From: Marivirga sp. ANT-B6
GTDB taxonomy: Bacteria; Bacteroidota; Bacteroidia; Cytophagales; Cyclobacteriaceae
Length of the DNA stretch: 55,927 bases
Reading direction: 5' to 3'
NCBI GenBank assembly: GCA_001683905.1
Contig: LXQK01000131.1
Coordinates: 5,560 to 61,486 of the forward strand
This document shows positions 1 to 55,927 of the stretch, in pieces. Below the pieces are notes generated by a model. It had not been told where the DNA came from. It was given only the letters and a program-made list of their open reading frames with translations, and searched no databases. The position numbers were made by a program, and so were the translations under genes. Position 1 is the stretch's first letter, and each line of letters begins with the position of its first letter.

Positions 1-26
1 GCTTATACTTAATCCATGAAGCAATA

Positions 27-76
27 ATACGTATAAATACGTATAAAAAAAATAAATATGTCAAAATAATTACGTA
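27..76. promoter_or_regulatory. Tandem ATACGTAT palindromic boxes upstream of cobA (27-34 and 37-44, 10-bp register) plus a TACGTA core at 71-76
   Basis: Read directly: AATACGTATAAATACGTATAA. The same 21-mer, with 2 mismatches, recurs upstream of nasA at 4840-4860. The third core lies at 71-76, and the cobA ATG is at 122. Confidence 0.5.
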
Positions 77-121
77 CTATTGTTTTCATATTGATAAAAT
101 CGAACCCTAAATATATCCCTA

Positions 122-895
122 ATGGAAGTAGACAAAATAGCAAAAGTAACTTTAGTAGGAGCAGGACCAGGAGCAGCAGACCTAATAACAGTAAGGGGTT
201 TAAAAATTTTACAAGAGGCGGATGTTATCCTTTATGATGCTTTAATAAGCGAAGCGCTTTTAGCGCAATTAGACGAAGCAATCCTTAAAGTGTACGTAGG
301 TAAACGCTGTGGTTTGCATTCGTTTGCCCAAGATGAAATTAACGACCTTATTGTAAAATATGCATTTGAATATGGACATGTGGTTCGATTAAAAGGAGGA
401 GATCCTTTTGTATTTGGCAGGGCGAATGAGGAGATTGAATTTGTGGAATCATTTGGCATTCCTGTAAGCGTAGTTCCAGGGATTTCAAGTTCAATAGCAG
501 TGCCGTCCAGCCAGGGAATACCCATGACCAAAAGAGGTGTAAGCAGTAGTTTTTGGGTAATGACAGCCACAAAACGGGATGGGTCATTCTCTCAAGATTT
601 GAAATATGCGGCTAGTTCTTCAACCACTATGGTTATATTAATGGGCGTGCGAAAATTAGGGGAGATAGCCCTTGAGGTAATTAAATATAGGAGTTCAATG
701 ACTCCTATTGCGGTAATTCAAAACGGCACTACAGAAAAGGAATCCTGTGTTGTAGCTACGCTAGCGACTATTCATAATTATATAGATGCTATAACGATCG
801 AAGAGCCTGGAATAATTGTAATTGGTGATGTTGTTGCGGAACATCCGTCCTTTTTTAAAGAAGAGGTACAACGTGTGCTACACGCTGGCTTCTAA
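122..895 (+). CDS. cobA: Uroporphyrinogen-III C-methyltransferase (SUMT, first step of the siroheme branch)
   Basis: 257-aa ORF with the N-terminal signature VTLVGAGPGAADLITVRGLKILQEADVILYDAL and the GGDPFVFGR motif typical of tetrapyrrole methylases. It has no CysG dehydrogenase/chelatase N-domain. Confidence 0.9.
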   Translation: MEVDKIAKVTLVGAGPGAADLITVRGLKILQEADVILYDALISEALLAQLDEAILKVYVGKRCGLHSFAQDEINDLIVKYAFEYGHVVRLKGGDPFVFGRANEEIEFVESFGIPVSVVPGISSSIAVPSSQGIPMTKRGVSSSFWVMTATKRDGSFSQDLKYAASSSTTMVILMGVRKLGEIALEVIKYRSSMTPIAVIQNGTTEKESCVVATLATIHNYIDAITIEEPGIIVIGDVVAEHPSFFKEEVQRVLHAGF

Positions 896-926
896 TTTTT
901 TATAGTCAACAATTAAAAATCATAAC

Positions 927-1099
927 TACGTAGTAATCCATATTTTATCTGCTTATCCAAGCACTTGTGTTTCATATTTCATAAAATATACTGGAAAAAA
1001 TTTAAAATTATTTATTTTTTCGACCACTGAAAAAGTATATCGATAGATATATACGTAGTTTAATATAAATAAAAAACAAAAACTAAGTAGGAATACGTA
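927..1099. promoter_or_regulatory. Three TACGTA boxes in the narK upstream region (cores 927-932, 1052-1057, 1094-1099)
   Basis: Read directly: CTACGTAG, ATACGTAG and ATACGTAG, in a very AT-rich 250-bp intergenic region. The last two are 42 bp apart, about 4 helical turns. Confidence 0.45.
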
Positions 1100-1147
1100 G
1101 ATTATGTAGTAGATTTGAAAATCATTAATATCAAAACTATCTACATT

Positions 1148-2563
1148 ATGGAAAATCTTTCTAAAAAATCGACCACGTTAAAGTTGTCCAATTTTAAGAG
1201 TATGCCTATCCGTACCTTCTGGATTACATCAATTGCTTTCTTTATCTGTTTTTTTGCCTGGTTCGGCATTGTGCCTTTTATGCCCGATGTGGTAAAAGAT
1301 CTTGGCCTTACCCCGGATCAAAAATGGAACTCTATCATTTTAGCGGTAACCGGGACGGTATTTGCCAGGTTGCTTATAGGGAAACTTTGCGATAGATACG
1401 GGCCAAGATTATGTTATACCTTTTTGCTCATATTGGGAGCTATACCTGTTATCCTAATTGGATTTGTTCAAACACCTATGCAATTTTTGTTCTGTAGATT
1501 TTTTATTGGATTTATAGGTGCCTCCTTTGTTATTACCCAATTCCACACTTCTATCATGTTCGCACCAAATATTGTAGGAACTGCGAATGCCACCTCTGCG
1601 GGTTGGGGAAACTTGGGTGGTGGAGCCAACCGTTTGGGAATGCCATTGATTGCCGCTGCCGTGGTTAGTTTTGGTGTAGCTGATGAAATTGCATGGCGTT
1701 ATTCCATGATTATTGCGGGTATTATTGCCATGTTGATGGGTGTGGTTTACTATTACTTTACCCAAGATACCCCAGAAGGTAACTTTGCACAGTTAAAAAA
1801 AGAAGGTAAAATGCCCAATTTAAAAAAAGACGAGGAATCTTTCTTGAGTGTATTGAAGGATTACCGTGTTTGGATTTTATTTATCGTATATGCTGCTTGT
1901 TTTGGTATTGAACTAACGGTATATGGCACTATGGATGATTACTTGCAGAATACCTTTGGTCTGTCACGATCCGCCGCTGGAAACTTGGTGCTTTCTTTTG
2001 CCTTGATGAACATTTTTGCTCGTACATTGGGGGGTTATTTCGGCGACCTATTTGGCAAATTAAAAGGACTTTATGGCAGGGTTATTTTTTTAACGGTAAT
2101 TCTTGCTGCAGAAGGCGCAATGCTATCCATTTTCTCTATCACTACAAGCTTTGTTCTAGGAATCATCTTCTTAATCGCATTTAGCTTAACGGTTCAAATG
2201 GCAGAAGGTGCAACATTTTCCGTGGTTCCTTTTATCAATAAAAAAGCGATCGGTTCTATTTCGGGTATTGTCGGCGCGGGTGGAAATGTTGGGGCGTTCC
2301 TGGCGGCAATGTTCTTAAAATCAAAATCTGCTGTAGCAGAGACTAGTGCTTTGGCGGCCAATTCCAATTTAGGTGAAGCGGCTATGAAAGCAGCACAGTC
2401 AGCGGCAGCTGCAAATGCCGTATCTAGTGGGTATTTCATCATTGGTGGGTTTGTCGTTATTAGCGCATTGACTACGCTGGCCATTAAATTTTCTACCGCA
2501 GATGAAAACGCGGTGCAAGCGGAAATGAAGGGTGTATTGGCAATTTCTGGATCCGGCAAATAA
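1148..2563 (+). CDS. narK: MFS nitrate/nitrite transporter (NNP family, NarK/NasA-type)
   Basis: Multi-TM ORF with the NNP signature AGWGNLGGGANRLGMP and a second G-rich motif, GIVGAGGNVGAF. The ORF-track start at 1115 is TTG, so I prefer the ATG at 1148 (MENLSKK). Confidence 0.9.
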   Translation: MENLSKKSTTLKLSNFKSMPIRTFWITSIAFFICFFAWFGIVPFMPDVVKDLGLTPDQKWNSIILAVTGTVFARLLIGKLCDRYGPRLCYTFLLILGAIPVILIGFVQTPMQFLFCRFFIGFIGASFVITQFHTSIMFAPNIVGTANATSAGWGNLGGGANRLGMPLIAAAVVSFGVADEIAWRYSMIIAGIIAMLMGVVYYYFTQDTPEGNFAQLKKEGKMPNLKKDEESFLSVLKDYRVWILFIVYAACFGIELTVYGTMDDYLQNTFGLSRSAAGNLVLSFALMNIFARTLGGYFGDLFGKLKGLYGRVIFLTVILAAEGAMLSIFSITTSFVLGIIFLIAFSLTVQMAEGATFSVVPFINKKAIGSISGIVGAGGNVGAFLAAMFLKSKSAVAETSALAANSNLGEAAMKAAQSAAAANAVSSGYFIIGGFVVISALTTLAIKFSTADENAVQAEMKGVLAISGSGK

Positions 2564-2668
2564 GCGCACTTATCAAAATTCAAATCTAATAAATACGATG
2601 AACAGTTTAATAGTATCATTGATGTGCATGCCTGAGCAATTTCCAAAAAATCTAAACTGAATACACCA

Positions 2669-3952
2669 ATGAAAAAATACTTTTTAATTCTAACAATAAG
2701 CTTGTTAAGCGCGCATGCGACATTTTCACAGTTCTCGCTAGATGGTCAGTTTAGGCCAAGAGCAGAGTACAGACATGGTTACGGGAGTTTGATACCTGAT
2801 CGCGCAGATGCCGGTTTTGCAATCTCAACCCGTGTCCGTTTAAATGCCACGTATACGATTGATTCCTATCAATTTTATTTGAGTTTTCAAGATATAATGG
2901 TTTGGGGAGAGAACAGACAGCTTCTACCTGATGACCAAAATGATTCCTTTGCAGTTTTTGAAGCGTGGGCGAACATCAACCTGGGGAAAGGATGGTCCGC
3001 CAAATTGGGAAGACAGGTAATTTCCTATGACGACGAGCGTATATTTGGAGGCTTGGATTGGGCGCAGCAAGGCAGAAACCACGATGCGGGCCTTTTAAAA
3101 TACAAGATAGAAAAATTTTTATTGGATATTGGACTTGCCTTTAGTCAGGATTTTGATGACCCATCCGGGTTTCAGTCTATTGGAACCGCCTATACGACGA
3201 CTGGATTTTTTACTTATAAAACCATGCAATATCTATATGCTAAACAGCAATGGACAGATTTTTCAGGAAGTATCCTGGCATTGAACAATGGGTTTCAAAA
3301 CTTTGACACCTTGGGCGAAGCTGATGGAACCAGTAATCTACAGACGATTGGAACGCATTTGGAGTATAAAAAGGGAAGTTTTAATACAAATGCAAATGTA
3401 TTCTTGCAGACTGGTGAACGGCAAAATAGTTTGAAAGTGGGCGGTGCCTACCTATTGGGACTTGAACTGGGATATAAAGCGAACGATAAGTTGAATTTTG
3501 GTTTAGGAGCGGAAATTATAAGTGGAAATAAAGCGCGTACTACGGATAAAACCGAAGCGTTCTTCCCTCTTTATGGCACCAATCATAAATTCAACGGATT
3601 TATGGATTATTTCTACGTCGGCAACCACGCCAATTCTGTTGGATTGACTGATATTCACGCAAGTGCCAATTTTACCTTGGGTGAAAAATCAAGCTTGCTC
3701 GTCAAAGTATTAAATTTTAGCGGACAACAGGAATTAGCGAGCAGTGAAAAATTATTGGGTACGGAAGTGGATCTGGTATTTTCCAAAAGTTTCAATGGCT
3801 ATGGTCTGGCTATAGGGTATTCCCAAATGTTCGCCGCAGAGGGTATGTATGAGTTAAAGGGCATCGCTGAAGATGCAGCTGCAAGTAACCAGAATTGGGC
3901 ATGGGTGATGCTGACCATTAAGCCGAATTTTTTGAATACGGCAAAGGATTAA
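2669..3952 (+). CDS. Outer-membrane porin, alginate-export-like beta-barrel, probably an anion (nitrate/nitrite) channel
   Basis: Signal peptide MKKYFLILTISLLSAHATFSQ. The sequence has alternating amphipathic beta-strand character with many aromatic girdle residues. The family assignment comes from overall resemblance and from cluster context. Confidence 0.65.
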   Translation: MKKYFLILTISLLSAHATFSQFSLDGQFRPRAEYRHGYGSLIPDRADAGFAISTRVRLNATYTIDSYQFYLSFQDIMVWGENRQLLPDDQNDSFAVFEAWANINLGKGWSAKLGRQVISYDDERIFGGLDWAQQGRNHDAGLLKYKIEKFLLDIGLAFSQDFDDPSGFQSIGTAYTTTGFFTYKTMQYLYAKQQWTDFSGSILALNNGFQNFDTLGEADGTSNLQTIGTHLEYKKGSFNTNANVFLQTGERQNSLKVGGAYLLGLELGYKANDKLNFGLGAEIISGNKARTTDKTEAFFPLYGTNHKFNGFMDYFYVGNHANSVGLTDIHASANFTLGEKSSLLVKVLNFSGQQELASSEKLLGTEVDLVFSKSFNGYGLAIGYSQMFAAEGMYELKGIAEDAAASNQNWAWVMLTIKPNFLNTAKD

Positions 3953-4048
3953 ATTTTTTGTAAAGATGCTTCGATGGGGTGCCACCCGTACTACATAAGT
4001 ATGGCAGCGCCTTTTTCGTTTTTAAAATTATATGTAATTTAGCACAGT

Positions 4049-4054
4049 TACGTA
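4049..4054. promoter_or_regulatory. Single TACGTA box (TTACGTATAA) 15 bp upstream of the response-regulator ATG
   Basis: Read directly. It has the same core as the boxes upstream of cobA, narK and nasA. Confidence 0.35.
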
Positions 4055-4068
4055 TAATTACCTATATT

Positions 4069-4740
4069 ATGAGTGAAATCACTAAAATTGTTTTGGCAGA
4101 TGACCATGCTTTGGTCAGGGATGGAATAAGGGCTTTATTAGAATCCGAAAGGGATTTGGAAGTCATTGGAGAGGTTTCCAATGGCGAGGAAGCTATCGTG
4201 ATGGTTGAAAAGCTGCATCCAGATCTTCTAATAATTGATATTAGGATGCCGGTCATGAACGGTATTGAAGCTGTTGAAGCACTTCACAATAACAATTCTA
4301 ATGTAAAAGTCATCATACTTTCCATGCATGATTCAGAAGAGTATATCTTAAAATCAATTAGCGCAGGAGCAAACGGTTATTTGTTGAAGGATACGGATAA
4401 GACTGAGTTTATAAAAGCGATACATATAGTACGTGATGGTGGCAAATACTTCAGTGGGGATATTAGCAATGTACTTGTAAACAATATTTTAGGCTTGAAG
4501 TTGCCGCTAGTCAACCACGAGAAACAGAGTACACCCAGTGAAAATATTTTTGATTTAACCAATAAAGAACTGCAAATATTAGAATTGGTTCTTTCCGGAT
4601 TGACCAATCAACAGATTTCAGAAAAATTAAAGAACAGTAAGCGTACCATAGAAACCCACCGGTTCAACCTCATGCGTAAAATGGATGTTAAAAATTTAAT
4701 TGACCTTTCTAAAAAAGCGCAAAAACATCAATTGGTTTAG
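4069..4740 (+). CDS. NarL/FixJ (LuxR-type HTH) two-component response regulator with no cognate kinase in the window
   Basis: Receiver domain features: IVLADDHALVRDG and LLIIDIRMPVMNG (phospho-acceptor Asp). C-terminal LuxR HTH: LTNKELQILELVLSGLTNQQISEKLKNSKRTIETHR. The start is taken at ATG 4069 (MSEITKIV) rather than the upstream alternative start at 3979. Confidence 0.9.
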   Translation: MSEITKIVLADDHALVRDGIRALLESERDLEVIGEVSNGEEAIVMVEKLHPDLLIIDIRMPVMNGIEAVEALHNNNSNVKVIILSMHDSEEYILKSISAGANGYLLKDTDKTEFIKAIHIVRDGGKYFSGDISNVLVNNILGLKLPLVNHEKQSTPSENIFDLTNKELQILELVLSGLTNQQISEKLKNSKRTIETHRFNLMRKMDVKNLIDLSKKAQKHQLV

Positions 4741-4839
4741 AATACCTGTCTTTAAATGAGGTCTTAGTTCATTAATCGCATGCATTATAGCACATAATTC
4801 ATACTCATAACAAATTACCCTAATCTTTATCACAACTTA

Positions 4840-4863
4840 AATACGTATTAATACGTATTTTTG
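4840..4863. promoter_or_regulatory. Tandem ATACGTAT boxes (4841-4848, 4851-4858) overlapping a TAnnTTTG -7-like box (4856-4863) upstream of nasA
   Basis: Read directly: AATACGTATTAATACGTATTTTTG. The Bacteroidota -7 consensus is TAnnTTTG, and the nasA ATG is at 4909. Confidence 0.5.
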
Positions 4864-4908
4864 TATTTTGCAGTATTGAAATTAAAGTTGCTCGTCAGCA
4901 CAAGTAAA

Positions 4909-7900
4909 ATGCAAAATAAAAAAACACATAAAACAATTTGTTCCTATTGTGGCGTGGGCTGTGGTATGCTGGTAAATGTGGATGCAAAAGGAACAATATC
5001 AGTTGATGGTAATCCAGATTATCCTTCCAATAAGGGTATGTTATGTACCAAGGGCCGTAATTTAAATTATGTTGCCCAAGATACCTCGGATCGCATATTG
5101 TATCCAGAAATGCGATGGAGCCGAAATCACCCTTTACAACGTGTTAGTTGGGATACGGCCTATGAACGTGCTGCGGCAGTATTTAAAAGTATCATCGCCA
5201 AACACGGTCCGGATAGTGTAGCATTTTATGTGTCCGGTCAATGCTTAACGGAGGAATATTACCTGGTCAACAAACTGACCAAAGGTTTTATAGGCACCAA
5301 TAACATAGACACTAATTCACGATTATGTATGAGTTCTGCGGTCGCGGGCTATAAAAAAACTTTGGGTGAGGACTCCGTTCCTATATCCTATGAAGATATA
5401 GAGTTGGCGGACTGTTTTTTGATTGCGGGGGCAAACCCTGCCTGGTGTCATCCTATACTTTACCGCAGATTGGAAAAGCATAAGGAACAAAATCCTCAAG
5501 TAAAAATAATCGTTGTAGATCCCCGTAAAACCCAAACCTGTGCAGGGGCGGATTTACACTTGCAGATTTTGCCGGGTACCGATGTTATTCTTTTCAACGC
5601 CATTGCCCGTTGGTTAATCGAAAAAAGAAAAATAGACACTTCTTTTATTAAAAAACATACGACAAATTACAACGCGTGTAAGGAAACGGCCTTTTCATTA
5701 TCAATTAGGGAAGCTGCAAAAAAATGTGGCATTGAGGTCAGTGCTATTCGTAAGGCGGCAGAATTTATAGGAAATGCCAAAAAGTTTATAAGCATGTGGA
5801 CCATGGGGCTCAATCAAAGTGTGATCGGGGTCGCAAAAAATGTGTCGCTCATAAATCTTTCATTGTTGACTGGCCAGATCGGTAAACCTGGCTGTGGTCC
5901 TTTTTCATTAACCGGACAGCCCAATGCCATGGGTGGTCGTGAAGTGGGGGGGATGGCAAATTTGTTGGCGGCCCATAAAGATTTAGGAAACCCAGCACAT
6001 AGAAAGGAAGTATCGGATTTTTGGGGAGGTGGAGAGATTAAGGCGGAACCAGGTTACACTGCTACGGAAATGTTTGATGCGTTAGAAAATGGAAAGCTAA
6101 AGGCTATCTGGATTATTTGTACCAATCCGGCCGTGAGTATGCCCAACGTCCATAAGGTTGAAAAAGCATTGAAGAACGCCAAGTTTGTAGTGGTACAGGA
6201 CATCTCGCATAATTCTGAAACTACAAAGTTTGCAGATTTGTTATTGCCCGCCGCGGGATGGTTAGAAAAAGAGGGCACCATGACCAACTCAGAAAGGCGT
6301 ATCAGTCATTTGCCCAAAGTAATTGACCCTCCAGGGGAAGCCATGCCAGATGCGGAAATATTATGGCGTTTTGCCCAGGCTATGGGCTATCATGGTTTTG
6401 ACTATAAAAATGCCAGTGAGGTATATGATGAGCATTGTTTGCTTACCAAAGGCACGGAGATAGATATCTCTGGACTTTCCTATGACCGACTTATCAGTGA
6501 GGGTAGTTTTCAATGGCCCGTTCCCCACAATACCCATATGGGAACTCCGCGACTATTTACGGACTTTCAATTTTTTACCGACGATAAAAAAGCGCATTTT
6601 AATGCGCCATCCACCCTATACAATAAGTCTGAAGAAACTGATTACGAGTATTCGTTGATCTTAAATACGGGCAGGGTCAGGGACCAATGGCATACCCGCA
6701 CCAAAACTGGCAAGGTAAAGCGTTTGCTTACCCATATTCCAGAGCCTTATTTGGAAATGAACAGGGTCGATGCCTATTTGAGAAATCTTAAGGAGGGTGA
6801 TATTGCAGTCGTTAAAAGTAGAAGGGGACAGGTACAGGTAAAAGTGCAGGTTAACTTTGATATCCGTAAATCTGTTGTGTTTCTACCCATGCATTGGGGC
6901 AAGGTATTGAATAATGATTTTGGAAGGGCCAATAATCTCACCAGCGAATTGGTAGATCCCGTGTCAAAAGAACCTGATTTTAAATATTGTGCTGTTGAGG
7001 TAACCAAATTTGTTAAGCAAAAACAGAAAATCATCATTATTGGTGCCGGGGCGGCAGCGTATCGATTTATTCAATCGTATCGAGAAAAGAATAGAAGGGA
7101 CCCGCTACATGTTTTTTCCAAGGAAGAAAATCCATTTTATAATCGAGTACTCCTACCTGACTATGTAAGTGATGAACTTTCATGGGATGCGCTGGAAAAG
7201 TTGAAAAAGGGGGAGTTGAACAAGCTGTCGGTAGTATTGCATTCCGGTATTGGGATTGATAAGATTGATGCCCATAAAAAGACGGTAACCGATTCAAACG
7301 GAACGGAACATTCGTATGATCTTTTGATTATGGCCACGGGTAGTAGGGCTTATGTGCCTAGTGATGTACAGATACAATTACCAGGTCGTTTTACGATGCG
7401 GGAAAAGGGAGATGCGGATAAGTTAAAGAGCTATTTAGCAGAAACAGGCCTTCCTGCAAGGGAACAAAATGTGGTCATTGTTGGCGGTGGATTATTGGGC
7501 TTGGAACTTGCAGCCTCACTGAAAAAAATAGATGTGAATATTAGCATTATTCAACGGGCACCAAAATTAATGGAACGACAACTGGATAGCGTTGCAAGCC
7601 GTTTGTTGGCCGAGGATGTTTTGGAACGGGGCATAAATCTTTACTTTGACAACGAGGTTAGTACCGTTTTTGAAGATAGGACGCGAAAACATACCCTTTT
7701 GATTAACCTAAAAACCGGGCGAACTATTCAATGTAACGCCATAGTCTATGCTATCGGTACCAGACCCAACATAGAATTGGCGAAACAGACCAATTTGAAT
7801 ACCCATAGAGGGGTGGTGGTCAATTCATATTTACAATCCAGCGACCCAACTATTTTTGCGTTGGGAGAAATTGCGGAATATAAAAATGCATTGTTCGGTA

Positions 7901-8439
7901 TTACTTCCGCAGCGGAACAACAGGCAGATATTGCAGCAAATTACATCCTTGGTGATTTTAGTAGTATCTATAGCGGTTCTGTGTTGATGAACATTCTAAA
8001 GTTTGAAAACCTGGACCTTTGTAGTATCGGGATGGTCAATGCGCCCATTGGAGATTCGTCATATGAGGAAATTATCCTGATGGATGTCAATAAACGTTTT
8101 TACAAAAAATGTATCGTTAAGGATGACACCTTAAAAGGCGCCATTTTAATGGGCGATAAAAATGAGTTTGCAGAATTTAAAAGATTGATCGAAGAAGAGA
8201 TAGAACTCTCTGAAAAAAGAAACGAACTCTTACGTGGGGCTTCGACCTCTGTGCCACTAAAAGGGAAAATAGTTTGCTCGTGTAGTCAGGTGGGAGAAGG
8301 TAATATTTTGGACGCCATAAATGGGGGCTGCACCAATTTCAACAAACTCTGCTCAGAAACAGGTGCGGGATTGGGCTGTGGAAGCTGCAAGCCTGAAATT
8401 AAGGAACTACTAAAAAACCATCTGGTTTTGGCCAATTAA
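4909..8439 (+). CDS. nasA: Assimilatory nitrate reductase catalytic subunit (molybdopterin) fused to a NirB-N-terminal-like FAD/NAD(P)H reductase with a BFD-type [2Fe-2S] domain
   Basis: N-terminal CSYCGVGCGM...LCTKG 4Fe-4S motif, followed by a molybdopterin-oxidoreductase body up to about nt 7020. Then come IIIIGAGAAAYRF (FAD), VVIVGGGLLGLELA (NAD) and a C-terminal CSCSQVGEGNILDAI...GCGSCKPE BFD-like 2Fe-2S domain. The ATG at 4909 (MQNKKTHK) is preferred over the TTG at 4861. Confidence 0.9.
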   Translation: MQNKKTHKTICSYCGVGCGMLVNVDAKGTISVDGNPDYPSNKGMLCTKGRNLNYVAQDTSDRILYPEMRWSRNHPLQRVSWDTAYERAAAVFKSIIAKHGPDSVAFYVSGQCLTEEYYLVNKLTKGFIGTNNIDTNSRLCMSSAVAGYKKTLGEDSVPISYEDIELADCFLIAGANPAWCHPILYRRLEKHKEQNPQVKIIVVDPRKTQTCAGADLHLQILPGTDVILFNAIARWLIEKRKIDTSFIKKHTTNYNACKETAFSLSIREAAKKCGIEVSAIRKAAEFIGNAKKFISMWTMGLNQSVIGVAKNVSLINLSLLTGQIGKPGCGPFSLTGQPNAMGGREVGGMANLLAAHKDLGNPAHRKEVSDFWGGGEIKAEPGYTATEMFDALENGKLKAIWIICTNPAVSMPNVHKVEKALKNAKFVVVQDISHNSETTKFADLLLPAAGWLEKEGTMTNSERRISHLPKVIDPPGEAMPDAEILWRFAQAMGYHGFDYKNASEVYDEHCLLTKGTEIDISGLSYDRLISEGSFQWPVPHNTHMGTPRLFTDFQFFTDDKKAHFNAPSTLYNKSEETDYEYSLILNTGRVRDQWHTRTKTGKVKRLLTHIPEPYLEMNRVDAYLRNLKEGDIAVVKSRRGQVQVKVQVNFDIRKSVVFLPMHWGKVLNNDFGRANNLTSELVDPVSKEPDFKYCAVEVTKFVKQKQKIIIIGAGAAAYRFIQSYREKNRRDPLHVFSKEENPFYNRVLLPDYVSDELSWDALEKLKKGELNKLSVVLHSGIGIDKIDAHKKTVTDSNGTEHSYDLLIMATGSRAYVPSDVQIQLPGRFTMREKGDADKLKSYLAETGLPAREQNVVIVGGGLLGLELAASLKKIDVNISIIQRAPKLMERQLDSVASRLLAEDVLERGINLYFDNEVSTVFEDRTRKHTLLINLKTGRTIQCNAIVYAIGTRPNIELAKQTNLNTHRGVVVNSYLQSSDPTIFALGEIAEYKNALFGITSAAEQQADIAANYILGDFSSIYSGSVLMNILKFENLDLCSIGMVNAPIGDSSYEEIILMDVNKRFYKKCIVKDDTLKGAILMGDKNEFAEFKRLIEEEIELSEKRNELLRGASTSVPLKGKIVCSCSQVGEGNILDAINGGCTNFNKLCSETGAGLGCGSCKPEIKELLKNHLVLAN

Positions 8440-8449
8440 AAGAATAGGT

Positions 8450-9886
8450 ATGAATGATGACCTTCATAGAATATTAATTAAAGGCGGTGTTACGTCGCCT
8501 GGGGAACTTAAGGATATAATCACCATGCTAGAGGCTGCGGGTTTAAGCACAGTATTTTTTGGCTCCAGACAGGATATTTTATTTCCTCTAAAAGATGCCA
8601 AGGAAGAACAGCTGGAAGGTATCTCCAAATTGAATACGGATATTATTGGTAACCGTTCCTATCAAAATATTGTAAGCTCCTACGTTTCAGCAGATATTTT
8701 TGATATGACGTATTGGTTGAAAGGATCTACCTATCTCTATATTTTGGAAGGATTCGATTTTTCACCAAAGCTAAAAATCAATATTACGGACCCTAAACAA
8801 CGTTTGGTTCCTATTTTTAATGGCAATCTTAATTTTATTGCTTCTGACAGTGAGGATTATTGGTATCTGAATATAAAGCTGCCGCATTGGAAAACTTCGG
8901 CCTTTTATCCGGTACTTATTTATAGTTGGGATATCAATATCGTTTCAAAACGTATCGAAGAAATCCACGAAGATATTCAGGATGTGGAGGAACTTTTTTT
9001 TGTGATGAACAAGCACTTGGAGACTAACAATAAGACCATGGAAAAGGAATTGAAGATACCTTTTCAAACCTTTCCCTACTACGAAGGAATGAACAGATTG
9101 GGAACGGACTCCTATTGGCTAGGACTTTATTGGCGAAACAATAAATACGACCTTCGTTTTTTAAAGGATTTTTGTGGATTTTGTTTGGACAATAGTATTG
9201 GTAAAATATGTGTTACCCCTTGGAAATCTTTTATCGTCAAAGGAATCAAAACATCCAGCAGACCAGAATTGGAACGCTTCTTAGGGAAACGAGGTATAAA
9301 TGTTCGGCATTCGCAATTGGAAATGAACTGGCACGTTCCTGTGGATGATGGCGAGGCATTGGAGCTTAAGAAATTCTTGGTCAGTAGTTTTGACCAAAAT
9401 GATATTAGCACCTATGGTCTTACCTTTGGTATCAGTAATGAAATGGGCAACCGATCACATTTTGCTTCGGTGGTTATTGAAAAAAATAGTTTGCCAACGC
9501 TGGTAAAGGATTTTGATGTTCGCCCGTCGTACAACGTCCTCTATTTTGAGAACTTTGACCCCAACACCCAGAACTATACTACCTATGCTCAAGATATCGA
9601 TAAGATTGAATTACCTGGGTTGTTGATGGAGTTGAGTAAAATGTATTTTGATCAATTGGGAAGGGCAACAGATTCAGAAAAAATTACCACAAAAGAGGTA
9701 GTTGACACAAAACACCGTGTCTATCAATGTCAAGATTGCTTTACGGTTTATGATGAGGTATTGGGGGATGGAGTGGCGGGTATTCATCCCGGCACAAAAT
9801 TCGGTGTCCTGCCAGACACTTATTCTTGCCCAGTTTGCGATGGCCCTAAAAGCAACTTTTCAGAAACCTTTTTGCTTATCGAATAA
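8450..9886 (+). CDS. Nitrite/sulfite-reductase-fold protein (two ferredoxin-like half domains) lacking the siroheme/[4Fe-4S] cysteine tetrad, with a C-terminal rubredoxin domain
   Basis: The N-terminus ILIKGGVTSPGELKDIITMLEAAGLSTVFFGSRQDILFPL fits the NIR_SIR ferredoxin-like half-domain pattern. A second copy is YWLGLYWRNNKYDLRFLKDFCGFCLDNSIGKICVTPWKSFIVKGI. The C-terminus YQCQDC...YSCPVCDGPK is a rubredoxin Cx2C...CPxCG motif. There are only 7 Cys in total, 4 of them in the rubredoxin. The gene starts 10 nt after the nasA stop. Confidence 0.7.
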   Translation: MNDDLHRILIKGGVTSPGELKDIITMLEAAGLSTVFFGSRQDILFPLKDAKEEQLEGISKLNTDIIGNRSYQNIVSSYVSADIFDMTYWLKGSTYLYILEGFDFSPKLKINITDPKQRLVPIFNGNLNFIASDSEDYWYLNIKLPHWKTSAFYPVLIYSWDINIVSKRIEEIHEDIQDVEELFFVMNKHLETNNKTMEKELKIPFQTFPYYEGMNRLGTDSYWLGLYWRNNKYDLRFLKDFCGFCLDNSIGKICVTPWKSFIVKGIKTSSRPELERFLGKRGINVRHSQLEMNWHVPVDDGEALELKKFLVSSFDQNDISTYGLTFGISNEMGNRSHFASVVIEKNSLPTLVKDFDVRPSYNVLYFENFDPNTQNYTTYAQDIDKIELPGLLMELSKMYFDQLGRATDSEKITTKEVVDTKHRVYQCQDCFTVYDEVLGDGVAGIHPGTKFGVLPDTYSCPVCDGPKSNFSETFLLIE

Positions 9887-10036
9887 TTATAATATTTTTC
9901 GTCTCTGCCAACTTTGATTTTTAAATCTGAAACAAGTTCATTATTCGGTAATAACACATTTGAAATACTAGCGCTTCCATACTTTCAGCATTTATCTTTC
10001 CCTACTTTAATATATTTTATGATAAAAGGAGCTTAA

Positions 10037-10069
10037 GATAGAAGGAATCATCCTAATAATCCTTCTATC
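10037..10069. terminator. Possible hairpin between convergent genes (GATAGAAGG-N15-CCTTCTATC)
   Basis: Perfect 9-bp inverted repeat read directly, with no clean T-tract on either side. Confidence 0.3.
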
Positions 10070-10113
10070 GTAATGTCCTGAATCCATCACGCAATTTGAA
10101 TTGACCATAAGCG

Positions 10114-13100
10114 CTACTGCGCCCCTGCATGGCAGGTACAACCTGGTGTAGAAAAGCTGCCTGTACTTTCATGCCATGGAAAAGCCTGGCTTGTTTTATT
10201 CTTTTCCCAATAAAAACTTCCTCGTTCTTTAGGCCTGTTGCCAATTTCATGCATTGTCCCGGCGTCATATAGCCGTCCATTCACCATGGTGTAGATGATG
10301 CTTTCCGAATTTCTAATGTCGTCGAGCGGATTATTCTCCAGGACGAGGAGATCGGCCAGTTTTCCTACTTCCAGCGAGCCAATTTCTGCACCCATGCCAA
10401 TGTAATTCGCACCATTGATGGTAGCAGCCTGCAGTGCTTCCATATTGGTCATGCCACCCATTTGTAATAGCCATAGCTCCCAATGGGCACCAATGCCCTG
10501 CATCTGCCCGTGGGCACCCAGGTTCACCTTAACGCCTACATCGGCAAGCGCTTTGGCGGTTTGAGAGACCAGAACAGGGCCCTGCTGATATTCTTCTTCA
10601 GGCACCATGGTTCTATGGCGGGATCTTGCATCTACGATATGCCGCGGCGTAAAATTCAGTAGCCTTTCGTTTTCCCAAACATTGGTTTTTTCGTAGAAAT
10701 AATATTCTCCGTTTATTCCCCCGTAATTGACAATCAGCGTAGGTGTGTAGCCAGTATTGCTGTTGCCCCACAGGGTAAAGATATCTTTATAAACCGGGGC
10801 AACGGGAATATTATGCTCGATTCCTGTGTGCCCGTCTACAACCATACTCATATTATGAAAAAAAGTGCTGCCACCTTCCGGTACTACATTCATGCCAAGC
10901 TCTTTGGCAGCTTGCATGATCTGTTGCCGCTGCTCTCGGCGCGGCTGGTTATAGCTTTTTACGGAAGTCGCACCAAAAGCTTTCGTTCGTCGTAGGGCAG
11001 ATCGGGCATCTTCTAGGCTATTGACTTCGGCTTTAAAATCTCCTTCGGCACCGTATAGGATGATTCCTGTAGAAAATAACCTTGGCCCAACACTTTGTCC
11101 TGCTTTGATAAGTTCTGAAATGCCAAATACAGTTTCGCTCAAAGCAGAGGGGTCATGCGCGGTGGTTACACCAAAAGCGAGGTTGGCATATGCCGGCCAA
11201 TGTTTTTGTGGCGTAAGACCATATCGGAAAGCACCAATATGCGCATGAGCATCTACGATGCCTGGCATAATCGTTTTCCCCGCCACATCATAGACTTTAG
11301 CGCCTTTGGGGACTTCTACCTCAGCGGCATTACCGAGGGCAACAATCTTGTTTTCGCGGATTACAATCGTTCCATTTTCAATTACCTGACCGCCATTCAT
11401 TGTTATAATCCGGGCATTGGTAAAGGCAATAACACCTTGGGGAACATCTGCTTTCATCTCGAGGCCAATCGTTATCCCTGTTTCAGTAACGGGAGCAACA
11501 GAATCCGGTGAATTGGGGAGAAAGGTAAATTTCTCAGAAACCTGGTTGGTATAATATGTATCCCCTAATGTCCAGTTGATTTGCTGGCTATTATTCGACC
11601 AATGAAGGTTCATACCAGCATCTTTGGTGATTTGCGCTACTGGAACGGTTTTAGTCTTTCCATCCAGATCGATAGTCTTGCCGGTAGTGACCAACGGCGC
11701 TATATATCCCTGGTGTAGCTGGGTAAACGCTATCCATCTGTTATCGGGGCTAGGCACCAGCCGGTTTGCATTTTTGGACTGAACATGTACTCGCTCGTCT
11801 TTTCCATTCAGATCGACACTCTTCAGTTTTTTGGTAAGGTCACCAAAAAACATCCCGCCTGTCTGAAAAAAGACCCTATCGTCATCTTTACTAAATACAG
11901 GAAATTCACCTTCATCAACTACTTTCTTTACACTTTCGCCAGAAGCACTCATCGTGTAAATGCCTGGTTCCTTGGCAAAGGTCCTTCCCTGGTCGGTATT
12001 GCCACTCTCGCGCGTAAATACGATCATCCGGCCGTCTTGCGATGAGGAAGGATTTCGATAAATCCCTTTCTCCTTAGTGAGGGATACGGGATTTCCTCCT
12101 GATAAAGCTACCTTCTTAATTGCCCCCATGCTGGCATCACTCCACGTTACAAAGATGATATCTTTTCCATTATTTGTAAAAGCCGGCTCAAACTCAAATT
12201 CCACGCCCTGGGTAAGTCGTTGAGGTTTTCCGTTCGGAAGGCTCTTCTTATACAAGTATCCTACAGCATTAAAAACCAGGGTTTTCCCATCGGGCGATGT
12301 TACCGCATGACGAATCACTTTCGGATTAAATGTCTCCGAAAATACCTGGTGCTTTGCCCGGTGGGTCTCAGCGACTTGGATGGTATTATTTACTTCAAAA
12401 GGTATATCCTGCGCCTTTAGTGTGTTTATATTGATCCGCTTAATCTTTCCAGCGACCCATATGACGATTTCCTCGCTGCCAGGCAGCCAGGAAAATCCCG
12501 GATAAACACCAAAAATAGCCCAGGCCTCCTGTTGATCTTTGCTTAGCTGATCGAATACAGGCCATTCTTCGCCCGTCTTCAGGTCATGAATATAAAGGAC
12601 GGATTTGGTCCTGACGCGTTTGACAAAAGCAAGCTTATTCCCATCGCGAGACACCTGCGGGCGGGCCGCGCCACCCGGTCCACCTGTAATCGTCTCGGTC
12701 GCCCCGGTTTTGAATTCATACCGCTTGATTACATAGATCTGCTTGTTAGGATCTTTATTATACTGAAACATGCCACCTGGGTACATATCTTCGCTATAAT
12801 AGAGGTAGCGCCCATCAGGAGAAACTGACGGTTCATTCACATCCTGTTGATCGTTTTTTCTTTCCGTAAGCTGAAGGCCTTCGCTGCCGGCTATGTGATA
12901 TTGCCACATTTCCCCTGCGCCAAGAGAGCGCCCGGAAGTAAAATGCTTTCTTGCAATAATGGAATTCCCATCTATCGTCCAAACTGCATTGTTCAAAAGT
13001 CTGAATGTTTCCTTGGTTAGCTGCTTTGGGTCGGAACCATCGATATTCATGATCCAGATATTATCACCACCTCCTGCATCGCTGGTGAAGGCAATTTTTT

Positions 13101-13419
13101 GGCCATCTGGACTGAACCTTGGCTGCACCTCGTAAGCCATGCCACTGCGCAGCGCTGTTGCTTTTCCCCCACCCATTGGCATGGTATAGATATCACCCAA
13201 GAGATCAAAGACGATTATTTTTCCATCAGGGCTGACGTCCAGGTTCATCCAGGTTCCTTCATCAGTGTTTAAAGGTACATCCTTGATGTTCCAGCTTTCA
13301 TCATAGGGGTGATTTACATCCCACTTTTTATCCTTCTTCTCTTTAGGTTCGTTGTCCTGCGAGAATGATAGGATTGAAGATATCAAAAGCAATACAATCA
13401 TCGAAAATTTATAGCGCAT
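10114..13419 (-). CDS. Secreted PD40/TolB-like beta-propeller protein fused to a C-terminal metal-dependent amidohydrolase domain
   Basis: Signal peptide MRYKFSMIVLLLISSILSFSQ. Repeated PD40-type motifs include SPDGKIIVF, SPDGQKIAFTS, SPDGRYLYYS, SRDGNKLAFV, SPDGKTLVF, SQDGRMIVFT and SPDNRWIAFT. Amidohydrolase signatures are PGIVDAHAHIG and VDGHTGIEH. Confidence 0.85.
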   Translation of the reverse strand: MRYKFSMIVLLLISSILSFSQDNEPKEKKDKKWDVNHPYDESWNIKDVPLNTDEGTWMNLDVSPDGKIIVFDLLGDIYTMPMGGGKATALRSGMAYEVQPRFSPDGQKIAFTSDAGGGDNIWIMNIDGSDPKQLTKETFRLLNNAVWTIDGNSIIARKHFTSGRSLGAGEMWQYHIAGSEGLQLTERKNDQQDVNEPSVSPDGRYLYYSEDMYPGGMFQYNKDPNKQIYVIKRYEFKTGATETITGGPGGAARPQVSRDGNKLAFVKRVRTKSVLYIHDLKTGEEWPVFDQLSKDQQEAWAIFGVYPGFSWLPGSEEIVIWVAGKIKRININTLKAQDIPFEVNNTIQVAETHRAKHQVFSETFNPKVIRHAVTSPDGKTLVFNAVGYLYKKSLPNGKPQRLTQGVEFEFEPAFTNNGKDIIFVTWSDASMGAIKKVALSGGNPVSLTKEKGIYRNPSSSQDGRMIVFTRESGNTDQGRTFAKEPGIYTMSASGESVKKVVDEGEFPVFSKDDDRVFFQTGGMFFGDLTKKLKSVDLNGKDERVHVQSKNANRLVPSPDNRWIAFTQLHQGYIAPLVTTGKTIDLDGKTKTVPVAQITKDAGMNLHWSNNSQQINWTLGDTYYTNQVSEKFTFLPNSPDSVAPVTETGITIGLEMKADVPQGVIAFTNARIITMNGGQVIENGTIVIRENKIVALGNAAEVEVPKGAKVYDVAGKTIMPGIVDAHAHIGAFRYGLTPQKHWPAYANLAFGVTTAHDPSALSETVFGISELIKAGQSVGPRLFSTGIILYGAEGDFKAEVNSLEDARSALRRTKAFGATSVKSYNQPRREQRQQIMQAAKELGMNVVPEGGSTFFHNMSMVVDGHTGIEHNIPVAPVYKDIFTLWGNSNTGYTPTLIVNYGGINGEYYFYEKTNVWENERLLNFTPRHIVDARSRHRTMVPEEEYQQGPVLVSQTAKALADVGVKVNLGAHGQMQGIGAHWELWLLQMGGMTNMEALQAATINGANYIGMGAEIGSLEVGKLADLLVLENNPLDDIRNSESIIYTMVNGRLYDAGTMHEIGNRPKERGSFYWEKNKTSQAFPWHESTGSFSTPGCTCHAGAQ

Positions 13420-13480
13420 GGTATTTCTATATTTAGGAGCTAAATATACAGATTCTTTAGATTGGATTTTAAAACGTTAG

Positions 13481-13570
13481 AAAAAAGCCTGTCGTGTCAC
13501 CTCAGTGATGAATTTTGTATCATTGGTCCGAACGAGGTGCTAAGGAGAAACGGGTGAGAAACATCAGGCT
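13481..13570 (-). terminator. Nested inverted repeats followed by T6 (minus-strand sense), a probable terminator of the LVIVD/beta-barrel pair
   Basis: AGCCTG (13486-13491) pairs with CAGGCT (13565-13570), enclosing CACCTC (13498-13503) paired with GAGGTG (13534-13539). The A6 run at 13481-13486 reads as T6 after the structure on the minus strand. Confidence 0.4.
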
Positions 13571-13631
13571 ATAGCGTAGCGCTGGGCAAATAGCTGAAAG
13601 TGATTTGAATCCGAGAATTTGACTAAATGGA

Positions 13632-14240
13632 TTAAAACATAAAACCTATCCGCAATGACATTCTGTTGTAGGTGATGCTTTGCCTGGTAGTAACGCCCCA
13701 ACCTGATGCCATCTCAGACTTCACCGTTTGCCTTTTAAAGCCTATGCCAAAAAGGAAGGCGGTTTGGTTACCGGTTTCTACCCGTAAACCTAATCCCGGA
13801 TTAAAAAACCACCCCCCCTCAGGCCGGCGGTCAAACGCTTTCCCACTGAGAAAGGTCGCACCGTATCCGCCGTCTAGGCTATAATATGGGCTTAGTTTTG
13901 CTCTTAAAAAAGTACCCCTGACGCCTACTCCAATCGGAGTCACCAGGGCGATTTCATAAAAGTCGAATCCGGTGGTGAGCCCAACAGTAAACAGGCGATG
14001 GAATTGATAGCCATTAAAGATCAAAACACTCGGTGAGGCCAAATAAGATGGTGGATTACCAAAAGGGTTTTCCAGTTTGCCATATAGAAATCCAAGTTCA
14101 ATACCCCCGATATAGCCTGGCGTAAAAGGATGTGTTGAATTAGGCGAAGGTTCAGCCGCCGAGCCATCTTGCTCTTGCGCTGAAACATACCCGACAGGAA
14201 TCAATAAAAGCAAATATAGCACTACCCAAAGGTATCTCAT
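13632..14240 (-). CDS. Small putative outer-membrane beta-barrel protein
   Basis: Signal peptide MRYLWVVLYLLLLIPVGYVSAQ, Gly/aromatic-rich alternating strands and a C-terminal ...LRIGFMF ending in Phe. The ATG at 14240 is preferred; the ORF-track start at 14249 is a GTG abutting the upstream stop. Confidence 0.6.
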   Translation of the reverse strand: MRYLWVVLYLLLLIPVGYVSAQEQDGSAAEPSPNSTHPFTPGYIGGIELGFLYGKLENPFGNPPSYLASPSVLIFNGYQFHRLFTVGLTTGFDFYEIALVTPIGVGVRGTFLRAKLSPYYSLDGGYGATFLSGKAFDRRPEGGWFFNPGLGLRVETGNQTAFLFGIGFKRQTVKSEMASGWGVTTRQSITYNRMSLRIGFMF

Positions 14241-14249
14241 TCTATGCAC

Positions 14250-15524
14250 TTACCTGGTGATTGATAATTTACTTAATAGTTTAATCTCTTTTGGATCGCT
14301 ATAATCGTACTGGTAAAGCCCATCTTTTCCAACCAGCAAAAGGTGGGTGCCCAACGGAATGACATCAAATGCGTCGTGATCTTTGAAATGTGCCAGCATA
14401 CTTTCGTTGATCTTCATATGATTGGTAATATCAAATACTTTAAGTCCAAACTCACCTTCACAAAGGAAAAGCGAAGTTCCGTCTATGCCCAGCCCGTGGG
14501 GATTTTGCATCGGGTAAATCTTTAGCAATTGCGGTGAGCGTGGGTCACTGACGTCTAATAACTCCAACTGGTTGGTAAAGCCTTCACAGGTGTTGCCAGA
14601 ACGCAAAGTCACCCATGCCAGATCACCCTCAACCACTACCGGATCACAACTTCTTACATGTGAATAGGTAGAAAGATGCTCCGGTGCTGTCGGGTTGGTA
14701 TTATCGTAGATGTGCATGCCGGTGTTAGAACCAATGAATAACTTATTCTGATAGGGAAAAATAGTTTCTATACCCCATCCAAGACTGATTTTTGTGCCTT
14801 CCAATGGGTCGGCAGCATCGGCAATATCGAAAACCTGCAAATCGCTCATGCTAACGGTGTACAGATGATTTCCGGTAATGGTAAACCGCGCCATAGAACC
14901 ACCCTTGCCAGCAGACCCTCCTCCACCGGGGACTGCAGAGGTTGAAAATTGTCGTGCCGAAATCCCGTCCTCCATCCAAAAAGTTCTGTACCGGGTATTA
15001 TATTGTTCTATTGTCTCTGTAATCGTCTTTTCTTCAAACCTGGCGATGAATACCTTGGCTGTATCGCTTACGATCATCCCGTAGGTAGGGAAAACATTTT
15101 CAACCCGCTTCACAAGCTTTACCTCAAGTGGATTACTGATGTCCAGGGCGACCAAATCGATATAGCTATCAGCATAGAGTATATTATCTTTAATAGCCAT
15201 GTCGATATTCCCAGGAATGTCGATGAAGCTAACGAATTGAGGCGACGCAGGATTAGCGTTGTTTATCACATGAATGCCTTTGTCTACCTCATTGATAAAT
15301 AAAAAATTGCTTTTAGTGTAAATTTTTCCTGTACTTCCCAATCCCCTGGGCGCTGTTACTTTTACAGCCTCCTGCAAATCTGCCCTCAGCATATAAACGG
15401 GCTCTTGAATGGTGTACGTGATCGTTGTTTCCACTTCGTCGGTGCAGGAGGTAAACAACACACATGGCACCAGCAGTACCATGCAATATAAGTGTTTGAT
15501 CAACGATAGATATAGGGGCTTCAT
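14250..15524 (-). CDS. LVIVD-repeat beta-propeller lipoprotein
   Basis: Lipobox ...VLFTSC. Repeated LVIVD-like motifs include LVALDISNP, LQVFDIADAADP, LELLDVSDPRSP and LKVFDITNH. Confidence 0.75.
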   Translation of the reverse strand: MKPLYLSLIKHLYCMVLLVPCVLFTSCTDEVETTITYTIQEPVYMLRADLQEAVKVTAPRGLGSTGKIYTKSNFLFINEVDKGIHVINNANPASPQFVSFIDIPGNIDMAIKDNILYADSYIDLVALDISNPLEVKLVKRVENVFPTYGMIVSDTAKVFIARFEEKTITETIEQYNTRYRTFWMEDGISARQFSTSAVPGGGGSAGKGGSMARFTITGNHLYTVSMSDLQVFDIADAADPLEGTKISLGWGIETIFPYQNKLFIGSNTGMHIYDNTNPTAPEHLSTYSHVRSCDPVVVEGDLAWVTLRSGNTCEGFTNQLELLDVSDPRSPQLLKIYPMQNPHGLGIDGTSLFLCEGEFGLKVFDITNHMKINESMLAHFKDHDAFDVIPLGTHLLLVGKDGLYQYDYSDPKEIKLLSKLSITR

Positions 15525-16133
15525 AAGGTCGGGTTTAAAAATTTCGTGTTTTTCTTGTCACTTTACTTGACTCTATATTTGTACGAAAGGTTGGAATCCT
15601 CTGTGAAATATTTTTTATATGCCATGAGATGGCGATAATATTACAAATTGCGTCTCACCTACCCTACTTTTAAAAGTCACTAAAGATTCACCAGCTTTTA
15701 GACAGACTGCTGCTTTGTTAGGCAGCAAAATTTAACGAACTTTTAATGTGACTACTGAAGATTTAGATTCTGTTATTCCTTTCCCCGGAAAAGTCGCCGA
15801 TGAATTTTAAGCACCGACGATAGAAGCCTGGATAATTGCTTACCTTGATATATGTCAATTGAAGTGAATACGATGCCTGGGATAGTGAGCCCCTGCCACA
15901 TCGCTGGAGGTATCTTCAGGCCACAGCACAGCATTTGGCTAAAATGCATGCGGGCTCAAGCATCAGCGACCGGGAGGATGAGTTTCTGATTGATAAATTT
16001 TCTGGCAATTCCGCATTTTCTGGCGTATCAGTGACGATACAACAGGTGGATTAGATAAAATATAGCAAGTATTCAAGGCAAAAGAAGGAGATGATCAACT
16101 TGCACCCCTTCTTCGATAAATTTGAAATGAATG

Positions 16134-16358
16134 CTATACTTTCTTTGGTGGAAGATCGAAAGCTACTGCTTCATCCTCGAAATTCCCTTTGTGTGAACCA
16201 TCGCAAAACGGCTTGTTCTTGGAAAGGCCACAACGACAGATCGAAACAAGTGTTCTACCACCTAAATCATAGGTGTTGCCATTTTTATCTACGATTTCAA
16301 AATCGCCTTCTACCTTCAGTGACCCATTACTATTTACTGTTAATCTTGTTTTACTCAT
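16134..16358 (-). CDS. CDGSH-type iron-sulfur domain protein
   Basis: 74-aa ORF containing CRCGLSKNKPFCDGSH, the canonical CxCx2(S/T)x3PxCDG(S/A/T)H motif. Confidence 0.85.
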   Translation of the reverse strand: MSKTRLTVNSNGSLKVEGDFEIVDKNGNTYDLGGRTLVSICRCGLSKNKPFCDGSHKGNFEDEAVAFDLPPKKV

Positions 16359-16580
16359 TGATGCTTATTTTAAATTAATTTTTGAAGATAATAAAATCCT
16401 TGCGGATCGCCTCCATAAATTAATTTTTCGCTACCATTATGTAAAATATTCCGTTCATCAGCTTCAAAGATTACCCGTTAATAATAATAATTTTTCGAAA
16501 GCGATGAAGTATGTGCCACAGGATAGCTAACTTATAGGCAAAGTGAAGAAATTCGTATCATTGCATTAACTGCTAAAATC

Positions 16581-17729
16581 ATGTATCGAAGAATTGGTAT
16601 CATAGTCATATTAACGGCATTGGGGTGTAGCCAGAGGCAGCCTGTCACAGACGAGCGACAGCCAGAGGAAAACACCTGGGCTTTTGAAAATTTTGTAAAG
16701 GTAGACAGCCTCAATCCCATTTTAGAACCTCAACCGGCCTTACACTTCACTGACCCGATTACGGGAAATGATGTAAAGTGGGAAGAAAGAAATGTACTGA
16801 ACCCCACCGCTGTAGTCAGGGATGGCAAGGTATATCTATTGTATCGCGCACAGGACTCGCTTGGCACCTCGCGAATTGGCCTGGCCATCAGCGAAGATGG
16901 CCTACACTTCAACAAGCAAGAAGCGCCTGTCTTCTATCCCGACATGGATGGAATGAAGGTGTATGAATGGAATTATCAAAAAACAGAAGATAACACATCC
17001 AACACGGAAAATTGTATTTCCTGCTATTTCGATGGTGTTGAGGATCCTAGAATTGTAGAGCGTGAGGATGGGCGCTACATCATGACCTATACGGCCTATG
17101 ATGGAAAAACAGCACGCCTAAGCCTGGCCACTTCCACCGACCTGCTTACCTGGACGAAGCATGGCCTGGTGCTGAAAGATGAAAAATATAAAGATCTATG
17201 GTCGAAAGCTGGCGCGATTGTAGGAGAAAAGCGGGGCAATAAGATTGTGGCCAGGAAAATTGATGGCAAATACTGGATGTATTTTGGCGATACGGATTTA
17301 TTCATGGCTACGTCCACCGATTTGATCAACTGGGAAGTAGCAGAAAATGCCGAATCTCATCAGAAGATCTCGGTACTACACCCGCGGCCTGGGTACTTCG
17401 ATAGCCGCCTGGTGGAGCCTGGACCTTTCGCCTTGTATGGAGACGAGGGGATCTTATTGATCTACAACGCTAGCAACGCGGCTAATTACAATTTTGCTGG
17501 CTTACCTCAATATACTTATGCCGCCGGGCAAGCGCTTTTCGACAAAAACCAGCCTTACAAGCTGGTAGACCGTACAGACTCCTATTTTATTTACCCCGAC
17601 AAAGACTATGAAAAAGTTGGAGAAGTAAATGAAGTTTGTTTTGTTGAAGGACTTGTATTTTTTAAAAATCGGTGGTTCCTTTATTATGGCACGGCGGATT
17701 CTAAAATAGCCGTAGCAGTGAGCGACTAA
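16581..17729 (+). CDS. Glycoside hydrolase family 130 (DUF377-type beta-mannoside hydrolase/phosphorylase fold), lipoprotein
   Basis: Lipobox ILTALGCSQ. It shows NPTAVVRDGKVYLLYRA, GVEDPRIVEREDGRYIMTYTAYDG and WFLYYGTADSKIAVA, which are typical GH130 blades. Confidence 0.8.
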   Translation: MYRRIGIIVILTALGCSQRQPVTDERQPEENTWAFENFVKVDSLNPILEPQPALHFTDPITGNDVKWEERNVLNPTAVVRDGKVYLLYRAQDSLGTSRIGLAISEDGLHFNKQEAPVFYPDMDGMKVYEWNYQKTEDNTSNTENCISCYFDGVEDPRIVEREDGRYIMTYTAYDGKTARLSLATSTDLLTWTKHGLVLKDEKYKDLWSKAGAIVGEKRGNKIVARKIDGKYWMYFGDTDLFMATSTDLINWEVAENAESHQKISVLHPRPGYFDSRLVEPGPFALYGDEGILLIYNASNAANYNFAGLPQYTYAAGQALFDKNQPYKLVDRTDSYFIYPDKDYEKVGEVNEVCFVEGLVFFKNRWFLYYGTADSKIAVAVSD

Positions 17730-17746
17730 ATCCCATAAATAAAGTG

Positions 17747-18637
17747 ATGGAGAAACGTGTCAAGTTTAATTTTGAAGTATATTTTACCAATGGTGGCTTT
17801 CTGAAAGGCGAAGATTTTCGGTTGGATATTGTGGGGGATACGATCACCGACGAGGCCCTTGCAGCCTGTTTAATTGAAGATTTGAACCTTTTGATGGTGG
17901 GAAAAACTGTCATTCTAAAAAAGGAGATATTACAGGAAAACCATAGACGGCAAGAAAAGCAGCAAGCGAAAAGCACCATGCTTATTGACCTAAGCCATAC
18001 GATAGAGCATGGTTTAATTACTTATAAGGGGCTTCCTGCCCCGGTTGTGTGCGATTACTTGAGCCGGGAAGATTCCAGGCAGTTTTACGAAGAAGGAACG
18101 GAATTTCAGATTGGGAAAATTGAAATGGTAGCCAATACGGGTACGTATATCGATTGTCCGTTTCATCGTTTCAAAGATGGCAAAGATCTTTCTGAAGTTG
18201 CGCTAACATCACTGGCAGACCTTGACGCGATAGTTGTTCGTGTTCCTTACCGGCAGTCAAAAGTCATTACTGTTGGTCATTTACAAGATCTATCACTCAG
18301 GAATAGGGCGGTGTTGCTCCATACCGGCTGGGATGAAAATTGGAATACACCATCCTATTATGAAAATAACCCATTCCTCAGCGAAGAAGCAGCGGAATTT
18401 TTAAAAGATGCTAATGTAAAGCTGGTAGGAATAGATTCGCATAATATTGATGATACGACAAAAAATACCAGGCCTGCCCATACGATTCTTCTAGGTGCTG
18501 GGATATTGATTGTAGAACATATGACCAATCTAACTGCATTACCTGATGATAAATTCACCTTCACCGCTGTGCCGCCTAAATTTAAAGGTGTAGGCACTTT
18601 TCCTGTCAGAGCCATGGCAAAAGTGATAACTTCGTGA
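17747..18637 (+). CDS. Cyclase-family protein (kynurenine-formamidase-like fold) with an uncharacterised N-terminal extension of about 75 aa
   Basis: Core motifs LIDLSHTIEHGLITYKGLP, LLHTGWDENW and VGIDSHNIDD. The extension MEKRVKFNFEVYFTNGGFLKGEDFRLDIVGD... has no motif I recognise. Confidence 0.7.
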   Translation: MEKRVKFNFEVYFTNGGFLKGEDFRLDIVGDTITDEALAACLIEDLNLLMVGKTVILKKEILQENHRRQEKQQAKSTMLIDLSHTIEHGLITYKGLPAPVVCDYLSREDSRQFYEEGTEFQIGKIEMVANTGTYIDCPFHRFKDGKDLSEVALTSLADLDAIVVRVPYRQSKVITVGHLQDLSLRNRAVLLHTGWDENWNTPSYYENNPFLSEEAAEFLKDANVKLVGIDSHNIDDTTKNTRPAHTILLGAGILIVEHMTNLTALPDDKFTFTAVPPKFKGVGTFPVRAMAKVITS

Positions 18638-18659
18638 ATTAAATTTCGGAAAGGGAACC

Positions 18660-19076
18660 ATGAAAAGTAGGGCAACGATACGCTGGGAAAAGGCAAGCGA
18701 AGACGTATTTACAGACCAGAAATACAGCAGGAAACATCAATGGCAATTCGATGGAGGAATAAGTGTGTGGGCTTCTGCATCGCCACAGATTGTTTCACTC
18801 CCGATGTCGGACGCGTCGGCAATAGACCCTGAAGAGGCCTTTGTAGCGTTGCTATCGAGCTGCCATATGCTATTTTTTCTTTCCATAGCAGCAAGCAATG
18901 GCTATATCGTAAATTCGTATGAAGACTTTGCTGAAGGCATTTTGGAGGAAGGCGACAACGGAGGTTTGGTGATGACTACCGTCAACCTTTATCCTCAGGT
19001 AATATTTTCTGAAAAACACGAACCTGCAGCCGAGGACCTGGTGGGCCTTCATCAGAAAGCGCATGAAAAATGCTAA
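18660..19076 (+). CDS. OsmC/Ohr-family protein
   Basis: 138 aa with PEEAFVALLSSCHMLFFLSIAA, typical of an OsmC-like subfamily. It ends at ...HQKAHEKC, directly at the second conserved Cys. Confidence 0.6.
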   Translation: MKSRATIRWEKASEDVFTDQKYSRKHQWQFDGGISVWASASPQIVSLPMSDASAIDPEEAFVALLSSCHMLFFLSIAASNGYIVNSYEDFAEGILEEGDNGGLVMTTVNLYPQVIFSEKHEPAAEDLVGLHQKAHEKC

Positions 19077-19092
19077 TTCGGTGCGAGCAAAA

Positions 19093-19566
19093 TCAATGTT
19101 TATCCGCGCTAGAGTCTTCCACGATCTCATAGCGTAAGCCGGGGCCGTCACAAGCCAGCCATGTCCCGTTCATCACGTTCTCCACGTCGGCAAATAGCAA
19201 TTCTCTTTTGGGCTGATATGTACAGGTTCCAATTAAGTCATTGTGCGCATCGTAATCCAACTGCAGGTATTTGCCATCTTTCAGATCAATGAATTCAAAG
19301 GTGCCGGTAGCCTTTTTGGTTATTCCATCCTGGGTACGGGACTTCATAAATGTCCGATCTGAATGCAAAATGTAGTACTCCTGCCATGCCATGGCCCTCC
19401 CGGTAGTTGCTGAACCCTTGAAGGAGCCTGTCATCTGAGTCAACTGCCATTTTTGGGGAAAACCATTTTCAGCAACGGAGCTATCCTCAGATTCAGCCTC
19501 ATAACGCTGGCAAGACATTAGTCCAATAAGCAGAACCATTGCGAAATATCGATAAGCGGTTTTCAT
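19093..19566 (-). CDS. Hypothetical lipoprotein
   Basis: Lipobox LLIGLMSCQ. I recognised no other domain. Confidence 0.6.
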   Translation of the reverse strand: MKTAYRYFAMVLLIGLMSCQRYEAESEDSSVAENGFPQKWQLTQMTGSFKGSATTGRAMAWQEYYILHSDRTFMKSRTQDGITKKATGTFEFIDLKDGKYLQLDYDAHNDLIGTCTYQPKRELLFADVENVMNGTWLACDGPGLRYEIVEDSSADKH

Positions 19567-19837
19567 TGTTTATATATCGGGGTTTGAAAATATCTTTTCC
19601 AGGTTTAAGTGTTTAAAAAACGCTAACTTTTAAATTAAATTGGGTACAAGTCATAAAGTTGCCCTTACTTATCTTTTCTTAAATATAAGTAATATCAGCT
19701 GTTAAATATAAATTTGTAAAAATGGAACAATTTATGCTCAAAAACTCTTTAATTATCTGGATTATAGACTAACCGTCTTTGATGCTACCCTTTTATGCTT
19801 AAATCTTCATAAGAATTTTTTACGTTTTTAGCTGCCA

Positions 19838-22800
19838 TTGAAAAAATTAAAGAGACTTCCTAAAGCTATAAGAATTACACTGAAAGTAATAATGTGGCTC
19901 TTTATCGCTATATTTTCGATCCTATTGCTTGTAATTGTAGCCCTGCAGTTTCCACAAACTCAGCAGTTTTTAACTGGTAAGGCCGTTAGCTTTTTAGAAA
20001 AGAAGCTAAATACCGAAGTACGACTGGGGGAAATCAATGTTTCGTTTCCAAAATCCATTGTGCTGAAGGATATTTATATTGAGGATTTACAACAGGATAC
20101 TTTACTTTATGCGCATCGCCTTGCCATAGACATTGATATGTTCGCCCTCATTAATCAAAATGTAGAGATCAACTCTATTGAACTTGAAAATTTGACGGCA
20201 AATGTCTCTCGTACCCTTCCCGATACAACATTTAATTACAATTTTATTTTGGATGCTTTTGCTTCTGATTCTTCTGCTACGGAAGATACGACCAGCTCCC
20301 CCTGGAAAATCTCTTTGCTTAACCTGGAATTGCAGCAAATACACCTGACCTATGCTGATGAACTCACGCAAACTAACGCGTCCCTAAACCTGGGTTATCT
20401 ACTGGTAGACATAGGCAAATTTGATCTAAACAACGATGAGATATTCGTTGATCTGATTGATCTAAGGGATACCCGCGCCGTAGTTTCTTTAACGCCTGTA
20501 CCCGACCCTGACCCTGATGAGGATGACACAACGGCTGCCGAACCCATAGCCTTTAATTTTGGAATGGACCAGTTGAATCTGGAAAATGTGGAAGTAGAAT
20601 ATACGGATAGAACGAGCAGACAGGAATTGGCCGTTGCACTTGGAAAGTTAAAAATTGAAGCTGAGCAATTTGATCTTCCAAACCAGGAGATCGCACTATC
20701 GAGCATCAGGCTATTACATTCGGAGATTTCTTATATTCAAAAAGAAATTGACAGGCCTGATACGTTAAACACTCCTGAAGATCTCCCGAAGAACGTTCAG
20801 AAAAATGTAGAGGAAAAAGTAGATCAAAAAGCGGCTACTTCGCCAGGCTGGACTGTTAGCTTGGGAGAATTATTTCTGGCGGATAATAATTTTCGGTACG
20901 AAAATTTCAACGAACCAGTGCAAGATGAAGGAATGGATTTTAACCATCTTTTGGTCTCTAATATCCAAATGAAAGTAAATGATATCCGTTATAGTGAAAA
21001 TGAAATCCAGGCCGATTTAAACCATTTCTCTTTTCGGGAAAAAAGTGGTTTTGTGCTCTCGAATTTCACGACCGAGATCAGGGTGGATAAGACAAAGGCA
21101 GCACTGAATAACCTCCTGATTAAAACACCGCATACCGAAATAAAGGATCATATCGCAATCAGCTACAGTTCGCTCGATCAAGTGGGCGCTAATATTGCAG
21201 AGATGGGATTAGATGTTCATCTCGACAATACCAGTATCGGCTTTGCTGATATATTATTTTTGCAACCAGCTTTAGCCTCCGATCCGTCGTTCAAAAAATT
21301 AAAAAATGCCAATGTAGTGTTGAACACAAGCATAGATGGAAAGGTAGGAGATTTAAACATTGCCTATTTTAAATTGAACGCGTTACGAGCGACCACATTA
21401 TCTCTCGAAGGGCAGGTGAAAGGTTTACCTGATATGGCAAAAGCCTATTTCGATTTACAAGTAAAAAATCTCTCTACCAGCAGACAAGACGTGGTAAGCC
21501 TAATTCCTCCAGGATCGATACCTCCGGAATATAACCTGCCCAATTCCATCCGTATGACGGCGGATTTTACAGGCTATATTGACGATTTTAAGGCCAGTGC
21601 CAACATTGTTACCAGCCTGGGTAGTTTGGTAGCAAACGCAGCGTTAGACGCCGGGGCCGGGGAAGGGAATGAGGCTTATCATGCCAATATTAAGTTGCAG
21701 CAATTTCAACTAGGTAGGCTTTTAGGGCAAGACTCCACGATGGGTATGTTGAGCCTCAGGGCAAAAGTGGATGGTACAGGGTTAATGCCTGAAAATATGA
21801 AAGCTAAGCTGGAAGCAGTAATCGAAACCTTTGAATTTAACCAATATGCATACAATAATATTGTGATCAACGGGGTGGTGATGGGTCCTCAGTTTAGTGG
21901 CGATATCAAGATAGATGATGAAAACTTACAACTGGCGTTCGATGGGAATGTGAATATGAAAGATTCCATTCCAGATGTAGATTTTGTGCTTGAATTAGGT
22001 GGGGCAGACCTTCAGGCACTTAATCTTTCGGAAGATGAACTAAGCGTAAAAGGACGGATCGAGGCACATTTTACCGGTAGCAGCCTTAACGACATGAATG
22101 GTGATGTGGGCATTCGGAAAGTCCTGATTGTAAAAGATGGTGTCAGCTACCCTATCGACTCTTTAATTTATGCGTCTATCAATGAAGAAAGAAAGACCGA
22201 TATTTCACTTGACTCAGAGCTATTTTCAGCAACTTTCAATGGCACTATTAATATTGGTGATTTACCGGAGGTACTGCAGCGGCACGTCAACAGATACTAT
22301 AATTTAAAATTGGATGAGGAGGATTTCGAAGAACCACTCAAGCCACAAAACTTCGAATTCGAAATTGTACTCAAAGATACCGATTTGCTTACGGACGTCA
22401 TTTTCCCTGATATCAACACTTTTATTCCGGGACGAATCTCAGGCATATACGATAGTGAAGCAGCCAACCTGGAACTTCAGTTGCAGATTCCAAAATTAGA
22501 TTATGCAGGCACCAAGCTCAATAGCTTCAACCTGTTTGTCAATTCGGATCCTGATCAGCTGTTTTATGCAATTAGTTTGGATGAGATCAGACAGGGAGAT
22601 ATTATGATAAACAACTTTGCCATCGTCGGTGGCGTGCAAAATGATATTATTGAAACAAAGCTTCAGATTGTGGACAGCTTGGGCCAGGAACAGTATGTGC
22701 TTGCAGGAGAATTCCGTAGCATAGAGGAAGCGTTTCAGTTTCATTTTTCACCCGATGCGCTCGTGCTAAATTATGAGCCATGGCAAGTGGCAGAAGAAAA

Positions 22801-24877
22801 TTTTCTACAATTTGGAGGAGCTAAGCCGTTATTTGCCAATGAGCTCGTCATCAGCAATCAGGGCCAAAGCATAGCAGTCAATACCCTGAATGACGCTGAT
22901 TCCACGCTACAAATACTTTTAGATAATTTTAACCTCTCTACGGTCTCACGGATCATTGAGTCGGACCAGGACTTTCTGACGGGCGCTTTAGACGGCGAGG
23001 TAGATTTAAAAAGCGGACCGCAGGGTTTAGCATTTACTTCAGACCTACTGATCAGCAACTTTGCCTATAAAGGTGACACCCTGGGGAATGTGGATATTAA
23101 AGCCAATAATACTTTTCAGGATAGGTATAATGTAGAAGTAGCTATTAATGGGAATGGCAATGAAATAATGCTTGCTGGTTTCTACCAGACAGATTCAGTT
23201 GCCAATAAATTGGATCTAAACCTGGATATAGCAAACTTAAATCTGGCAACAATAGAATCTTTTACCGCGGGACAGTTAACAAATCTGGAAGGTGCGCTTC
23301 AAGGCAATCTTAATATTACTGGCAGTACAGCAAGCCCAAATATCAGAGGCGAGTTGGAATTTAAAAATACAGCGCTCAATCTGACAACATTAGGAACGCG
23401 ATTCACGATTGAAAATGAAGTCATCAATTTTGTTCCTGAAGGAATTAACTTCAATGAATTTGAAATTTTGGATATCAACGGGAACAGGGCGCTGGTGAAT
23501 GGAAACATTTTGACACAGGATTATACAGCGTTCATATTTCGGCTTGACGTAAGCACGCGAGATTTTACAGTACTCAACACCAAGTCAGATCCGAAAGTAG
23601 ACTATTATGGAAAAGTACAACTGGATAGTGACATCCAGGTGAGGGGTGATTTAAATCAGCCTGTAGTAGATATGCGCCTGAGCTTAGGAGAGGGTACTGA
23701 CTTTTATTACGTCATCAGGGATGATGAACCTGCCACTGCTGAGTTGGAAGGTGTAGTGGAATTTATAGATAAAGATATGAATATGGGGCCCATCATGGCC
23801 CAGGCTATTCGTGAATCTGCAGATACAGCGGCAGTTGCATTACGAGGGTTTGAGCTCTCAGCTATCATTGAGGTAAAACCTGAGGCAAGCTTTCAAGTAG
23901 TAATAGATGAAGTAGCGGGAGATTACTTATCATTGAAGGGATCAGGTACACTGAATTTTGGGTTAGATCCGAGTGGAAAAAACACGCTAACAGGTCGGTA
24001 TGAAATAGCTCAAGGAAGCTATCAGATGACTTTCTATGACTTTGTACGTCGGCAATTTTCTATAGAAAGAGGCAGTAATATCACCTGGGCAGGCGACCCT
24101 TTGGAGGCTACGGTAGATATTTCAGCGATCTATACAGTCCAAACTTCAGCCTACGAGCTTTACCAAAATCCTGCCGCGCGCCAGCAAATGATGTTTGATG
24201 TGTATCTTAACATGGACGGAGAGCTACTGGAACCAGAAATATCGTTTGCAATTAAAGTAAATGAGGATGAGCGGAGCAATATCAGAGAGCAGATGTCAGC
24301 GCAACTCCTGGCCTTGAATGAGCAGGAATCGGAATTGAACAAGCAGGTATTTGCCTTATTGATCCTAAAACGATTTATTGCGTCGAACCCTTTGGATGGA
24401 GGCGATTCGGGTGGGCTTTCATCTACAGTGCGAAATAGTGTCAGCAAAATCTTGACACAGCAGCTCAATAGACTTGCCGACAAAGTAGGTGGCGTGCAGC
24501 TGGAAGTAGACCTACAGTCTTATGAAGATTATTCTTCCGGATCTGGCGAAGGAAGGACGGATCTTGAGCTAGGGCTTTCGAAAAACTTATTTAACGACCG
24601 GGTAACAGTGAGCGTTGGTGGCAACATCAACCTGGAGGGTGGAAATGCTGGGCAACAAGGCCCCGCCAATGATATTGTTGGTGACCTTTCGGTGAGATAT
24701 AAGATTACTGAAGACGGCAGGTATGTGCTGGAAGCTTTTCGAGAAGGACAATTTGAAGGTTTGCTGGATGGGCTAGTCGTAAGAACGGGCGTAGGACTGA
24801 TTTTCACTCGCCAGTACGACAGGTTGAGGGAATTATTCTATAAGACGACCGAAGAAAAAAAAGAAGAGAATGATTAA
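19838..24877 (+). CDS. tamB: Translocation and assembly module protein TamB (DUF490-type giant periplasm-spanning protein)
   Basis: 1679 aa with an N-terminal TM anchor (VIMWLFIAIFSILLLVIVAL) and a long beta-rich repetitive body. The C-terminal region (...LSVRYKITEDGRYVLEAFRE...GVGLIFTRQY) is typical of TamB. It lies directly upstream of an Omp85-family gene. The start is TTG. Confidence 0.8.
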   Translation: MKKLKRLPKAIRITLKVIMWLFIAIFSILLLVIVALQFPQTQQFLTGKAVSFLEKKLNTEVRLGEINVSFPKSIVLKDIYIEDLQQDTLLYAHRLAIDIDMFALINQNVEINSIELENLTANVSRTLPDTTFNYNFILDAFASDSSATEDTTSSPWKISLLNLELQQIHLTYADELTQTNASLNLGYLLVDIGKFDLNNDEIFVDLIDLRDTRAVVSLTPVPDPDPDEDDTTAAEPIAFNFGMDQLNLENVEVEYTDRTSRQELAVALGKLKIEAEQFDLPNQEIALSSIRLLHSEISYIQKEIDRPDTLNTPEDLPKNVQKNVEEKVDQKAATSPGWTVSLGELFLADNNFRYENFNEPVQDEGMDFNHLLVSNIQMKVNDIRYSENEIQADLNHFSFREKSGFVLSNFTTEIRVDKTKAALNNLLIKTPHTEIKDHIAISYSSLDQVGANIAEMGLDVHLDNTSIGFADILFLQPALASDPSFKKLKNANVVLNTSIDGKVGDLNIAYFKLNALRATTLSLEGQVKGLPDMAKAYFDLQVKNLSTSRQDVVSLIPPGSIPPEYNLPNSIRMTADFTGYIDDFKASANIVTSLGSLVANAALDAGAGEGNEAYHANIKLQQFQLGRLLGQDSTMGMLSLRAKVDGTGLMPENMKAKLEAVIETFEFNQYAYNNIVINGVVMGPQFSGDIKIDDENLQLAFDGNVNMKDSIPDVDFVLELGGADLQALNLSEDELSVKGRIEAHFTGSSLNDMNGDVGIRKVLIVKDGVSYPIDSLIYASINEERKTDISLDSELFSATFNGTINIGDLPEVLQRHVNRYYNLKLDEEDFEEPLKPQNFEFEIVLKDTDLLTDVIFPDINTFIPGRISGIYDSEAANLELQLQIPKLDYAGTKLNSFNLFVNSDPDQLFYAISLDEIRQGDIMINNFAIVGGVQNDIIETKLQIVDSLGQEQYVLAGEFRSIEEAFQFHFSPDALVLNYEPWQVAEENFLQFGGAKPLFANELVISNQGQSIAVNTLNDADSTLQILLDNFNLSTVSRIIESDQDFLTGALDGEVDLKSGPQGLAFTSDLLISNFAYKGDTLGNVDIKANNTFQDRYNVEVAINGNGNEIMLAGFYQTDSVANKLDLNLDIANLNLATIESFTAGQLTNLEGALQGNLNITGSTASPNIRGELEFKNTALNLTTLGTRFTIENEVINFVPEGINFNEFEILDINGNRALVNGNILTQDYTAFIFRLDVSTRDFTVLNTKSDPKVDYYGKVQLDSDIQVRGDLNQPVVDMRLSLGEGTDFYYVIRDDEPATAELEGVVEFIDKDMNMGPIMAQAIRESADTAAVALRGFELSAIIEVKPEASFQVVIDEVAGDYLSLKGSGTLNFGLDPSGKNTLTGRYEIAQGSYQMTFYDFVRRQFSIERGSNITWAGDPLEATVDISAIYTVQTSAYELYQNPAARQQMMFDVYLNMDGELLEPEISFAIKVNEDERSNIREQMSAQLLALNEQESELNKQVFALLILKRFIASNPLDGGDSGGLSSTVRNSVSKILTQQLNRLADKVGGVQLEVDLQSYEDYSSGSGEGRTDLELGLSKNLFNDRVTVSVGGNINLEGGNAGQQGPANDIVGDLSVRYKITEDGRYVLEAFREGQFEGLLDGLVVRTGVGLIFTRQYDRLRELFYKTTEEKKEEND

Positions 24878-24900
24878 ATAAGTTAAGGCTATTAAAACCA

Positions 24901-27252
24901 ATGAGATTTTTAAATACTTCTTCCTTTCAACTTTCTACTTTTTCAGCCATTGTTATTTTGGGGTTATCGTTGGTCAGCTGTAAGGGAACTAAATTTTTGG
25001 CTGAAAATGAAATTCTCTATACCGGTGCAGACATTAATATTGAAAATCAGGGGAAAATACCATCAAAGAAAGCGTTGACCAATGAGTTAAGCGAACTGGT
25101 AAGGCCCAAGCCCAACCAGTCTATCTTTGGCATGCGGCCAAAACTTTGGATTTATATGGTTACACGCGATAGTACCAAAGATAAGGGCCTCAAAAATTGG
25201 ATCAATAATAAATTAGGCGAGCCACCAGTCTTGCTAAAAACAGCAATACCCGAAAATTCGGCTACATTGATGACAAATTCCCTCTATAATAAGGGGTATT
25301 TTCAAGCTGAAGTAGCATACCAGGTGAACAAAAAGAAAAAAACCGCAGAAGTAGAATATACGGCAAGTATAAAAAGTCCTTACCGGATTCGTCATATCAT
25401 CTTCCCCAACGACTCTGTCGCACCAGACTCTATCGATTCAGCCACGCCTGTTGAAATCAGAAAGAAAATCCAAAGCATTAAAGATGAAAGCCTGCTACAA
25501 GTAGGGAATCAATACAAGCTGGACGTTTTAATTGAAGAAAGGGAAAGAATCGATCGAGCGTTAAAAAACCAAGGGTATTATTACTTTAATCCTGACTACC
25601 TTCTTTTTCAGGTAGACAGTACAGTTGGAGATCGACAGGTTAACGTTTATTTGAAGGTAAAGCCCAATATCCCTAACGAAGCAGAGCAGGTTTTCTTCAT
25701 GAATAATATCTACATCGACGACGACCACCAACTGGTGCGTGATACAGCAAACATACGGGCCGATACCATCATGGTCAATGATTATCATTATATCTCAAAT
25801 AATGACCTGTTTAGACCGCGCATCATCACCGAATCGGTGTTTTTGAGGCCCGATAGCATCTACTCCCGAAAAGCACATGACCAGACCTTGCGTAGATTGA
25901 TGGGTTTGGGCGCCTTTAATTTTGTGAACGTTCGTTTTGAAGAAGTAGGATCAAACCTGCTTAATGCCAGTGTGCAACTGACCCCTATGAAGAAAAAATC
26001 TATTGAAGCCGAGCTGCAGGCGGTTTCAAAATCTAATGGATTTGCCGGTCCTGGTCTAAATATTTCTTTTAGGAACAGGAATACCTTTGGGGGAGCGGAG
26101 TTGCTTACCATTCGCGGCATATCAGGATATGAGACACAAATCTCAGGGCGACAGTCGGGCTTGAATACTTATGAACTCGGCCTTGAGGCAGAATTGCTGA
26201 TTCCCCGATTTATTACCCCTTTCAATATCCGGGTATCAAGCAATTTTGTCCCCAAAACCAAGATTACCCTGGGATACAGGCTGCAGAACAGGGTAAATTA
26301 TTTTCGGCTAAATTCATTCAGTTTTGCCTTAGGCTATATCTGGAAGGAAGATGTAAAAAAACAGCATGAGTTTAACCCTATTAATATTAACTACCTTAAA
26401 GTAGGAAATACAAGTACTGTTTTTGACTCCTTATTATCATCAAGTCCCGTACTGGCCAGAAGCTTTGCGCAACAGTTCATACTAGGAACCACCTATTCAT
26501 TTACCTACAACACTAAGTTGGAAGAAAGGAGAACCAATGAGTTTTACTTTAATGGCAATATCGATATCTCGGGCAATACAATGCACCTGATACAAAACGG
26601 TGTCAATGACGAAGATGCAACAGTTGAGGAACCCTACACCATATTTGGAACGGCCTATTCACAATATACACGCGTAGATACAGACTTCAGGTACTACCAT
26701 AACTTCAGTTCCTCAAGCTCCATCGCAACACGCTTTATAGCCGGTGTCGGTGTGCCCTACGGCAATTCCTCGACCTTGCCTTATATAAAACAATTCTTTA
26801 TTGGCGGCACCAATAGTATAAGAGCTTTTCCTGCTCGCGCACTGGGGCCTGGAACTTATGTAACGCCGGATTCTGTACAACGTTTTCTCATCGATCAGGT
26901 AGGAGATATCAGACTGGAATTTAATACCGAATATCGCTTCGATATTTATAGTGTTTTTAAGGGTGCGCTATTTTTTGACGCAGGCAATATCTGGCTCATC
27001 AGGGATAATCCAGAAAGGCCGGGAGGCACCTTTGACACCAAAACCTTTTTAAATCAGCTGGCCGTAGGTACGGGTTTCGGTGTTAGAATAGATGCCTCAT
27101 TCTTCGTATTACGTTTCGACCTGGCCTTCCCGCTTCGAATTCCTTATCCTGGTGAGGAGGAGCGGTGGGTTATCGACGAAATCGATATTGGTAGCTCCAC
27201 CTGGAGAAAAAACAATCTAATATTGAATATAGCCATTGGCTACCCGTTCTAA
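24901..27252 (+). CDS. Omp85/BamA-family outer-membrane protein (TamA-like partner)
   Basis: 783 aa with a signal/lipobox LGLSLVSC and POTRA-like N-terminal repeats. The C-terminal barrel shows FFIGGTNSIRAF, LFFDAGNIW and a terminal ...NIAIGYPF. Confidence 0.8.
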   Translation: MRFLNTSSFQLSTFSAIVILGLSLVSCKGTKFLAENEILYTGADINIENQGKIPSKKALTNELSELVRPKPNQSIFGMRPKLWIYMVTRDSTKDKGLKNWINNKLGEPPVLLKTAIPENSATLMTNSLYNKGYFQAEVAYQVNKKKKTAEVEYTASIKSPYRIRHIIFPNDSVAPDSIDSATPVEIRKKIQSIKDESLLQVGNQYKLDVLIEERERIDRALKNQGYYYFNPDYLLFQVDSTVGDRQVNVYLKVKPNIPNEAEQVFFMNNIYIDDDHQLVRDTANIRADTIMVNDYHYISNNDLFRPRIITESVFLRPDSIYSRKAHDQTLRRLMGLGAFNFVNVRFEEVGSNLLNASVQLTPMKKKSIEAELQAVSKSNGFAGPGLNISFRNRNTFGGAELLTIRGISGYETQISGRQSGLNTYELGLEAELLIPRFITPFNIRVSSNFVPKTKITLGYRLQNRVNYFRLNSFSFALGYIWKEDVKKQHEFNPININYLKVGNTSTVFDSLLSSSPVLARSFAQQFILGTTYSFTYNTKLEERRTNEFYFNGNIDISGNTMHLIQNGVNDEDATVEEPYTIFGTAYSQYTRVDTDFRYYHNFSSSSSIATRFIAGVGVPYGNSSTLPYIKQFFIGGTNSIRAFPARALGPGTYVTPDSVQRFLIDQVGDIRLEFNTEYRFDIYSVFKGALFFDAGNIWLIRDNPERPGGTFDTKTFLNQLAVGTGFGVRIDASFFVLRFDLAFPLRIPYPGEEERWVIDEIDIGSSTWRKNNLILNIAIGYPF

Positions 27253-27342
27253 ATTCCTCACAATATTTTATTAGTCTCTTTAATTAGATTTTTTAGCAAG
27301 TAATTTGCAATATTTGCAGCAGATTTACGGTTAATAAAAACT

Positions 27343-28320
27343 ATGCTTAAAAAAATCATGATGAATAGTACATTTCGATCTACCGCTCTTATCCTTATTT
27401 TCGGAAGTTTCTTATTTCAAGGCTGTCTTAGCAAAGAAGAAGAAACTGATTTCCAAAAACAAAGACGAATTGATACAGAACTAATAACAAAATATATTGC
27501 TGAAAATAACATCACCGCCACACAGGCAGGCGACGGATATTATTTTTATCCCGTAGTAGAAAATGCTGATGGTGAAACGACAGAAAAGAACAATATTTTG
27601 GGCGTATATTATACGATGTCGCTGCTAAACGGAATAGTGATAGGCTCGCATAGTCCCGCAAACGGCGCTCCCATTAAGTTTGAGCACCTCAACGGTACTA
27701 TTGTTCCGGTAGGGCTGGACCTGGGTGCTTCGCAGATGAAAGAAGGTGAAAAGTATAACTTCATTATCCCTTCTACCCTCGCTTTTGCCAGTTTTTCTGC
27801 GGCAAATATGCCCGCCAATGCTGTTTTGTTGTTGAGTTTGGAGCTCGCGGAAGTGCTGACTCCGGCAGAACAACGGGCCTTTGAAAGCGATACAATCGAT
27901 GCCTATATCGAAGCATTTGAACTCAATGATATAGCACCTATAGAGAAAACGGCAAGTGGACTGTATTTTCAGTCTAAAGAAGAGGGCACGGGCGCCAATC
28001 CTTCCACCGGTGAGCGGGTAACGGTAAATTACGTGGGAACATTCTTAGATGGTACCGAATTTGATAAATCTCCCGTAGGAAGTCCTTTCGAATTCGCCCT
28101 GGGCCAGGGGCAGGTGATCAAAGGATGGGACGAGGGCATTAAGCTGATGAAAAAAGGTGGTAAGGCGAGGTTGATTATTCCGTCTCATTTGGCCTATGGC
28201 GCAAGCTATCGGGTTTTTCCGCAAAGCTTCGTTGATCCTTTGGTAGAACAGGGGTTCCCTTCACTGGCTAAGGCTATCCCTCCTTTCTCTATATTAATAT
28301 TTGATGTAGAACTGCTTTAA
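27343..28320 (+). CDS. FKBP-type peptidyl-prolyl cis-trans isomerase lipoprotein (degenerate N-terminal plus canonical C-terminal FKBP domain)
   Basis: Lipobox FLFQGC. The C-terminal domain shows VTVNYVGTFLDGTEFDKS...FEFALGQGQVIKGWDEGIKLMKKGGKARLIIPSHLAYG...IFDVELL. Confidence 0.85.
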   Translation: MLKKIMMNSTFRSTALILIFGSFLFQGCLSKEEETDFQKQRRIDTELITKYIAENNITATQAGDGYYFYPVVENADGETTEKNNILGVYYTMSLLNGIVIGSHSPANGAPIKFEHLNGTIVPVGLDLGASQMKEGEKYNFIIPSTLAFASFSAANMPANAVLLLSLELAEVLTPAEQRAFESDTIDAYIEAFELNDIAPIEKTASGLYFQSKEEGTGANPSTGERVTVNYVGTFLDGTEFDKSPVGSPFEFALGQGQVIKGWDEGIKLMKKGGKARLIIPSHLAYGASYRVFPQSFVDPLVEQGFPSLAKAIPPFSILIFDVELL

Positions 28321-28338
28321 AACTTATACCACATTTAG

Positions 28339-28371
28339 AAAGACGCTGTAACCATTACGGTGTCTTTTTTT
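28339..28371 (+). terminator. Rho-independent terminator after the FKBP gene
   Basis: The stem AAGACGC...GGTGTCTT (with G-U pairs) is followed by T7, read directly. Confidence 0.55.
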
Positions 28372-28468
28372 GCTTCAATTGCAACTTAACTAAAAAACGT
28401 TGCATAGTTTTAGTGAAAATAGTTTTATTGCAGAAAGTAAAACCCGCACAGCATCAATTCAGCCGAAA

Positions 28469-29044
28469 ATGACAATTTACTTCGCTACCAATAATTTGCA
28501 TAAACTTGAAGAAATAAGGGCCATTTTGAGCAATCGATGGCAAATAGGAAGCCTGGTAGAGCTAAACTGTACTGAAGAACTACCTGAAACGCGGCAAACT
28601 TTAGAATGTAATTCGCTCCAGAAGGCAGCGCATCTATTCGACAGGTATAAGGTAGATTGTTTTGCCGACGATACTGGATTGGAAGTGGCTGCACTCGATG
28701 GCGCACCTGGCGTATACTCTGCCCGGTATGCCGGGCTAAAAGCTGATAATGAAGCAAATATAGATTTGCTGCTCAAAAATATGGTGGAGAAAGTGGACAG
28801 AACGGCCCAATTTCGAACCGTGATTACCCTAATATACCAAGGCAAAACCAGTCAGTTTACAGGTATCGTAAAGGGTACAATTGCTCATGAAAGGGTAGGG
28901 ATTAAAGGATTCGGCTATGACGCAATCTTCATTCCCGAAGGCGCAAATCGGTCTTTCGCAGAAATGTTGCCTGGCGAAAAGAATAAAATAAGCCACAGAG
29001 CCCGTGCCGTAGAAGAGCTTGTGGCCCATCTTCACCGCTTATAG
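28469..29044 (+). CDS. rdgB: Non-canonical purine NTP pyrophosphatase (dITP/XTP pyrophosphatase, RdgB/HAM1 family)
   Basis: It shows IYFATNNLHKLEEI, FADDTGLEVAALDGAPGVYSARYAG, GFGYDAIFIP and SHRARA. The ATG at 28469 is preferred over the upstream alternative start. Confidence 0.9.
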   Translation: MTIYFATNNLHKLEEIRAILSNRWQIGSLVELNCTEELPETRQTLECNSLQKAAHLFDRYKVDCFADDTGLEVAALDGAPGVYSARYAGLKADNEANIDLLLKNMVEKVDRTAQFRTVITLIYQGKTSQFTGIVKGTIAHERVGIKGFGYDAIFIPEGANRSFAEMLPGEKNKISHRARAVEELVAHLHRL

Positions 29045-29122
29045 CCTGTCGATGATGAGAAGACAAGAAAATAAAATAATTTACGCATAGAATATTATGT
29101 ACTATCCTTTAGTTTTGCCGGA

Positions 29123-29737
29123 ATGTATACGCCTTTTATAGTTGGAATAACGGGAGGAAGTGCATCTGGAAAAACGATGTTCTTAAATAGCCTTATCACC
29201 TCCTTTGCTCCAGACGAAATTACACTGATATCGCAGGATAATTATTATAAAACCCGTGACCTTCAACCCAGGGATGCGTTAGGGATTCAGAATTTTGATA
29301 CGCCTAACTCGATTAATTTCAATGAATATGTGGAAGACATCAACCAGCTAAAGTCCGGAAAAGCAGTTGAAAGGCTGGAGTATACCTTCAACAATCCCAA
29401 CAAGACTCCACGCCTGCTAACCTTCTTACCTGCACCTATACTGGTAGTAGAAGGACTATTTGTATTTAACTTTCCGGAGGTGTCAGATCTGCTAAATTTA
29501 AAGTTGTTCATTGAAGCAAAAGAACATATAAAATTGCGCCGAAGGATAAAACGCGATAACCAGGAGCGGGGCTACGACCTTGAAGATGTACTATACCGAT
29601 ATGAAAATCACGTAGCGCCCACTTACGAGAAATATATAAAACCATTAAGGTGCGATGCTGACGTCATTATTCCCAATAACCATCATTATGACGTAGCGCT
29701 GGAAATGGTAGTCGCCTATTTACGGACCAAGCTATAG
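29123..29737 (+). CDS. udk: Uridine kinase
   Basis: P-loop GITGGSASGKT, followed by SQDNYYK and RRIKRDNQERG motifs. Confidence 0.9.
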   Translation: MYTPFIVGITGGSASGKTMFLNSLITSFAPDEITLISQDNYYKTRDLQPRDALGIQNFDTPNSINFNEYVEDINQLKSGKAVERLEYTFNNPNKTPRLLTFLPAPILVVEGLFVFNFPEVSDLLNLKLFIEAKEHIKLRRRIKRDNQERGYDLEDVLYRYENHVAPTYEKYIKPLRCDADVIIPNNHHYDVALEMVVAYLRTKL

Positions 29738-29829
29738 AATAATTAGTACTCGCGGCGAACAAATTATAAAATTAATGAACTTTTAGCTTGATATATGCAG
29801 TATTATAATTAGTTTTGCTGCCATTTTAA

Positions 29830-30168
29830 ATGAAAAATAAAGTAAATATATCTACAGGTAAACGCCTACTGCTGATCTTTTTTGCAGCCTTTGTGTCTAT
29901 GTATATCATAGGGCAACAGCCTTTTCAACATCATTTTCCGAAACAAGAAAAAGAAAAGAAAGAGCAAAAGAGTGAAGAAATTGTATCAGTATCCTGCGAG
30001 GCTATTGTGCCATTTTTGCAGGTAAGCCTGCATCATGGTTTATATTTTATTTTTGAAAAAGTACAGGAAGAGGATCATCAGATTGTCTCAGTCCCTGTTA
30101 CTCCCTTGTTCAACAACTCCTTTTTTAACACCCTCTTCAGGCTGATTATCTCGCCTAATGCCCCTTAG
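29830..30168 (+). CDS. Hypothetical small membrane-anchored protein
   Basis: 112-aa ORF with one N-terminal TM segment (LLLIFFAAFVSMYII) followed by a KE-rich segment. I recognised no motif, so coding status is uncertain. Confidence 0.35.
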   Translation: MKNKVNISTGKRLLLIFFAAFVSMYIIGQQPFQHHFPKQEKEKKEQKSEEIVSVSCEAIVPFLQVSLHHGLYFIFEKVQEEDHQIVSVPVTPLFNNSFFNTLFRLIISPNAP

Positions 30169-30249
30169 CGTTTCGTCACGCTTTGTCATGTGTAATCCGC
30201 CTGTTAATACTACAGGCTATCCATAGTTTTTACCCAAAATTTTACAAAA

Positions 30250-33200
30250 ATGCGCAATAAAGGTTTTATTATTTTCCTGACAGTGATTGTGACACTACTG
30301 TGTGTATATTACCTGTCTTTTACATTTGTATCCCGCAATATTCAGCAGGATGCCATAGCCTATGCTACCGACGAAAGTGGTAGTGTAGATTATTACAAGA
30401 AAAATGCCTACCTGGACTCCTTATGGAAAGTACCGGTGTACAACTTATTTGGTATTGAATACACTTATGAAGAGATCAAGGAAACTGAGTTGAACCTAGG
30501 GCTTGACCTTCAAGGTGGGATGCACGTAACCCTGGAAGTTTCTCCGGTAGAAATCGTACAGGGTTTATCGGGCAACAACGATGATAAGGTATTTCTGGAC
30601 GCCATAAAAGAAGCCCGGACGAAGTCAAAAAATAGCCAGGAAAGTTTCACTAAGCTATTTTATCAGGCTTACAAAGACAAGCGCCCGGACGGGAAGTTAA
30701 GCACTTTATTTTCCAATGCAGCCAACCGTGACCGGATCAACTCCCAAACATCAGATGCGGAGATACTTGCTATCATAGATGCTGAAATTAACGACGCTAT
30801 CGACAGATCCTTCAATATCTTAAATACGAGGATCAACAGGTTCGGAACATCTCAACCCAACATACAAAGACTACAAGGCACTGAAAGAATTCAGGTAGAG
30901 CTTCCCGGCGTAGACAACCCAAAGCGTGTGAGAGAACTGTTGCAAAGTGTAGCAAAGCTTGAATTCTGGGAAGTATATGAGCCTAATGAATTCGGCGGAT
31001 TCTTACAGAGCATTAATGAAATGCTTGTACAGGAGCAAAGGGCAAACCAGCCGAAAATTGCTGCAAGCAATCCGCTGGAGGCTACCTCGGATTCCACGAC
31101 GGTGGAAGGTCAGCAGGTACTCGATAGTCTGGATACGGCTACGCCATCTCAGGAGCAGCTTGAAGCTGAAGCTGAAGACCTCGCTGCTCAGCTATCAGGT
31201 AAATCTTCAGATTCAACTAACCTGGATTCCTTGATGAATTCAACCGTTTCGCCATTGTTTAGCCTGATCAAATCGCAGTATGGATTAATTTATGACGTAA
31301 GAGACACAGCGCAAATCAATAGGATCTTGAACCGTCAGGATGTGCAATCTATGCTTCCTCCAAATTTGAAATTCCTTTGGGCTTCAAAACCAGACAGGCT
31401 AAAGGATGGTACAGGACTATTGGAACTTTTTGCTATAAAAAAAGGACGTCAGGGGAAAGCACCATTGGATGGCAAGGTAATTACCAATGCATCGCAACAG
31501 CTGGATCAATCGGCCAGACCTGCTGTAAGCATGTCAATGAACGCTGAGGGTGCTAAAAAATGGCGCCAATTGACGGGCAATAATATTGGGGGCCGGATTG
31601 CTATAGTACTAGATGATTATGTATTAACAGCACCCAATGTACAAGGTGAGATACCTGGTGGGAGTTCTGAAATTACTGGAAATTTTACCATCAATGAGGC
31701 GAAAGATTTGGCTAACCTGTTGAAGGCCGGTTCATTACCTGCACCAACTCAAATTGTAGAAGATACAGTGATCGGGCCAACATTAGGTGCCGAGGCACAG
31801 GCACAGGGTGTCATATCCATTCTGGCAGGTTTAGGTATTGTCATCCTGTTTATGGTTGCCTATTATGCCAAGGGTGGGCTTGTGGCAAATATCGCACTGA
31901 TATTCAATATATTCTTTATCCTCGGTATACTTGCGCAGCTCAATGCGGCACTCACATTGCCAGGTATTGCTGGTATCGTGCTTACCATCGGTATGTCTAT
32001 AGATGCCAACGTGCTAATCTTTGAACGTATCCGTGAAGAACTGAAAAACGGCCTGGGGCTGCGAGCTGCTATTGCCAATGGATACGATAAAGCCTATAGT
32101 GCCATCATAGATTCTAACGCGACGACTTTCCTTACCGGTGTAATTTTGTACGTATTGGGACAAGGTCCTGTAAAAGGGTTTGCCATAACACTGATGATTG
32201 GTATATTTTGCTCATTCTTTTCTGCTGTATTTATCACCCGCGTGGTGGTAGAGTGGCTGGCAAGAAAAGGTGACGATAGCAAATTATCATTTGCCATGCC
32301 TTTCTCCGATAATCTGCTGGCAAATCTGAATGTGGATTTTCTTTCTAAAAGAAAAATTGCCTATATCTTTTCAGGCGTCTTCATAGGCGTGGGCATGCTA
32401 GTGCTTATCATGCAGGGCGGATTGAATCTGGGCGTAGACTTTAAGGGTGGTCGTACCTATGTGGTTGCATTCTCCGATCCAGTTGTGGCCTCGGAGCTAA
32501 AGGTTGCCCTGGCTGATAACTTTGAAAATTCGGGCACAGAGGTGAAGACGTATGGTTCGGACAATGTATTGAAGGTGACCACGAGTTATCTTATCGATGA
32601 AGAATCTGTTGAAACCGATGAGCTGGTGCAATCCAGACTCATTGAAGGTGTGAAAGGGATGACCGGCTACGCCTATGTTAACGACGGTGGTGCATTAAAT
32701 GATAAAAGCTTTAACATACTGAGTACCTCAAAAGTAGAGCCTACCATCGCCAACGACATTAAAAGATCATCTTTGGAGTCCGTGATATTTTCCTTGATCG
32801 TCATTTTTGTATATATCTTAATCAGGTTTAGAAAATGGCAGTATGGGTTAGGTGCTGTAATTGCCTTGTTTCACGATACTTTAGCAGTCGTTGCAGCCTT
32901 TGCCTTTGCGGGGCTTTTCGGAAAGGTGTTTGAAATTGACCAGGTATTTATTGCAGCTATGCTTACTGTCATTGGTTACTCGATCAACGATACGGTGATT
33001 GTTTTTGACAGGATCAGGGAAGAGGTGAGCTTGCGTGCTACAACAAATCTTAATAATACTTTCAATCTGGCCATCAATAACACAATGAGCAGGACCGTGA
33101 TTACTTCGTTTACTACCTTAATTGTGGTAATTGTATTATTCGTTTTCGGCGGTGAAGTTTTGCGAGGTTTCTCCTTTGCTCTATTGGTAGGTATTCTAGT

Positions 33201-33297
33201 CGGAACATATTCTTCCATCTATATTGCTACACCAGTAGTACTGGATCTTTCTAAGAAGAAAGCCAAAAAAGCCCAGCTAGCTACAGCAGGAAAGTAA
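30250..33297 (+). CDS. secDF: Protein translocase subunit SecDF (fused SecD-SecF)
   Basis: 1015 aa with an N-terminal TM segment and a large periplasmic domain containing LGLDLQGGMHVTLEV. Two 6-TM RND-like modules follow (IDANVLIFERIREE and INDTVIVFDRIREE). Confidence 0.95.
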   Translation: MRNKGFIIFLTVIVTLLCVYYLSFTFVSRNIQQDAIAYATDESGSVDYYKKNAYLDSLWKVPVYNLFGIEYTYEEIKETELNLGLDLQGGMHVTLEVSPVEIVQGLSGNNDDKVFLDAIKEARTKSKNSQESFTKLFYQAYKDKRPDGKLSTLFSNAANRDRINSQTSDAEILAIIDAEINDAIDRSFNILNTRINRFGTSQPNIQRLQGTERIQVELPGVDNPKRVRELLQSVAKLEFWEVYEPNEFGGFLQSINEMLVQEQRANQPKIAASNPLEATSDSTTVEGQQVLDSLDTATPSQEQLEAEAEDLAAQLSGKSSDSTNLDSLMNSTVSPLFSLIKSQYGLIYDVRDTAQINRILNRQDVQSMLPPNLKFLWASKPDRLKDGTGLLELFAIKKGRQGKAPLDGKVITNASQQLDQSARPAVSMSMNAEGAKKWRQLTGNNIGGRIAIVLDDYVLTAPNVQGEIPGGSSEITGNFTINEAKDLANLLKAGSLPAPTQIVEDTVIGPTLGAEAQAQGVISILAGLGIVILFMVAYYAKGGLVANIALIFNIFFILGILAQLNAALTLPGIAGIVLTIGMSIDANVLIFERIREELKNGLGLRAAIANGYDKAYSAIIDSNATTFLTGVILYVLGQGPVKGFAITLMIGIFCSFFSAVFITRVVVEWLARKGDDSKLSFAMPFSDNLLANLNVDFLSKRKIAYIFSGVFIGVGMLVLIMQGGLNLGVDFKGGRTYVVAFSDPVVASELKVALADNFENSGTEVKTYGSDNVLKVTTSYLIDEESVETDELVQSRLIEGVKGMTGYAYVNDGGALNDKSFNILSTSKVEPTIANDIKRSSLESVIFSLIVIFVYILIRFRKWQYGLGAVIALFHDTLAVVAAFAFAGLFGKVFEIDQVFIAAMLTVIGYSINDTVIVFDRIREEVSLRATTNLNNTFNLAINNTMSRTVITSFTTLIVVIVLFVFGGEVLRGFSFALLVGILVGTYSSIYIATPVVLDLSKKKAKKAQLATAGK

Positions 33298-33320
33298 GCT
33301 TATTAATGTATCAAATAAAA

Positions 33321-33358
33321 AAGGAAAAGCCGCGGATATCAGCGGCTTTTCCTTTTTT
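33321..33358. terminator. Bidirectional rho-independent terminator shared by secDF (+) and aspS (-)
   Basis: AAGGAAAAGCCGC (33321-33333) pairs perfectly with GCGGCTTTTCCTT (33342-33354). The stem is flanked by an A-run on the 5' side and a T-run on the 3' side. Confidence 0.85.
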
Positions 33359-33381
33359 ATTTAACCAGTGCTCGAATAACT

Positions 33382-35127
33382 TTACTTCAAAGCAATACCC
33401 AACTCTTTTAATTGCTCCTGCGAGATATTCGAAGGAGAGTCGATCATCACATCTCTACCCGCGTTGTTTTTAGGAAAAGCAATGAAATCGCGTATGGAAT
33501 CGACACCTCCAAATAACGCACATAGCCTGTCGAAGCCAAAGGCAATACCTCCATGTGGTGGTGCCCCATATTCAAAAGCCTCCATGAGGAAGCCAAACTG
33601 TTTTTTCGCCTCTTCCTGGGTGAAGCCAAGGTGTGTGAACATCAGCTGCTGGGTAGCCCTATCATGAATTCTTATCGATCCACCTCCTACTTCCACGCCA
33701 TTGATGACCATATCATAGGCATTGGCACGTACCGAAGCAGGGTCAGTATCCAGCAGGTGCATATCTTCTGGCTTTGGCGATGTAAAAGGGTGATGCATGG
33801 CATGAAAACGCTTACTTTCTTCATCCCACTCCAACAGCGGAAAATCGAGCACCCAAAGGGGCTTAAAGTCATCCCTTCGACGCAATCCCAGATCCGTTCC
33901 CAATTTCAGTCTTAGCTCAGAAAGTGCCTTTCTTGTATGGTGCGTATCGCCTGATAAAACCAACAGCAGATCTCCTGGTTTGGCTTCCATCTGCGTAGCC
34001 CATGCCTGAAGGTCTTGCTCACTATAAAATTTATCGACGGACGACTTTAAGCTGCCGTCCATATTATATTTCACATAAATTAATCCCTTGGCTCCTATCT
34101 GTGGCTTTTTTACATACTCCGTAAGCTCATCAGTTTGCTTCCTGGTATATGCTGCACATCCTTCTACACGGATGCCTACCACCAGCTCGGCCTGATCGAA
34201 GATAGCAAAACCTTTACCCTGGGCTAATCCATTAAGTTCGTGGAATCGCATATCGAAGCGAACATCTGGTTTATCAGAGCCATACAATTTCATGGCGTCG
34301 GCATATTGCATGCGTGGAAAGACACCTAAAGTCACGCCTTTCACTTTTTCGAATAAATGCTTGACCAGCCCCTCAAATGTTGATAAAATATCTTCCTGGG
34401 TAATAAAAGACATCTCACAATCGATCTGGGTAAATTCCGGCTGCCTGTCCGCACGTAAGTCTTCGTCGCGGAAGCACTTAACAATCTGAAAATACCTGTC
34501 GAATCCTGACACCATAAGCAACTGCTTAAAGGTCTGCGGCGATTGCGGTAAGGCATAAAATTCACCTTGATTGATCCTTGATGGCACGACAAAATCACGT
34601 GCGCCTTCGGGAGTAGACTTGATGAGCACAGGGGTTTCCACCTCTATAAACTCCTGCGCATCAAGGTACAACCTGGTTTGTTGCATCATCCTATGGCGGA
34701 GCTCAAGGTTCTTTCGCACGATGCCCCTTCGCAAATCAAGGTAGCGGTATTTCATACGTAAATCTTCCCCACCGTCTGTTTCATCCTCGATAATAAATGG
34801 CGGAACTTTGGATACATTCAATACCTCCAATTCCTTTACAAAAATCTCGATATCACCTGTTGGAATTTTATCATTTTTGGAAAAACGCTCCTTGACTTCG
34901 CCTTTTACCTGCAACACATACTCCCTACCTACCTTTTGGGCAACTTCACGAACAGCTTTGTCGGCAATGCCTTCTTCAAATACAAGTTGTATTAGGCCAT
35001 ATCTATCCCGAAGGTCGATCCACAACATGCCCCCTTTATCCCTGACTTTTTGAACCCAGCCACAAAGGACTACTTCACTATTAACATCTGTTATTCTCAA
35101 CTCGCCACATTGGTGTGTCCTCAACAT
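33382..35127 (-). CDS. aspS: Aspartate--tRNA ligase
   Basis: 581 aa with [11 protein letters not shown]...GWV, the class II motifs [18 protein letters not shown] and GGGSIRIH, and GLDRL-type FGFDRL. Confidence 0.95.
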
Positions 35128-35378
35128 ATTTTATTCATTAGATTTAAAGGTAAATTTAAGGATTGTTTTAAGTTTTTTCAGAAAGTAGCCTTCAACTTTA
35201 CTATAATAGCCTGATTATTTTATAATTTGGCGAATATTTGGAATGATTTTTATTATCCTCACATAGGATTTAATCTTCAGGACCAAAAATTGATGGGTTG
35301 AAAATTACAAGATGGCAAAATTGCCTTCTGAAAATTGTCAACATCTTCTTCCACAACAATAATCATAAAGTTAAAAAC

Positions 35379-35927
35379 ATGAAATATATCCTATTTATTG
35401 CTTTTTTATTCTTTCCATTGAAGGGCGAAAAAATGGTGAAAGTGAAAATTGCCGATGGTATTACGGTGATGTTACCCGAGACTTTTACGCCTATGACAGC
35501 GCAGGATTTGGCCTCTAAATATTTATCTGCCCGAACCCCACTGGCTTCTTATACCAGTTCTGATCGGGTAGCAGATTTCACCGTCAATACGGCAAACAGT
35601 GCGTGGGCAGCCACCGATATAGAAATCATGCATAAATTCAACAAAGCGAATATCAACAGCTTGTTTACAGCGATAAATTTTTCTAAAGAAGAAATTATTG
35701 AGCTAAATGGCCGGAAATTTTCGGTTTTTGAATTCGTTTCTGTTTTGGAGGGTGAAGAGAGCGTAGTGAACCCACAACCACCGGTGAAGAAGTACAATTA
35801 CATCCTCTACACCATCGTCAATAACCAAAGCATGATATTTTCCTTCAGTGCACCTGCCTCTAAAAAGCAGCTTTGGGAAGAAAATGCTCGCGAAATCATG
35901 CAAAGTATAAAAATAAACAAACACTGA
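35379..35927 (+). CDS. Hypothetical secreted protein
   Basis: The start is taken at MKYILFIAFLFFPLKG, a signal-like N-terminus. I recognised no motif. Confidence 0.5.
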   Translation: MKYILFIAFLFFPLKGEKMVKVKIADGITVMLPETFTPMTAQDLASKYLSARTPLASYTSSDRVADFTVNTANSAWAATDIEIMHKFNKANINSLFTAINFSKEEIIELNGRKFSVFEFVSVLEGEESVVNPQPPVKKYNYILYTIVNNQSMIFSFSAPASKKQLWEENAREIMQSIKINKH

Positions 35928-35982
35928 CCAGCATTAGCCGTTAACCAAATAGAATCTATTGACAGGATGAAAATGGCACACA

Positions 35983-36429
35983 GTGATTCCTAAGCTTTCA
36001 GATGAATATTTCATGCGGGAAGCTTATAAACAGGCTGAAACTGCTTTCCTGGATGGTGAAATACCTGTAGGTGCTGTAATAGTATGCAATGGTAAAGTTA
36101 TTGCCAGGGCGTACAACCAATGTGAACGGCTAAATGATGTGACTGCACATGCAGAGATGCTTGCTTTAACGTCTGCTTTTAACTACCTGGGGTCGAAATA
36201 CCTGGACCAATGTACGCTTTATACGACACTGGAGCCTTGTATTATGTGTTCCGGCGCCGTGTTCTGGGCAAAGCTTCAACGAATTGTGTATGCTGTTGAA
36301 GATCCCAAACGAGGATTTTCACGCATATCGGAGCGGATTCTCCATCCAAAAACAGAAGTCCTGTCCGGCATTTTACATGAAGAATGTAAAATACTTTTAG
36401 ATGAATTCTTTAAGAAATTAAGGGATTAG
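35983..36429 (+). CDS. tadA: tRNA adenosine(34) deaminase
   Basis: CDA zinc motifs HAEMLAL and PCIMCSGA. It has a GTG start, and the upstream ATGs are out of frame. Confidence 0.9.
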   Translation: MIPKLSDEYFMREAYKQAETAFLDGEIPVGAVIVCNGKVIARAYNQCERLNDVTAHAEMLALTSAFNYLGSKYLDQCTLYTTLEPCIMCSGAVFWAKLQRIVYAVEDPKRGFSRISERILHPKTEVLSGILHEECKILLDEFFKKLRD

Positions 36430-36471
36430 TACTAATTTTAATCTATTGTTTAACTAAATTTTTTAATAATT

Positions 36472-37086
36472 ATGGCTTTCGAATTACCTTCACTACCCTA
36501 TGCGACCAATGCCCTTGAATCTTCTATTGATGCTAAAACCATGGAAATCCACCACGGTAAACATCATAATGGGTATGTTACCAAATTAAATGCTGCAATA
36601 AAAGGTACCGACCTTGAGGCGAAATCATTGGAAGATCTCATGAAAAATGTGAGTCAATACCCTACTGCAGTTAGAAACAATGGAGGTGGCCATTATAACC
36701 ATTCTCTGTTCTGGACGATTTTATCACCGAATGGTGGCGGAGCACCTTCCGGTGAACTTTCTAATGCCATCGACAAAAAGTTTGGCTCTCTGGACAAGTT
36801 CAAAGAAGAATTTTCTGATGCTGCTGGCAATCGATTCGGCTCGGGATGGGCCTGGCTAGCCGTAGATGCCCAAGGAGACTTGTTCGTAACGTCTACTGCC
36901 AATCAGGACAATCCACTTATGGATGTAGCGGAAGGAAAAGGCACACCTATTTTAGGATTAGATGTTTGGGAACATGCATACTACCTAAAATATCAAAATC
37001 TGCGGCCTGACTATATTGCTGCTTTTTGGAAGGTGGTAAATTGGGACGAAGTAGCAAAGAAATACAAGGCAGTTGCTAAGAAATAG
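36472..37086 (+). CDS. Fe/Mn superoxide dismutase
   Basis: It shows [33 protein letters not shown] and [13 protein letters not shown]. Metal specificity cannot be decided by eye. Confidence 0.95.
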
Positions 37087-37106
37087 TCGTAGCTGACCAC
37101 TAAATA

Positions 37107-37136
37107 AAAATGGCCCCACGAGGGCCATTTTTTTTT
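37107..37136. terminator. Bidirectional terminator (TGGCCC-CACGA-GGGCCA followed by T9)
   Basis: Read directly. An A5 run lies upstream and a T9 run downstream. It overlaps the stop of the convergent minus-strand gene. Confidence 0.8.
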
Positions 37137-37518
37137 AATGCACAATGCCACATTCTTTACAGAATTTTCTTTTACCGGGCTTTCGTTTTTTAGGTTTCTT
37201 CTTATGTCCAAAATAAGAAGGATCTGAATACTGGGGCTTCTCCATCGCTTTGGCCATTTTTTCTTTGGCTTTCACATTGGCCTTCATCCTGGCCTCGTAC
37301 TCTTCTATTTTTACATCACGGTTATTCGACTTATTCGACTTCCGCTTCTTCTTGGAAGCAGCAGGCGCAGCGCCTACAGAAAAATCCGGATCCCTGGAAG
37401 ATGGAGACTGACTAAAGTCTGCTGCCGCACTTTTATTCTTTTTAGATTTTTTTGCTTGCGCTTCTGCAGAACCAACCGAGACGAAAAAAAATAACATCAA
37501 TACCACAAAATATTTCAT
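37135..37518 (-). CDS. Hypothetical secreted, extremely lysine-rich protein with a C-terminal CxxC
   Basis: Signal peptide MKYFVVLMLFFFVSVGSAEAQ, K-rich tracts and the C-terminus HKKKPKKRKPGKRKFCKECGIVH. Confidence 0.55.
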   Translation of the reverse strand: MKYFVVLMLFFFVSVGSAEAQAKKSKKNKSAAADFSQSPSSRDPDFSVGAAPAASKKKRKSNKSNNRDVKIEEYEARMKANVKAKEKMAKAMEKPQYSDPSYFGHKKKPKKRKPGKRKFCKECGIVH

Positions 37519-37861
37519 ACATCTGTTCTTATATGAGCCGCAAAATTGCATATTTATAACTCTTTAGCAAAGATGTTATTGTTAAAATGAATGGGAATTA
37601 TTAAAAGAAAAACTTTCAATAATCGGGGTTTATTGCTTTTTTTACAATATATATATTGAAAAATAGTTTACAATTAGATATTTTTAGCGCACAATTAAGT
37701 AATATTGTTCACAATGAAATTATAACTTAACCTAGAAAATGGCGGACAAGGGTTTTTGCTTGCATCCATTTCCAGTTGACGTTGACCTTTAAATAAAACA
37801 CCTCGCCACCGGTTTGTCTCCTAGAAAGACGTTTGAGGTACCTTACTTTAAATATTTAAAT

Positions 37862-38506
37862 ATGAAATCATTTCTCATCCACGCCTTCTTAATTTTATTG
37901 ACTATTTCATTCGCCTGGGCGCAAGACACTACAAATGCGGAAGTTGAAGCATCGGCTCCTTCCAACCTCCTTGAAGATCAGTTTAACGATTTAAAAAACA
38001 ACTCTAATTCGTACCAGGAGTACAAAGTGATAAAATTAAGTGCTCTTAACTCCTTCTGGAAAATTGTAAAAGATAGCTTAAAAGCCAATGATCAGGAGCT
38101 GATCACTGCCCGGCAAAACATCATCAGCCAGAATCAGCAAATTCTGGTCCTGAAGCAGGACAATGCCTTAAAAGAAAAAGAGGTACAGAAAAGCACCTAT
38201 GACATTGCCAACATTTCCGTATTAGGTGTAGATATGGAGAAGGGTAAATATGTGACCATCAATTGGTTCATCATTGGCGGATTGCTGTTACTTTTGGGTG
38301 TCGTCTTTTATCAATATAAAGAGAGCAAAAAAGTTTCTTCAGAAAAGCGTAAGGCTTATGAAGAAATAGATCTTGAATATAATGACCACAAGCAAAAGTC
38401 GAGAGAAAAAGAGCTTAAGATCAAGCGTGAGTTGCAAACTGAGATGAACCGGGTGGAGGAACTGAATCAGCAAATTGCGGCGCTGAGAAAGCAGGCGCAT
38501 ATGTAG
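37862..38506 (+). CDS. Hypothetical coiled-coil membrane protein
   Basis: Signal peptide MKSFLIHAFLILLTISFAWAQ, heptad-like central segment, one TM segment (WFIIGGLLLLLGVVFY) and a charged coiled-coil tail. Confidence 0.6.
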   Translation: MKSFLIHAFLILLTISFAWAQDTTNAEVEASAPSNLLEDQFNDLKNNSNSYQEYKVIKLSALNSFWKIVKDSLKANDQELITARQNIISQNQQILVLKQDNALKEKEVQKSTYDIANISVLGVDMEKGKYVTINWFIIGGLLLLLGVVFYQYKESKKVSSEKRKAYEEIDLEYNDHKQKSREKELKIKRELQTEMNRVEELNQQIAALRKQAHM

Positions 38507-38540
38507 TTTCCGCTCCTCGCGGCAGGACATTTACTAAGAT

Positions 38541-38579
38541 AAAAAGGCTTGCAAAATAGATTTTGCGAGCCTTTTTATT
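38541..38579. terminator. Bidirectional terminator (AAAAAGGCTTGCAAAA...TTTTGCGAGCCTTTTT)
   Basis: Read directly. It contains one G-U pair and lies between convergent transcription units. Confidence 0.7.
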
Positions 38580-38590
38580 TATATCTTTTT

Positions 38591-38675
38591 GCGGCCGGGA
38601 TAGGAGTGAAAACCCCGGTATGGGCACGGTTTGCGTAGGCCCGGCGTTGTAACGGAAAGCCCGAAATGCCGCCCC
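38591..38675 (-). other. GC-rich element of about 85 nt with multi-hairpin potential, in the 3' UTR of the cys operon; function unknown
   Basis: Complementary pairs are GCGGC/GCCGC (outer), CCGGG/CCCGG and GGGC/GCCC, within an otherwise AT-rich spacer. Strand assignment is uncertain. Confidence 0.3.
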
Positions 38676-38688
38676 AGCACTTTTTGAC

Positions 38689-39936
38689 TTAACGTAAAAG
38701 CCCTACGGCTACGGTTGAGTTCGTGTGCTCATCGATAAGTATGAAAGCGGCATTTGCTCTATTTTCGGCGTAGGAATCATAGAAAATTTCTTTGGCTGTT
38801 TTCAAAGTAACATCAGCAATTTCATTTAGCTTCAGCTGATTGACCACCGGTTCGGATTCCAAAGAGATGACATCGATCAGGTTGTGAATGCCTGTGACTC
38901 TGGCTCGCGAAACATTGACCCCATGTTGTAGAAGGAATATGCCGCCAGAGGCCATGGGCTCATGCGACATCCAGCAGATTGTCGCATTCATCTGCCTGGT
39001 TTGCTGCGGAAGTTGATGCACCGGCACGATCATATCGCCGCGGCTAAGGTCTACGTCATCTTCCAATATAATATTGACTGATTCACTGGCCTGAGCGGCC
39101 TCCATTTCCCGGCCAAATTTTTCAATTTTTGAAATGGTAGTTTCCTGCCTCCCTGGCAACACGACAACCTTTTCACCTTTTCGGAAGACGCCACTGACCA
39201 CTTTCCCAGCATAAGCACGGTAGTCGTGAAAAGCTTCGGACTTTGGCCTGATCACATACTGTACAGGAAACCTGGAGACCTCCTCTGAAAGGGATTCGTG
39301 CAGGGTGATTTTTTCCAACATTTGCAATAGCGCACTGCCCTTATACCAGGGCATTGAGGAGGACTTCTCAACAATATTTTCGCCCAAAAGAGACGATATA
39401 GGCACAAATTCTATTTGCTGCCCTTCAAATTTTACCTTCTCGGCAAAAGCCAAAAACTGACTCTTGATATCCTCGAAATGTTGCTGCGAATAGCCGACAA
39501 GATCCATTTTATTGATGCAGATCATCACCTGCGGGATTCGCAGCAGACATGAAATATAAAAGTGCCGGAAAGTTTGCTCTACAACACCTTTCCTGGCATC
39601 GATGAGGATCAGCGATACGTTGGCGTTAGATGCACCTGTGACCATGTTGCGAGTATATTCGAAATGGCCGGGGGTGTCGGCAATGATAAATTTTCGTTGT
39701 GGCGTGGAAAAGTAGATATGTGCGACATCGATGGTGATGCCCTGCTCGCGTTCGGCAATCAGCCCATCGGTAAGCAATGAAAGATCGACATAACCGAGTC
39801 CCTTTTTTTTGCTGGCAGCCATAATGGCCTCGAGCTTGTCGTCGGTGATCGAGTTTGTGTCGAAAAGCAACCTGCCAATCAATGTACTTTTGCCATCGTC
39901 GACGCTACCTGCGGTAGCAATATTTAATACTTCCAT
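38689..39936 (-). CDS. cysN: Sulfate adenylyltransferase subunit 1 (GTPase), without an APS-kinase domain
   Basis: G1 motif ATAGSVDDGKST, then DTPGH and NKMD. At 415 aa it has no C-terminal CysC module. Confidence 0.9.
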   Translation of the reverse strand: MEVLNIATAGSVDDGKSTLIGRLLFDTNSITDDKLEAIMAASKKKGLGYVDLSLLTDGLIAEREQGITIDVAHIYFSTPQRKFIIADTPGHFEYTRNMVTGASNANVSLILIDARKGVVEQTFRHFYISCLLRIPQVMICINKMDLVGYSQQHFEDIKSQFLAFAEKVKFEGQQIEFVPISSLLGENIVEKSSSMPWYKGSALLQMLEKITLHESLSEEVSRFPVQYVIRPKSEAFHDYRAYAGKVVSGVFRKGEKVVVLPGRQETTISKIEKFGREMEAAQASESVNIILEDDVDLSRGDMIVPVHQLPQQTRQMNATICWMSHEPMASGGIFLLQHGVNVSRARVTGIHNLIDVISLESEPVVNQLKLNEIADVTLKTAKEIFYDSYAENRANAAFILIDEHTNSTVAVGLLR

Positions 39937-39939
39937 GGG

Positions 39940-40845
39940 CTAAAAATATCCTGATTGTTTTCGTTTTTCCATAGCGGCTTCTGAGCGTTTATCGTCTATT
40001 CTCGCGCCTCTTTCCGAGACAGTAGCCAATAGGATTTCCTGGATGATATGATCTATTTGATTGGCTGAAGACTCTACCGCGGCAGTACAAGTCATGTCGC
40101 CTACAGTTCTAAAACGAACCTGCCTTTTTTCCACAACTTCATTGTCGGTAACATTTACAAAAGAAGAGTATGGTAAAATCTGGCCGTCGCGCACGAAGGT
40201 GTCTCTTTCATGGGCATAATAAATGGATGGAATGGCTAGCTCATCTTCCTTGATATAATTCCATACGTCCAGCTCTGTCCAGTTGCTGATAGGAAATACC
40301 CGCACATTCTCGCCAAGGCTGATGCGGCCATTCAACATATCAAAAAGTTCTGGCCTTTGTTTTTTGGCATCCCATTGTCCAAAATCATTGCGCACAGAAA
40401 ATATTCTCTCCTTAGCTCTGGCCTTTTCTTCATCCCTCCTGGCACCACCAATACATGCATCAAATTTAAACTCTTCAATAGCGTCTAGTAAGGTGACGGT
40501 TTGCAGCACATTTCTGCTGGCATATTTACCTGTTTCTTCTACTGCCTTTTTCTGATCGATGCTGTCTTGCACATAACGTACAATCAGTTCAAGGTCAAAT
40601 TTTTCTACCAGTTCATCCCTAAACCGGATGGTTTCGTCGAAGTTGTGGCCTGTATCGATATGCAACAAAGGAAACGGGATTTTAGCTGGATAAAATGCCT
40701 TTATCGCCAAACGCACAAGCGTGATGGAATCTTTACCTCCCGAAAATAATAAAACCGGCTTTTCGAATTGTGCCGCTACTTCACGGAAGATATAAATGGC
40801 TTCATCTTCCAGTTCTCTGGGAAAGAGGGATGAATTTTCAACCAT
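39940..40845 (-). CDS. cysD: Sulfate adenylyltransferase subunit 2
   Basis: PAPS-reductase/ATP-PPase fold with LLFSGGKDS and LLHIDTGHNF. The start is taken at MVENSS (40845), 7 nt after the cysH stop. The longer ORF-track form would overlap cysH by 83 nt. Confidence 0.85.
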   Translation of the reverse strand: MVENSSLFPRELEDEAIYIFREVAAQFEKPVLLFSGGKDSITLVRLAIKAFYPAKIPFPLLHIDTGHNFDETIRFRDELVEKFDLELIVRYVQDSIDQKKAVEETGKYASRNVLQTVTLLDAIEEFKFDACIGGARRDEEKARAKERIFSVRNDFGQWDAKKQRPELFDMLNGRISLGENVRVFPISNWTELDVWNYIKEDELAIPSIYYAHERDTFVRDGQILPYSSFVNVTDNEVVEKRQVRFRTVGDMTCTAAVESSANQIDHIIQEILLATVSERGARIDDKRSEAAMEKRKQSGYF

Positions 40846-40852
40846 AAGTTCT

Positions 40853-41569
40853 TTATTTATTAAAATAGTTTGCATGTAGTCCGCATTCTTTTTGTGTTTG
40901 TTCCCACCACCACCTACCGGCTCTGGCTTCTTCACCAGGCGCTATTGCCCTGGTACAAGGTGCACACCCAATGCTGATGAAACCGCTTTGGTGTAATTTA
41001 TTGCTAGGAATATGGTATAATGCCAAATAGGCCAGCATGTCTTCGTATGACCAACCGATGATCGGATTAAATTTAATTATTTGGAACGCCTCGTCCCACT
41101 CAAGCAAAGAAATATTGCTTCGGTTATCACTTTGTGCTGCGCGCAACCCCGTAATCCAGACACTGGCACCGGCCAAAGCTCGCTTTAATGGCTGTACTTT
41201 CCGGATGTTACAGCACAACTTCCGGTTTTCTACGCTCTCATAGAAGCTATTGATGCCATGGCTATCGACAAAATCCTCTATTTGTGTGGCATCAGGATAA
41301 TAAGCTTTTATTTTGGCCTGATATAGTTGTTCCGTTTCTTCCCACAGCGCATAGGTCTCATGGAATAATCTTCCGGTATCGAGAGAAAAAACCTGTACAG
41401 GCAATTGATTCTTGAAGATTGCATGTGCAATTACCTGGTCCTCCTGACCAAGAGCGGACGAAAATACAGCCCTTCCTGCAAACCGCTGACCCATCAAGAG
41501 CAGCGATGCTTCCAGACTTAAGTCCTGAATCTCTTCAAGAAGTGACGGTATCTGGTCTTTGATATTCAT
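40853..41569 (-). CDS. cysH: Assimilatory adenylyl-sulfate (APS)/PAPS reductase, Fe-S-type (CC...CxxC class)
   Basis: It contains KLCCNIRKV, GCAPCTR and C-terminal KECGLH. The CC plus CxxC motifs are characteristic of [4Fe-4S] APS reductases. Confidence 0.85.
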   Translation of the reverse strand: MNIKDQIPSLLEEIQDLSLEASLLLMGQRFAGRAVFSSALGQEDQVIAHAIFKNQLPVQVFSLDTGRLFHETYALWEETEQLYQAKIKAYYPDATQIEDFVDSHGINSFYESVENRKLCCNIRKVQPLKRALAGASVWITGLRAAQSDNRSNISLLEWDEAFQIIKFNPIIGWSYEDMLAYLALYHIPSNKLHQSGFISIGCAPCTRAIAPGEEARAGRWWWEQTQKECGLHANYFNK

Positions 41570-41855
41570 TGATTGGCTTTTTTACCGTAAATTTTTCCCA
41601 CGCTCGCTCATGGAAATAATAGAGCAGGATCTTACTAAATACCTCTATAGAACCAATAGAAATGGCCATTTTAAGCTCTCCTGTTATAAAATATGATATT
41701 ACAATCGTATCGATTGTTCCCAACACCCTCCACGAAATAGCTTTCCCTAAACTCTTAAATTTAGAATCACCTCCTTGACTTTTAGAGGAGGATAACTTTT
41801 TCAAATATGGATCCAGAAACATACTTTTGAAATCTTGAAAGGTAAAAGTACACAT
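41535..41855 (-). CDS. DUF2061-family small membrane protein
   Basis: SWRVLGTIDTIVISYFITGE...IGSIEVFSKILLYYFHERAWE matches the DUF2061 pattern. An alternative ATG lies at 41822. The 3' end overlaps the cysH start by 35 nt. Confidence 0.65.
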   Translation of the reverse strand: MCTFTFQDFKSMFLDPYLKKLSSSKSQGGDSKFKSLGKAISWRVLGTIDTIVISYFITGELKMAISIGSIEVFSKILLYYFHERAWEKFTVKKPINEYQRPDTVTS

Positions 41856-42143
41856 TCTCTACAAATTTTATAGACTATCTTCCATTTTTTTTGATTTCAG
41901 TTAATATTTTTTAGAAGATATTGGTACATGGCCTGGCAAAAAGCCTCAGAAAATGTTTTAGAAGGTATATTGACGCTTAAATCGGAGTGTGAATAGAGCC
42001 ATTTAACTGGCGAGCCGCGCCTCTTGATGGCTTAGTAGAAATGACAGACACATCTTGAAGTCCCTGTTTGTAGCCATTAAATTTGATGTTAAAAAAAATC
42101 CACACCTCAATGGCATGGATCAATAAGTGCGGGAAACGGCCGC

Positions 42144-42566
42144 TTATGACAAAGGTTTTTTAATGATATCAAACAAGGTTTTATGCTCCACTATTTCGAG
42201 GGTCTGATCCCGGACCTGGCACATGATTATGTGTAGACCACAAGTCGTTTCGTCTTCACAATCCGCACATTTTTCATAGTAGTGTAAACTAACGCAAGGA
42301 AGCCAGGCGATAGGACCGTCTAATAAACGTATGATCTTAGCCAAAGTGATTTCCTGGGCTGGTTTGATAAGATAGTAGCCGCCTCCCTTTCCTTTTTTAC
42401 TTCCGAGAATCCCAGCTTTCCGCAATTCCAGCAGTATATTTTCCAAAAACTTTTGAGAAATCTGTTTACGTTGTGCTATTTCCTGGATTAAGATAGCGCC
42501 TTTTTCTTCATTTTCGGCAAGATATGTCAATGCATGAAATGCATACCGGGTTTTTTTCGATAACAT
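42144..42566 (-). CDS. Rrf2-family transcriptional regulator (CymR/IscR-like)
   Basis: MLSKKTRYAFHALTYLA...ISQKFLENILLELRKAGILGSKKGKGGGY is the Rrf2 wHTH. A C-terminal Cys cluster, CVSLHYYEKCADCEDETTC, is a possible Fe-S ligand set. Confidence 0.85.
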   Translation of the reverse strand: MLSKKTRYAFHALTYLAENEEKGAILIQEIAQRKQISQKFLENILLELRKAGILGSKKGKGGGYYLIKPAQEITLAKIIRLLDGPIAWLPCVSLHYYEKCADCEDETTCGLHIIMCQVRDQTLEIVEHKTLFDIIKKPLS

Positions 42567-42586
42567 AGCTGTAAATTACAGGAATT

Positions 42587-42610
42587 TTTATAATTTCTAT
42601 CAATTATAAA
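42587..42610. promoter_or_regulatory. Perfect 9-6-9 palindrome TTTATAATT-TCTATC-AATTATAAA, 21-44 bp upstream of the Rrf2 start
   Basis: Read directly. It is a candidate autoregulatory operator. Confidence 0.4.
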
Positions 42611-42791
42611 ATCATCCCTCTTCAACTGTCGTAGATTTCTTTGTTTTATGTGAAATAATACCTTCTTAACCGATTATTGAAAAGAAAAATTCATACGATA
42701 TAACCCGAGCATGTACAATTGCAGCTATTTATCTTTTGCAATGGAAATTGCAATTTTTTTCCTGGTATTCGAAATAAAGGTTGCAGGCCTT

Positions 42792-44738
42792 TTATTGCAA
42801 GGAATTAATCCAGGCGGCAATTTTTAAGGCTTCATCTTTTGGTACCTGAGGCATGGGTGGCATGGGTGTAGCATACTCCGGCCAATTTTGTGGTTGTGGA
42901 TTGTAAATCAACTCTACAATTTTTTCATTGGAATATTTCCGTTTCGCAACATCAACATACGAAGGGCCCACCTGCCGCTTATCCACCTGGTGGCATGCCA
43001 GGCAGGTATTGCTGGCGAGCAGCGGCTGAATTTCAGCATAAGTAGGTGCTTTTTTCTTTTTTTCTACCGTTGTCACGACTACCTTTTTGGTTTCGTCAGA
43101 TTTTCTTACCGGTGCCTTAGCTGAGACTATCCTGGTACTGTACTCCTTCTCGGAGAGTTTGACACCTTCGGGGATGTTATTGAGGGTGTAATATGCCGCA
43201 GGATGTAAAACAGGAAGCCCACTTCCCTGCGCTCTGATCCCCGGTGTATTGATTTCATGTAGATAATACTGGCGAAGATTATCCACGACTAGCCTGACCT
43301 TTGTTCCGTCTTCCGAAACTTTTATGCCTTTAATTTTAAGCTTTTCCTCGTTGACCGTTGGACTGCCATATACAGCATTATACTTATAAATAAAACTACG
43401 CCCTGAATAGGCGTTAAGATTCTCGGCAGTTTGCTTCTCTACGGGTAAGGTGAATTCAATTTCGAACCCGTCAGGCATGGCGCGTACAGTTTTCATCTCC
43501 ATAGGTACTTTGCCCGTCCATACAAGTCTTTCCAGGCCGGAGGTTTTGGTGCCTGCCGAACCCCATCCTCTATTTGTCTCGCCCACAAATAGCGAACCGT
43601 CGTGGCCCCAGTCCATTCTTAGCACACCGGACTGAAAATCCTGCTTAAAGTCAAAAGCAACACCTTGAAATTCTCCATTTACCTTCTCCAATACCACACG
43701 CATGATCTTACTTTGCCCCTGGTCACCAACAAAAAGTTGTCCTGCAAAGGGACCAAATTTACCTCCTGTTTCATCGATTAATATCTCTGAATTGGAAATT
43801 CCTAAAATGCCATGAGGTAGCCAAACCGCTGGCAACTGTAACTCAGGAAATTTCTCTTTTACCTGATATAAAAATTGAGGATCTTTTTCATTCTGAATGT
43901 TTTCTGGTTTGACGAATCGGCCATTTTCTTTTACCTGGCGCTTGTCCACACTTGCATAAAAAGCATTATCATCGAAAGGAATGGGGGAGTCCGCTTCATT
44001 GGCCCATCGTAATCCCGCCGGGTGGCCTGTAAAGCTGCCCTTTTTCAGGTGCCAAACCCCACCGGAACCCATCCAGTCACCCTGGTTATCAGTATAAAAT
44101 AGTTCACCATCTATCATGCCCAGACCTGCCGGAGAGCGCATGCCTGTTGCCCAAGGTTCCATTTTACCATCAGGTTGGATGTGCATCGTCCACCCTCTCC
44201 ATGGCACGCGGCTTTCACCACGCCACCATTCCTGAGCACCAAATGCCACATTGGCGGTTACAAACATGCTGCCGTCAGGGGCGAACTTGGGGCCAAAAGA
44301 ATATTCATGGTAATGCCCAGACAAGGGCCAGGCATAGACGGTTTCATATAAATCTGCTTTCCCATCGCCATCATTATCCACCAACCGGGTTAACTCTCCC
44401 CGCTGCGCCACATACAATGCATTATTCTTATAGGCCAATCCCAACGCCTCATGTAGCCCGGAAGCAAAGAGCACAAATCGGGGGGAAGCGCCATGATACA
44501 TATAAGGATTTTCTATGGTCCAGACTTCGCCTCTTCTTGTAGATACCGCGATGCGGCCATCGGGTAAAGTAGCGACGCCGCCAATCTCAAGCAACATATT
44601 TTCCGGCACAGGCAACGTAATGATTTTATAATAGTCACTTTCGGTAGGTGCTGCATCATTTTTCTGCGCGTTAACTGTATGTAAACCTACAATTGCTACC
44701 AAACATGTTATGAACCATTTTCTAATTGAATATTGCAT
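42792..44738 (-). CDS. Secreted beta-propeller dehydrogenase-like protein with a C-terminal class I cytochrome c domain
   Basis: Signal peptide ...LHTVNAQ, then DNDGDGKADLYE and propeller-like repeats. The C-terminus has CLACHQ (CxxCH), GPS and a MPPMP Met ligand region. Confidence 0.75.
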   Translation of the reverse strand: MQYSIRKWFITCLVAIVGLHTVNAQKNDAAPTESDYYKIITLPVPENMLLEIGGVATLPDGRIAVSTRRGEVWTIENPYMYHGASPRFVLFASGLHEALGLAYKNNALYVAQRGELTRLVDNDGDGKADLYETVYAWPLSGHYHEYSFGPKFAPDGSMFVTANVAFGAQEWWRGESRVPWRGWTMHIQPDGKMEPWATGMRSPAGLGMIDGELFYTDNQGDWMGSGGVWHLKKGSFTGHPAGLRWANEADSPIPFDDNAFYASVDKRQVKENGRFVKPENIQNEKDPQFLYQVKEKFPELQLPAVWLPHGILGISNSEILIDETGGKFGPFAGQLFVGDQGQSKIMRVVLEKVNGEFQGVAFDFKQDFQSGVLRMDWGHDGSLFVGETNRGWGSAGTKTSGLERLVWTGKVPMEMKTVRAMPDGFEIEFTLPVEKQTAENLNAYSGRSFIYKYNAVYGSPTVNEEKLKIKGIKVSEDGTKVRLVVDNLRQYYLHEINTPGIRAQGSGLPVLHPAAYYTLNNIPEGVKLSEKEYSTRIVSAKAPVRKSDETKKVVVTTVEKKKKAPTYAEIQPLLASNTCLACHQVDKRQVGPSYVDVAKRKYSNEKIVELIYNPQPQNWPEYATPMPPMPQVPKDEALKIAAWINSLQ

Positions 44739-44749
44739 ATTTTAAAGAA

Positions 44750-46660
44750 TTACCAGATGATAGAATATTTTAAAGGCTCGCCATTGATGGCTGACACTAG
44801 TTCTTTTTGACCGTTCACCTCACGAATAAGGGGTTTCGACGCTGAAAGTAGCTGGATATAATAGGCGTTGTCGCCGATAATATACCTACCCCCTGCCATG
44901 GCCTGAATATCTTTTGCTTCGGCGATTTTGAAAGATAAATTCGGCTGCGCCTCCGCGCCTTTCACGTGAACTTCGCGGGTGACAGTATTATTTTTTTCAT
45001 CAGGATATACCTTATCTTCGACTTCCATGCCATGAAAGAGGTATTTAAAGGTCGGTTTTCCCGTTGCATCTATTATATAGCCCTTACTGCGAAAATTCTT
45101 ATCGGATGCTTTTTCAGGGAATGGTGTGTTGGCCTCATTGAGAACCGCCATGGGTGGTGAATATGTGAGGTATTGCACCATACCCATAGGCTTAAAAGAA
45201 CCATCACCCCTATCGTGCCACATTGGTGTGGCATCAACGAAATCGCCTTTCCAAACCGCTACCAGGTTTCCTGCCTGCACATCATAAATATAATGCACGC
45301 CACCCGGATCGCCTACACCGATTGTGTGGGTAAGCCTTTTACCCCTGTTGCCTTCATAATCCAAAAAAGCACGTAATAAAGTTGGCCTATTACCAACCTT
45401 GACGTAGATCGGTGGAACGACATCGCCGTCAGGTGGAAAGGAATTAAAGGCGTGTAGCGCTGTAGGGAATGAGTTGATATCAAAAAAACCGAGGCGTGGA
45501 GATAACCAACTTACATTTTTTATATAAGCGATCTCTAGTGGATAGGTTCCTTCTGCCAGTGTGACAGATCCCTTCACTGAACCGCCCCGCTGGTTCGGTT
45601 GCTGGGCATCGATAATTGTTTTCCCATCAATAATCAGCCGAACGCCGCCATTATAATCCAGGCGGAACTGGTATGTGCCATCTGCGGGTATAGTGACATT
45701 TCCTGTATAAATAACTCCAAATGCATCATCTACCCCAGCAACTTCATAAGTTAGTTCTGGTATTTTTCCTGTAGATGTTGGTTTGGATGTTTCAAAATCT
45801 TTTATTTGATCAAATTTACCTTCGAAAGTTTTATAGTTAAGTTCACTTAATGGAATTTTAACGTCATTTAAAATGGTATACCTGATATGTCTAAGCGCTA
45901 CTGGGCCATGATCGCCTTGTATCATCAGCGGCCCCATCGCCGTTTCAGTTTTATTTATCGGACCACCAGTGGGTAGCGGCACTTCCACGTTGTCATGTAT
46001 CTTTACACCATTTAACTCCACAGATACAAATTTTGCGTTGGAAACCTTTTCCCCGCGATCGTTGAAACGAGGAGCCTGAAAAGCAATTTTCATATGCTGC
46101 CATAATCCCGGCGCCTTGGCAGCATTGGCCAGAGGTGCCTTTCCCATATAGCTTTTTCCCTCCTCCCGCTCCCAGTTTCTATAGATTCCACCCATATCTG
46201 AAAATTTAGCATTTTTAACATCCCAGCTGTCCATTAACTGCACTTCATATCGGCCTTGTAGATAAACTCCAGAATTAGATCCCTTGGGGAGCATGACATC
46301 GAAAGAAAGCTCCATGTCGCCGTGCTCCCATTTGGTGATCAGCGGATCCTTTTTGGTATCGTCATTCATATTCAATAAAATACCTGTGCCTGGCTGATAG
46401 GCAACCGCTTGTGGGGGAACCGGGGCATTGCGCTTTTTCCGTCTCTTAGATTCGGGTCGGGGTGCTTTTTCAGGGTGTACGTCAATGGTTGGGTCCATGG
46501 CTACATCACCGACAATAAACCAATTTCCAGCCTGGTCTTTAAAGGAGGACATATCATCCAGTGAAAGGGTTTGCCCGGAACCCTGCTGGGCATGCGTTGC
46601 TGAAAACGAGAAAGCCAGCAGTGCCAAACAAGAAAAAAATAACTTCGGTATACTCATCAT
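44750..46660 (-). CDS. Secreted DUF1080 (3-keto-disaccharide hydrolase-like jelly-roll) plus PA14 domain protein
   Basis: Signal peptide ...SFSATHAQ. The N-terminal region up to IQGDHGPVALRHIRY is typical of DUF1080. The central TYQFRLDYNGGVRLIIDGKTII is PA14-like. Confidence 0.65.
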   Translation of the reverse strand: MMSIPKLFFSCLALLAFSFSATHAQQGSGQTLSLDDMSSFKDQAGNWFIVGDVAMDPTIDVHPEKAPRPESKRRKKRNAPVPPQAVAYQPGTGILLNMNDDTKKDPLITKWEHGDMELSFDVMLPKGSNSGVYLQGRYEVQLMDSWDVKNAKFSDMGGIYRNWEREEGKSYMGKAPLANAAKAPGLWQHMKIAFQAPRFNDRGEKVSNAKFVSVELNGVKIHDNVEVPLPTGGPINKTETAMGPLMIQGDHGPVALRHIRYTILNDVKIPLSELNYKTFEGKFDQIKDFETSKPTSTGKIPELTYEVAGVDDAFGVIYTGNVTIPADGTYQFRLDYNGGVRLIIDGKTIIDAQQPNQRGGSVKGSVTLAEGTYPLEIAYIKNVSWLSPRLGFFDINSFPTALHAFNSFPPDGDVVPPIYVKVGNRPTLLRAFLDYEGNRGKRLTHTIGVGDPGGVHYIYDVQAGNLVAVWKGDFVDATPMWHDRGDGSFKPMGMVQYLTYSPPMAVLNEANTPFPEKASDKNFRSKGYIIDATGKPTFKYLFHGMEVEDKVYPDEKNNTVTREVHVKGAEAQPNLSFKIAEAKDIQAMAGGRYIIGDNAYYIQLLSASKPLIREVNGQKELVSAINGEPLKYSIIW

Positions 46661-47049
46661 TGATTGTGATATTAGGGTAAAAGTGAATGCGGCTTTTAAG
46701 CTAAAGAAAAATTATGACGTAGCAAATAAAAGAAACGTAAAAATATTTTTTTTCAAGTAGAAAAGCCGGTAAAAAACCGAGAAAGAGGATCGTAAAATCA
46801 GGCTTAGAAAGGACAGAAAGGTAACCCTGATAAAAGGCTAAAGCCACTCCTGTTTTGAACAGTGAGTGGCTTTAATGTTTCAACCAGCTATGGTTTGAAA
46901 TGCAATATTAAGGTAAGAAATTTTTTTGAGCATGTCAAGAGAATTCTATAAAACTTCTTGGTTAGCAGAAGATTATAGTAAAAAAACCATATCTCCACTT
47001 ATGTATTGAAAAAGCAAAGGCGTCAGTCATACATCGAGCTGCCGGTATA

Positions 47050-47382
47050 TTAGGCGTTTACACCTGAAAAGCTTCTACATGCCTCCTCGCAATCTCTACA
47101 AGCTTCGGCACATTGCTGACAATGGTCATGGTCATGCTGCGCACACTCTTCGGCGCACTTACCGCAAATCTCCATGCACTCATCCACCAGATGCTGGGCG
47201 TGATTAGAATTAGAAGCAATAAAGCTGGCAGTGGTATAACAAATTTTCGCGCAGTCTCTGTCTAATCTAATGCAGTTCACCATCATCTTCACATTTTCCT
47301 CATCGAGGCATGCATCGGCACACATTTCACAAGCCGCTGCACAAAGTGCTAATTTTTCAAGTATTTCACTATTTTGGTTCAT
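47050..47382 (-). CDS. Cys-rich four-helix-bundle protein (DUF326, copper-binding/storage-like)
   Basis: 110 aa with 18 Cys in repeated Cx3C/Cx2C spacings: CAAACEMCADAC, CAKIC, CMEICGKCAEEC and CQQCAEACRDCEEAC. Confidence 0.8.
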   Translation of the reverse strand: MNQNSEILEKLALCAAACEMCADACLDEENVKMMVNCIRLDRDCAKICYTTASFIASNSNHAQHLVDECMEICGKCAEECAQHDHDHCQQCAEACRDCEEACRSFSGVNA

Positions 47383-47500
47383 AATTATAGCATTTAGAGG
47401 TAAAACGTTGATTTTTAGTGGGTCATTACACTTTTATAACCGCCCTAACTTTCAATTGTTTAGTAAACGCCGGGATTCATAAGATGATTAACGTCAGGTT

Positions 47501-47924
47501 CTAGTACAATTTTAATGTTTCTAAGCGGAGGCTATTGCCCACCACAGAAACTGACCTTTAGCGCCGTGGCTGCTCCGGCAATCATCGGGTATATCTGAAA
47601 ACCTGTAAAAGGATATAAAATCTCTGAAGCGATAGGTGTTCCGCCTACATTATATATAAAGGCCCAGAAAAGATTCTGCTTGATGAATTGTAGATTGAAT
47701 TGCTTTCTTTAGATTCGTAAGCTTTACTTGATCAGGATCATACGATACCCAGGCCGTTTGATTGGCATAATTTATACCAGCCTGCTCAACGCCGCCCTGC
47801 GAAGCCATGATAGACTCTACACTGGCTGCACATGATGCGGATGTCCTGTAACAGGAAGCGTCTTCTTAATGATTTGGCTATCGTGCACACCTTTATTCGG
47901 TATAGTTGTTTCAATAGTTTCCAT
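47501..47924 (-). pseudogene. Remnant of a heavy-metal (CopA-like) P1B-type ATPase: the N-terminal HMA domain is joined to the last two TM helices, with at least 3 frame disruptions
   Basis: My minus-strand translation gives METIETT...KTLPVTGHP, then a frameshift, then [51 protein letters not shown] second frameshift leads to [42 protein letters not shown], and a third to [14 protein letters not shown]. The entire catalytic core is absent. Confidence 0.8.
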
Positions 47925-48048
47925 AAGTTCGTCATTCTTTATATAAATCTATCTGTAAAGGCACGATGAAGTTTTATATCATTTGCGATAAGGTTTATAT
48001 ATTTTTAAGATGGAGGCTATCGCGCTTTCTATGGCAGGTAAGGGGAAT

Positions 48049-48091
48049 AAAAAAGCCGAAAAACTGTAATACATACTTATTTTCGGCTTTT
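48049..48091 (-). terminator. Rho-independent terminator downstream of tRNA-Arg
   Basis: AAAAGCCGAAAA pairs with TTTTCGGCTTTT, and a T-run follows in the minus-strand sense. Confidence 0.7.
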
Positions 48092-48093
48092 AG

Positions 48094-48165
48094 TAGCCCC
48101 GACGAGAATCGAACTCATATCTAAAGTTTAGGAAACTTCTATTCTATCCATTGAACTACGGGGCC
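48094..48165 (-). tRNA. tRNA-Arg (anticodon CCU)
   Basis: Hand-folded cloverleaf of GGCCCCGTAGTTCAATGGATAGAATAGAAGTTTCCTAAACTTTAGATATGAGTTCGATTCTCGTCGGGGCTA. It has a 7-bp acceptor stem, a GTTC/GAAT D stem, a GAAGT/ACTTT anticodon stem with loop TTCCTAA, and a T arm with GTTCGATTC. CCA is not encoded. Confidence 0.85.
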
Positions 48166-48338
48166 AATTGAAGTAAAATTCAAAAGTGATGCAAAAATAT
48201 AAAAATTTGCGTTCTTCTCACATCTTTAAAGTAAGTATTTAGCTGCCAGGATTCGCCTTTCACAAAAAGTCTGATTTTTTAACCTTTTTGAGTTTTTGAT
48301 AAAAAGCTTCAGCCCGCCTAGCTTTCGCAAAAAAAAGC

Positions 48339-48604
48339 ATGACTGACGACGGCCTGATCCATAAATACAACGTCCCGGCACCGAGGTATGCAGTACCTTA
48401 TGCCATATAACAATACCCTCTGACACCTCCATTAATAGCCTGATCCATGCGCTTCAGGAGGCTGACAATAGTATAATGGCGTGTATGGCATATTATAATA
48501 AGTTTGATTATGATTCCTTTTTTCATCAGGAACAGGTACCTTACCAGCTGAAGGAACGTGAGAACATTGAGGCCATACGGCCAAAGTCACTTCTTCTTTT
48601 ATGA
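48339..48604 (+). pseudogene. Probable remnant of oxygen-independent coproporphyrinogen-III oxidase (HemN), N-terminal part only
   Basis: ATG 48339 opens MTDDGLIHKYNVPAPRY, which matches the HemN N-terminal KYNvPGPRYTSYPT signature, and then stops after 23 codons. Weak similarity continues in a shifted frame (DTSINSLIHALQEADNS). No radical-SAM CxxxCxxC motif follows. Confidence 0.45.
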
Positions 48605-48696
48605 AGGCTGAGGCTGTTTTAGCGTAGGCAACGGCTGCCGGACTTTTGCAGTAACTTCTTTTGAACCTCATTTTTTTGGTTCCTTACACAGAAGAA

Positions 48697-49686
48697 ATGA
48701 AAATTATTTTTTTTAGCGCAAAGTCTTACGATCGAGATTTTTTTAATGCGTCTAATGTGAAATTTGGGTTTACCGTCACATTTCTGGAGGTACATCTAAA
48801 CCCAGCCACCGCGGTACTAGCGCGTGGCCACGAAGTAGTATGCGTCTTTGTAAACGACGTGGTAAATTGGGAAGTTATTGAGGCTTTGAAGCACCAGGGC
48901 GTAAAATTAATTGCTTTACGATGTGCAGGCTACAATAATGTAGATCTGGATGCTGGTAAAAAATACGGCATACGCATTGTACGTGTACCCGCCTATTCTC
49001 CCTATTCGGTTGCAGAACATAGTCTGGCCCTTATGCTCACCTTGAACAGGAAAACACACAGAGCCTATAACCGGGTAAAAGAAGGTAATTTTGCCTTAAA
49101 TGGCTTGATGGGCTTTGACCTTCATGGTAAAATTGTAGGCCTGATAGGATTAGGCAAAATAGGATTAATCACAGCGCGGATCATGCAGGGTTTTGGCTGC
49201 CGCGTCCTTGGGTTCGACAAGGCTACATTCCCAGAGATAGAAGCTTCAGGAATCACCATGGCAACGCTCGATCAGCTTTTTCAGCAATCTGACATTATCT
49301 CTCTCCATTGCCCCCTTACGCCAGAAACTTATCACCTGATCGATGCGGACTCCATCGCAAAAATGAAGAAAGGTATGATGCTTATCAACACCAGCCGGGG
49401 AGGGCTCATTGACACCAGAGCCGTTATCGATGCTTTAAAGACCGAACAAATAGGATATCTGGGAATTGATGTATACGAAGAGGAGGCCGATCTTTTCTTT
49501 GAAGACCTTTCACATAAGGTAATACAAGATGATGTTTTTGCCCGGCTTTTGTCGTTTAACAACGTTCTAATCACTGGCCATCAGGCCTTCTTTACGAGTA
49601 ATGCGATGCAAAATATTGCGGAGATTACCTTACAAAATATCAACGCCTTTGACAGGAGGCAACCATTGGATAATGAGGTGTTGTAA
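48697..49686 (+). CDS. ldhA: D-isomer-specific 2-hydroxyacid dehydrogenase (D-lactate dehydrogenase-like)
   Basis: It opens MKIIFFSAKSYDRDFF and has the NAD motif GLIGLGKIGLITARI and INTSRGGLID. The ATG at 48697 is preferred over the TTG at 48661. Confidence 0.85.
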   Translation: MKIIFFSAKSYDRDFFNASNVKFGFTVTFLEVHLNPATAVLARGHEVVCVFVNDVVNWEVIEALKHQGVKLIALRCAGYNNVDLDAGKKYGIRIVRVPAYSPYSVAEHSLALMLTLNRKTHRAYNRVKEGNFALNGLMGFDLHGKIVGLIGLGKIGLITARIMQGFGCRVLGFDKATFPEIEASGITMATLDQLFQQSDIISLHCPLTPETYHLIDADSIAKMKKGMMLINTSRGGLIDTRAVIDALKTEQIGYLGIDVYEEEADLFFEDLSHKVIQDDVFARLLSFNNVLITGHQAFFTSNAMQNIAEITLQNINAFDRRQPLDNEVL

Positions 49687-49719
49687 CTGGTTATTGTGTT
49701 AATTAGAAGCTCGTACAGG

Positions 49720-50103
49720 CTACTGTTTTAGATGAGCTAATTTATGCTGAAACATAGCAGCGATACTTCCTGCTCGCTTTTTCGCCTCTTCCGCTTTTTC
49801 TCCTATAAAATTTTCATGGATGGTTTCATCAAACAAATGAAGCCACCGATCGAAATGTAGCTTTTCTATAGGTAATGGGATATGCTTAAGAAAAGGATTT
49901 CCTTGATAGGAAAAGTCTCCTAAGAGCATAGAACTCCAGAAATTATACATCGTCGGAAGATGTGATTCCCAATGTACCTTTGCGACATCATTGAATACCG
50001 GCGATAGAAGGGGGTCTCTATTCACTTTGGCATAAAAAGTATCCACTAGTAATTTTATGTCTTCCCGCGATTCTATATTTCTTAGACTTTTCATGCTTTT
50101 CAT
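49720..50103 (-). CDS. Group III truncated hemoglobin
   Basis: LVDTFYAKVNRDPLLSPVFN...HWESHLPTMYNFWSSMLLGDFSYQGNPFLKHIPLP...FDRWLHLFDETI aligns by eye with Ctb-type trHbP. Confidence 0.75.
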   Translation of the reverse strand: MKSMKSLRNIESREDIKLLVDTFYAKVNRDPLLSPVFNDVAKVHWESHLPTMYNFWSSMLLGDFSYQGNPFLKHIPLPIEKLHFDRWLHLFDETIHENFIGEKAEEAKKRAGSIAAMFQHKLAHLKQ

Positions 50104-50400
50104 ATTTTTAATTGCTCACCTACACCTGTAATTCCTCGTAATGGATTTAATTTATAACAAAAATAAGCCAATGTTCGTGTCTAACACATGATATAAAAAA
50201 GGAATACAAGTGAGCAATATCATATTTTCATTCATTAGTCCGAAAAAAAAAATGTAAATCTGGTAAAGATTATTTTCAAAGTTGTATATTCTTATACATT
50301 TTGATAAATTGCCTGAGCTACTAAATCTCATCAACGAACCGCGTAGCATTTTTTCACCGCGCCGATGGTTTATATACAGCCATGGTCTTTTCCAACGCCT

Positions 50401-51381
50401 ATGCTACAAGATCCATTTCAGAGAGTGCATGATTACCTCCGAATCTCCCTTACGGATAGTTGCAATTTCCGGTGCTCCTATTGTATGCCGGAAGAGAACA
50501 TCAGTTGCATGCCTAAAACGCAACTGATGCAGCCTGAAGAAATAGAAGCTATAGCCCACACCTTTATCACGCTGGGCGTAAAGAAAATACGGCTAACAGG
50601 AGGTGAACCGCTGGTACGGAAAGAGTTCAAGGATATTTTGCTCCGTCTGAACAAGTTCCCTGTGGCACTCACCCTTACCACCAATGGGCTATTTGCAGAT
50701 CAATACATCAGGGAATTTCATGAGGCTGGCGTTAATTCATTAAACGTAAGCATCGATACACTAAAACCCGATAAATTCAAGGCCATTACGCGGCGGGATA
50801 GTTTACAAAAAGTATGGCAGAATATCTTATTGCTGGTAGACGAAGGTTTCCATGTAAAGTTGAATATCGTAGCCATGAAAGGCGTAAATGACGACGAGGT
50901 CCTGGATTTTGTCGCCGTGACCAAAGACCTGCCTTTACATGTGCGGTTTATTGAATTTATGCCCTTCAGTGGCAATCAATGGGAGAAGGATAGGGTGGTT
51001 TCTGCCAAAACCATGCTGGATACCGTAGCAAAAAAATATTCATTTATCAAGCTGGACGATAAAAAACATGCTACTGCCAAAAAGTATCAGGTTCCCGGCT
51101 ATGCTGGCACCTTTGCCTTTATCACCACGATGAGCGAACCCTTTTGTGGCGATTGTAACAGGATGCGCCTGACAGCGGATGGCAAGATGAAAAACTGCCT
51201 TTTTTCAAAACAAGAAATAAGTATCCTGGACGCCTTACGTAAAGGCGATGACATTGTGCCGGTGATAAAAAAATGCCTGGGAATGAAACAGGCTGTAATG
51301 GGGGGGCAGTTTGACAAGACTTTTGAAACAGTAGATAGCGCAAAGCTTCAGAATCGCAGTATGATCCACATCGGTGGCTAA
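50401..51381 (+). CDS. moaA: GTP 3',8-cyclase (molybdenum cofactor biosynthesis protein A)
   Basis: Radical-SAM motif YLRISLTDSCNFRCSYCMP, a C-terminal CGDCNRMRLTADGKMKNCLF second-cluster motif and a terminal GG. The ATG at 50401 is preferred. Confidence 0.9.
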   Translation: MLQDPFQRVHDYLRISLTDSCNFRCSYCMPEENISCMPKTQLMQPEEIEAIAHTFITLGVKKIRLTGGEPLVRKEFKDILLRLNKFPVALTLTTNGLFADQYIREFHEAGVNSLNVSIDTLKPDKFKAITRRDSLQKVWQNILLLVDEGFHVKLNIVAMKGVNDDEVLDFVAVTKDLPLHVRFIEFMPFSGNQWEKDRVVSAKTMLDTVAKKYSFIKLDDKKHATAKKYQVPGYAGTFAFITTMSEPFCGDCNRMRLTADGKMKNCLFSKQEISILDALRKGDDIVPVIKKCLGMKQAVMGGQFDKTFETVDSAKLQNRSMIHIGG

Positions 51382-51438
51382 GCCAAAAGCTTACTTTTTT
51401 CTCACCGTAGAGTCAAATAAAACATAACGCTCGAATTT

Positions 51439-52617
51439 ATGATCTCTGTAGAAGAAGCCCGGATGTTGTTGATCCATAACCTACCTACCGCTCAAAGTAC
51501 CTTGGTGGCTTTAAGGGAGGCGAGTCAGCGCATTTTGGCAGAAGATATTTATGCACCTATGAACGTTCCGTCCTTCGACAATGCTGCTATGGATGGATAT
51601 GCTTTTGCTTTCGATAGCTACCAGAAGGGGCTCCTTTACCTTGGTGATCATGTCATACAGGCAGGAGAAACAAAGATACCCGTTTTGCAGTCGGGCGAAG
51701 TAGCCAGAATATTCACTGGAGCACCCATCCCCGAGGGAGCTGATACGGTGGTCATGCAAGAAAAAGTATCAGTTGCTGGCAAGGCAATTGCCATTTTGGA
51801 GGATGCTGTACAAGGTACGAACATAAGACGTGAAGCCTCTCAGACTGCGGTACATGAAAAAGTGATCGCTGCTGGGAATAAACTGAGCCCAGGAGTAATA
51901 GGATTATTAGCAAGTTTAGGGTTGCCGAAAGTGAAGGTGTATACAAAACCGAGGGTAGCCATTATTGTCACCGGAAATGAGTTAGTCGCGCCGGGAGACA
52001 TACTTCGTAGAGGACAGATTTATGAAAGTAATGCCAGCACTTTGGTGGCAGCGCTACATGATCTATACACCACACCTCACCTGATGGAGATTGTGGCGGA
52101 TGACCCTGCAAAAATTAAAGCCGTCATCGATTCCTTTCTTCCGCAATGCGACATGTTGATCATTACGGGCGGCATATCCGTAGGAGATTATGACTTTGTG
52201 CAAGATGCGCTGGCACAAGCAGGCGTTCAGAAGATATTTTACAAGGTAAAGCAGAAGCCAGGTAAGCCATTATATAGTGGCAAAAAAAATAGTACACTAG
52301 TGTTCGGACTTCCAGGTAACCCGGCAGCGGTGCTTACCTGCTTTTACCAATATGTAGCGCCGTGCATAAAAGGCATGCAAGGTGTTGGGGATTTTTTTGA
52401 GCATCACGTGCGACGAAGGCTCACCGCTGCAGTGCATAAAAAAGTAGGATTAACGCACTTTATGAAGGGCCGGATGGAAGGTGAGGCGGTTACTGTACTT
52501 TCTTCTCAGGAGTCATATAAGCTAGATGCTTTTGTGGCTACAAATTGCCTGGTCGAATTGGAAGAAGGGGGGCAATTTTACGATAAAGGGGCGATGGTAG
52601 CAGTATACCCTATTTAA
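51439..52617 (+). CDS. moeA: Molybdopterin molybdotransferase
   Basis: It shows VPSFDNAAMDGYAF, RIFTGAPIPEGADTVVMQE, ITGGISVGDYDFV and GLPGNPAA. Confidence 0.9.
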   Translation: MISVEEARMLLIHNLPTAQSTLVALREASQRILAEDIYAPMNVPSFDNAAMDGYAFAFDSYQKGLLYLGDHVIQAGETKIPVLQSGEVARIFTGAPIPEGADTVVMQEKVSVAGKAIAILEDAVQGTNIRREASQTAVHEKVIAAGNKLSPGVIGLLASLGLPKVKVYTKPRVAIIVTGNELVAPGDILRRGQIYESNASTLVAALHDLYTTPHLMEIVADDPAKIKAVIDSFLPQCDMLIITGGISVGDYDFVQDALAQAGVQKIFYKVKQKPGKPLYSGKKNSTLVFGLPGNPAAVLTCFYQYVAPCIKGMQGVGDFFEHHVRRRLTAAVHKKVGLTHFMKGRMEGEAVTVLSSQESYKLDAFVATNCLVELEEGGQFYDKGAMVAVYPI

Positions 52618-52628
52618 TCATTACAATC

Positions 52629-52964
52629 TTGGCGATAAAAGGCAATATCTGGCTGGAAGAAAAAAGCGGCTTAAAGCCGGGGAAAGGCAGGGCGGTGCTG
52701 CTGCAAGAAATCGATGAGACCGGATCTATTTCTGAGGCAGCAAGAATGATGGCGATGCCTTATAAGGTCGCACGGGCTAGGGTAAAAGCGATGAACAAAA
52801 CGTCGCTCCTGCCACTAGTAAGTAAAGGGAGTGGTGGAAAAATTGGCAGAAGCGCTCACCTCACTGCCCATGAAATAGAAAAGTTGCAGAAATTCAACGA
52901 TGTCTCCAAGGCCTTTCAATCCTCTACAACAGCCTACCCATTTCCAACATTAGACAACATGTGA
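52629..52964 (+). CDS. ModE N-terminal-like winged-helix protein (no Mop/TOBE domains)
   Basis: ETGSISEAARMMAMPYKVARARVKAMNK...SKGSGGKIGRSAHLT aligns with the ModE segment GSISQGAKDAGISYKSAWDAINEMN...GGKGGGGAVLT. It has a TTG start, is 111 aa long, and its stop overlaps the next ATG (TGATG). Confidence 0.65.
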   Translation: MAIKGNIWLEEKSGLKPGKGRAVLLQEIDETGSISEAARMMAMPYKVARARVKAMNKTSLLPLVSKGSGGKIGRSAHLTAHEIEKLQKFNDVSKAFQSSTTAYPFPTLDNM

Positions 52965-53698
52965 TGTCTGATCTGCCTGTTATATTCTATATCCTTTTAT
53001 TTATTGTAGCTTTTGCCTATGCTTCTGTTGGACACGGAGGCGCAAGCGGCTACCTTGCACTGATGGCAATCTTTCAGGTATCTCCTGTGATTATGAAGCC
53101 TTCGGCGCTGATCCTCAACATTTTTGTGTCATTAACCGCCTTTGCCCAATACTTCAGAAATGGCAATTTTAATTGGCGAATCTTCGGCATTCTAGCACTG
53201 GCTTCTACTCCAGCCGCCTTTGCCGGTGGTATGGTGAACCTCGACCCAACCCTCTACAAAAGAATCTTGGGTATCATCTTACTATTTGTGGTCATTAGGT
53301 TGGCAGGCTTTAAGTCCGGGGAATCACCACAACAAAAGGATATACACTTGTTTGGACTTTTGCTGATTGGGGGATGTATAGGCTTTGTTTCGGGCTTAAT
53401 AGGTATAGGCGGTGGTATCATACTTACTCCCCTGTTAATACTATTGGCATGGTGTAAGATGAAAGAAGCAGCAGGTATTAGCGCGCTTTTCATTGCTGTA
53501 AATTCATGCGCCGGCCTTGCAGGCGCTGCGAATACAGGCATTCAGCTCGGGCAAAATATCTATCCTTTTATTGCAGTTGCATTTGCAGGAGGTTTATTAG
53601 GTTCATATTTTGGGGCTAGTTACTTCAGCAGTGCCTTGCTAAGGCGAATTTTGGCAGTGGTTTTATTGATTGCCGCCTTAAAACTACTCTTTACATGA
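52964..53698 (+). CDS. TauE/SafE (DUF81) family anion permease
   Basis: About 8 TM segments, with the internal duplication motifs GHGGASGYLALM and GIGGGIILTPLL. Confidence 0.8.
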   Translation: MSDLPVIFYILLFIVAFAYASVGHGGASGYLALMAIFQVSPVIMKPSALILNIFVSLTAFAQYFRNGNFNWRIFGILALASTPAAFAGGMVNLDPTLYKRILGIILLFVVIRLAGFKSGESPQQKDIHLFGLLLIGGCIGFVSGLIGIGGGIILTPLLILLAWCKMKEAAGISALFIAVNSCAGLAGAANTGIQLGQNIYPFIAVAFAGGLLGSYFGASYFSSALLRRILAVVLLIAALKLLFT

Positions 53699-54184
53699 AC
53701 AAAACAACAGCGCCCAATATGGCTTATATATATACTGGGCGGAAGTGATACTGGGCAGAGGTAAGCGTACAATGGTCGGTAATTAAAAACTTTTTAAACT
53801 CACTAGTTTATATCCATTAACAGGACTTTACGCGTATATTCAACTGTTTTTCTACTACTTAGGTCACAGATTGTTTAATTAATTGGAGACAATACTAGCT
53901 CCGTAAAAGCCTACATGATAGCTTAATCAGCGTTTTTTTCGTAGAAAATTGCAATCAATATCAAAACAAATAACCTTAGACCAGCCTGCTGAGAAAGTTG
54001 TATCTACCCGGTTATAGATCCATATTCCATTATTAGCATGCCATGAAAATCAACATATTAGCTTGTGAAGCAATTATATAAAATCCTTGAGGATAATACC
54101 AAACCAAGGCTTTCATACCACAGGGTTTTCTATTTTCAATGCAGACATGCCGCATGGGTAAATTATCTGGTTCTTCCTCTGAAA

Positions 54185-54248
54185 AAAGCATTTGAAAAGC
54201 CAGGAAATTATTATTATGGCCATTCAAAAATGCTTATTCAAATGCTTT
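54185..54248 (-). terminator. Long-loop hairpin immediately after the lipoprotein gene stop
   Basis: AAAGCATTTGAA (54185-54196) pairs perfectly with TTCAAATGCTTT (54237-54248). A T-run follows in the minus-strand sense. Confidence 0.45.
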
Positions 54249-54252
54249 ACAA

Positions 54253-55866
54253 CTAATAAAGTTGATAAGTCGGCAAAAATGATCTCATATGCACAATCGG
54301 TGTTTGATCATAATTAGAATTGGGGTAAATGGTAACCGTGACCTTAACTACATATTTCGCAATAATCTTTTCTTTAATAAAGAGAGGTGATGGATGATTT
54401 CTACTAGCACGCATTGAAATTTTCTCTTCGACATTCTTGTAAATTTCATTTCTATCGTCTTTATATATTAAATCACCCGCTACATATACTCGACGAGATC
54501 CTGGGCTTGGATTAAATTGAAAATTTAAAGTATCGAAAAATTCGTTGTAGTAAACCAAATCATAATCGACTGTATAATGATCTATTTCAGATAAAATGTC
54601 ATCATTAAATACTAAGCTAAATGAATTTTTATCTAAAGTAACCCTCCGTGAATAAATGGCCATACCATTATTGTCTCCCCCATGCAGCATCTTTTCGGGA
54701 ACTCTTACTTTAGGGGCATTTGAGAGATTCCAAACGCCAAGCTTCTTATTATAAAAAGGTAAATCGATTACTGCGGGTGTTACTTGTGTCCCTGGAAAAT
54801 AAACAGCATTAATGGGTGATACATTATTACCGGTGATACCAGTTGAAGTGCTGCTCAGATCTATTTCCCCATTTGTGGTGAGATGAATATCTTGACTCGA
54901 TGGGTTGTTCTTCGAAAGCCAACTTCCAAAACCCAAATTAAGACCAGCTTGAAGAAATGTGTCTACACCTCCCGTCAAAACACTTGTTAATAAGGCGGAT
55001 CCTGACACTTTTATAGGCTTACTGTTATCATTTTTGTCTGTTGTTGATCCATTTTTTAACCACGATATGGCGTCTTTACCAGCTCCTTTAACCGAACTCT
55101 TAACAAATTTTCCAAATCCAGTGTCCCCTTTATTTTTACCAGTTTGTACTATTGTGCCTTCAGATTCCTCAAGATAAATACCATCTATTTGAATATCTGT
55201 TATACTTTGATCCCAAGTTGAAATTGCAAAACTTATTTGTTCATCACTTATATTTGGATCAAATACTAAATCCACATCAAAACCATTCCAATGACGAGTG
55301 ATAGCTTTTACTTGTGTATTAGTGCTTATACTAGAACATGAGAACTCATTATCTTCTCTTACGTTTATAGGTTTTGTAAAATATCCAACACCATTGAATA
55401 AGCCTGTATTTTTTGTAAGACTTATCTTCCAAAAATTCCAAAATCCTGAGGCGTTTGAGACTGGTAAATATAAATAATATAGCACTTTTAATTTACCTGA
55501 AAATTTATTGTAAAAAATAAGATAATCACGACCAGCAATCCCCTTATATCCTGTGTAATTATAGACAAATTCCCAACCATCTTGCCTTTTGTAGTCATTA
55601 TAGTAAAAGTCAGGCAAAACGCCCTGACCACTTCGAGACCATGGTAAAGTCGTACTATAAGAATTTGCATAAACACCAATCTCAGTCGTTAAATCCTCCC
55701 AGTCGAAGGATGGACTTTGTCGCATATTTGAGCCTTGCTTCTTAACAAGATCGTCAGTAAGTACAACAGGATCATCAATTTGCTTTTCAAGGTCTGAAAA
55801 GCTTTGGTCCTCCTGACATGAACTAAACACAATTAATATTAACGAAAAAGTTAACAATTTTTTCAT
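54253..55866 (-). CDS. Hypothetical lipoprotein (537 aa) in an AT-rich segment
   Basis: Lipobox LIVFSSCQ. The protein is rich in Asn, Tyr, Ser and Thr, and I recognised no domain. It is a long uninterrupted ORF with a terminator hairpin. Confidence 0.7.
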   Translation of the reverse strand: MKKLLTFSLILIVFSSCQEDQSFSDLEKQIDDPVVLTDDLVKKQGSNMRQSPSFDWEDLTTEIGVYANSYSTTLPWSRSGQGVLPDFYYNDYKRQDGWEFVYNYTGYKGIAGRDYLIFYNKFSGKLKVLYYLYLPVSNASGFWNFWKISLTKNTGLFNGVGYFTKPINVREDNEFSCSSISTNTQVKAITRHWNGFDVDLVFDPNISDEQISFAISTWDQSITDIQIDGIYLEESEGTIVQTGKNKGDTGFGKFVKSSVKGAGKDAISWLKNGSTTDKNDNSKPIKVSGSALLTSVLTGGVDTFLQAGLNLGFGSWLSKNNPSSQDIHLTTNGEIDLSSTSTGITGNNVSPINAVYFPGTQVTPAVIDLPFYNKKLGVWNLSNAPKVRVPEKMLHGGDNNGMAIYSRRVTLDKNSFSLVFNDDILSEIDHYTVDYDLVYYNEFFDTLNFQFNPSPGSRRVYVAGDLIYKDDRNEIYKNVEEKISMRASRNHPSPLFIKEKIIAKYVVKVTVTIYPNSNYDQTPIVHMRSFLPTYQLY

Positions 55867-55927
55867 TTTGGTAAATTTTCAGTTAATTATTAAGATAATT
55901 ATATTTTTCAAATATTACATGTTTTGA

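What the first reader, a model, noticed from the sequence alone, without database searches (positions are those of the whole stretch)
27..4863. TACGTA / ATACGTAT box array marking every promoter region of the nitrate cluster
Nine TACGTA cores fall in the four intergenic regions of this cluster:
- cobA upstream: 27-34, 37-44 and 71-76.
- narK upstream: 927-932, 1052-1057 and 1094-1099.
- Response-regulator upstream: 4049-4054.
- nasA upstream: 4841-4848 and 4851-4858.

The cobA and nasA sites are near-identical tandem 21-mers (AATACGTAT[A/T]AATACGTAT) with 10-bp phasing, and the nasA copy overlaps a TAnnTTTG -7-like box. My manual scan of the other ~46 kb found only two further TACGTA hexamers, both inside CDSs (about 18142 and 51236); a manual scan can miss some.

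TACGTAT matches the NarL heptamer TACYYMT at 6 of 7 positions. The cluster-encoded NarL-type regulator is therefore an obvious candidate binder, but that is inference.
Basis: partly seen in the sequence, partly recalled or inferred. Interest (0 to 1): 0.65.

Follow-up and report, generated by a model that had tools for sequence, protein, structure and literature searches.

The report
Conserved operator of flavobacterial nitrate-assimilation genes
The TACGTA boxes are real and conserved across marine flavobacteria: they are halves of a 16-base palindrome at the promoters of the nitrate-uptake and nitrate-reduction genes, most likely the docking site of the nitrate-sensing two-component regulator encoded in the same cluster.

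Summary
The window has 14 in total.

The functional unit is a 16-bp palindrome, TAMGTA-N4-TACKTA, with A-rich and T-rich flanks. Exact copies are at 28-43, 1084-1099 and 4842-4857. A one-mismatch copy is at 4049-4064. Extra single hexamers accompany them.

In 80 related Flavobacteriaceae loci the palindrome occurs 228 times, always between genes. It sits upstream of nasA, nirBD/cobA, narK, nrtA and the regulator gene itself. TACGTA is the most enriched 6-mer in cluster intergenic regions.

The cluster encodes a NarL/FixJ-family response regulator. Its partner kinase, just outside the window, has a NarX-like nitrate-sensor domain. The regulator is present in 76 of 81 loci and its DNA-recognition helix barely varies.

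It is the best candidate binder (about 0.7), but binding is inferred, not shown. The similarity to the E. coli NarL heptamer is superficial. The palindrome lies on or just upstream of the -7 promoter box. The sign of regulation is unresolved; I favour nitrate-dependent activation with autorepression.

I found no report of this motif. It is a new member of a known kind.

The parts
6..11 (-). Degenerate hexamer (TAAGTA on the nirB strand) in the presumed nirB leader
   Evidence: One-mismatch list. Relatives carry TACGTA near the nirB start codon.
28..43 (.). Exact palindrome TACGTATAAATACGTA in the divergent nirB/cobA intergenic region
   Evidence: A palindrome is present in all 42 loci where the nirB upstream region is visible. 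On the nirB strand its last TA begins a -7-like box, TATTATTG.
71..76 (+). Single TACGTA overlapping the cobA -7-like box TACTATTG (75-82)
   Evidence: The conserved context is AAAATAAtTACGTAtTcTTGTTG in relatives.
122..895 (+). cobA, uroporphyrinogen-III C-methyltransferase (siroheme branch, for nitrite reductase)
   Evidence: TIGR01469, 278 bits, above its cut-off.
927..932 (+). Distal single TACGTA just after the cobA stop codon
   Evidence: Conserved only among the closest Maribacter loci.
1052..1057 (+). Single TACGTA 32 bp upstream of the narK palindrome
   Evidence: A hexamer in the context aaaaaTACGTA lies 25-35 bp upstream of the palindrome in most loci.
1084..1099 (.). Exact palindrome TAAGTAGGAATACGTA at the narK promoter
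   Evidence: 35 of 37 loci have a palindrome here. A degenerate third hexamer, TATGTA, lies at 1103-1108.
1110..1117 (+). Exact -7 box TAGATTTG of narK (inferred)
   Evidence: Read from the sequence. In relatives an exact TAnnTTTG lies 8 or 10 bp after the palindrome (24 of 35 loci) or overlaps its last two bases (7 of 35). The -7 box occupies -12 to -5 in flavobacteria (PMC9723704).
1148..2563 (+). NarK-family nitrate/nitrite MFS transporter
   Evidence: TIGR00886, 301 bits, just under its cut-off of 311.7; Pfam MFS_1.
2669..3952 (+). Outer-membrane porin of the Alginate_exp family. No box upstream, so it is probably co-transcribed with narK.
   Evidence: PF13372. Conserved in the cluster.
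4049..4064 (.). Palindrome variant TACGTATAATTACCTA, 5 bp before the regulator start codon and downstream of a -7-like box TAATTTAG (4035-4042)
   Evidence: In relatives the arrangement is TAtaTTTG|TACGTAtaa.TAC..A. The median distance from palindrome end to ATG is 11 nt.
4069..4740 (+). NarL/FixJ-family response regulator (receiver domain plus GerE helix-turn-helix), the candidate binder
   Evidence: Pfam. Best solved relative is NarL, E = 7e-36. Present in 76 of 81 loci with a nearly invariant recognition helix.
4842..4857 (.). Exact palindrome TACGTATTAATACGTA at the nasA promoter
   Evidence: 75 of 81 loci have a palindrome here.
4856..4871 (+). Two candidate -7 boxes of nasA: TATTTTTG (4856-4863, overlapping the palindrome) and the conserved TATTTTGC (4864-4871, of the TAnnTTGY type)
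   Evidence: Consensus aTTTT.TAatTT downstream of the palindrome; offsets; the TAnnTTGY class is described in PMC9723704.
4909..8439 (+). Assimilatory nitrate reductase fused to an NAD(P)H flavoprotein module
   Evidence: Molybdopterin, Pyr_redox_2 and BFD domains.
8450..9886 (+). Rubredoxin-domain protein, 10 bp after nasA and so probably in the same operon
   Evidence: PF00301. Conserved directly after nasA in nearly all loci.

Best explanation
The TACGTA boxes are halves of a 16-bp palindromic operator, TAMGTA-N4-TACKTA, with AAAAn and nTTTT flanks. This operator defines a nitrate/nitrite-assimilation regulon in Flavobacteriaceae.

Proposed mechanism, step by step:
1. A membrane histidine kinase encoded next to nirBD, just outside the window, senses nitrate or nitrite. 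It carries a periplasmic NarX-like PilJ/P-box domain, then PAS, HisKA_3 and the ATPase domain.
2. It phosphorylates the cluster's NarL/FixJ-family response regulator (4069-4740).
3. A regulator dimer binds each palindrome. Additional single hexamers give extended occupancy; some of them are spaced about 10 bp apart.
4. At nasA, nirBD, cobA and narK (and nrtA in relatives) the sites lie on or 6-10 bp upstream of the -7 box. That places them over the spacer and the -33 position. I infer that the bound regulator recruits RNA polymerase there.
5. At its own gene the palindrome lies downstream of the -7 box, which suggests negative autoregulation.

What is shown: the motif, its conservation, its restriction to this regulon, and its co-occurrence with the regulator. 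What is inferred: who binds it, the signal, and the sign of regulation.
For: - **Window counts.** 9 hexamers in 999 bp of cluster intergenic DNA, against 0 in 6,425 bp of other intergenic DNA. There are three exact palindromes and one with a single mismatch, all in the cluster.
- **Eighty related loci.** 228 palindromes, about 1 expected by chance (my estimate from base composition). All are effectively intergenic: 224 by the crude gene calls, and the other 4 are gene-call artefacts at nasA or nirB/cobA promoters.
- **Coverage by gene.** Present upstream of nasA in 75 of 81 loci, nirB in 42 of 42, narK in 35 of 37 and nrtA in 35 loci. Also found at narK2, a periplasmic PilJ-domain protein, globins and a MobA-like gene.
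- **Unbiased enrichment.** TACGTA is the top 6-mer in cluster intergenic regions.
- **Unbiased metagenome scan.** 12 of 120 exact hits to one palindrome variant fall in nitrate-assimilation clusters.
- **Protein half-sites, not a hairpin.** The variable positions in the two halves vary independently (Fisher p = 0.13; 90 mixed sites).
- **The regulator.** Present in 76 of 81 loci. Overall identity falls to 51%, yet the recognition helix barely varies. The same helix and motif occur on a divergent contig, L151.
- **A cognate pair.** Kinase and regulator genes are adjacent in L078-L080, L115 and L151.
- **The kinase.** It has the PilJ domain and a P-box-like AGRQRAFSQ stretch. It fits the Bacteroidetes narHK/narRR class described in PMC8199190.
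- **Promoter geometry.** See, with -7 box coordinates taken from PMC9723704.
Against: - No binding or expression data exist. The RNA-seq contigs I could lay down gave no transcription start sites.
- A palindrome centred at about -18 to -30 is a more typical repressor position in E. coli terms, so activation is a guess.
- There is no true negative control. Almost every cluster that has the motif also has the regulator, so co-occurrence cannot separate it from an unlinked factor.
- A Crp/Fnr-family gene sits inside the cluster in 18 of 83 loci, and its family also binds 5-N4-5 palindromes.
- Whole genomes could not be scanned, so the size of the regulon is unknown.
Confidence: 0.6

Rival explanations
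1. The palindrome is the operator of a Crp/Fnr-family regulator. One such gene, with an N-terminal CxxCxxxxC motif, lies between narK and nrtA in some clusters. The response regulator would then bind something else.
For: A Crp-family gene lies in the cluster in 18 of 83 fetched loci, including Zobellia galactanivorans. The 5-N4-5 geometry matches FNR-type boxes (family knowledge). In L051 one such gene lies downstream of a palindrome.
Against: No such gene is found in the 56-kb window, in the 5.8 kb upstream of it (L001), or in most loci where the whole cluster is visible. All of these still carry the motif. The gene tracks the nrtABCD insertion rather than the motif.
Confidence: 0.12
2. An unlinked repressor encoded outside the cluster occupies the core promoters. 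It could be an NO/nitrite-sensing Rrf2/NsrR-like protein or a general nitrogen-status repressor. The cluster regulator would act elsewhere or not at all.
For: The sites overlap the -7 box, the spacer and the leaders, which are classic repressor positions. Globin genes are among the targets, as they are in NsrR regulons (family knowledge).
Against: A general nitrogen regulator should also mark other nitrogen-related genes, yet no palindrome lies outside nitrate-linked genes in 1.76 Mb of loci. No Rrf2 gene is in any cluster. The window's only Rrf2 gene heads a sulfate-assimilation operon and has no box. The motif differs from NsrR consensus sites, which I recall from memory.
Confidence: 0.12
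3. The elements act as RNA or DNA hairpins, for example as leader structures for antitermination in the manner of NasR or NasT.
For: TACGTA-N4-TACGTA can fold into a 6-bp stem with a 4-nt loop. Some hexamers lie in leader regions.
Against: Ninety of 228 sites are mixed variants (TACGTA...TACTTA or TAAGTA...TACGTA) that break a stem pair, and there is no covariation. Most palindromes lie upstream of the -7 box, so they would not be transcribed. There is no ANTAR-domain protein and no Rfam match.
Confidence: 0.02
4. The hexamers are a chance by-product of AT-rich intergenic composition.
For: One of 100 shuffles of the whole window reached 14 hexamers.
Against: There are none in 6.4 kb of other intergenic DNA in the window. 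228 palindromes are conserved across genera, against about 1 expected by my composition estimate. TACGTA is the top enriched k-mer.
Confidence: 0.01

Closest known systems
E. coli NarX/NarQ-NarL/NarP system and its TACYYMT heptamers in the 7-2-7 arrangement
   Same: A periplasmic P-box sensor kinase of the HisKA_3 type is paired with a response regulator carrying a GerE-type helix-turn-helix. The target is a 16-bp inverted repeat with several sites per promoter. A perfect site here can be written TACGTAW-NN-WTACGTA, which is formally 7-2-7.
   Different: It controls assimilatory genes (nasA, nirBD, narK, nrtA), not respiratory ones. Heptamer position 4 is an invariant G. Variant sites lose the outer TAC. 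The NarL base-contact residues K188, V189 and K192 are replaced by E, T and F. The kinase has a PAS domain, and this Bacteroidetes class lacks HAMP and GAF-like domains according to PMC8199190. The sites abut a Bacteroidetes -7 box.
Bacteroidetes 'narHK/narRR' nitrate-sensing kinases (review PMC8199190)
   Same: Same architecture (transmembrane sensor, PAS, DHp, catalytic domain) and the same neighbourhood of nitrate-metabolism genes. This cluster is very probably a member.
   Different: The passages of the review that I retrieved classify the kinases only. I saw no DNA target or regulon there, and my literature searches found none elsewhere.
RcsB and EvgA boxes (other NarL/FixJ-family palindromes)
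   Same: These are dimer sites made of short inverted half-sites separated by 2-4 bp. The RcsB box TNRGA-N4-TCYNA resembles TAAGTA-N4-TACTTA. This comparison is from memory.
   Different: Different half-site length, different regulon and different phylum. The resemblance was not tested here.
PhoB pho boxes that replace the -35 element
   Same: Response-regulator sites lie next to the downstream promoter element where the upstream element (-35, or -33 here) is missing.
   Different: PhoB belongs to the OmpR family and binds direct repeats. The sites here reach closer to the -7 box or overlap it. The analogy concerns mechanism only.
Pathway-specific nitrate induction by NasR, NasS-NasT or NtcB in other bacteria
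   Same: The same physiological role: nitrate/nitrite-specific control of nas and nir genes.
   Different: NasR and NasS-NasT act through ANTAR-type RNA antitermination, and NtcB is a LysR-type activator. Here the element is a DNA operator and the regulator a classical two-component system.

Membership tests
NarL/NarP heptamer operator (7-2-7) | Heptamer consensus TACYYMT | tested here: not met
   Position 4 is G in all 233 unique sites, though the site-selection pattern fixed that G, so this is partly by construction. Position 3 is C in 67% and A in 31%. The match is at best 6 of 7, with a fixed mismatch.
NarL/NarP heptamer operator (7-2-7) | Two inverted heptamers separated by 2 bp | tested here: inconclusive
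   Perfect sites fit TACGTAW-NN-WTACGTA. Variants such as TAAGTA-N4-TACTTA fit better with TAC at the inner side of each half, which is the opposite orientation.
NarL/NarP heptamer operator (7-2-7) | Bound by a NarL ortholog with base contacts K188, V189 and K192 | tested here: not met
   NarL is the best solved relative (E = 7e-36), but the aligned residues are E, T and F. The NCBIfam NarL score is 149.9, below the cut-off of 250.
Bacteroidetes narHK/narRR nitrate-sensing two-component system (PMC8199190) | Transmembrane kinase with a periplasmic P-box/PilJ nitrate-binding domain | tested here: met
   PF13675 scores 48.9 bits against a cut-off of 26.6. The sequence VNIAGRQRAFSQKL lies between two hydrophobic segments.
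Bacteroidetes narHK/narRR nitrate-sensing two-component system (PMC8199190) | No HAMP or GAF-like domain; a PAS domain precedes HisKA_3 and HATPase | tested here: met
   Pfam finds PAS_9/PAS_4, HisKA_3 and HATPase_c, with no HAMP or GAF hit. The class is described.
Bacteroidetes narHK/narRR nitrate-sensing two-component system (PMC8199190) | Paired NarL/FixJ-type regulator and neighbouring nitrate-metabolism genes | tested here: met
   The kinase and regulator genes are adjacent in L078-L080, L115 and L151.
Bacteroidetes narHK/narRR nitrate-sensing two-component system (PMC8199190) | The kinase actually responds to nitrate or nitrite and the regulator binds the palindrome | not testable with these tools
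   Needs ligand-binding, phosphotransfer and footprinting experiments.
Crp/Fnr-type operator | A Crp/Fnr-family regulator co-occurs with the motif | tested here: not met
   Such a gene is found in only 18 of 83 loci. There is none in the window or in L001. A copy elsewhere in the genome could not be excluded.
NsrR (Rrf2) operator | An Rrf2 regulator is linked to the regulon or has its own box | tested here: not met
   No Rrf2 gene is in any cluster locus. The window's Rrf2 gene (42144-42566) heads a PAPS-reductase/CysN-like operon and has no TACGTA upstream.
ANTAR antitermination leader (NasR, NasT) | An ANTAR-domain protein plus a structured leader with a terminator | tested here: not met
   No ANTAR domain in the cluster proteins, no Rfam match and no stem covariation.

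The most novel reading that the evidence does not exclude
The recurring fusion of a hexamer to the -7 box (TACG-TAnnTTTG), together with the absence of any -33 element, may reflect a Bacteroidetes-specific way of activating transcription. In this reading a NarL/FixJ-type regulator dimer sits in the spacer and -33 position and substitutes for recognition of the -33 element by the unusual primary sigma factor. The same protein would shut off its own gene from a site at about +3 to +18 (inferred start).
Probability: 0.25. Interest if true: 0.6.

Novelty: new member of a known kind. Interest (0 to 1): 0.42.

Why it matters
**Ecology.** Marine Flavobacteriaceae are major heterotrophic consumers of nitrate. 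How they switch on nitrate assimilation has not been described; my literature searches found nothing on it.

**What this analysis provides.**
- A precise operator that can be tested directly.
- A candidate sensor-regulator pair.
- A compact predicted regulon: nasA, nirBD, cobA, narK, nrtABCD, the porin, and in some genomes globins.

**Practical use.**
- The motif can be used to annotate nitrate regulons in genomes and metagenomes.
- It could serve as the basis for nitrate-responsive reporters in Bacteroidota.
- It offers a way to study how a classical response regulator works at the atypical -33/-7 promoters of this phylum.

Tried and rejected
- **RNA-seq for transcription starts.** The window comes from a metagenome with no RNA runs. 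Runs matching the Cellulophaga baltica locus L031 are kept only as contigs, and these cover the intergenic DNA continuously. No 5' ends could be read.
- **Rfam search of 1-10000.** Nothing near threshold.
- **Sigma-70 promoter scan.** Fewer hits than in shuffles, and not applicable to Bacteroidetes promoters.
- **Hairpin or antitermination idea.** Rejected because the two halves vary independently.
- **NsrR idea.** The only Rrf2 gene in the window belongs to a sulfate-assimilation operon.
- **Crp/Fnr idea.** Not excluded, but the gene is absent from most loci that carry the motif.
- **Non-nitrate metagenome hits.** The other 108 exact matches are scattered in base composition, and the few I examined had unrelated neighbours (VWA-domain proteins, a replication-protein contig). 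I treated them as chance or unrelated. A few lie near LuxR-type genes with an RTVETHR helix, but too few to count as evidence.
- **A second conserved element.** An ATTAYCA/TTATCAAT sequence lies upstream of the boxes, but it did not rank among the k-mers enriched over other intergenic DNA, so it is not cluster-specific.
- **Co-variation between the recognition helix and the motif.** Not informative, because every ortholog reached has essentially the same helix and the same motif.

Full report
**What is in the sequence**

TACGTA occurs 14 times in the 55.9-kb window, against 6.4 expected. One lies inside cobA (293). Four lie inside distant ORFs (18142, 32149, 34755, 51236). ATACGTAT occurs four times, as the two tandem pairs.

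With crude gene calls, the cluster's 999 bp of intergenic DNA holds 9 hexamers. The other 6,425 bp of intergenic DNA holds none, and 48.5 kb of coding DNA holds 5. AT-rich composition therefore does not explain the boxes.

**Gene content**

From left to right the window encodes:
- cobA (122-895);
- a NarK-family transporter (1148-2563);
- an Alginate_exp-type porin (2669-3952);
- a NarL/FixJ-family response regulator (4069-4740);
- a nitrate reductase fused to an NAD(P)H flavoprotein module (4909-8439);
- a rubredoxin-domain protein (8450-9886).

An identical contig, L001, extends 5.8 kb to the left. It shows that the window begins two bases after the nirB start codon, so the 'cobA upstream' region is the divergent nirBD/cobA control region. 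Beyond nirD lies a histidine kinase with PilJ, PAS, HisKA_3 and HATPase domains. It has two hydrophobic segments flanking a periplasmic region that contains VNIAGRQRAFSQKL, a P-box-like stretch.

This architecture matches the Bacteroidetes class of nitrate-sensing kinases that lack HAMP and GAF-like domains. A 2021 review calls these narHK/narRR (PMC8199190). The closest nitrate-reductase relatives are from Maribacter, at up to 90% identity. The source is a metagenome.

**The real unit is a 16-bp palindrome**

I fetched 80 Flavobacteriaceae loci around nasA orthologs. Genera include Maribacter, Zobellia, Arenibacter, Cellulophaga, Kriegella, Flagellimonas, Aquimarina, Lutibacter, Aureibaculum and Christiangramia.

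A tandem pair of hexamers is conserved upstream of nasA in 75 of 81 loci, counting L001. It is also conserved upstream of nirB in all 42 loci where that region is visible, and upstream of narK in 35 of 37.

The variants show the true pattern. The left half is TACGTA or TAAGTA. The right half is TACGTA or TACTTA. The spacer is four A/T bases. The flanks are A-rich on the left and T-rich on the right. This gives AAAAn-TAMGTA-WWWW-TACKTA-nTTTT.

The strict pattern occurs 228 times in 1.76 Mb. I estimate about 1 by chance from base composition. Of these, 224 are intergenic by crude gene calls. The other four are gene-call artefacts at nasA or nirB/cobA promoters.

In the window, exact copies are at 28-43, 1084-1099 and 4842-4857, and a one-mismatch copy is at 4049-4064. 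Nothing else in the window comes within one mismatch. The remaining singles (71, 927, 1052) are accessory sites. Those at 71 and 1052 are conserved in position.

**Independent checks**

- An unbiased k-mer comparison of cluster intergenic regions with other intergenic regions ranks TACGTA first: 212 of 408 regions against 41 of 375. Many of the 41 lie upstream of nrtA or other cluster-linked genes that I had not labelled.
- Every gene downstream of a palindrome that was not in my initial list is either nitrate-linked or the divergent neighbour of a nasA promoter. The list: an NrtA-type binding protein (35 loci), a second NarK type, a periplasmic PilJ-domain protein, two globins, a MobA-like gene, a Crp-family gene and an unannotated 580-aa repeat protein divergent from nirB in L080.
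- An exact-match scan of a metagenome collection for TACGTATTAATACGTA returned 120 contigs, and 12 of them carry nitrate-assimilation genes. That is far above any plausible background. The rest look like chance or unrelated matches.

**Protein site or nucleic-acid structure?**

The variable positions in the two halves vary independently. The counts are C/G 109, C/T 44, A/G 46 and A/T 29 (Fisher p = 0.13). Ninety sites would have a mismatched stem pair. Most palindromes lie upstream of the -7 box. There is no ANTAR-domain protein and no Rfam match. This points to a dimeric DNA-binding protein reading two half-sites.

**Who binds?**

The response regulator is the only transcription factor encoded in the window's cluster.
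- It is present in 76 of 81 loci.
- It lies directly next to the kinase gene in L078-L080, L115 and L151.
- It has the phospho-acceptor aspartate aligned with that of NarL.
- It carries a palindrome at its own promoter in many genera.
- Overall identity among orthologs falls to 51%, yet the recognition helix (RTIETHRFNLM) barely varies. The same helix accompanies the same motif on a divergent contig with 49% G+C.

GerE-type regulators typically bind 14-20-bp inverted repeats as dimers, which is family knowledge.

These are good reasons, but they are circumstantial. There is no set of clusters that has the motif and lacks the regulator, or the reverse.

A Crp/Fnr-family gene with an N-terminal cysteine motif lies between narK and nrtA in 18 of 83 loci, including Zobellia galactanivorans. 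Its family also reads 5-N4-5 palindromes. It is absent from the window, from L001 and from most loci where the full cluster is visible, so I rank it lower.

An unlinked repressor cannot be excluded. However, no Rrf2 gene accompanies any cluster. The window's Rrf2 gene heads a sulfate-assimilation operon and has no box.

**Relation to NarL**

- Heptamer position 4 is always G, where NarL requires a pyrimidine.
- A third of sites have A at the C of TAC.
- The three NarL residues that contact bases (K188, V189, K192) align with E, T and F in this protein.
- The protein scores below the NCBIfam NarL cut-off, 149.9 against 250.

It works like a NarX-NarL system, but it is not a NarL ortholog, and the motif is its own.

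**Promoter geometry and likely sign**

In flavobacteria the primary sigma factor reads TAnnTTTG at -12 to -5. A TAnnTTGY variant occupies the same position (PMC9723704).

Measured from the end of the palindrome, an exact TAnnTTTG starts as follows:
- nirB: at -2, so it overlaps the last two bases of the palindrome (24 of 42 loci);
- narK: at -2 (7), +8 (11) or +10 (13) of 35 loci;
- nasA: at -2 (11) or +6 (8) of 75 loci, with a conserved TAatTTGC at +6.

The palindrome therefore covers roughly -38 to -11, over the spacer and the place where a -33 element would be. I saw no TTTG at that position in the window.

Often a hexamer is fused to the -7 box as TACG-TAnnTTTG. This holds for the single hexamer at cobA (71-76, with TACTATTG at 75-82) and for the third hexamer at narK in relatives.

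At the regulator's own gene the order is reversed. The -7 box comes first and the palindrome follows, ending about 11 nt before the ATG.

I read this as stereospecific activation at the structural genes and autorepression at the regulator gene. This fits the expectation that a nitrate sensor should induce an assimilatory pathway. A pure repressor model fits the positions equally well in E. coli terms. Without mapped transcription starts or mutants the sign is open; I put activation at about 0.6.

**Novelty**

Full-text searches for the motif, and for regulators of flavobacterial nitrate assimilation, found no description of this operator or regulon. Database names for the regulator are generic. 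The kinase class is known from sequence analysis.

The finding is a well-supported new regulon and motif of a familiar type. It is useful and testable, but not surprising in kind.

Noticed in passing
window 38689-42566 (minus strand): An Rrf2-family regulator (42144-42566) heads an apparent sulfate-assimilation operon. The operon contains a DUF2061 protein, two PAPS-reductase-domain proteins (possibly CysH and CysD) and a CysN-like GTPase. It is probably a sulfur-responsive Rrf2 regulon and is unrelated to the TACGTA boxes.
   Followed up: partly
window about 3965-4020: A terminator-like hairpin followed by a T-run lies just after the porin gene. Its leading sequence, TGCTTCGA, is conserved across genera (23 of 408 cluster intergenic regions against 1 of 375 others). 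This would make the regulator gene a separate transcription unit.
   Followed up: partly
window 4813-4833 and about 91-100; L009, L012, L022, L023 upstream of nasA: A second conserved element, ATTAYCA/TTATCAAT, lies upstream of the palindromes. In several genera two copies sit about 31 bp apart. It did not rank among the k-mers enriched over other intergenic DNA. It may be a general promoter feature or the site of a global regulator.
   Followed up: partly
window 4864-4871; nasA promoters of most loci: The conserved box 6 bp after the nasA palindrome reads TAATTTGC or TATTTTGC. This fits the TAnnTTGY promoter class ('SM5') reported for Flavobacterium psychrophilum rather than the standard TAnnTTTG.
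   Followed up: no
L001 2232-2867: About 640 bp between nirD and the histidine-kinase gene has only a 34-codon called ORF and no TACGTA. It could be a decayed gene or a long untranslated region.
   Followed up: no
L082 3279-4034 and 17 other loci: A Crp/Fnr-family gene with an N-terminal CxxCxxxxC motif lies between narK and the nrtABCD genes, only in clusters that carry the ABC nitrate transporter. It may be a redox or NO sensor layered on the nitrate system.
   Followed up: partly
L071-L074 about 3988-4818: Aquimarina clusters encode a secreted protein of about 276 residues made of two PilJ/P-box-like repeats and no output domain. It lies downstream of a palindrome and could be a periplasmic nitrate-binding accessory protein.
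   Followed up: no
L112 2950-3295; L097 1741-1791: Unrelated metagenome contigs also carry dense TACGTA arrays, for example six hexamers between two VWA-domain genes. Other regulators elsewhere evidently use similar palindromes.
   Followed up: partly
L059 and L060, upstream of the regulator gene: Short tandem repeats of 7 and 8 bases (CATCAAC and ACCACAA units) lie in the intergenic region before the regulator gene in two Maribacter genomes.
   Followed up: no
window 4909-9886: The nitrate reductase is fused to a NirB-N-terminal-like flavoprotein module (1176 residues). It is followed by a 478-residue protein with a C-terminal rubredoxin domain and a faint nitrite/sulfite-reductase ferredoxin-like half-domain. 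This pairing is conserved in nearly all of the loci (78 of 81 show full rubredoxin-protein coverage; two more are cut by contig ends) and may be the electron-delivery partner.
   Followed up: no

Follow-up and report, generated by a model that had tools for sequence, protein, structure and literature searches.

A predicted single-chain NAD(P)H-linked assimilatory nitrate reductase in Bacteroidota

The nitrate-assimilation genes of Marivirga sp. ANT-B6 include a fused gene whose product is probably (roughly 80% in our estimate) a cytoplasmic assimilatory nitrate reductase made as one polypeptide, with an electron-donor module of its own. We analyzed a window of 55,927 nucleotides from contig LXQK01000131.1, in which an open reading frame extends without interruption from 4861 to 8439 on the forward strand. 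Translation from the ATG at 4909 yields a protein of 1176 amino acids (4909–8439, +); homologs are 1174–1177 amino acids in length. Pfam and NCBIfam matches, together with the homologs, resolve this protein into a NasA-type catalytic half (amino acids 1–699), a junction of 6–7 residues, an FAD/NAD(P)H reductase module (707–1098), and a BFD-type [2Fe-2S] domain (1121–1169), which is the order given in the original prediction.

The N-terminal [4Fe-4S] domain (Molybdop_Fe4S4, PF04879; amino acids 5–52; 4921–5064, +) contains a Cx2Cx3C motif at residues 11–18 plus one further cysteine (C11, C14, C18, and C46). The Mo-bisMGD catalytic body (5092–6993, +) comprises Molybdopterin (62–489; E-value 6e-76) and Molydop_binding (583–695; 6.7e-30) and contains the pair Cys140-Met141. 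The junction (KFVKQKQ; amino acids 700–706; 7006–7026, +) lies where the domain boundary had been anticipated, at about nucleotide 7020. The reductase module (7027–8202, +) consists of Pyr_redox_2 (707–1004; 2e-47) and Rubredoxin_C (1027–1098) and displays both Rossmann motifs of the pyridine-nucleotide-disulfide oxidoreductase fold, GAGAAA at 712 for FAD and GGGLLG at 859 for NAD(P)H. Fer2_BFD (1121–1169; 6e-12; 8269–8415, +) closes the chain with the ligands C1123-x-C1125 and C1157-x2-C1160. An alignment of 20 fused homologs from 8 families revealed that the 4+1+4 ligand cysteines are kept and that the junction is free of indels across the fused clade; C11, C14, C18, and C46 are invariant, and Ile occupies the Mo-ligand column in two divergent metagenome sequences.

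The catalytic half matches the NCBIfam NasC model NF047855 over amino acids 2–699. The scores for this model (528 against 1100 bits) and for the NasA model NF041323 (492 against 1000) fall below the curated equivalog cut-offs. These equivalogs represent the Bacillus and haloarchaeal types, so the catalytic half forms a distinct subfamily. The top NCBIfam match is Fdh-alpha, also below its cut-off (589 against 666), which could be taken to indicate another enzyme such as formate dehydrogenase. The active site and the nitrate gene context speak against this assignment. The active-site pair is Cys-Met in Nap and Nas enzymes and (Sec/Cys)-His in formate dehydrogenases, as seen in NapA and FdhH. 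Amino acids 5–700 align end to end with Desulfovibrio desulfuricans NapA (2jim_A, E-value 3.9e-147), and Cys140-Met141, of which Cys140 is the Mo ligand, matches the Cys-Met of that protein. The N-terminus has no twin-arginine leader, the [4Fe-4S] motif beginning already at residue 11; the lack of a Tat signal peptide is consistent with the cytoplasmic location of an assimilatory nitrate reductase.

The fusion is genuine as well as old, and many Bacteroidota carry it. Within the family to which the window belongs, 50 of 151 genomes have a full-length in-frame copy; in a sample spanning the phylum, 28 of 401 genomes do. Such copies also occupy all 80 Flavobacteriaceae loci and occur on four Bacteroidota plasmids. 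A search for shorter homologs, aimed at free-standing versions of the module, retrieved contig-end fragments of fused genes and little else. A few short reductase ORFs that stand alone (P0361, P0489, and P0528) would be expected if an assembly error or frameshift had joined two genes. However, hundreds of independent assemblies, complete chromosomes and plasmids among them, contain this frame, and it runs unbroken through the junction in well over 100 genomes. In a tree of 54 sequences, all three of these ORFs fall within the fused clade, P0528 pairing with a fused gene as its sister (support 100/100), which identifies them as secondary splits, frameshifts, or fragments. In our view the survey refutes both an artefact and a different enzyme, with a negligible probability left to either. 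Outside Bacteroidota, fusions were observed in P0243 (Candidatus Dadabacteria), P0245, and P0247, and a metagenome contig encodes a NasA-NirB-NirD mega-fusion of 1737 amino acids (P0246).

Domain matches place the reductase module in the NirB/NasB/NasC flavoprotein superfamily, as had been proposed. The NirB model TIGR02374 covers amino acids 708–1172, which correspond to model positions 1–469 of 794 and thus to the flavoprotein/BFD half only; the score is 312.5 bits against a cut-off of 578.35, and neither NIR_SIR nor NIR_SIR_ferr was found in the fused protein with Pfam or NCBIfam. By its match to NF003437 (3.4e-48), the module belongs to the rubredoxin-reductase/NorW type, and it shares only 28% identity with the NirB of the same genome. 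In the 54-sequence tree, fused modules form their own clade (support 100/97) apart from all NirB proteins, and an AU test rejects their union with Bacteroidota NirB (p = 5.6e-5). Klebsiella NasC, a Ralstonia NasC-like protein, and a Paenibacillus NasB-like protein, to which the fused module is 27–31% identical, join the NirB group (88/87) outside the fused clade. The FAD motif differs as well, being GAGAAA in the fused module and GNGM(A/V)G in NasC/NasB reductases of the Klebsiella/Bacillus type, and Gln-Arg takes the place of the residue that follows NAD(P)H beta-2 in those reductases. The module is best read as an old paralog within the superfamily and not as a piece of the resident NirB.

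The fused gene resides in a nitrate island. It is preceded in the window by cobA (122–895, +; TIGR01469, 278 bits, above cut-off), which encodes uroporphyrinogen-III C-methyltransferase for synthesis of NirB siroheme; a gene for a NarK-family nitrate/nitrite MFS transporter (1115–2563, +; TIGR00886, 300.9 bits, just under the cut-off of 311.7); a cluster-conserved Alginate_exp-type outer-membrane porin gene (2669–3952, +); and a gene for a NarL-type response regulator (3979–4740, +). Divergently oriented genes lie upstream of the window on the same contig. They encode NirD, a NarX/NarQ-like kinase (C37, 14–1864, −) that is the partner of the NarL-type regulator, and a NirB that is complete: it scores 955.8 bits, exceeding the TIGR02374 cut-off, and has both NIR_SIR and NIR_SIR_ferr. 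Thus, narK, nirBD, and cobA share one contig with the fused gene, a clustering characteristic of assimilatory nitrate reductases. This cluster is also annotated on a plasmid of Chondrinema litorale and occurs in one further genome (G498). A scan of 4600–10200 for sigma-70 promoters and terminators yielded no more sites than shuffled sequences, Bacteroidota promoters differing from that consensus. The entire island looks to have been acquired horizontally from a Maribacter/Zobellia-like donor. Misbinning of the contig as the source of the Maribacter-like nitrate genes was judged unlikely, its composition being typical of the genome and the genes past the island being closer to the window's own family than to Flavobacteriaceae.

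Ten nucleotides past the reductase stop begins a gene (8450–9886, +) for a partner protein of 478 amino acids, which has an uncharacterized N-terminal domain and the C-terminal rubredoxin that had been predicted for it (425–470, 2.8e-15). The expectation that this ORF would open with the ferredoxin-like half domain of NIR_SIR is plausible, yet weak by sequence. Amino acids 7–50 give only a weak profile alignment to the NIR_SIR_ferr region of NirB (hhalign local probability 7%), and an internal match to NIR_SIR_ferr (238–278, 1.4e-4) is under the Pfam cut-off. The survey of co-occurrence that had been suggested showed that, of 50 family genomes with the fused gene, 49 also have the partner, as do 80 of 80 Flavobacteriaceae loci. 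In the family sample, partner homologs usually lie directly downstream of the fused gene, and they occur only together with the fused reductase (49 complete and 2 fragmentary) apart from 1 decayed copy. Two basal fused lineages (f21 and f55) carry the fusion and have no partner homolog anywhere in their genomes. The presence of fused lineages devoid of the partner shows that the reductase has a use of its own for the flavin module, and the rubredoxin protein is predicted to be an accessory recruited later.

The original prediction went further and read the two genes as NasA plus a NirB that had been split and rewired. Under this reading, an ancestral NasA-NirB fusion or the resident NirB would have been cut at the boundary between the BFD and siroheme domains to leave the fused gene and a degenerate, rubredoxin-bearing C-terminal half. 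The identity of the domain order with the first 469 positions of the NirB model, the weak alignments of the partner to NIR_SIR_ferr, and the existence of the P0246 mega-fusion are compatible with such an origin. Yet a complete nirBD lies next door; the low identity to the resident NirB, the separate clade, and the AU test all set the module apart; and the P0246 module groups inside true NirB with support of 100/100, a long way from the fused modules. Moreover, the partner has two ferredoxin-like repeats where NirB has a single one, it resembles NirB C-terminal halves with a probability of just 7%, and the basal fused lineages lack the downstream gene. We consider a split NirB very improbable, and as a recent event it is largely refuted.

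The domains, ligands, conservation, phylogeny, and gene context of the fused protein point to a self-sufficient NAD(P)H nitrate reductase, as originally suggested. NAD(P)H would reduce the FAD of the pyridine-nucleotide-disulfide-type module (707–1098). From there, electrons would travel singly via the [2Fe-2S] cluster of the C-terminal BFD domain to the [4Fe-4S] cluster at the N-terminus, which would pass them to the Mo-bisMGD site at Cys140 for reduction of nitrate to nitrite. The final transfer could take place inside a single chain or between the chains of a dimer. The adjoining, separately encoded NirBD would reduce nitrite to ammonium. The NAD(P)H beta-2 strand of the module ends in Gln882-Arg883, at the place of a Glu in NirB; for this reason, the enzyme probably accepts NADPH or both nucleotides.

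It is conceivable that the flavin module has another job and that ferredoxin or flavodoxin feeds the Mo site. Cyanobacterial NarB and Azotobacter NasA are fed in this way, JGI annotates relatives of the fused protein as 'ferredoxin-nitrate reductase', and the BFD domain is separated from the [4Fe-4S] domain by about 1100 residues along the chain. On the other hand, the indel-free junction and the invariant BFD cysteines have been retained over at least 8 families, and the module is kept in lineages without the partner gene. Outside Bacteroidota, relatives of the catalytic half adjoin genes for NasC-like reductases or bear a BFD domain themselves (Ralstonia, 49% identity; P0249). An external donor is, in our judgment, unlikely. 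Precedents for the preferred reading are Bradyrhizobium, where the flavoprotein Flp feeds NasC (PMC4724949), and NasN with its fused diflavin module (PMC7816997, citing Tan et al. 2020).

The near-obligate pairing with the partner in class-level relatives raises the possibility that the flavin module may also, or mainly, serve the rubredoxin protein. It is tempting to speculate that the FAD/[2Fe-2S] module is a shared hub that feeds both the Mo site and the partner's rubredoxin, with the partner handling a by-product of nitrate reduction such as nitrite, NO, or hydroxylamine. The restriction, in the family sample, of partner homologs to genomes with the fused reductase (one decayed copy aside) and the rubredoxin-reductase character of the module favor this idea. 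A precedent is Bradyrhizobium, in which Flp supplies NasC and, in addition, the NO-handling accessory globin Bjgb (PMC4724949). The fusion operates without a partner in the f21 and f55 genomes, which argues against it, and we regard the shared hub as doubtful. Equally tentative is an extension in which the fused reductase and its rubredoxin-tailed partner constitute one device in most Bacteroidia: the hub would power nitrate reduction in cis while reducing the rubredoxin of the partner in trans, and the partner would capture or detoxify a reactive Mo-site product (nitrite, NO, or hydroxylamine) or gate the hand-over to NirBD. A hub with two outlets, if true, would represent an undescribed safety or channelling layer in bacterial nitrate assimilation.

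Among bacterial Nas enzymes, textbooks distinguish ferredoxin- or flavodoxin-dependent monomers from NADH-dependent heterodimers; the actinobacterial diflavin enzyme NasN has formed a third kind since 2020. Bacteroidota of sea and soil consume much of the organic matter produced by algae and contribute to nitrate uptake. Theirs appears to be a fourth form, with the entire chain between NAD(P)H and molybdenum on one 130-kDa polypeptide. To specialists, this enzyme will be a logical variant and no surprise. Our literature search found no paper that describes it and no biochemistry on any member, and the fused enzyme seems never to have been studied. As an NAD(P)H-linked Nas, a kind for which its structure would be the first, it is an attractive target, and the predicted nucleotide switch from Glu to Gln-Arg is open to testing. 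NCBI names the gene 'nitrate reductase'. Owing to the one-chain build, pipelines variously apply that label, 'NAD(P)H-nitrite reductase', or 'ferredoxin-nitrate reductase', and such mixed labels can skew counts of nasA and nirB in metagenomes.

Comparison with known systems places the fused enzyme among several relatives. The N-terminal 470 residues of NirB comprise Pyr_redox_2, Rubredoxin_C, and BFD, matching the fused protein in both domain content and order; the siroheme/[4Fe-4S] domain of NirB is absent from the fused protein, which scores 312 against 578 bits and falls outside the NirB clade. In Klebsiella, NasA combines the catalytic part with a C-terminal [2Fe-2S] domain and NasC is the FAD diaphorase. 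Klebsiella NasA-NasC and Bacillus NasC-NasB use the same cofactors (FAD, [2Fe-2S], [4Fe-4S], and Mo-bisMGD), are cytoplasmic, and are encoded in a nitrate-assimilation operon with nirBD, and their reductase subunit is from the same flavoprotein superfamily. However, that subunit is a separate polypeptide, whereas here the module is covalently attached through the short indel-free junction in the order catalytic-FAD-[2Fe-2S]. The flavoproteins of the nas operons in Bradyrhizobium (narK-bjgb-flp-nasC) and Paracoccus (NasB/NasG/NasC) likewise donate NAD(P)H electrons to nitrate reductase, but as separate proteins, and the accessory is a globin in Bradyrhizobium instead of an uncharacterized protein fused to rubredoxin. 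NasN of Mycolicibacterium smegmatis is described in PMC7816997 (citing Tan et al. 2020) as an NADPH-dependent nitrate reductase, a monomer to which a diflavin module is fused. It is likewise a single self-sufficient chain of a NasA-type half and an NAD(P)H-oxidizing module. That module is CysJ-like (Flavodoxin_1, FAD_binding_1, and NAD_binding_1) and lacks a [2Fe-2S] cluster; this NasN-like architecture recurs in two relatives of our catalytic half (P0298 and P0305), and none of its three domains is present in the fused protein. NasN and the Bacteroidota enzyme are independent fusions.

The fused reductase is encoded by 1176 codons in a single open frame on the plus strand (window 4909–8439). 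The longest ORF starts with a TTG at position 4861; we took the ATG at 4909 as the start because the resulting protein matches its homologs in length and at the N-terminus. Pfam assigned Molybdop_Fe4S4 (amino acids 5–52), Molybdopterin (62–489), Molydop_binding (583–695), Pyr_redox_2 (707–1004), Rubredoxin_C (1027–1098), and Fer2_BFD (1121–1169). In NCBIfam, the NasC model covers amino acids 2–699, and amino acids 708–1172 match positions 1–469 of the 794-position NirB model, its flavoprotein/BFD half; no part of the siroheme half of that model is matched. These assignments bear out the domain order of the original prediction, NasA followed by an FAD/NAD(P)H reductase and a BFD domain. Only 6–7 residues link the catalytic half to the flavin module, and the protein has no Tat leader. 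Ligands of the [4Fe-4S] cluster are C11, C14, C18, and C46, while the molybdenum ligand lies in the pair Cys140-Met141, which an end-to-end alignment (E 3.9e-147) matches to the Cys-Met of D. desulfuricans NapA. Such a pair is characteristic of nitrate reductases, whereas formate dehydrogenases contain a Sec/Cys-His pair. The reductase module contains an FAD motif (GAGAAA at residue 712), an NAD(P)H motif (GGGLLG at 859), and [2Fe-2S] ligands C1123-x-C1125 and C1157-x2-C1160.

The fusion is widespread and conserved. More than 100 clusters with 80–88% identity to the fused reductase match it in length and domain composition; their members belong to Maribacter, Zobellia, Cellulophaga, Arenibacter, and further Flavobacteriaceae, and most are labeled 'nitrate reductase' by NCBI. 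Of 151 genomes in the family to which the window belongs, 50 contain a full-length match in a single frame (one of the 50, G111, is an unpublished genome), and these 50 also encode a separate NirB of ~840 amino acids. Across the phylum, 28 of 401 sampled genomes carry the fused gene, and these 28 represent at least eight families. Plasmids of Chondrinema litorale, Persicobacter, Spirosoma oryzicola, and Hymenobacter volaticus also encode it. When species-representative genomes were scanned, 80 loci were recovered; every one is full length, and identity is highest (88–90%) in Maribacter. The suspicion that the fusion arose in assembly, to be betrayed by a stop or frameshift near nucleotide 7020 in other strains, is thus dispelled by a frame that is full length elsewhere. 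Among 20 fused homologs of eight families, none departs from the ligand cysteines of the [4Fe-4S] and BFD domains, the junction contains no insertions or deletions, and the molybdenum-ligand cysteine is retained except in two divergent metagenome sequences, which have Ile. Three short 'solo' reductase ORFs nest within the fused clade, where one pairs with a fused gene (100/100); these ORFs arose by secondary splitting or frameshift, or are fragments. At one locus of family f55 (L046, genome G487), the fused gene is full length but is matched in two frames that switch near residue 150, owing to a frameshift or an error in sequencing.

The original prediction read the fused gene and its downstream neighbor as NasA plus a NirB that had been split and rewired. 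We compared 54 reductase modules, two outgroups among them, in a maximum-likelihood tree that contained fused modules of eight Bacteroidota families and metagenomes; NirB N-terminal halves of Bacteroidota, E. coli, Klebsiella, Ralstonia, Sinorhizobium, Deinococcus, Priestia, Paenibacillus, and Streptantibioticus; Klebsiella NasB and NasC; NasC-like proteins of Ralstonia and Streptantibioticus; and a Paenibacillus NasB-like protein. One clade unites the fused modules of the Bacteroidota type (ultrafast bootstrap 100, SH-aLRT 97). All NirB, NasC, and NasB-like modules fall into the other group (88/87), within which true NirB (100/100) and Bacteroidota NirB (100/100) are each united. Placing Bacteroidota NirB and the fused modules in a single clade was rejected by an AU test (p 5.6e-5), and the module is only 28% identical to the genome's own NirB. 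Among plasmid records, its best matches outside the phylum are NirB proteins with at most 33.5% identity. Nor is the downstream gene likely to continue NirB: its family, which contains two ferredoxin-like repeats, aligns to NirB C-terminal halves with an hhalign probability of only 7%, and this query detected no homolog in the fused lineages that branch basally (three genomes of f21 and one of f55, each at least 98% complete). The separate clade, the AU rejection, the low identity, and the basal lineages without the partner therefore identify the module as a paralog of long standing within the NirB/NasB/NasC superfamily, rather than a half that NirB lost recently, and the downstream gene as a later addition.

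Homologs of this partner, a 478-amino acid protein with a C-terminal rubredoxin, were found in 52 genomes of the family sample. It accompanies the fused reductase in 49 of 50 genomes, the exception being one in which the reductase is cut at a contig end, and lies directly downstream in 80 of 80 Flavobacteriaceae loci. Two of the 52 contain only reductase fragments. One other, G114, is the only genome of the family sample with a partner homolog and no fused reductase; its partner (C20:12881–14089) is truncated, lacks the rubredoxin part, and is interrupted by a stop codon, which would fit a partner that decays after loss of the reductase. Among class-level relatives the two genes thus go together, whereas across the phylum the pairing has exceptions. 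Given this co-occurrence and the basal fusions without a partner, the partner depends on the fusion, and the fusion not on the partner. This one-sided dependence, together with the rubredoxin-reductase/NorW type of the module, would allow electrons a second exit, to the rubredoxin of the partner.

The window begins at base 5560 of its contig (C37). Just upstream, a complete nirB, nirD, and a gene for a NarX/NarQ-like histidine kinase lie on the minus strand. The kinase (C37:14–1864, locus L001), which contains a PilJ-type sensor, PAS, HisKA_3, and HATPase domains, adjoins nirD; therefore, the NarL-type regulator at window 3979–4740 is no orphan. The upstream NirB scores 955.8 bits, above the cut-off, and includes NIR_SIR_ferr and NIR_SIR. 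A run of 132 Ns (C37:5427–5558) covers the first ~45 nirB codons, including the FAD-binding motif, and the 5'-truncated appearance of nirB is an effect of masking or a gap rather than a broken gene. The plus strand then carries, in order, cobA, a NarK-family transporter, an Alginate_exp porin, the NarL-type regulator, the fused reductase, and the rubredoxin protein, which begins 10 nucleotides past the reductase (window 8450–9886). The annotated Chondrinema plasmid carries the same gene set plus moaCB and a siroheme ferrochelatase. Elsewhere (L002, C113:11380–13650, minus strand), a second, NapA-like molybdoenzyme with 38–42% identity to the catalytic half is divided between two overlapping ORFs (288 and 486 amino acids) and adjoined by a NapC/NirT-type multihaem cytochrome; the split may reflect a frameshift or an error in sequencing.

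Together, the genes from the kinase to the rubredoxin protein (window 1–9886 plus C37:1–5559) constitute a nitrate island of ~15 kb that is Flavobacteriaceae-like throughout. The genome's rpoB is 83–86% identical to its own family versus 72% to G498, a genome of family f5. For the fused reductase, the corresponding values are 60–71% and 85%, and for NirB, 57–63% and 87%. G498 contains the same colinear block of nirB and cobA-narK-porin-regulator-reductase-rubredoxin. Synteny with Maribacter loci ends directly after the rubredoxin gene, and outside the island the genes are closer to those of the family to which the window belongs. The composition of the contig is typical of the genome. Because the island genes lie closer to G498 and Maribacter (88–90% identity for the reductase) and rpoB to its own family, the island looks horizontally acquired. 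The same nitrate cluster is found on plasmids of four other Bacteroidota.

The simplest path for electrons would run from NAD(P)H through FAD, [2Fe-2S], [4Fe-4S], and Mo-bisMGD to nitrate, and the resulting nitrite would be passed onward by NirBD. Retention of the module in lineages without the partner, and the fixed junction, indicate that it serves the reductase itself. In all NirB proteins sampled, the β2 strand of the NAD(P)H domain ends in Val-Val/Ile-Glu. The class-level fused clade, to which this protein belongs, has Ile-Ile/Val-Gln-Arg/Leu/Lys at this position (here Gln882-Arg883, window 7552–7557), and in most fused homologs the Gln is followed by Arg; the basal f21 and f55 fusions retain the Glu. 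In Rossmann folds, NADPH can usually bind once the acidic residue is lost and an Arg stands beside it. A switch toward NADPH or dual specificity is thus predicted.

NasA has been joined to reductases repeatedly. Metagenomic proteins outside the Bacteroidota clade (P0247, P0245, and the Candidatus Dadabacteria protein P0243) also combine NasA, FAD, and BFD domains; a single origin of P0247 and the Bacteroidota clade is disfavored (AU p 0.018 for a group picked post hoc). Further forms among relatives of the catalytic half join NasA to BFD, to a diflavin module, to NirA, or to NirB and NirD. P0293 (1272 amino acids) carries a two-repeat NirA-type siroheme reductase, and P0298 and P0305 (1360–1400 amino acids) carry a flavodoxin/FAD/NAD diflavin module of the NasN type. 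P0246 (1737 amino acids) contains NasA, a complete NirB (two BFD, NIR_SIR_ferr, and NIR_SIR), and a NirD Rieske domain, which on paper would take nitrate to ammonium on one polypeptide; it is a single-member cluster from one 7-kb JGI metagenome contig and a possible assembly or gene-calling artefact.

A full-text literature search found no paper on the fused enzyme, which is widely annotated and apparently uncharacterized. Its closest characterized counterparts are the Klebsiella and Bacillus heterodimers and NasN. The two-subunit NADH nitrate reductases of Klebsiella and Bacillus have the same cofactor set, and the fused enzyme is mechanistically unsurprising. NasN, as summarized in a paper that cites Tan et al. 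2020 (PMC7816997), is a monomeric NADPH enzyme with a diflavin module, unlike the FAD and BFD of the fused reductase. The two outlets that the fused module may have resemble the situation in Bradyrhizobium, where Flp serves two clients, NasC and Bjgb (PMC4724949).

Follow-up and report, generated by a model that had tools for sequence, protein, structure and literature searches.

A rubredoxin-tailed protein with a sulfite/nitrite-reductase fold and no [4Fe-4S] ligand set, encoded beside the NADH:nitrate reductase of Bacteroidota: a candidate accessory subunit

The stretch of DNA analyzed here, a window of 55,927 nucleotides from Marivirga sp. ANT-B6, carries a nitrate cluster close to its left end, in which all of the genes discussed below lie on the forward strand. 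The cluster contains cobA (positions 122-895), the gene for the uroporphyrinogen-III C-methyltransferase of the siroheme branch (TIGR01469, E=5.7e-83), and includes genes for a NarK-family nitrate/nitrite MFS transporter (1115-2563; TIGR00886, E=1.3e-89), a NarL/LuxR-type response regulator (3979-4740; PF00072, PF00196, and NarL-type NCBIfam matches), and a NasA fusion protein (4861-8439, with the likely true start at M17, position 4909; Pfam and NCBIfam matches). The gene under study follows 10 nt after the end of the NasA gene at 8439 and extends from an ATG at 8450 to a stop codon at 9884-9886, encoding a 478-residue protein in which a body with the SNiRR fold is followed by a C-terminal rubredoxin. 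A first-pass annotation of this DNA, made from the sequence alone, had delimited the same reading frame and the same gap, had quoted three peptides from the frame, and had placed cobA in the same cluster, and all of this was confirmed. A scan for sigma-70 promoters and terminators returned the same counts as in shuffled sequence.

The first-pass annotation had also remarked that no canonical nitrite reductase is visible in the window. This is literally true, yet it is an artefact of the window edge. Contig L001, which agrees with the window at every position over 19,886 nt (100% identity) and extends to the left of it, carries just beyond the edge and divergently from cobA a nirB gene (L001 positions 1-1549, reverse strand) for a canonical 838-residue NirB with FAD, BFD, NIR_SIR_ferr, and NIR_SIR domains, the start codon of which lies 2 nt before position 1 of the window. 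Since NirB is adjacent to cobA, the presence of the latter is accounted for by NirB. In at least eight named genomes, too, members of the family are accompanied by a full-length NirB, either on their own contig or within their species, and in Fodinibius both NirB and NirD share an operon with the gene. The supposed lack of a nitrite reductase, from which a non-canonical nitrite enzyme had been suspected, therefore does not hold as an argument, and the idea that the protein substitutes for a missing nitrite reductase was rejected. A siroheme-synthesis enzyme (chelatase or dehydrogenase) tied to cobA was rejected as well, since many loci that pair the protein with NasA have neither cobA nor nirB nearby.

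The upstream partner combines an assimilatory NasA (Mo-bisPGD, [4Fe-4S]) with an NADH/FAD reductase of the kind that forms the N-terminal part of NirB and with a BFD [2Fe-2S] domain, and the cysteine motifs C27/30/34/62 and C1139/1141/1173/1176 of the fusion are intact. Its C-terminal module aligns with positions 1-469 of the NirB model TIGR02374 at E=7e-93 and with the NorW model at E=3.5e-48. The gene lies directly 3' of such a NasA-FAD-[2Fe-2S] fusion at all 84 loci of Bacteroidota and Balneolales for which upstream DNA was present, the Mo and the FAD parts of the fusion having been scored, and the taxa covered include Flavobacteriaceae, Saprospiraceae, Echinicola (Cytophagales), Pedobacter (Sphingobacteriales), and Fodinibius (Balneolales). 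The first-pass annotation had suggested following the co-occurrence of the gene with the NasA fusion and with or without nirBD; the association with the fusion is without exception, whereas NirB lies within 10 kb of the gene in only about one third of the 84 loci. The median gap between the two genes is 10 nt and the commonest value -4 nt, the latter reflecting an ATGA overlap found at 13 loci, and on sequence grounds this spacing is typical of translational coupling. At least 589 matches to the family occur in species-representative genomes, with Zobellia, Pedobacter, Echinicola, and Cellulophaga among the carriers. In Pedobacter and Fodinibius the gene is located between nasA and moaD/moaE, with moaA and mobA farther along, and on a Chitinophagaceae contig it adjoins mobA and a nitrate-reductase-associated gene of the PF09655 family. 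No description of the family was found in the literature, in line with the earlier remark that no characterized member was known, and the database label is merely "rubredoxin".

The body of the protein begins with a ferredoxin-like half domain (approximately residues 5-62; positions 8462-8635), which contains the motif KGGVTSPGEL...GSRQ and is modelled with a β-α-β-β-α pattern; in relatives this region is matched by PF03460, e.g. at residues 6-62 of the member P0139. The first NIR_SIR-equivalent region (approximately residues 63-212; 8636-9085) includes the highly conserved pocket segment PKLKINITDPKQ...NLNFIAS. It is followed by the second ferredoxin-like half domain (approximately residues 213-280; 9086-9289), in which PF03460 matches residues 238-278 (E=1.4e-4) with a borderline 21.9 bits, below the cut-off of 24, and by the second NIR_SIR-equivalent region (approximately residues 281-405; 9290-9664), which in canonical enzymes is the site of the CX5C...CX3C ligands and is free of cysteine here. 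A flexible linker (approximately residues 406-419; 9665-9706), with a pLDDT below 50 for residues 408-419 and variable in length and sequence throughout the family, leads to the rubredoxin domain (residues 420-478; 9707-9883) with its predicted Fe(Cys)4 ligands C427, C430, C460, and C463. The protein has seven cysteines in total, the remaining three (242, 245, and 254) being in the second ferredoxin-like half domain, which agrees with the positions first given for them.

At the level of sequence the kinship of the body is faint. An NCBIfam search of the 478-residue protein returned rubredoxin models only and no NirA, NirB, or CysI model, and searches of PDB sequences with the full-length protein, with its body, and with two profiles of the family likewise gave rubredoxins only and no nitrite or sulfite reductase chain, so that the homology of the body had to rest on structure; an hhalign comparison of the N-terminal with the C-terminal half did not detect an internal repeat. 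Across the family PF03460 is matched by 81 of 88 diverse members (best E=2e-16), in the N-terminal or in the second half-domain, and PF01077 by none of the 88 in the Pfam HMM search. The AlphaFold model, which reached a pLDDT of 43.6 when computed with 36 close relatives, attained a pLDDT of 87.6 and a pTM of 0.79 once distant members from a profile search were included. Foldseek aligned the body of this model with NirA of M. tuberculosis (1zj8; E=7.4e-17, TM 0.64), with E. coli SiRHP (E of about 1e-15), and with plant nitrite and sulfite reductases (about 1e-13), the SNiRR alignments spanning 447-512 columns, and it returned SNiRR enzymes and rubredoxins only. The predicted structure thus shows the body (residues 1-405) to have the two-repeat sulfite/nitrite-reductase fold of the NirA/CysI kind, and the NIR_SIR half domains proposed in the first-pass annotation, borderline by sequence in this protein and clear in the family, are decisively supported by the structural match that it had recommended seeking.

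Compared with NirA of spinach (2akj) and tobacco (3b0g), NirA/SirA of M. tuberculosis (1zj8), and CysI (1aop, 6c3m), the body shares the same overall fold (TM of about 0.6 over about 460 columns, E=7e-17 to 1e-13), the two NIR_SIR half domains in matching order and, probably, basic residues at the equivalents of SiRHP R83, R117, and K217. In contrast, sequence identity is only 11-14%, the cluster cysteines and the PF01077 signature are missing, the basic residue at the putative R153 equivalent appears to be lost, and the regions that follow the half domains are shorter, with 150 and 125 residues against about 208 and 155 in CysI. The protein also differs from these enzymes by its added C-terminal rubredoxin and by its genomic association, which is with a nitrate reductase and not with a step of nitrite or sulfite reduction.

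The C-terminal domain was recognized with much more ease. PF00301 covers residues 425-470 (E=2.8e-15) and scores 56.5 bits there, above its cut-off of 23, and rubredoxins of the PDB match the domain both by sequence (E=1e-10, 47-51% identity) and by structure (rmsd 0.7-0.8 Å), the NorV entries 4d02 and 2ms3 being among them. The four cysteines (C427xxC430...C460xxC463) are 99% conserved in 103 diverse members. These data show a genuine rubredoxin domain borne on a disordered linker, as the first reading of the sequence had it. In some divergent relatives the rubredoxin loops are shortened, and these domains could be Zn ribbons.

The sulfite/nitrite reductases are said to be defined as a class above all by their coupled siroheme-[4Fe-4S] motif (PMC3448663). 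No cysteine occurs between residues 255 and 426 of the protein, and the CX5C...CX3C ligand set is present in none of the 103 diverse members; as far as sequence can tell, the family alignment shows that the ligands of the [4Fe-4S] cluster coupled to siroheme have been lost across the whole family, as had been claimed for this single protein. The CX5C position in the second NIR_SIR-equivalent region is occupied by the conserved motif RHSxLE(L/M)NW, in which H287, E291, and W294 are found in 94, 83, and 96 of the 103 members, respectively. The three cysteines of the body were considered as a new cluster site and rejected as such, their conservation among the same members being 54% (C242), 80% (C245), and 24% (C254). 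The protein is an uncharacterized variant of a known fold, with its Fe-S site lost and a rubredoxin tethered to it.

Individual residues were mapped by hhalign onto the E. coli CysI sequence and the NirB profile, and it has to be noted that this mapping onto SiRHP and NirB is of low probability (2-21%, E of about 1e-3 to 3e-2), with colinearity and the structural match as its sole support. On this low-probability alignment M292 and V298 take the places of C434 and C440 of SiRHP, R7 corresponds to R83 and R40-Q41 to R117-Q118 in the comparisons with both NirB and CysI, and two runs paired K107 and K109 with SiRHP residues K215 and K217 and with the NirB motif HKFKGGVSGC. Among the anion-site equivalents, which are placed with the same low confidence, the R83 equivalent (position 7) is Arg or Lys in 88 of the 103 members and the K217 equivalent (position 109) Lys or Arg in 88 of 103, the K215 equivalent is basic in 50 of 103 (49%), and the R153 equivalent is Pro, Gln, or His and not basic. 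The fourth anion-binding Arg/Lys is the one universally kept by sulfite reductases (PMC3448663). At the position mapped, with low probability, to C483, the family alignment contains no conserved His, Cys, Met, or Tyr. Conservation in the putative pocket is high, with R229 and K307 as further conserved residues, in that among members only 25-50% identical R40 is conserved at 95%, Q41 at 98%, N73 at 92%, S77 at 96%, D114 at 97%, Q117 at 99%, N128 at 96%, and H287 at 91%, and in the 103 diverse members N111, D114, Q117, and N128 are conserved at 86-99%.

In the model that we tentatively favour, without granting it quite an even chance, the single-polypeptide NADH:nitrate reductase of the Bacteroidota type has the protein as its dedicated accessory subunit, translated together with it, and the reduction of nitrite is left to NirBD. 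The tethered rubredoxin would act as a mobile one-electron carrier taking its electrons from the C-terminal NADH/FAD/[2Fe-2S] module of the NasA fusion; rubredoxin reductases, NorW, and the N-terminal half of NirB are of the family to which this module belongs. In the body, the former siroheme/anion site may survive as a pocket for a ligand, as suggested by the probable basic residues at the equivalents of SiRHP R83, R117, and K217 and by the near-invariant lining segment LKINIxDPxQ...NLNFIAS, and this pocket would dock onto the nitrate reductase or act beside it, possibly by retaining nitrite, the product, or a different anionic ligand and by maintaining the nitrate reductase in a reduced and active state. 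A precedent for an accessory subunit that lacks its cluster is NirD, which has a Rieske fold without the Rieske cluster. Since the NasA fusion already possesses a full chain of NADH, FAD, [2Fe-2S], [4Fe-4S], and Mo, the need for an extra carrier is not obvious. The subunit class is proposed here and is not an established family.

The assimilation of nitrate by Bacteroidota (Flavobacteriaceae in the sea, Sphingobacteriales and Cytophagales in soil) matters ecologically, and annotation of the pathway usually stops at nasA and nirBD. The nitrate reductase of these lineages is a NasA-FAD-[2Fe-2S] fusion that is always accompanied by a second, well-conserved partner protein, and should the enzyme need this partner as a subunit or activator, neither models of the enzyme nor its heterologous expression would be complete without it. 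Whichever role applies, the gene is a clean target that lends itself to genetics, with Zobellia, Pedobacter, Echinicola, and Cellulophaga as carriers.

The tight synteny is accommodated equally well by an accessory subunit and by a factor that matures or activates the nitrate reductase, i.e. a functional analogue of NarJ, NapF, or FdhE, although on the whole of the evidence we hold the latter to be unlikely. In such a model the remodelled pocket would receive either a segment of the apo-NasA chain or an anionic cofactor, be it Mo-bisPGD or one of its precursors, and the rubredoxin would maintain the cofactor or the enzyme reduced during insertion or reductive activation. NasA-type assimilatory enzymes need a maturation protein, which in Paracoccus is NarJ, and the related formate dehydrogenases have in FdhE a factor of the iron-rubredoxin type (PMC10609526); both precedents speak for this role, as do the operon coupling as tight as that of narJ, the self-sufficiency of NasA in its electron transfer chain, and the neighbouring moaD/moaE of Pedobacter and Fodinibius and the mobA and PF09655 genes on the Chitinophagaceae contig. 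The protein resembles NarJ, FdhE, and the cyanobacterial PF09655 'Nitr_red_assoc' proteins in sharing an operon with a molybdoenzyme, with Moco biosynthesis genes near, and FdhE also in its Fe(Cys)4 sites (PMC10609526). However, it has no sequence or fold kinship with these proteins, is much larger, and has a body with an enzyme-derived fold; searches for NarJ/TorD, NapD, FdhD, and FdhE similarity were negative both by sequence (Pfam, NCBIfam) and by fold (Foldseek). Moreover, such high conservation of many polar residues in the pocket, and translational coupling at a ratio of 1:1, are more usual in an enzyme or a stoichiometric subunit than in a chaperone, and a pure Moco chaperone would not require the observed restriction to FAD-fused NasA.

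A different, catalytic model, which we likewise regard as doubtful, would make the protein a non-canonical, [4Fe-4S]-free reductase of nitrite, NO, or hydroxylamine, with siroheme, another tetrapyrrole, or a metal in the old active site and with electrons supplied one at a time by the tethered rubredoxin, which the NasA fusion would recharge through its NADH/FAD module. Such an enzyme could scavenge reactive by-products at the nitrate reductase or serve as a second nitrite reductase. The conservation of the pocket lining is far too high for a dead scaffold, and the basic residues apparently retained at the R83 and K217 equivalents point in the same direction, whereas the four cysteines are gone, including the one that provides the bridging axial thiolate, from a motif that defines the class (PMC3448663). 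To this have to be added the absence of a PF01077 signal and, on the low-confidence mapping, of a conserved His, Cys, Met, or Tyr at the C483 equivalent and of a basic residue at the R153 equivalent, the K215 equivalent being basic in just 49%, and the canonical NirB(D) encoded alongside, which leaves no gap in the pathway to be filled. The NasA fusion supplies the NirB-type FAD/NADH and BFD half and the next gene a SNiRR body, and jointly the order NasA, FAD, BFD, SNiRR body imitates the domain order of NirB, which is in favour of catalysis; NirB, however, has one SNiRR repeat with its CX5C...CX3C ligands (e.g. KSCVGSTWC...GCIRECA), as opposed to two repeats without ligand cysteines in the present protein, and a genuine NirB is separately encoded in the same genomes. 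The gene order also suggests that the protein might be the C-terminal half of some NirB paralogue that became a separate gene; this origin was rejected and serves as an analogy only, because the single repeat of NirB aligns only with the N-terminal repeat, and weakly so (hhalign to the NirB profile, E=1e-3), and the body is of the two-repeat NirA/CysI type.

Rubredoxin-fed reductases of N-oxides do exist, namely NorV/NorW, and the rubredoxin domain matches that of NorV, which also carries it at the C-terminus of its body, while the neighbouring reductase belongs to the rubredoxin-reductase/NorW family; the exclusive pairing with FAD-fused NasA suggests that the rubredoxin draws on that reductase. 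Unlike NorV/NorW and the rubredoxin/rubredoxin reductase pairs (AlkG/AlkT; P. aeruginosa, 2v3b), the present protein does not have a flavodiiron body, and its putative reductase is fused to a molybdoenzyme. According to a study of Bradyrhizobium, genes of NO detoxification are co-expressed with the assimilatory nitrate reductase (PMC4724949), which would fit a scavenging role. Taken to its full extent, the catalytic model would add to the siroheme family a new class of enzyme that does without the coupled [4Fe-4S] cluster and has a tetrapyrrole or metal site in the remodelled pocket, forming with the NasA fusion a two-site machine in which nitrate is reduced and the nitrite, NO, or hydroxylamine is processed immediately, with rubredoxin fed from the NADH/FAD module; we rate this as more improbable still. 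A relic site that is catalytic without [4Fe-4S] would break the defining feature of the sulfite/nitrite reductase class.

Finally, it is very improbable that the protein is a regulatory pseudoenzyme that senses nitrite or redox state, its relic pocket binding nitrite and its rubredoxin throttling, through its redox state, the nitrate reductase or signalling to a NarL-type regulator, since, although remnants of the anion site appear to be kept (on the low-confidence mapping), dead enzyme homologues often turn into sensors, and the NarL-type response regulator at 3979-4740 has no adjacent kinase, the protein lacks any output domain, whether kinase or DNA-binding, many loci in which it is paired with NasA lack the response regulator (e.g. 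L003, L004, L005, and L087), and the translational coupling to NasA suggests stoichiometric and not regulatory amounts.

The response regulator gene is preceded in the window by a gene for an Alginate_exp-like outer-membrane β-barrel (2669-3952, forward strand; PF13372, E=4e-10), and a barrel of this type recurs in other nitrate clusters of Bacteroidota (loci L002, L004, L005, and L087).

The gene at 8450..9886 (+) of the window begins 10 nt past the stop of the upstream nitrate reductase gene (the NasA fusion) and its translation gives a 478-aa protein, as the first-pass annotation had described. The C-terminal domain of this protein is a bona fide rubredoxin, again as first read: PF00301 matches aa 425-470 (E=2.8e-15; 56.5 bits, the curated cut-off being 23), and PDB rubredoxins are matched both by sequence (E about 1e-10) and by structure (0.7-0.8 Å). 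The seven cysteines lie at positions 242, 245, 254, 427, 430, 460 and 463, and in an alignment of 103 diverse full-length family members all four of those in the rubredoxin are 99% conserved, with the body cysteines conserved at 54%, 80% and 24%. The loop separating the two CxxC knuckles is shortened in several divergent members, and three family representatives (P0130, P0198 and P0216) end without a rubredoxin, which may reflect truncated gene calls or genuine variants.

The sequence signal for a nitrite/sulfite reductase fold in the body of the protein is borderline, with PF03460 matching aa 238-278 at 21.9 bits, below the cut-off of 24. The Pfam scan gave no match to PF01077 in the protein, the NCBIfam scan returned rubredoxin models alone, and no nitrite or sulfite reductase was found among PDB sequences with the whole protein, the body alone or the family profiles. 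With the body (aa 1-415) as the query, cluster representatives were searched exhaustively, which recovered 352 relatives; 131 of these reached E<=1e-30. Nearly all are 465-500 aa long, with identities down to about 25%. A profile built from 88 distant members then brought in varied sequences from Cytophagales, Sphingobacteriales, Chitinophagaceae and Balneolales. PF03460 was matched in 81 of the 88 diverse members (best E=2e-16), in one of them (P0139) at the N-terminal half domain, aa 6-62, and PF01077 in none. AlphaFold gave a pLDDT of 43.6 with 36 close relatives and of 87.6 (pTM 0.79) with 142 sequences, the latter model having a confident rubredoxin and a disordered linker at aa 408-419. 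When compared by Foldseek with the PDB, the whole body was matched over 447-512 columns at 11-14% identity and a TM of about 0.6, by M. tuberculosis NirA (1zj8, E=7.4e-17), E. coli sulfite reductase hemoprotein (6c3m, 1aop and others, E about 1e-15), and maize SiR and spinach and tobacco NiR (E about 1e-13 to 1e-14). The family-wide PF03460 matches and these structural matches thus confirm, mainly by structure, the proposed fold with its two ferredoxin-like half domains, and the predicted model places the protein structurally within the SNiRR superfamily.

The claimed loss of all four siroheme/[4Fe-4S] cysteines is borne out, as none of the 103 family members has the CX5C...CX3C motif after the second half domain and no cysteine occurs between aa 255 and 426 of the 478-aa protein. 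Alignment by hhalign of the family profile with E. coli CysI (whose sequence agrees with PDB 6c3m chain A at 100% identity) keeps a colinear order across 396 columns, albeit at low probability and with a single-sequence template; it pairs R7 with R83 of CysI, R40-Q41 with R117-Q118, Q72 with R153, K107 and K109 with K215 and K217, N128 with N236, and M292 and V298 with C434 and C440, and maps the C479/C483 stretch to a variable, cysteine-free segment around aa 326-335. An independent hhalign comparison with a NirB profile (116 sequences) pairs PKLKINITD with HKFKGGVSGC at E about 1e-3, in support of the correspondence to NirA, NirB, CysI and CobG that had been noted for this stretch. Position 7 is R or K in 88 of 103 members, R40 is present in 98, and position 109 is K or R in 88; position 107 is R or K in 50, and position 72, the R153 equivalent by hhalign, is not basic across the family. 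The coupled siroheme-[4Fe-4S] motif has been described as what most defines this enzyme class (PMC3448663). The family has lost the cysteine cluster motif and, as judged from these alignments, would largely have kept the basic residues of the anion site. The residues lining the pocket (R40, Q41, N73, S77, D114, Q117, N128, R229, H287, W294 and K307) are very strongly conserved among proteins only 25-50% identical, which argues that the former active-site pocket would still bind a ligand.

The NasA fusion (4861/4909-8439, +; Pfam and NCBIfam) combines a Mo part (Molybdop_Fe4S4, Molybdopterin and Molydop_binding; NasC model E=1e-159, NasA model E=1e-147) with a C-terminal NADH/FAD reductase of the NirB-N-terminal type (TIGR02374 positions 1-469, E=7e-93; NorW E=3.5e-48) and a BFD [2Fe-2S] domain, all cluster cysteine motifs being intact. 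Its TTG start at 4861 is probably wrong and the true start M17 (4909), because on identical DNA the gene has been called as 1176 aa from that methionine. A GTDB scan with one genome per species yielded at least 589 stretches encoding a relative of the 478-aa protein; neighborhoods were counted for the 80 best of these and five other loci, and in all 84 with upstream DNA the Mo and FAD parts of the fusion lie directly upstream of the family gene. The same order is found in Echinicola, Pedobacter, Fodinibius and one further comparison locus (L087), and the named matches listed for the family are all from Bacteroidota or Balneolales. With a median of 10 nt between the NasA stop and the ATG of the family gene, and −4 (an ATGA overlap) as the commonest value, the two genes form an obligate, translationally coupled pair in the loci examined. 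Only about one in three of these has NirB or NirD within 10 kb. Downstream of the family gene in Pedobacter and Fodinibius come moaD/moaE and then, at a greater distance, moaA and mobA, and on a Chitinophagaceae contig (L086) it stands between a PF09655 nitrate-reductase-associated gene and mobA. Small Rdx-family (PF10262) genes lie near the family gene and Moco biosynthesis genes in three unrelated loci (L086, the contig with PF09655, 1-456 and 2079-2977; L003, 14563-14850; and the Pedobacter locus L004, 14138-14416).

A canonical nitrite reductase is indeed lacking in the window, as had been claimed, but the window edge severs the nitrate/nitrite assimilation cluster. L001, a public contig encoding a protein identical to the 478-aa one, agrees with the window over 19,886 nt with zero mismatches, window position 1 being its position 1552, and its positions 1..1549 (−) hold codons 1-516 of an 838-aa gene, divergent from cobA, whose record lists Pyr_redox_2, Fer2_BFD, NIR_SIR_ferr and NIR_SIR; the FAD/BFD portion was confirmed by our own scan. 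Canonical nirB therefore begins just outside the window, 2 nt left of its position 1. The closest relatives of this NirB (92% identical) have KSCVGSTWC...GCIRECA. Full-length NirB also shares a species with family members in Zobellia sp. 1_MG-2023, Maribacter sp. TH_r10, Aggregatimonas sangjinii, Cellulophaga sp. E16_2, C. omnivescoria, C. baltica, Aureibaculum flavum A20 (P0476; contig 108,627) and Flaviramulus basaltis, the contigs of the two usually being equal in length, and is also present on two JGI contigs; in Fodinibius nirB and nirD lie within the operon of the pair. A replacement nitrite reductase, as first suggested, is accordingly unlikely.

Taken with this separate NirB(D), the cluster-less NirA/CysI-fold body, the tethered rubredoxin and the coupled pairing tentatively suggest a stoichiometric accessory of nitrate reductase rather than a nitrite reductase. 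Given the flexible linker, and a NasA module of the rubredoxin-reductase family, the rubredoxin would be expected to be mobile and to carry electrons supplied by that module, although the NasA fusion has a complete electron path of its own. A reductase that acts on nitrite, NO or hydroxylamine without a [4Fe-4S] cluster would fit the conserved pocket and the NirB-like domain order, here divided over two genes, but is doubtful given the lost bridging thiolate and the presence of NirBD. Maturation or activation of NasA is similarly unlikely: the Moco genes are neighbors, and both NarJ, which serves NasA-type enzymes, and the iron-rubredoxin FdhE offer precedents (PMC10609526), yet the protein has no relationship to known chaperones and is paired exclusively with FAD-fused NasA. 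A nitrite or redox sensor is quite improbable.

Functional siroheme reductases are defined by the cysteine ligands and PF01077; the 478-aa protein has neither, and annotation as a nitrite or sulfite reductase should therefore be avoided. In databases the family goes by "rubredoxin" or "rubredoxin domain-containing protein", its body matches the scope of no Pfam or NCBIfam model, and a full-text literature search found no published description, in agreement with the earlier statement that no characterized member of this architecture was known. The family is a widespread, uncharacterized architecture with a clear genomic partner, and a protein universally paired with the Bacteroidota nitrate reductase and having a cluster-less siroheme-enzyme fold still merits study.

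Within the nitrate cluster, an Alginate_exp-like outer-membrane beta-barrel (2669-3952, +), whose family also stands beside narK/nasA in Zobellia (L002), Pedobacter (L004), Fodinibius (L005) and L087, may be a nitrate/nitrite porin. A NarL/LuxR-type response regulator (3979-4740, +) lies between it and nasA; an adjacent histidine kinase gene is not visible. The right-hand boundary of the cluster is a convergent gene (10114-13419, −) for a 1101-aa protein in which PD40/Tricorn-like beta-propeller repeats are joined to a C-terminal amidohydrolase domain; this protein has no relation to the cluster. The genes at 38689-42566 (−) form a sulfate-assimilation block: two of them, at 39940-41569, have PAPS_reduct domains (CysD- and CysH-like) and lie between the genes for a CysN-like GTPase (38689-39936) and an Rrf2 regulator (42144-42566). 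The scan of large window ORFs turned up no sulfite reductase gene. The group at 49720-53698 holds moaA (50365-51381), moeA (51439-52617) and a TauE/SafE exporter (52961-53698), which puts Moco biosynthesis genes about 40 kb from nasA; a bacterial-like (truncated) globin (49720-50103, −) adjoining moaA could be relevant to NO handling. A 74-aa zf-CDGSH iron-sulfur domain gene (16134-16358, −), below the length threshold of the window ORF list, was called on L001.
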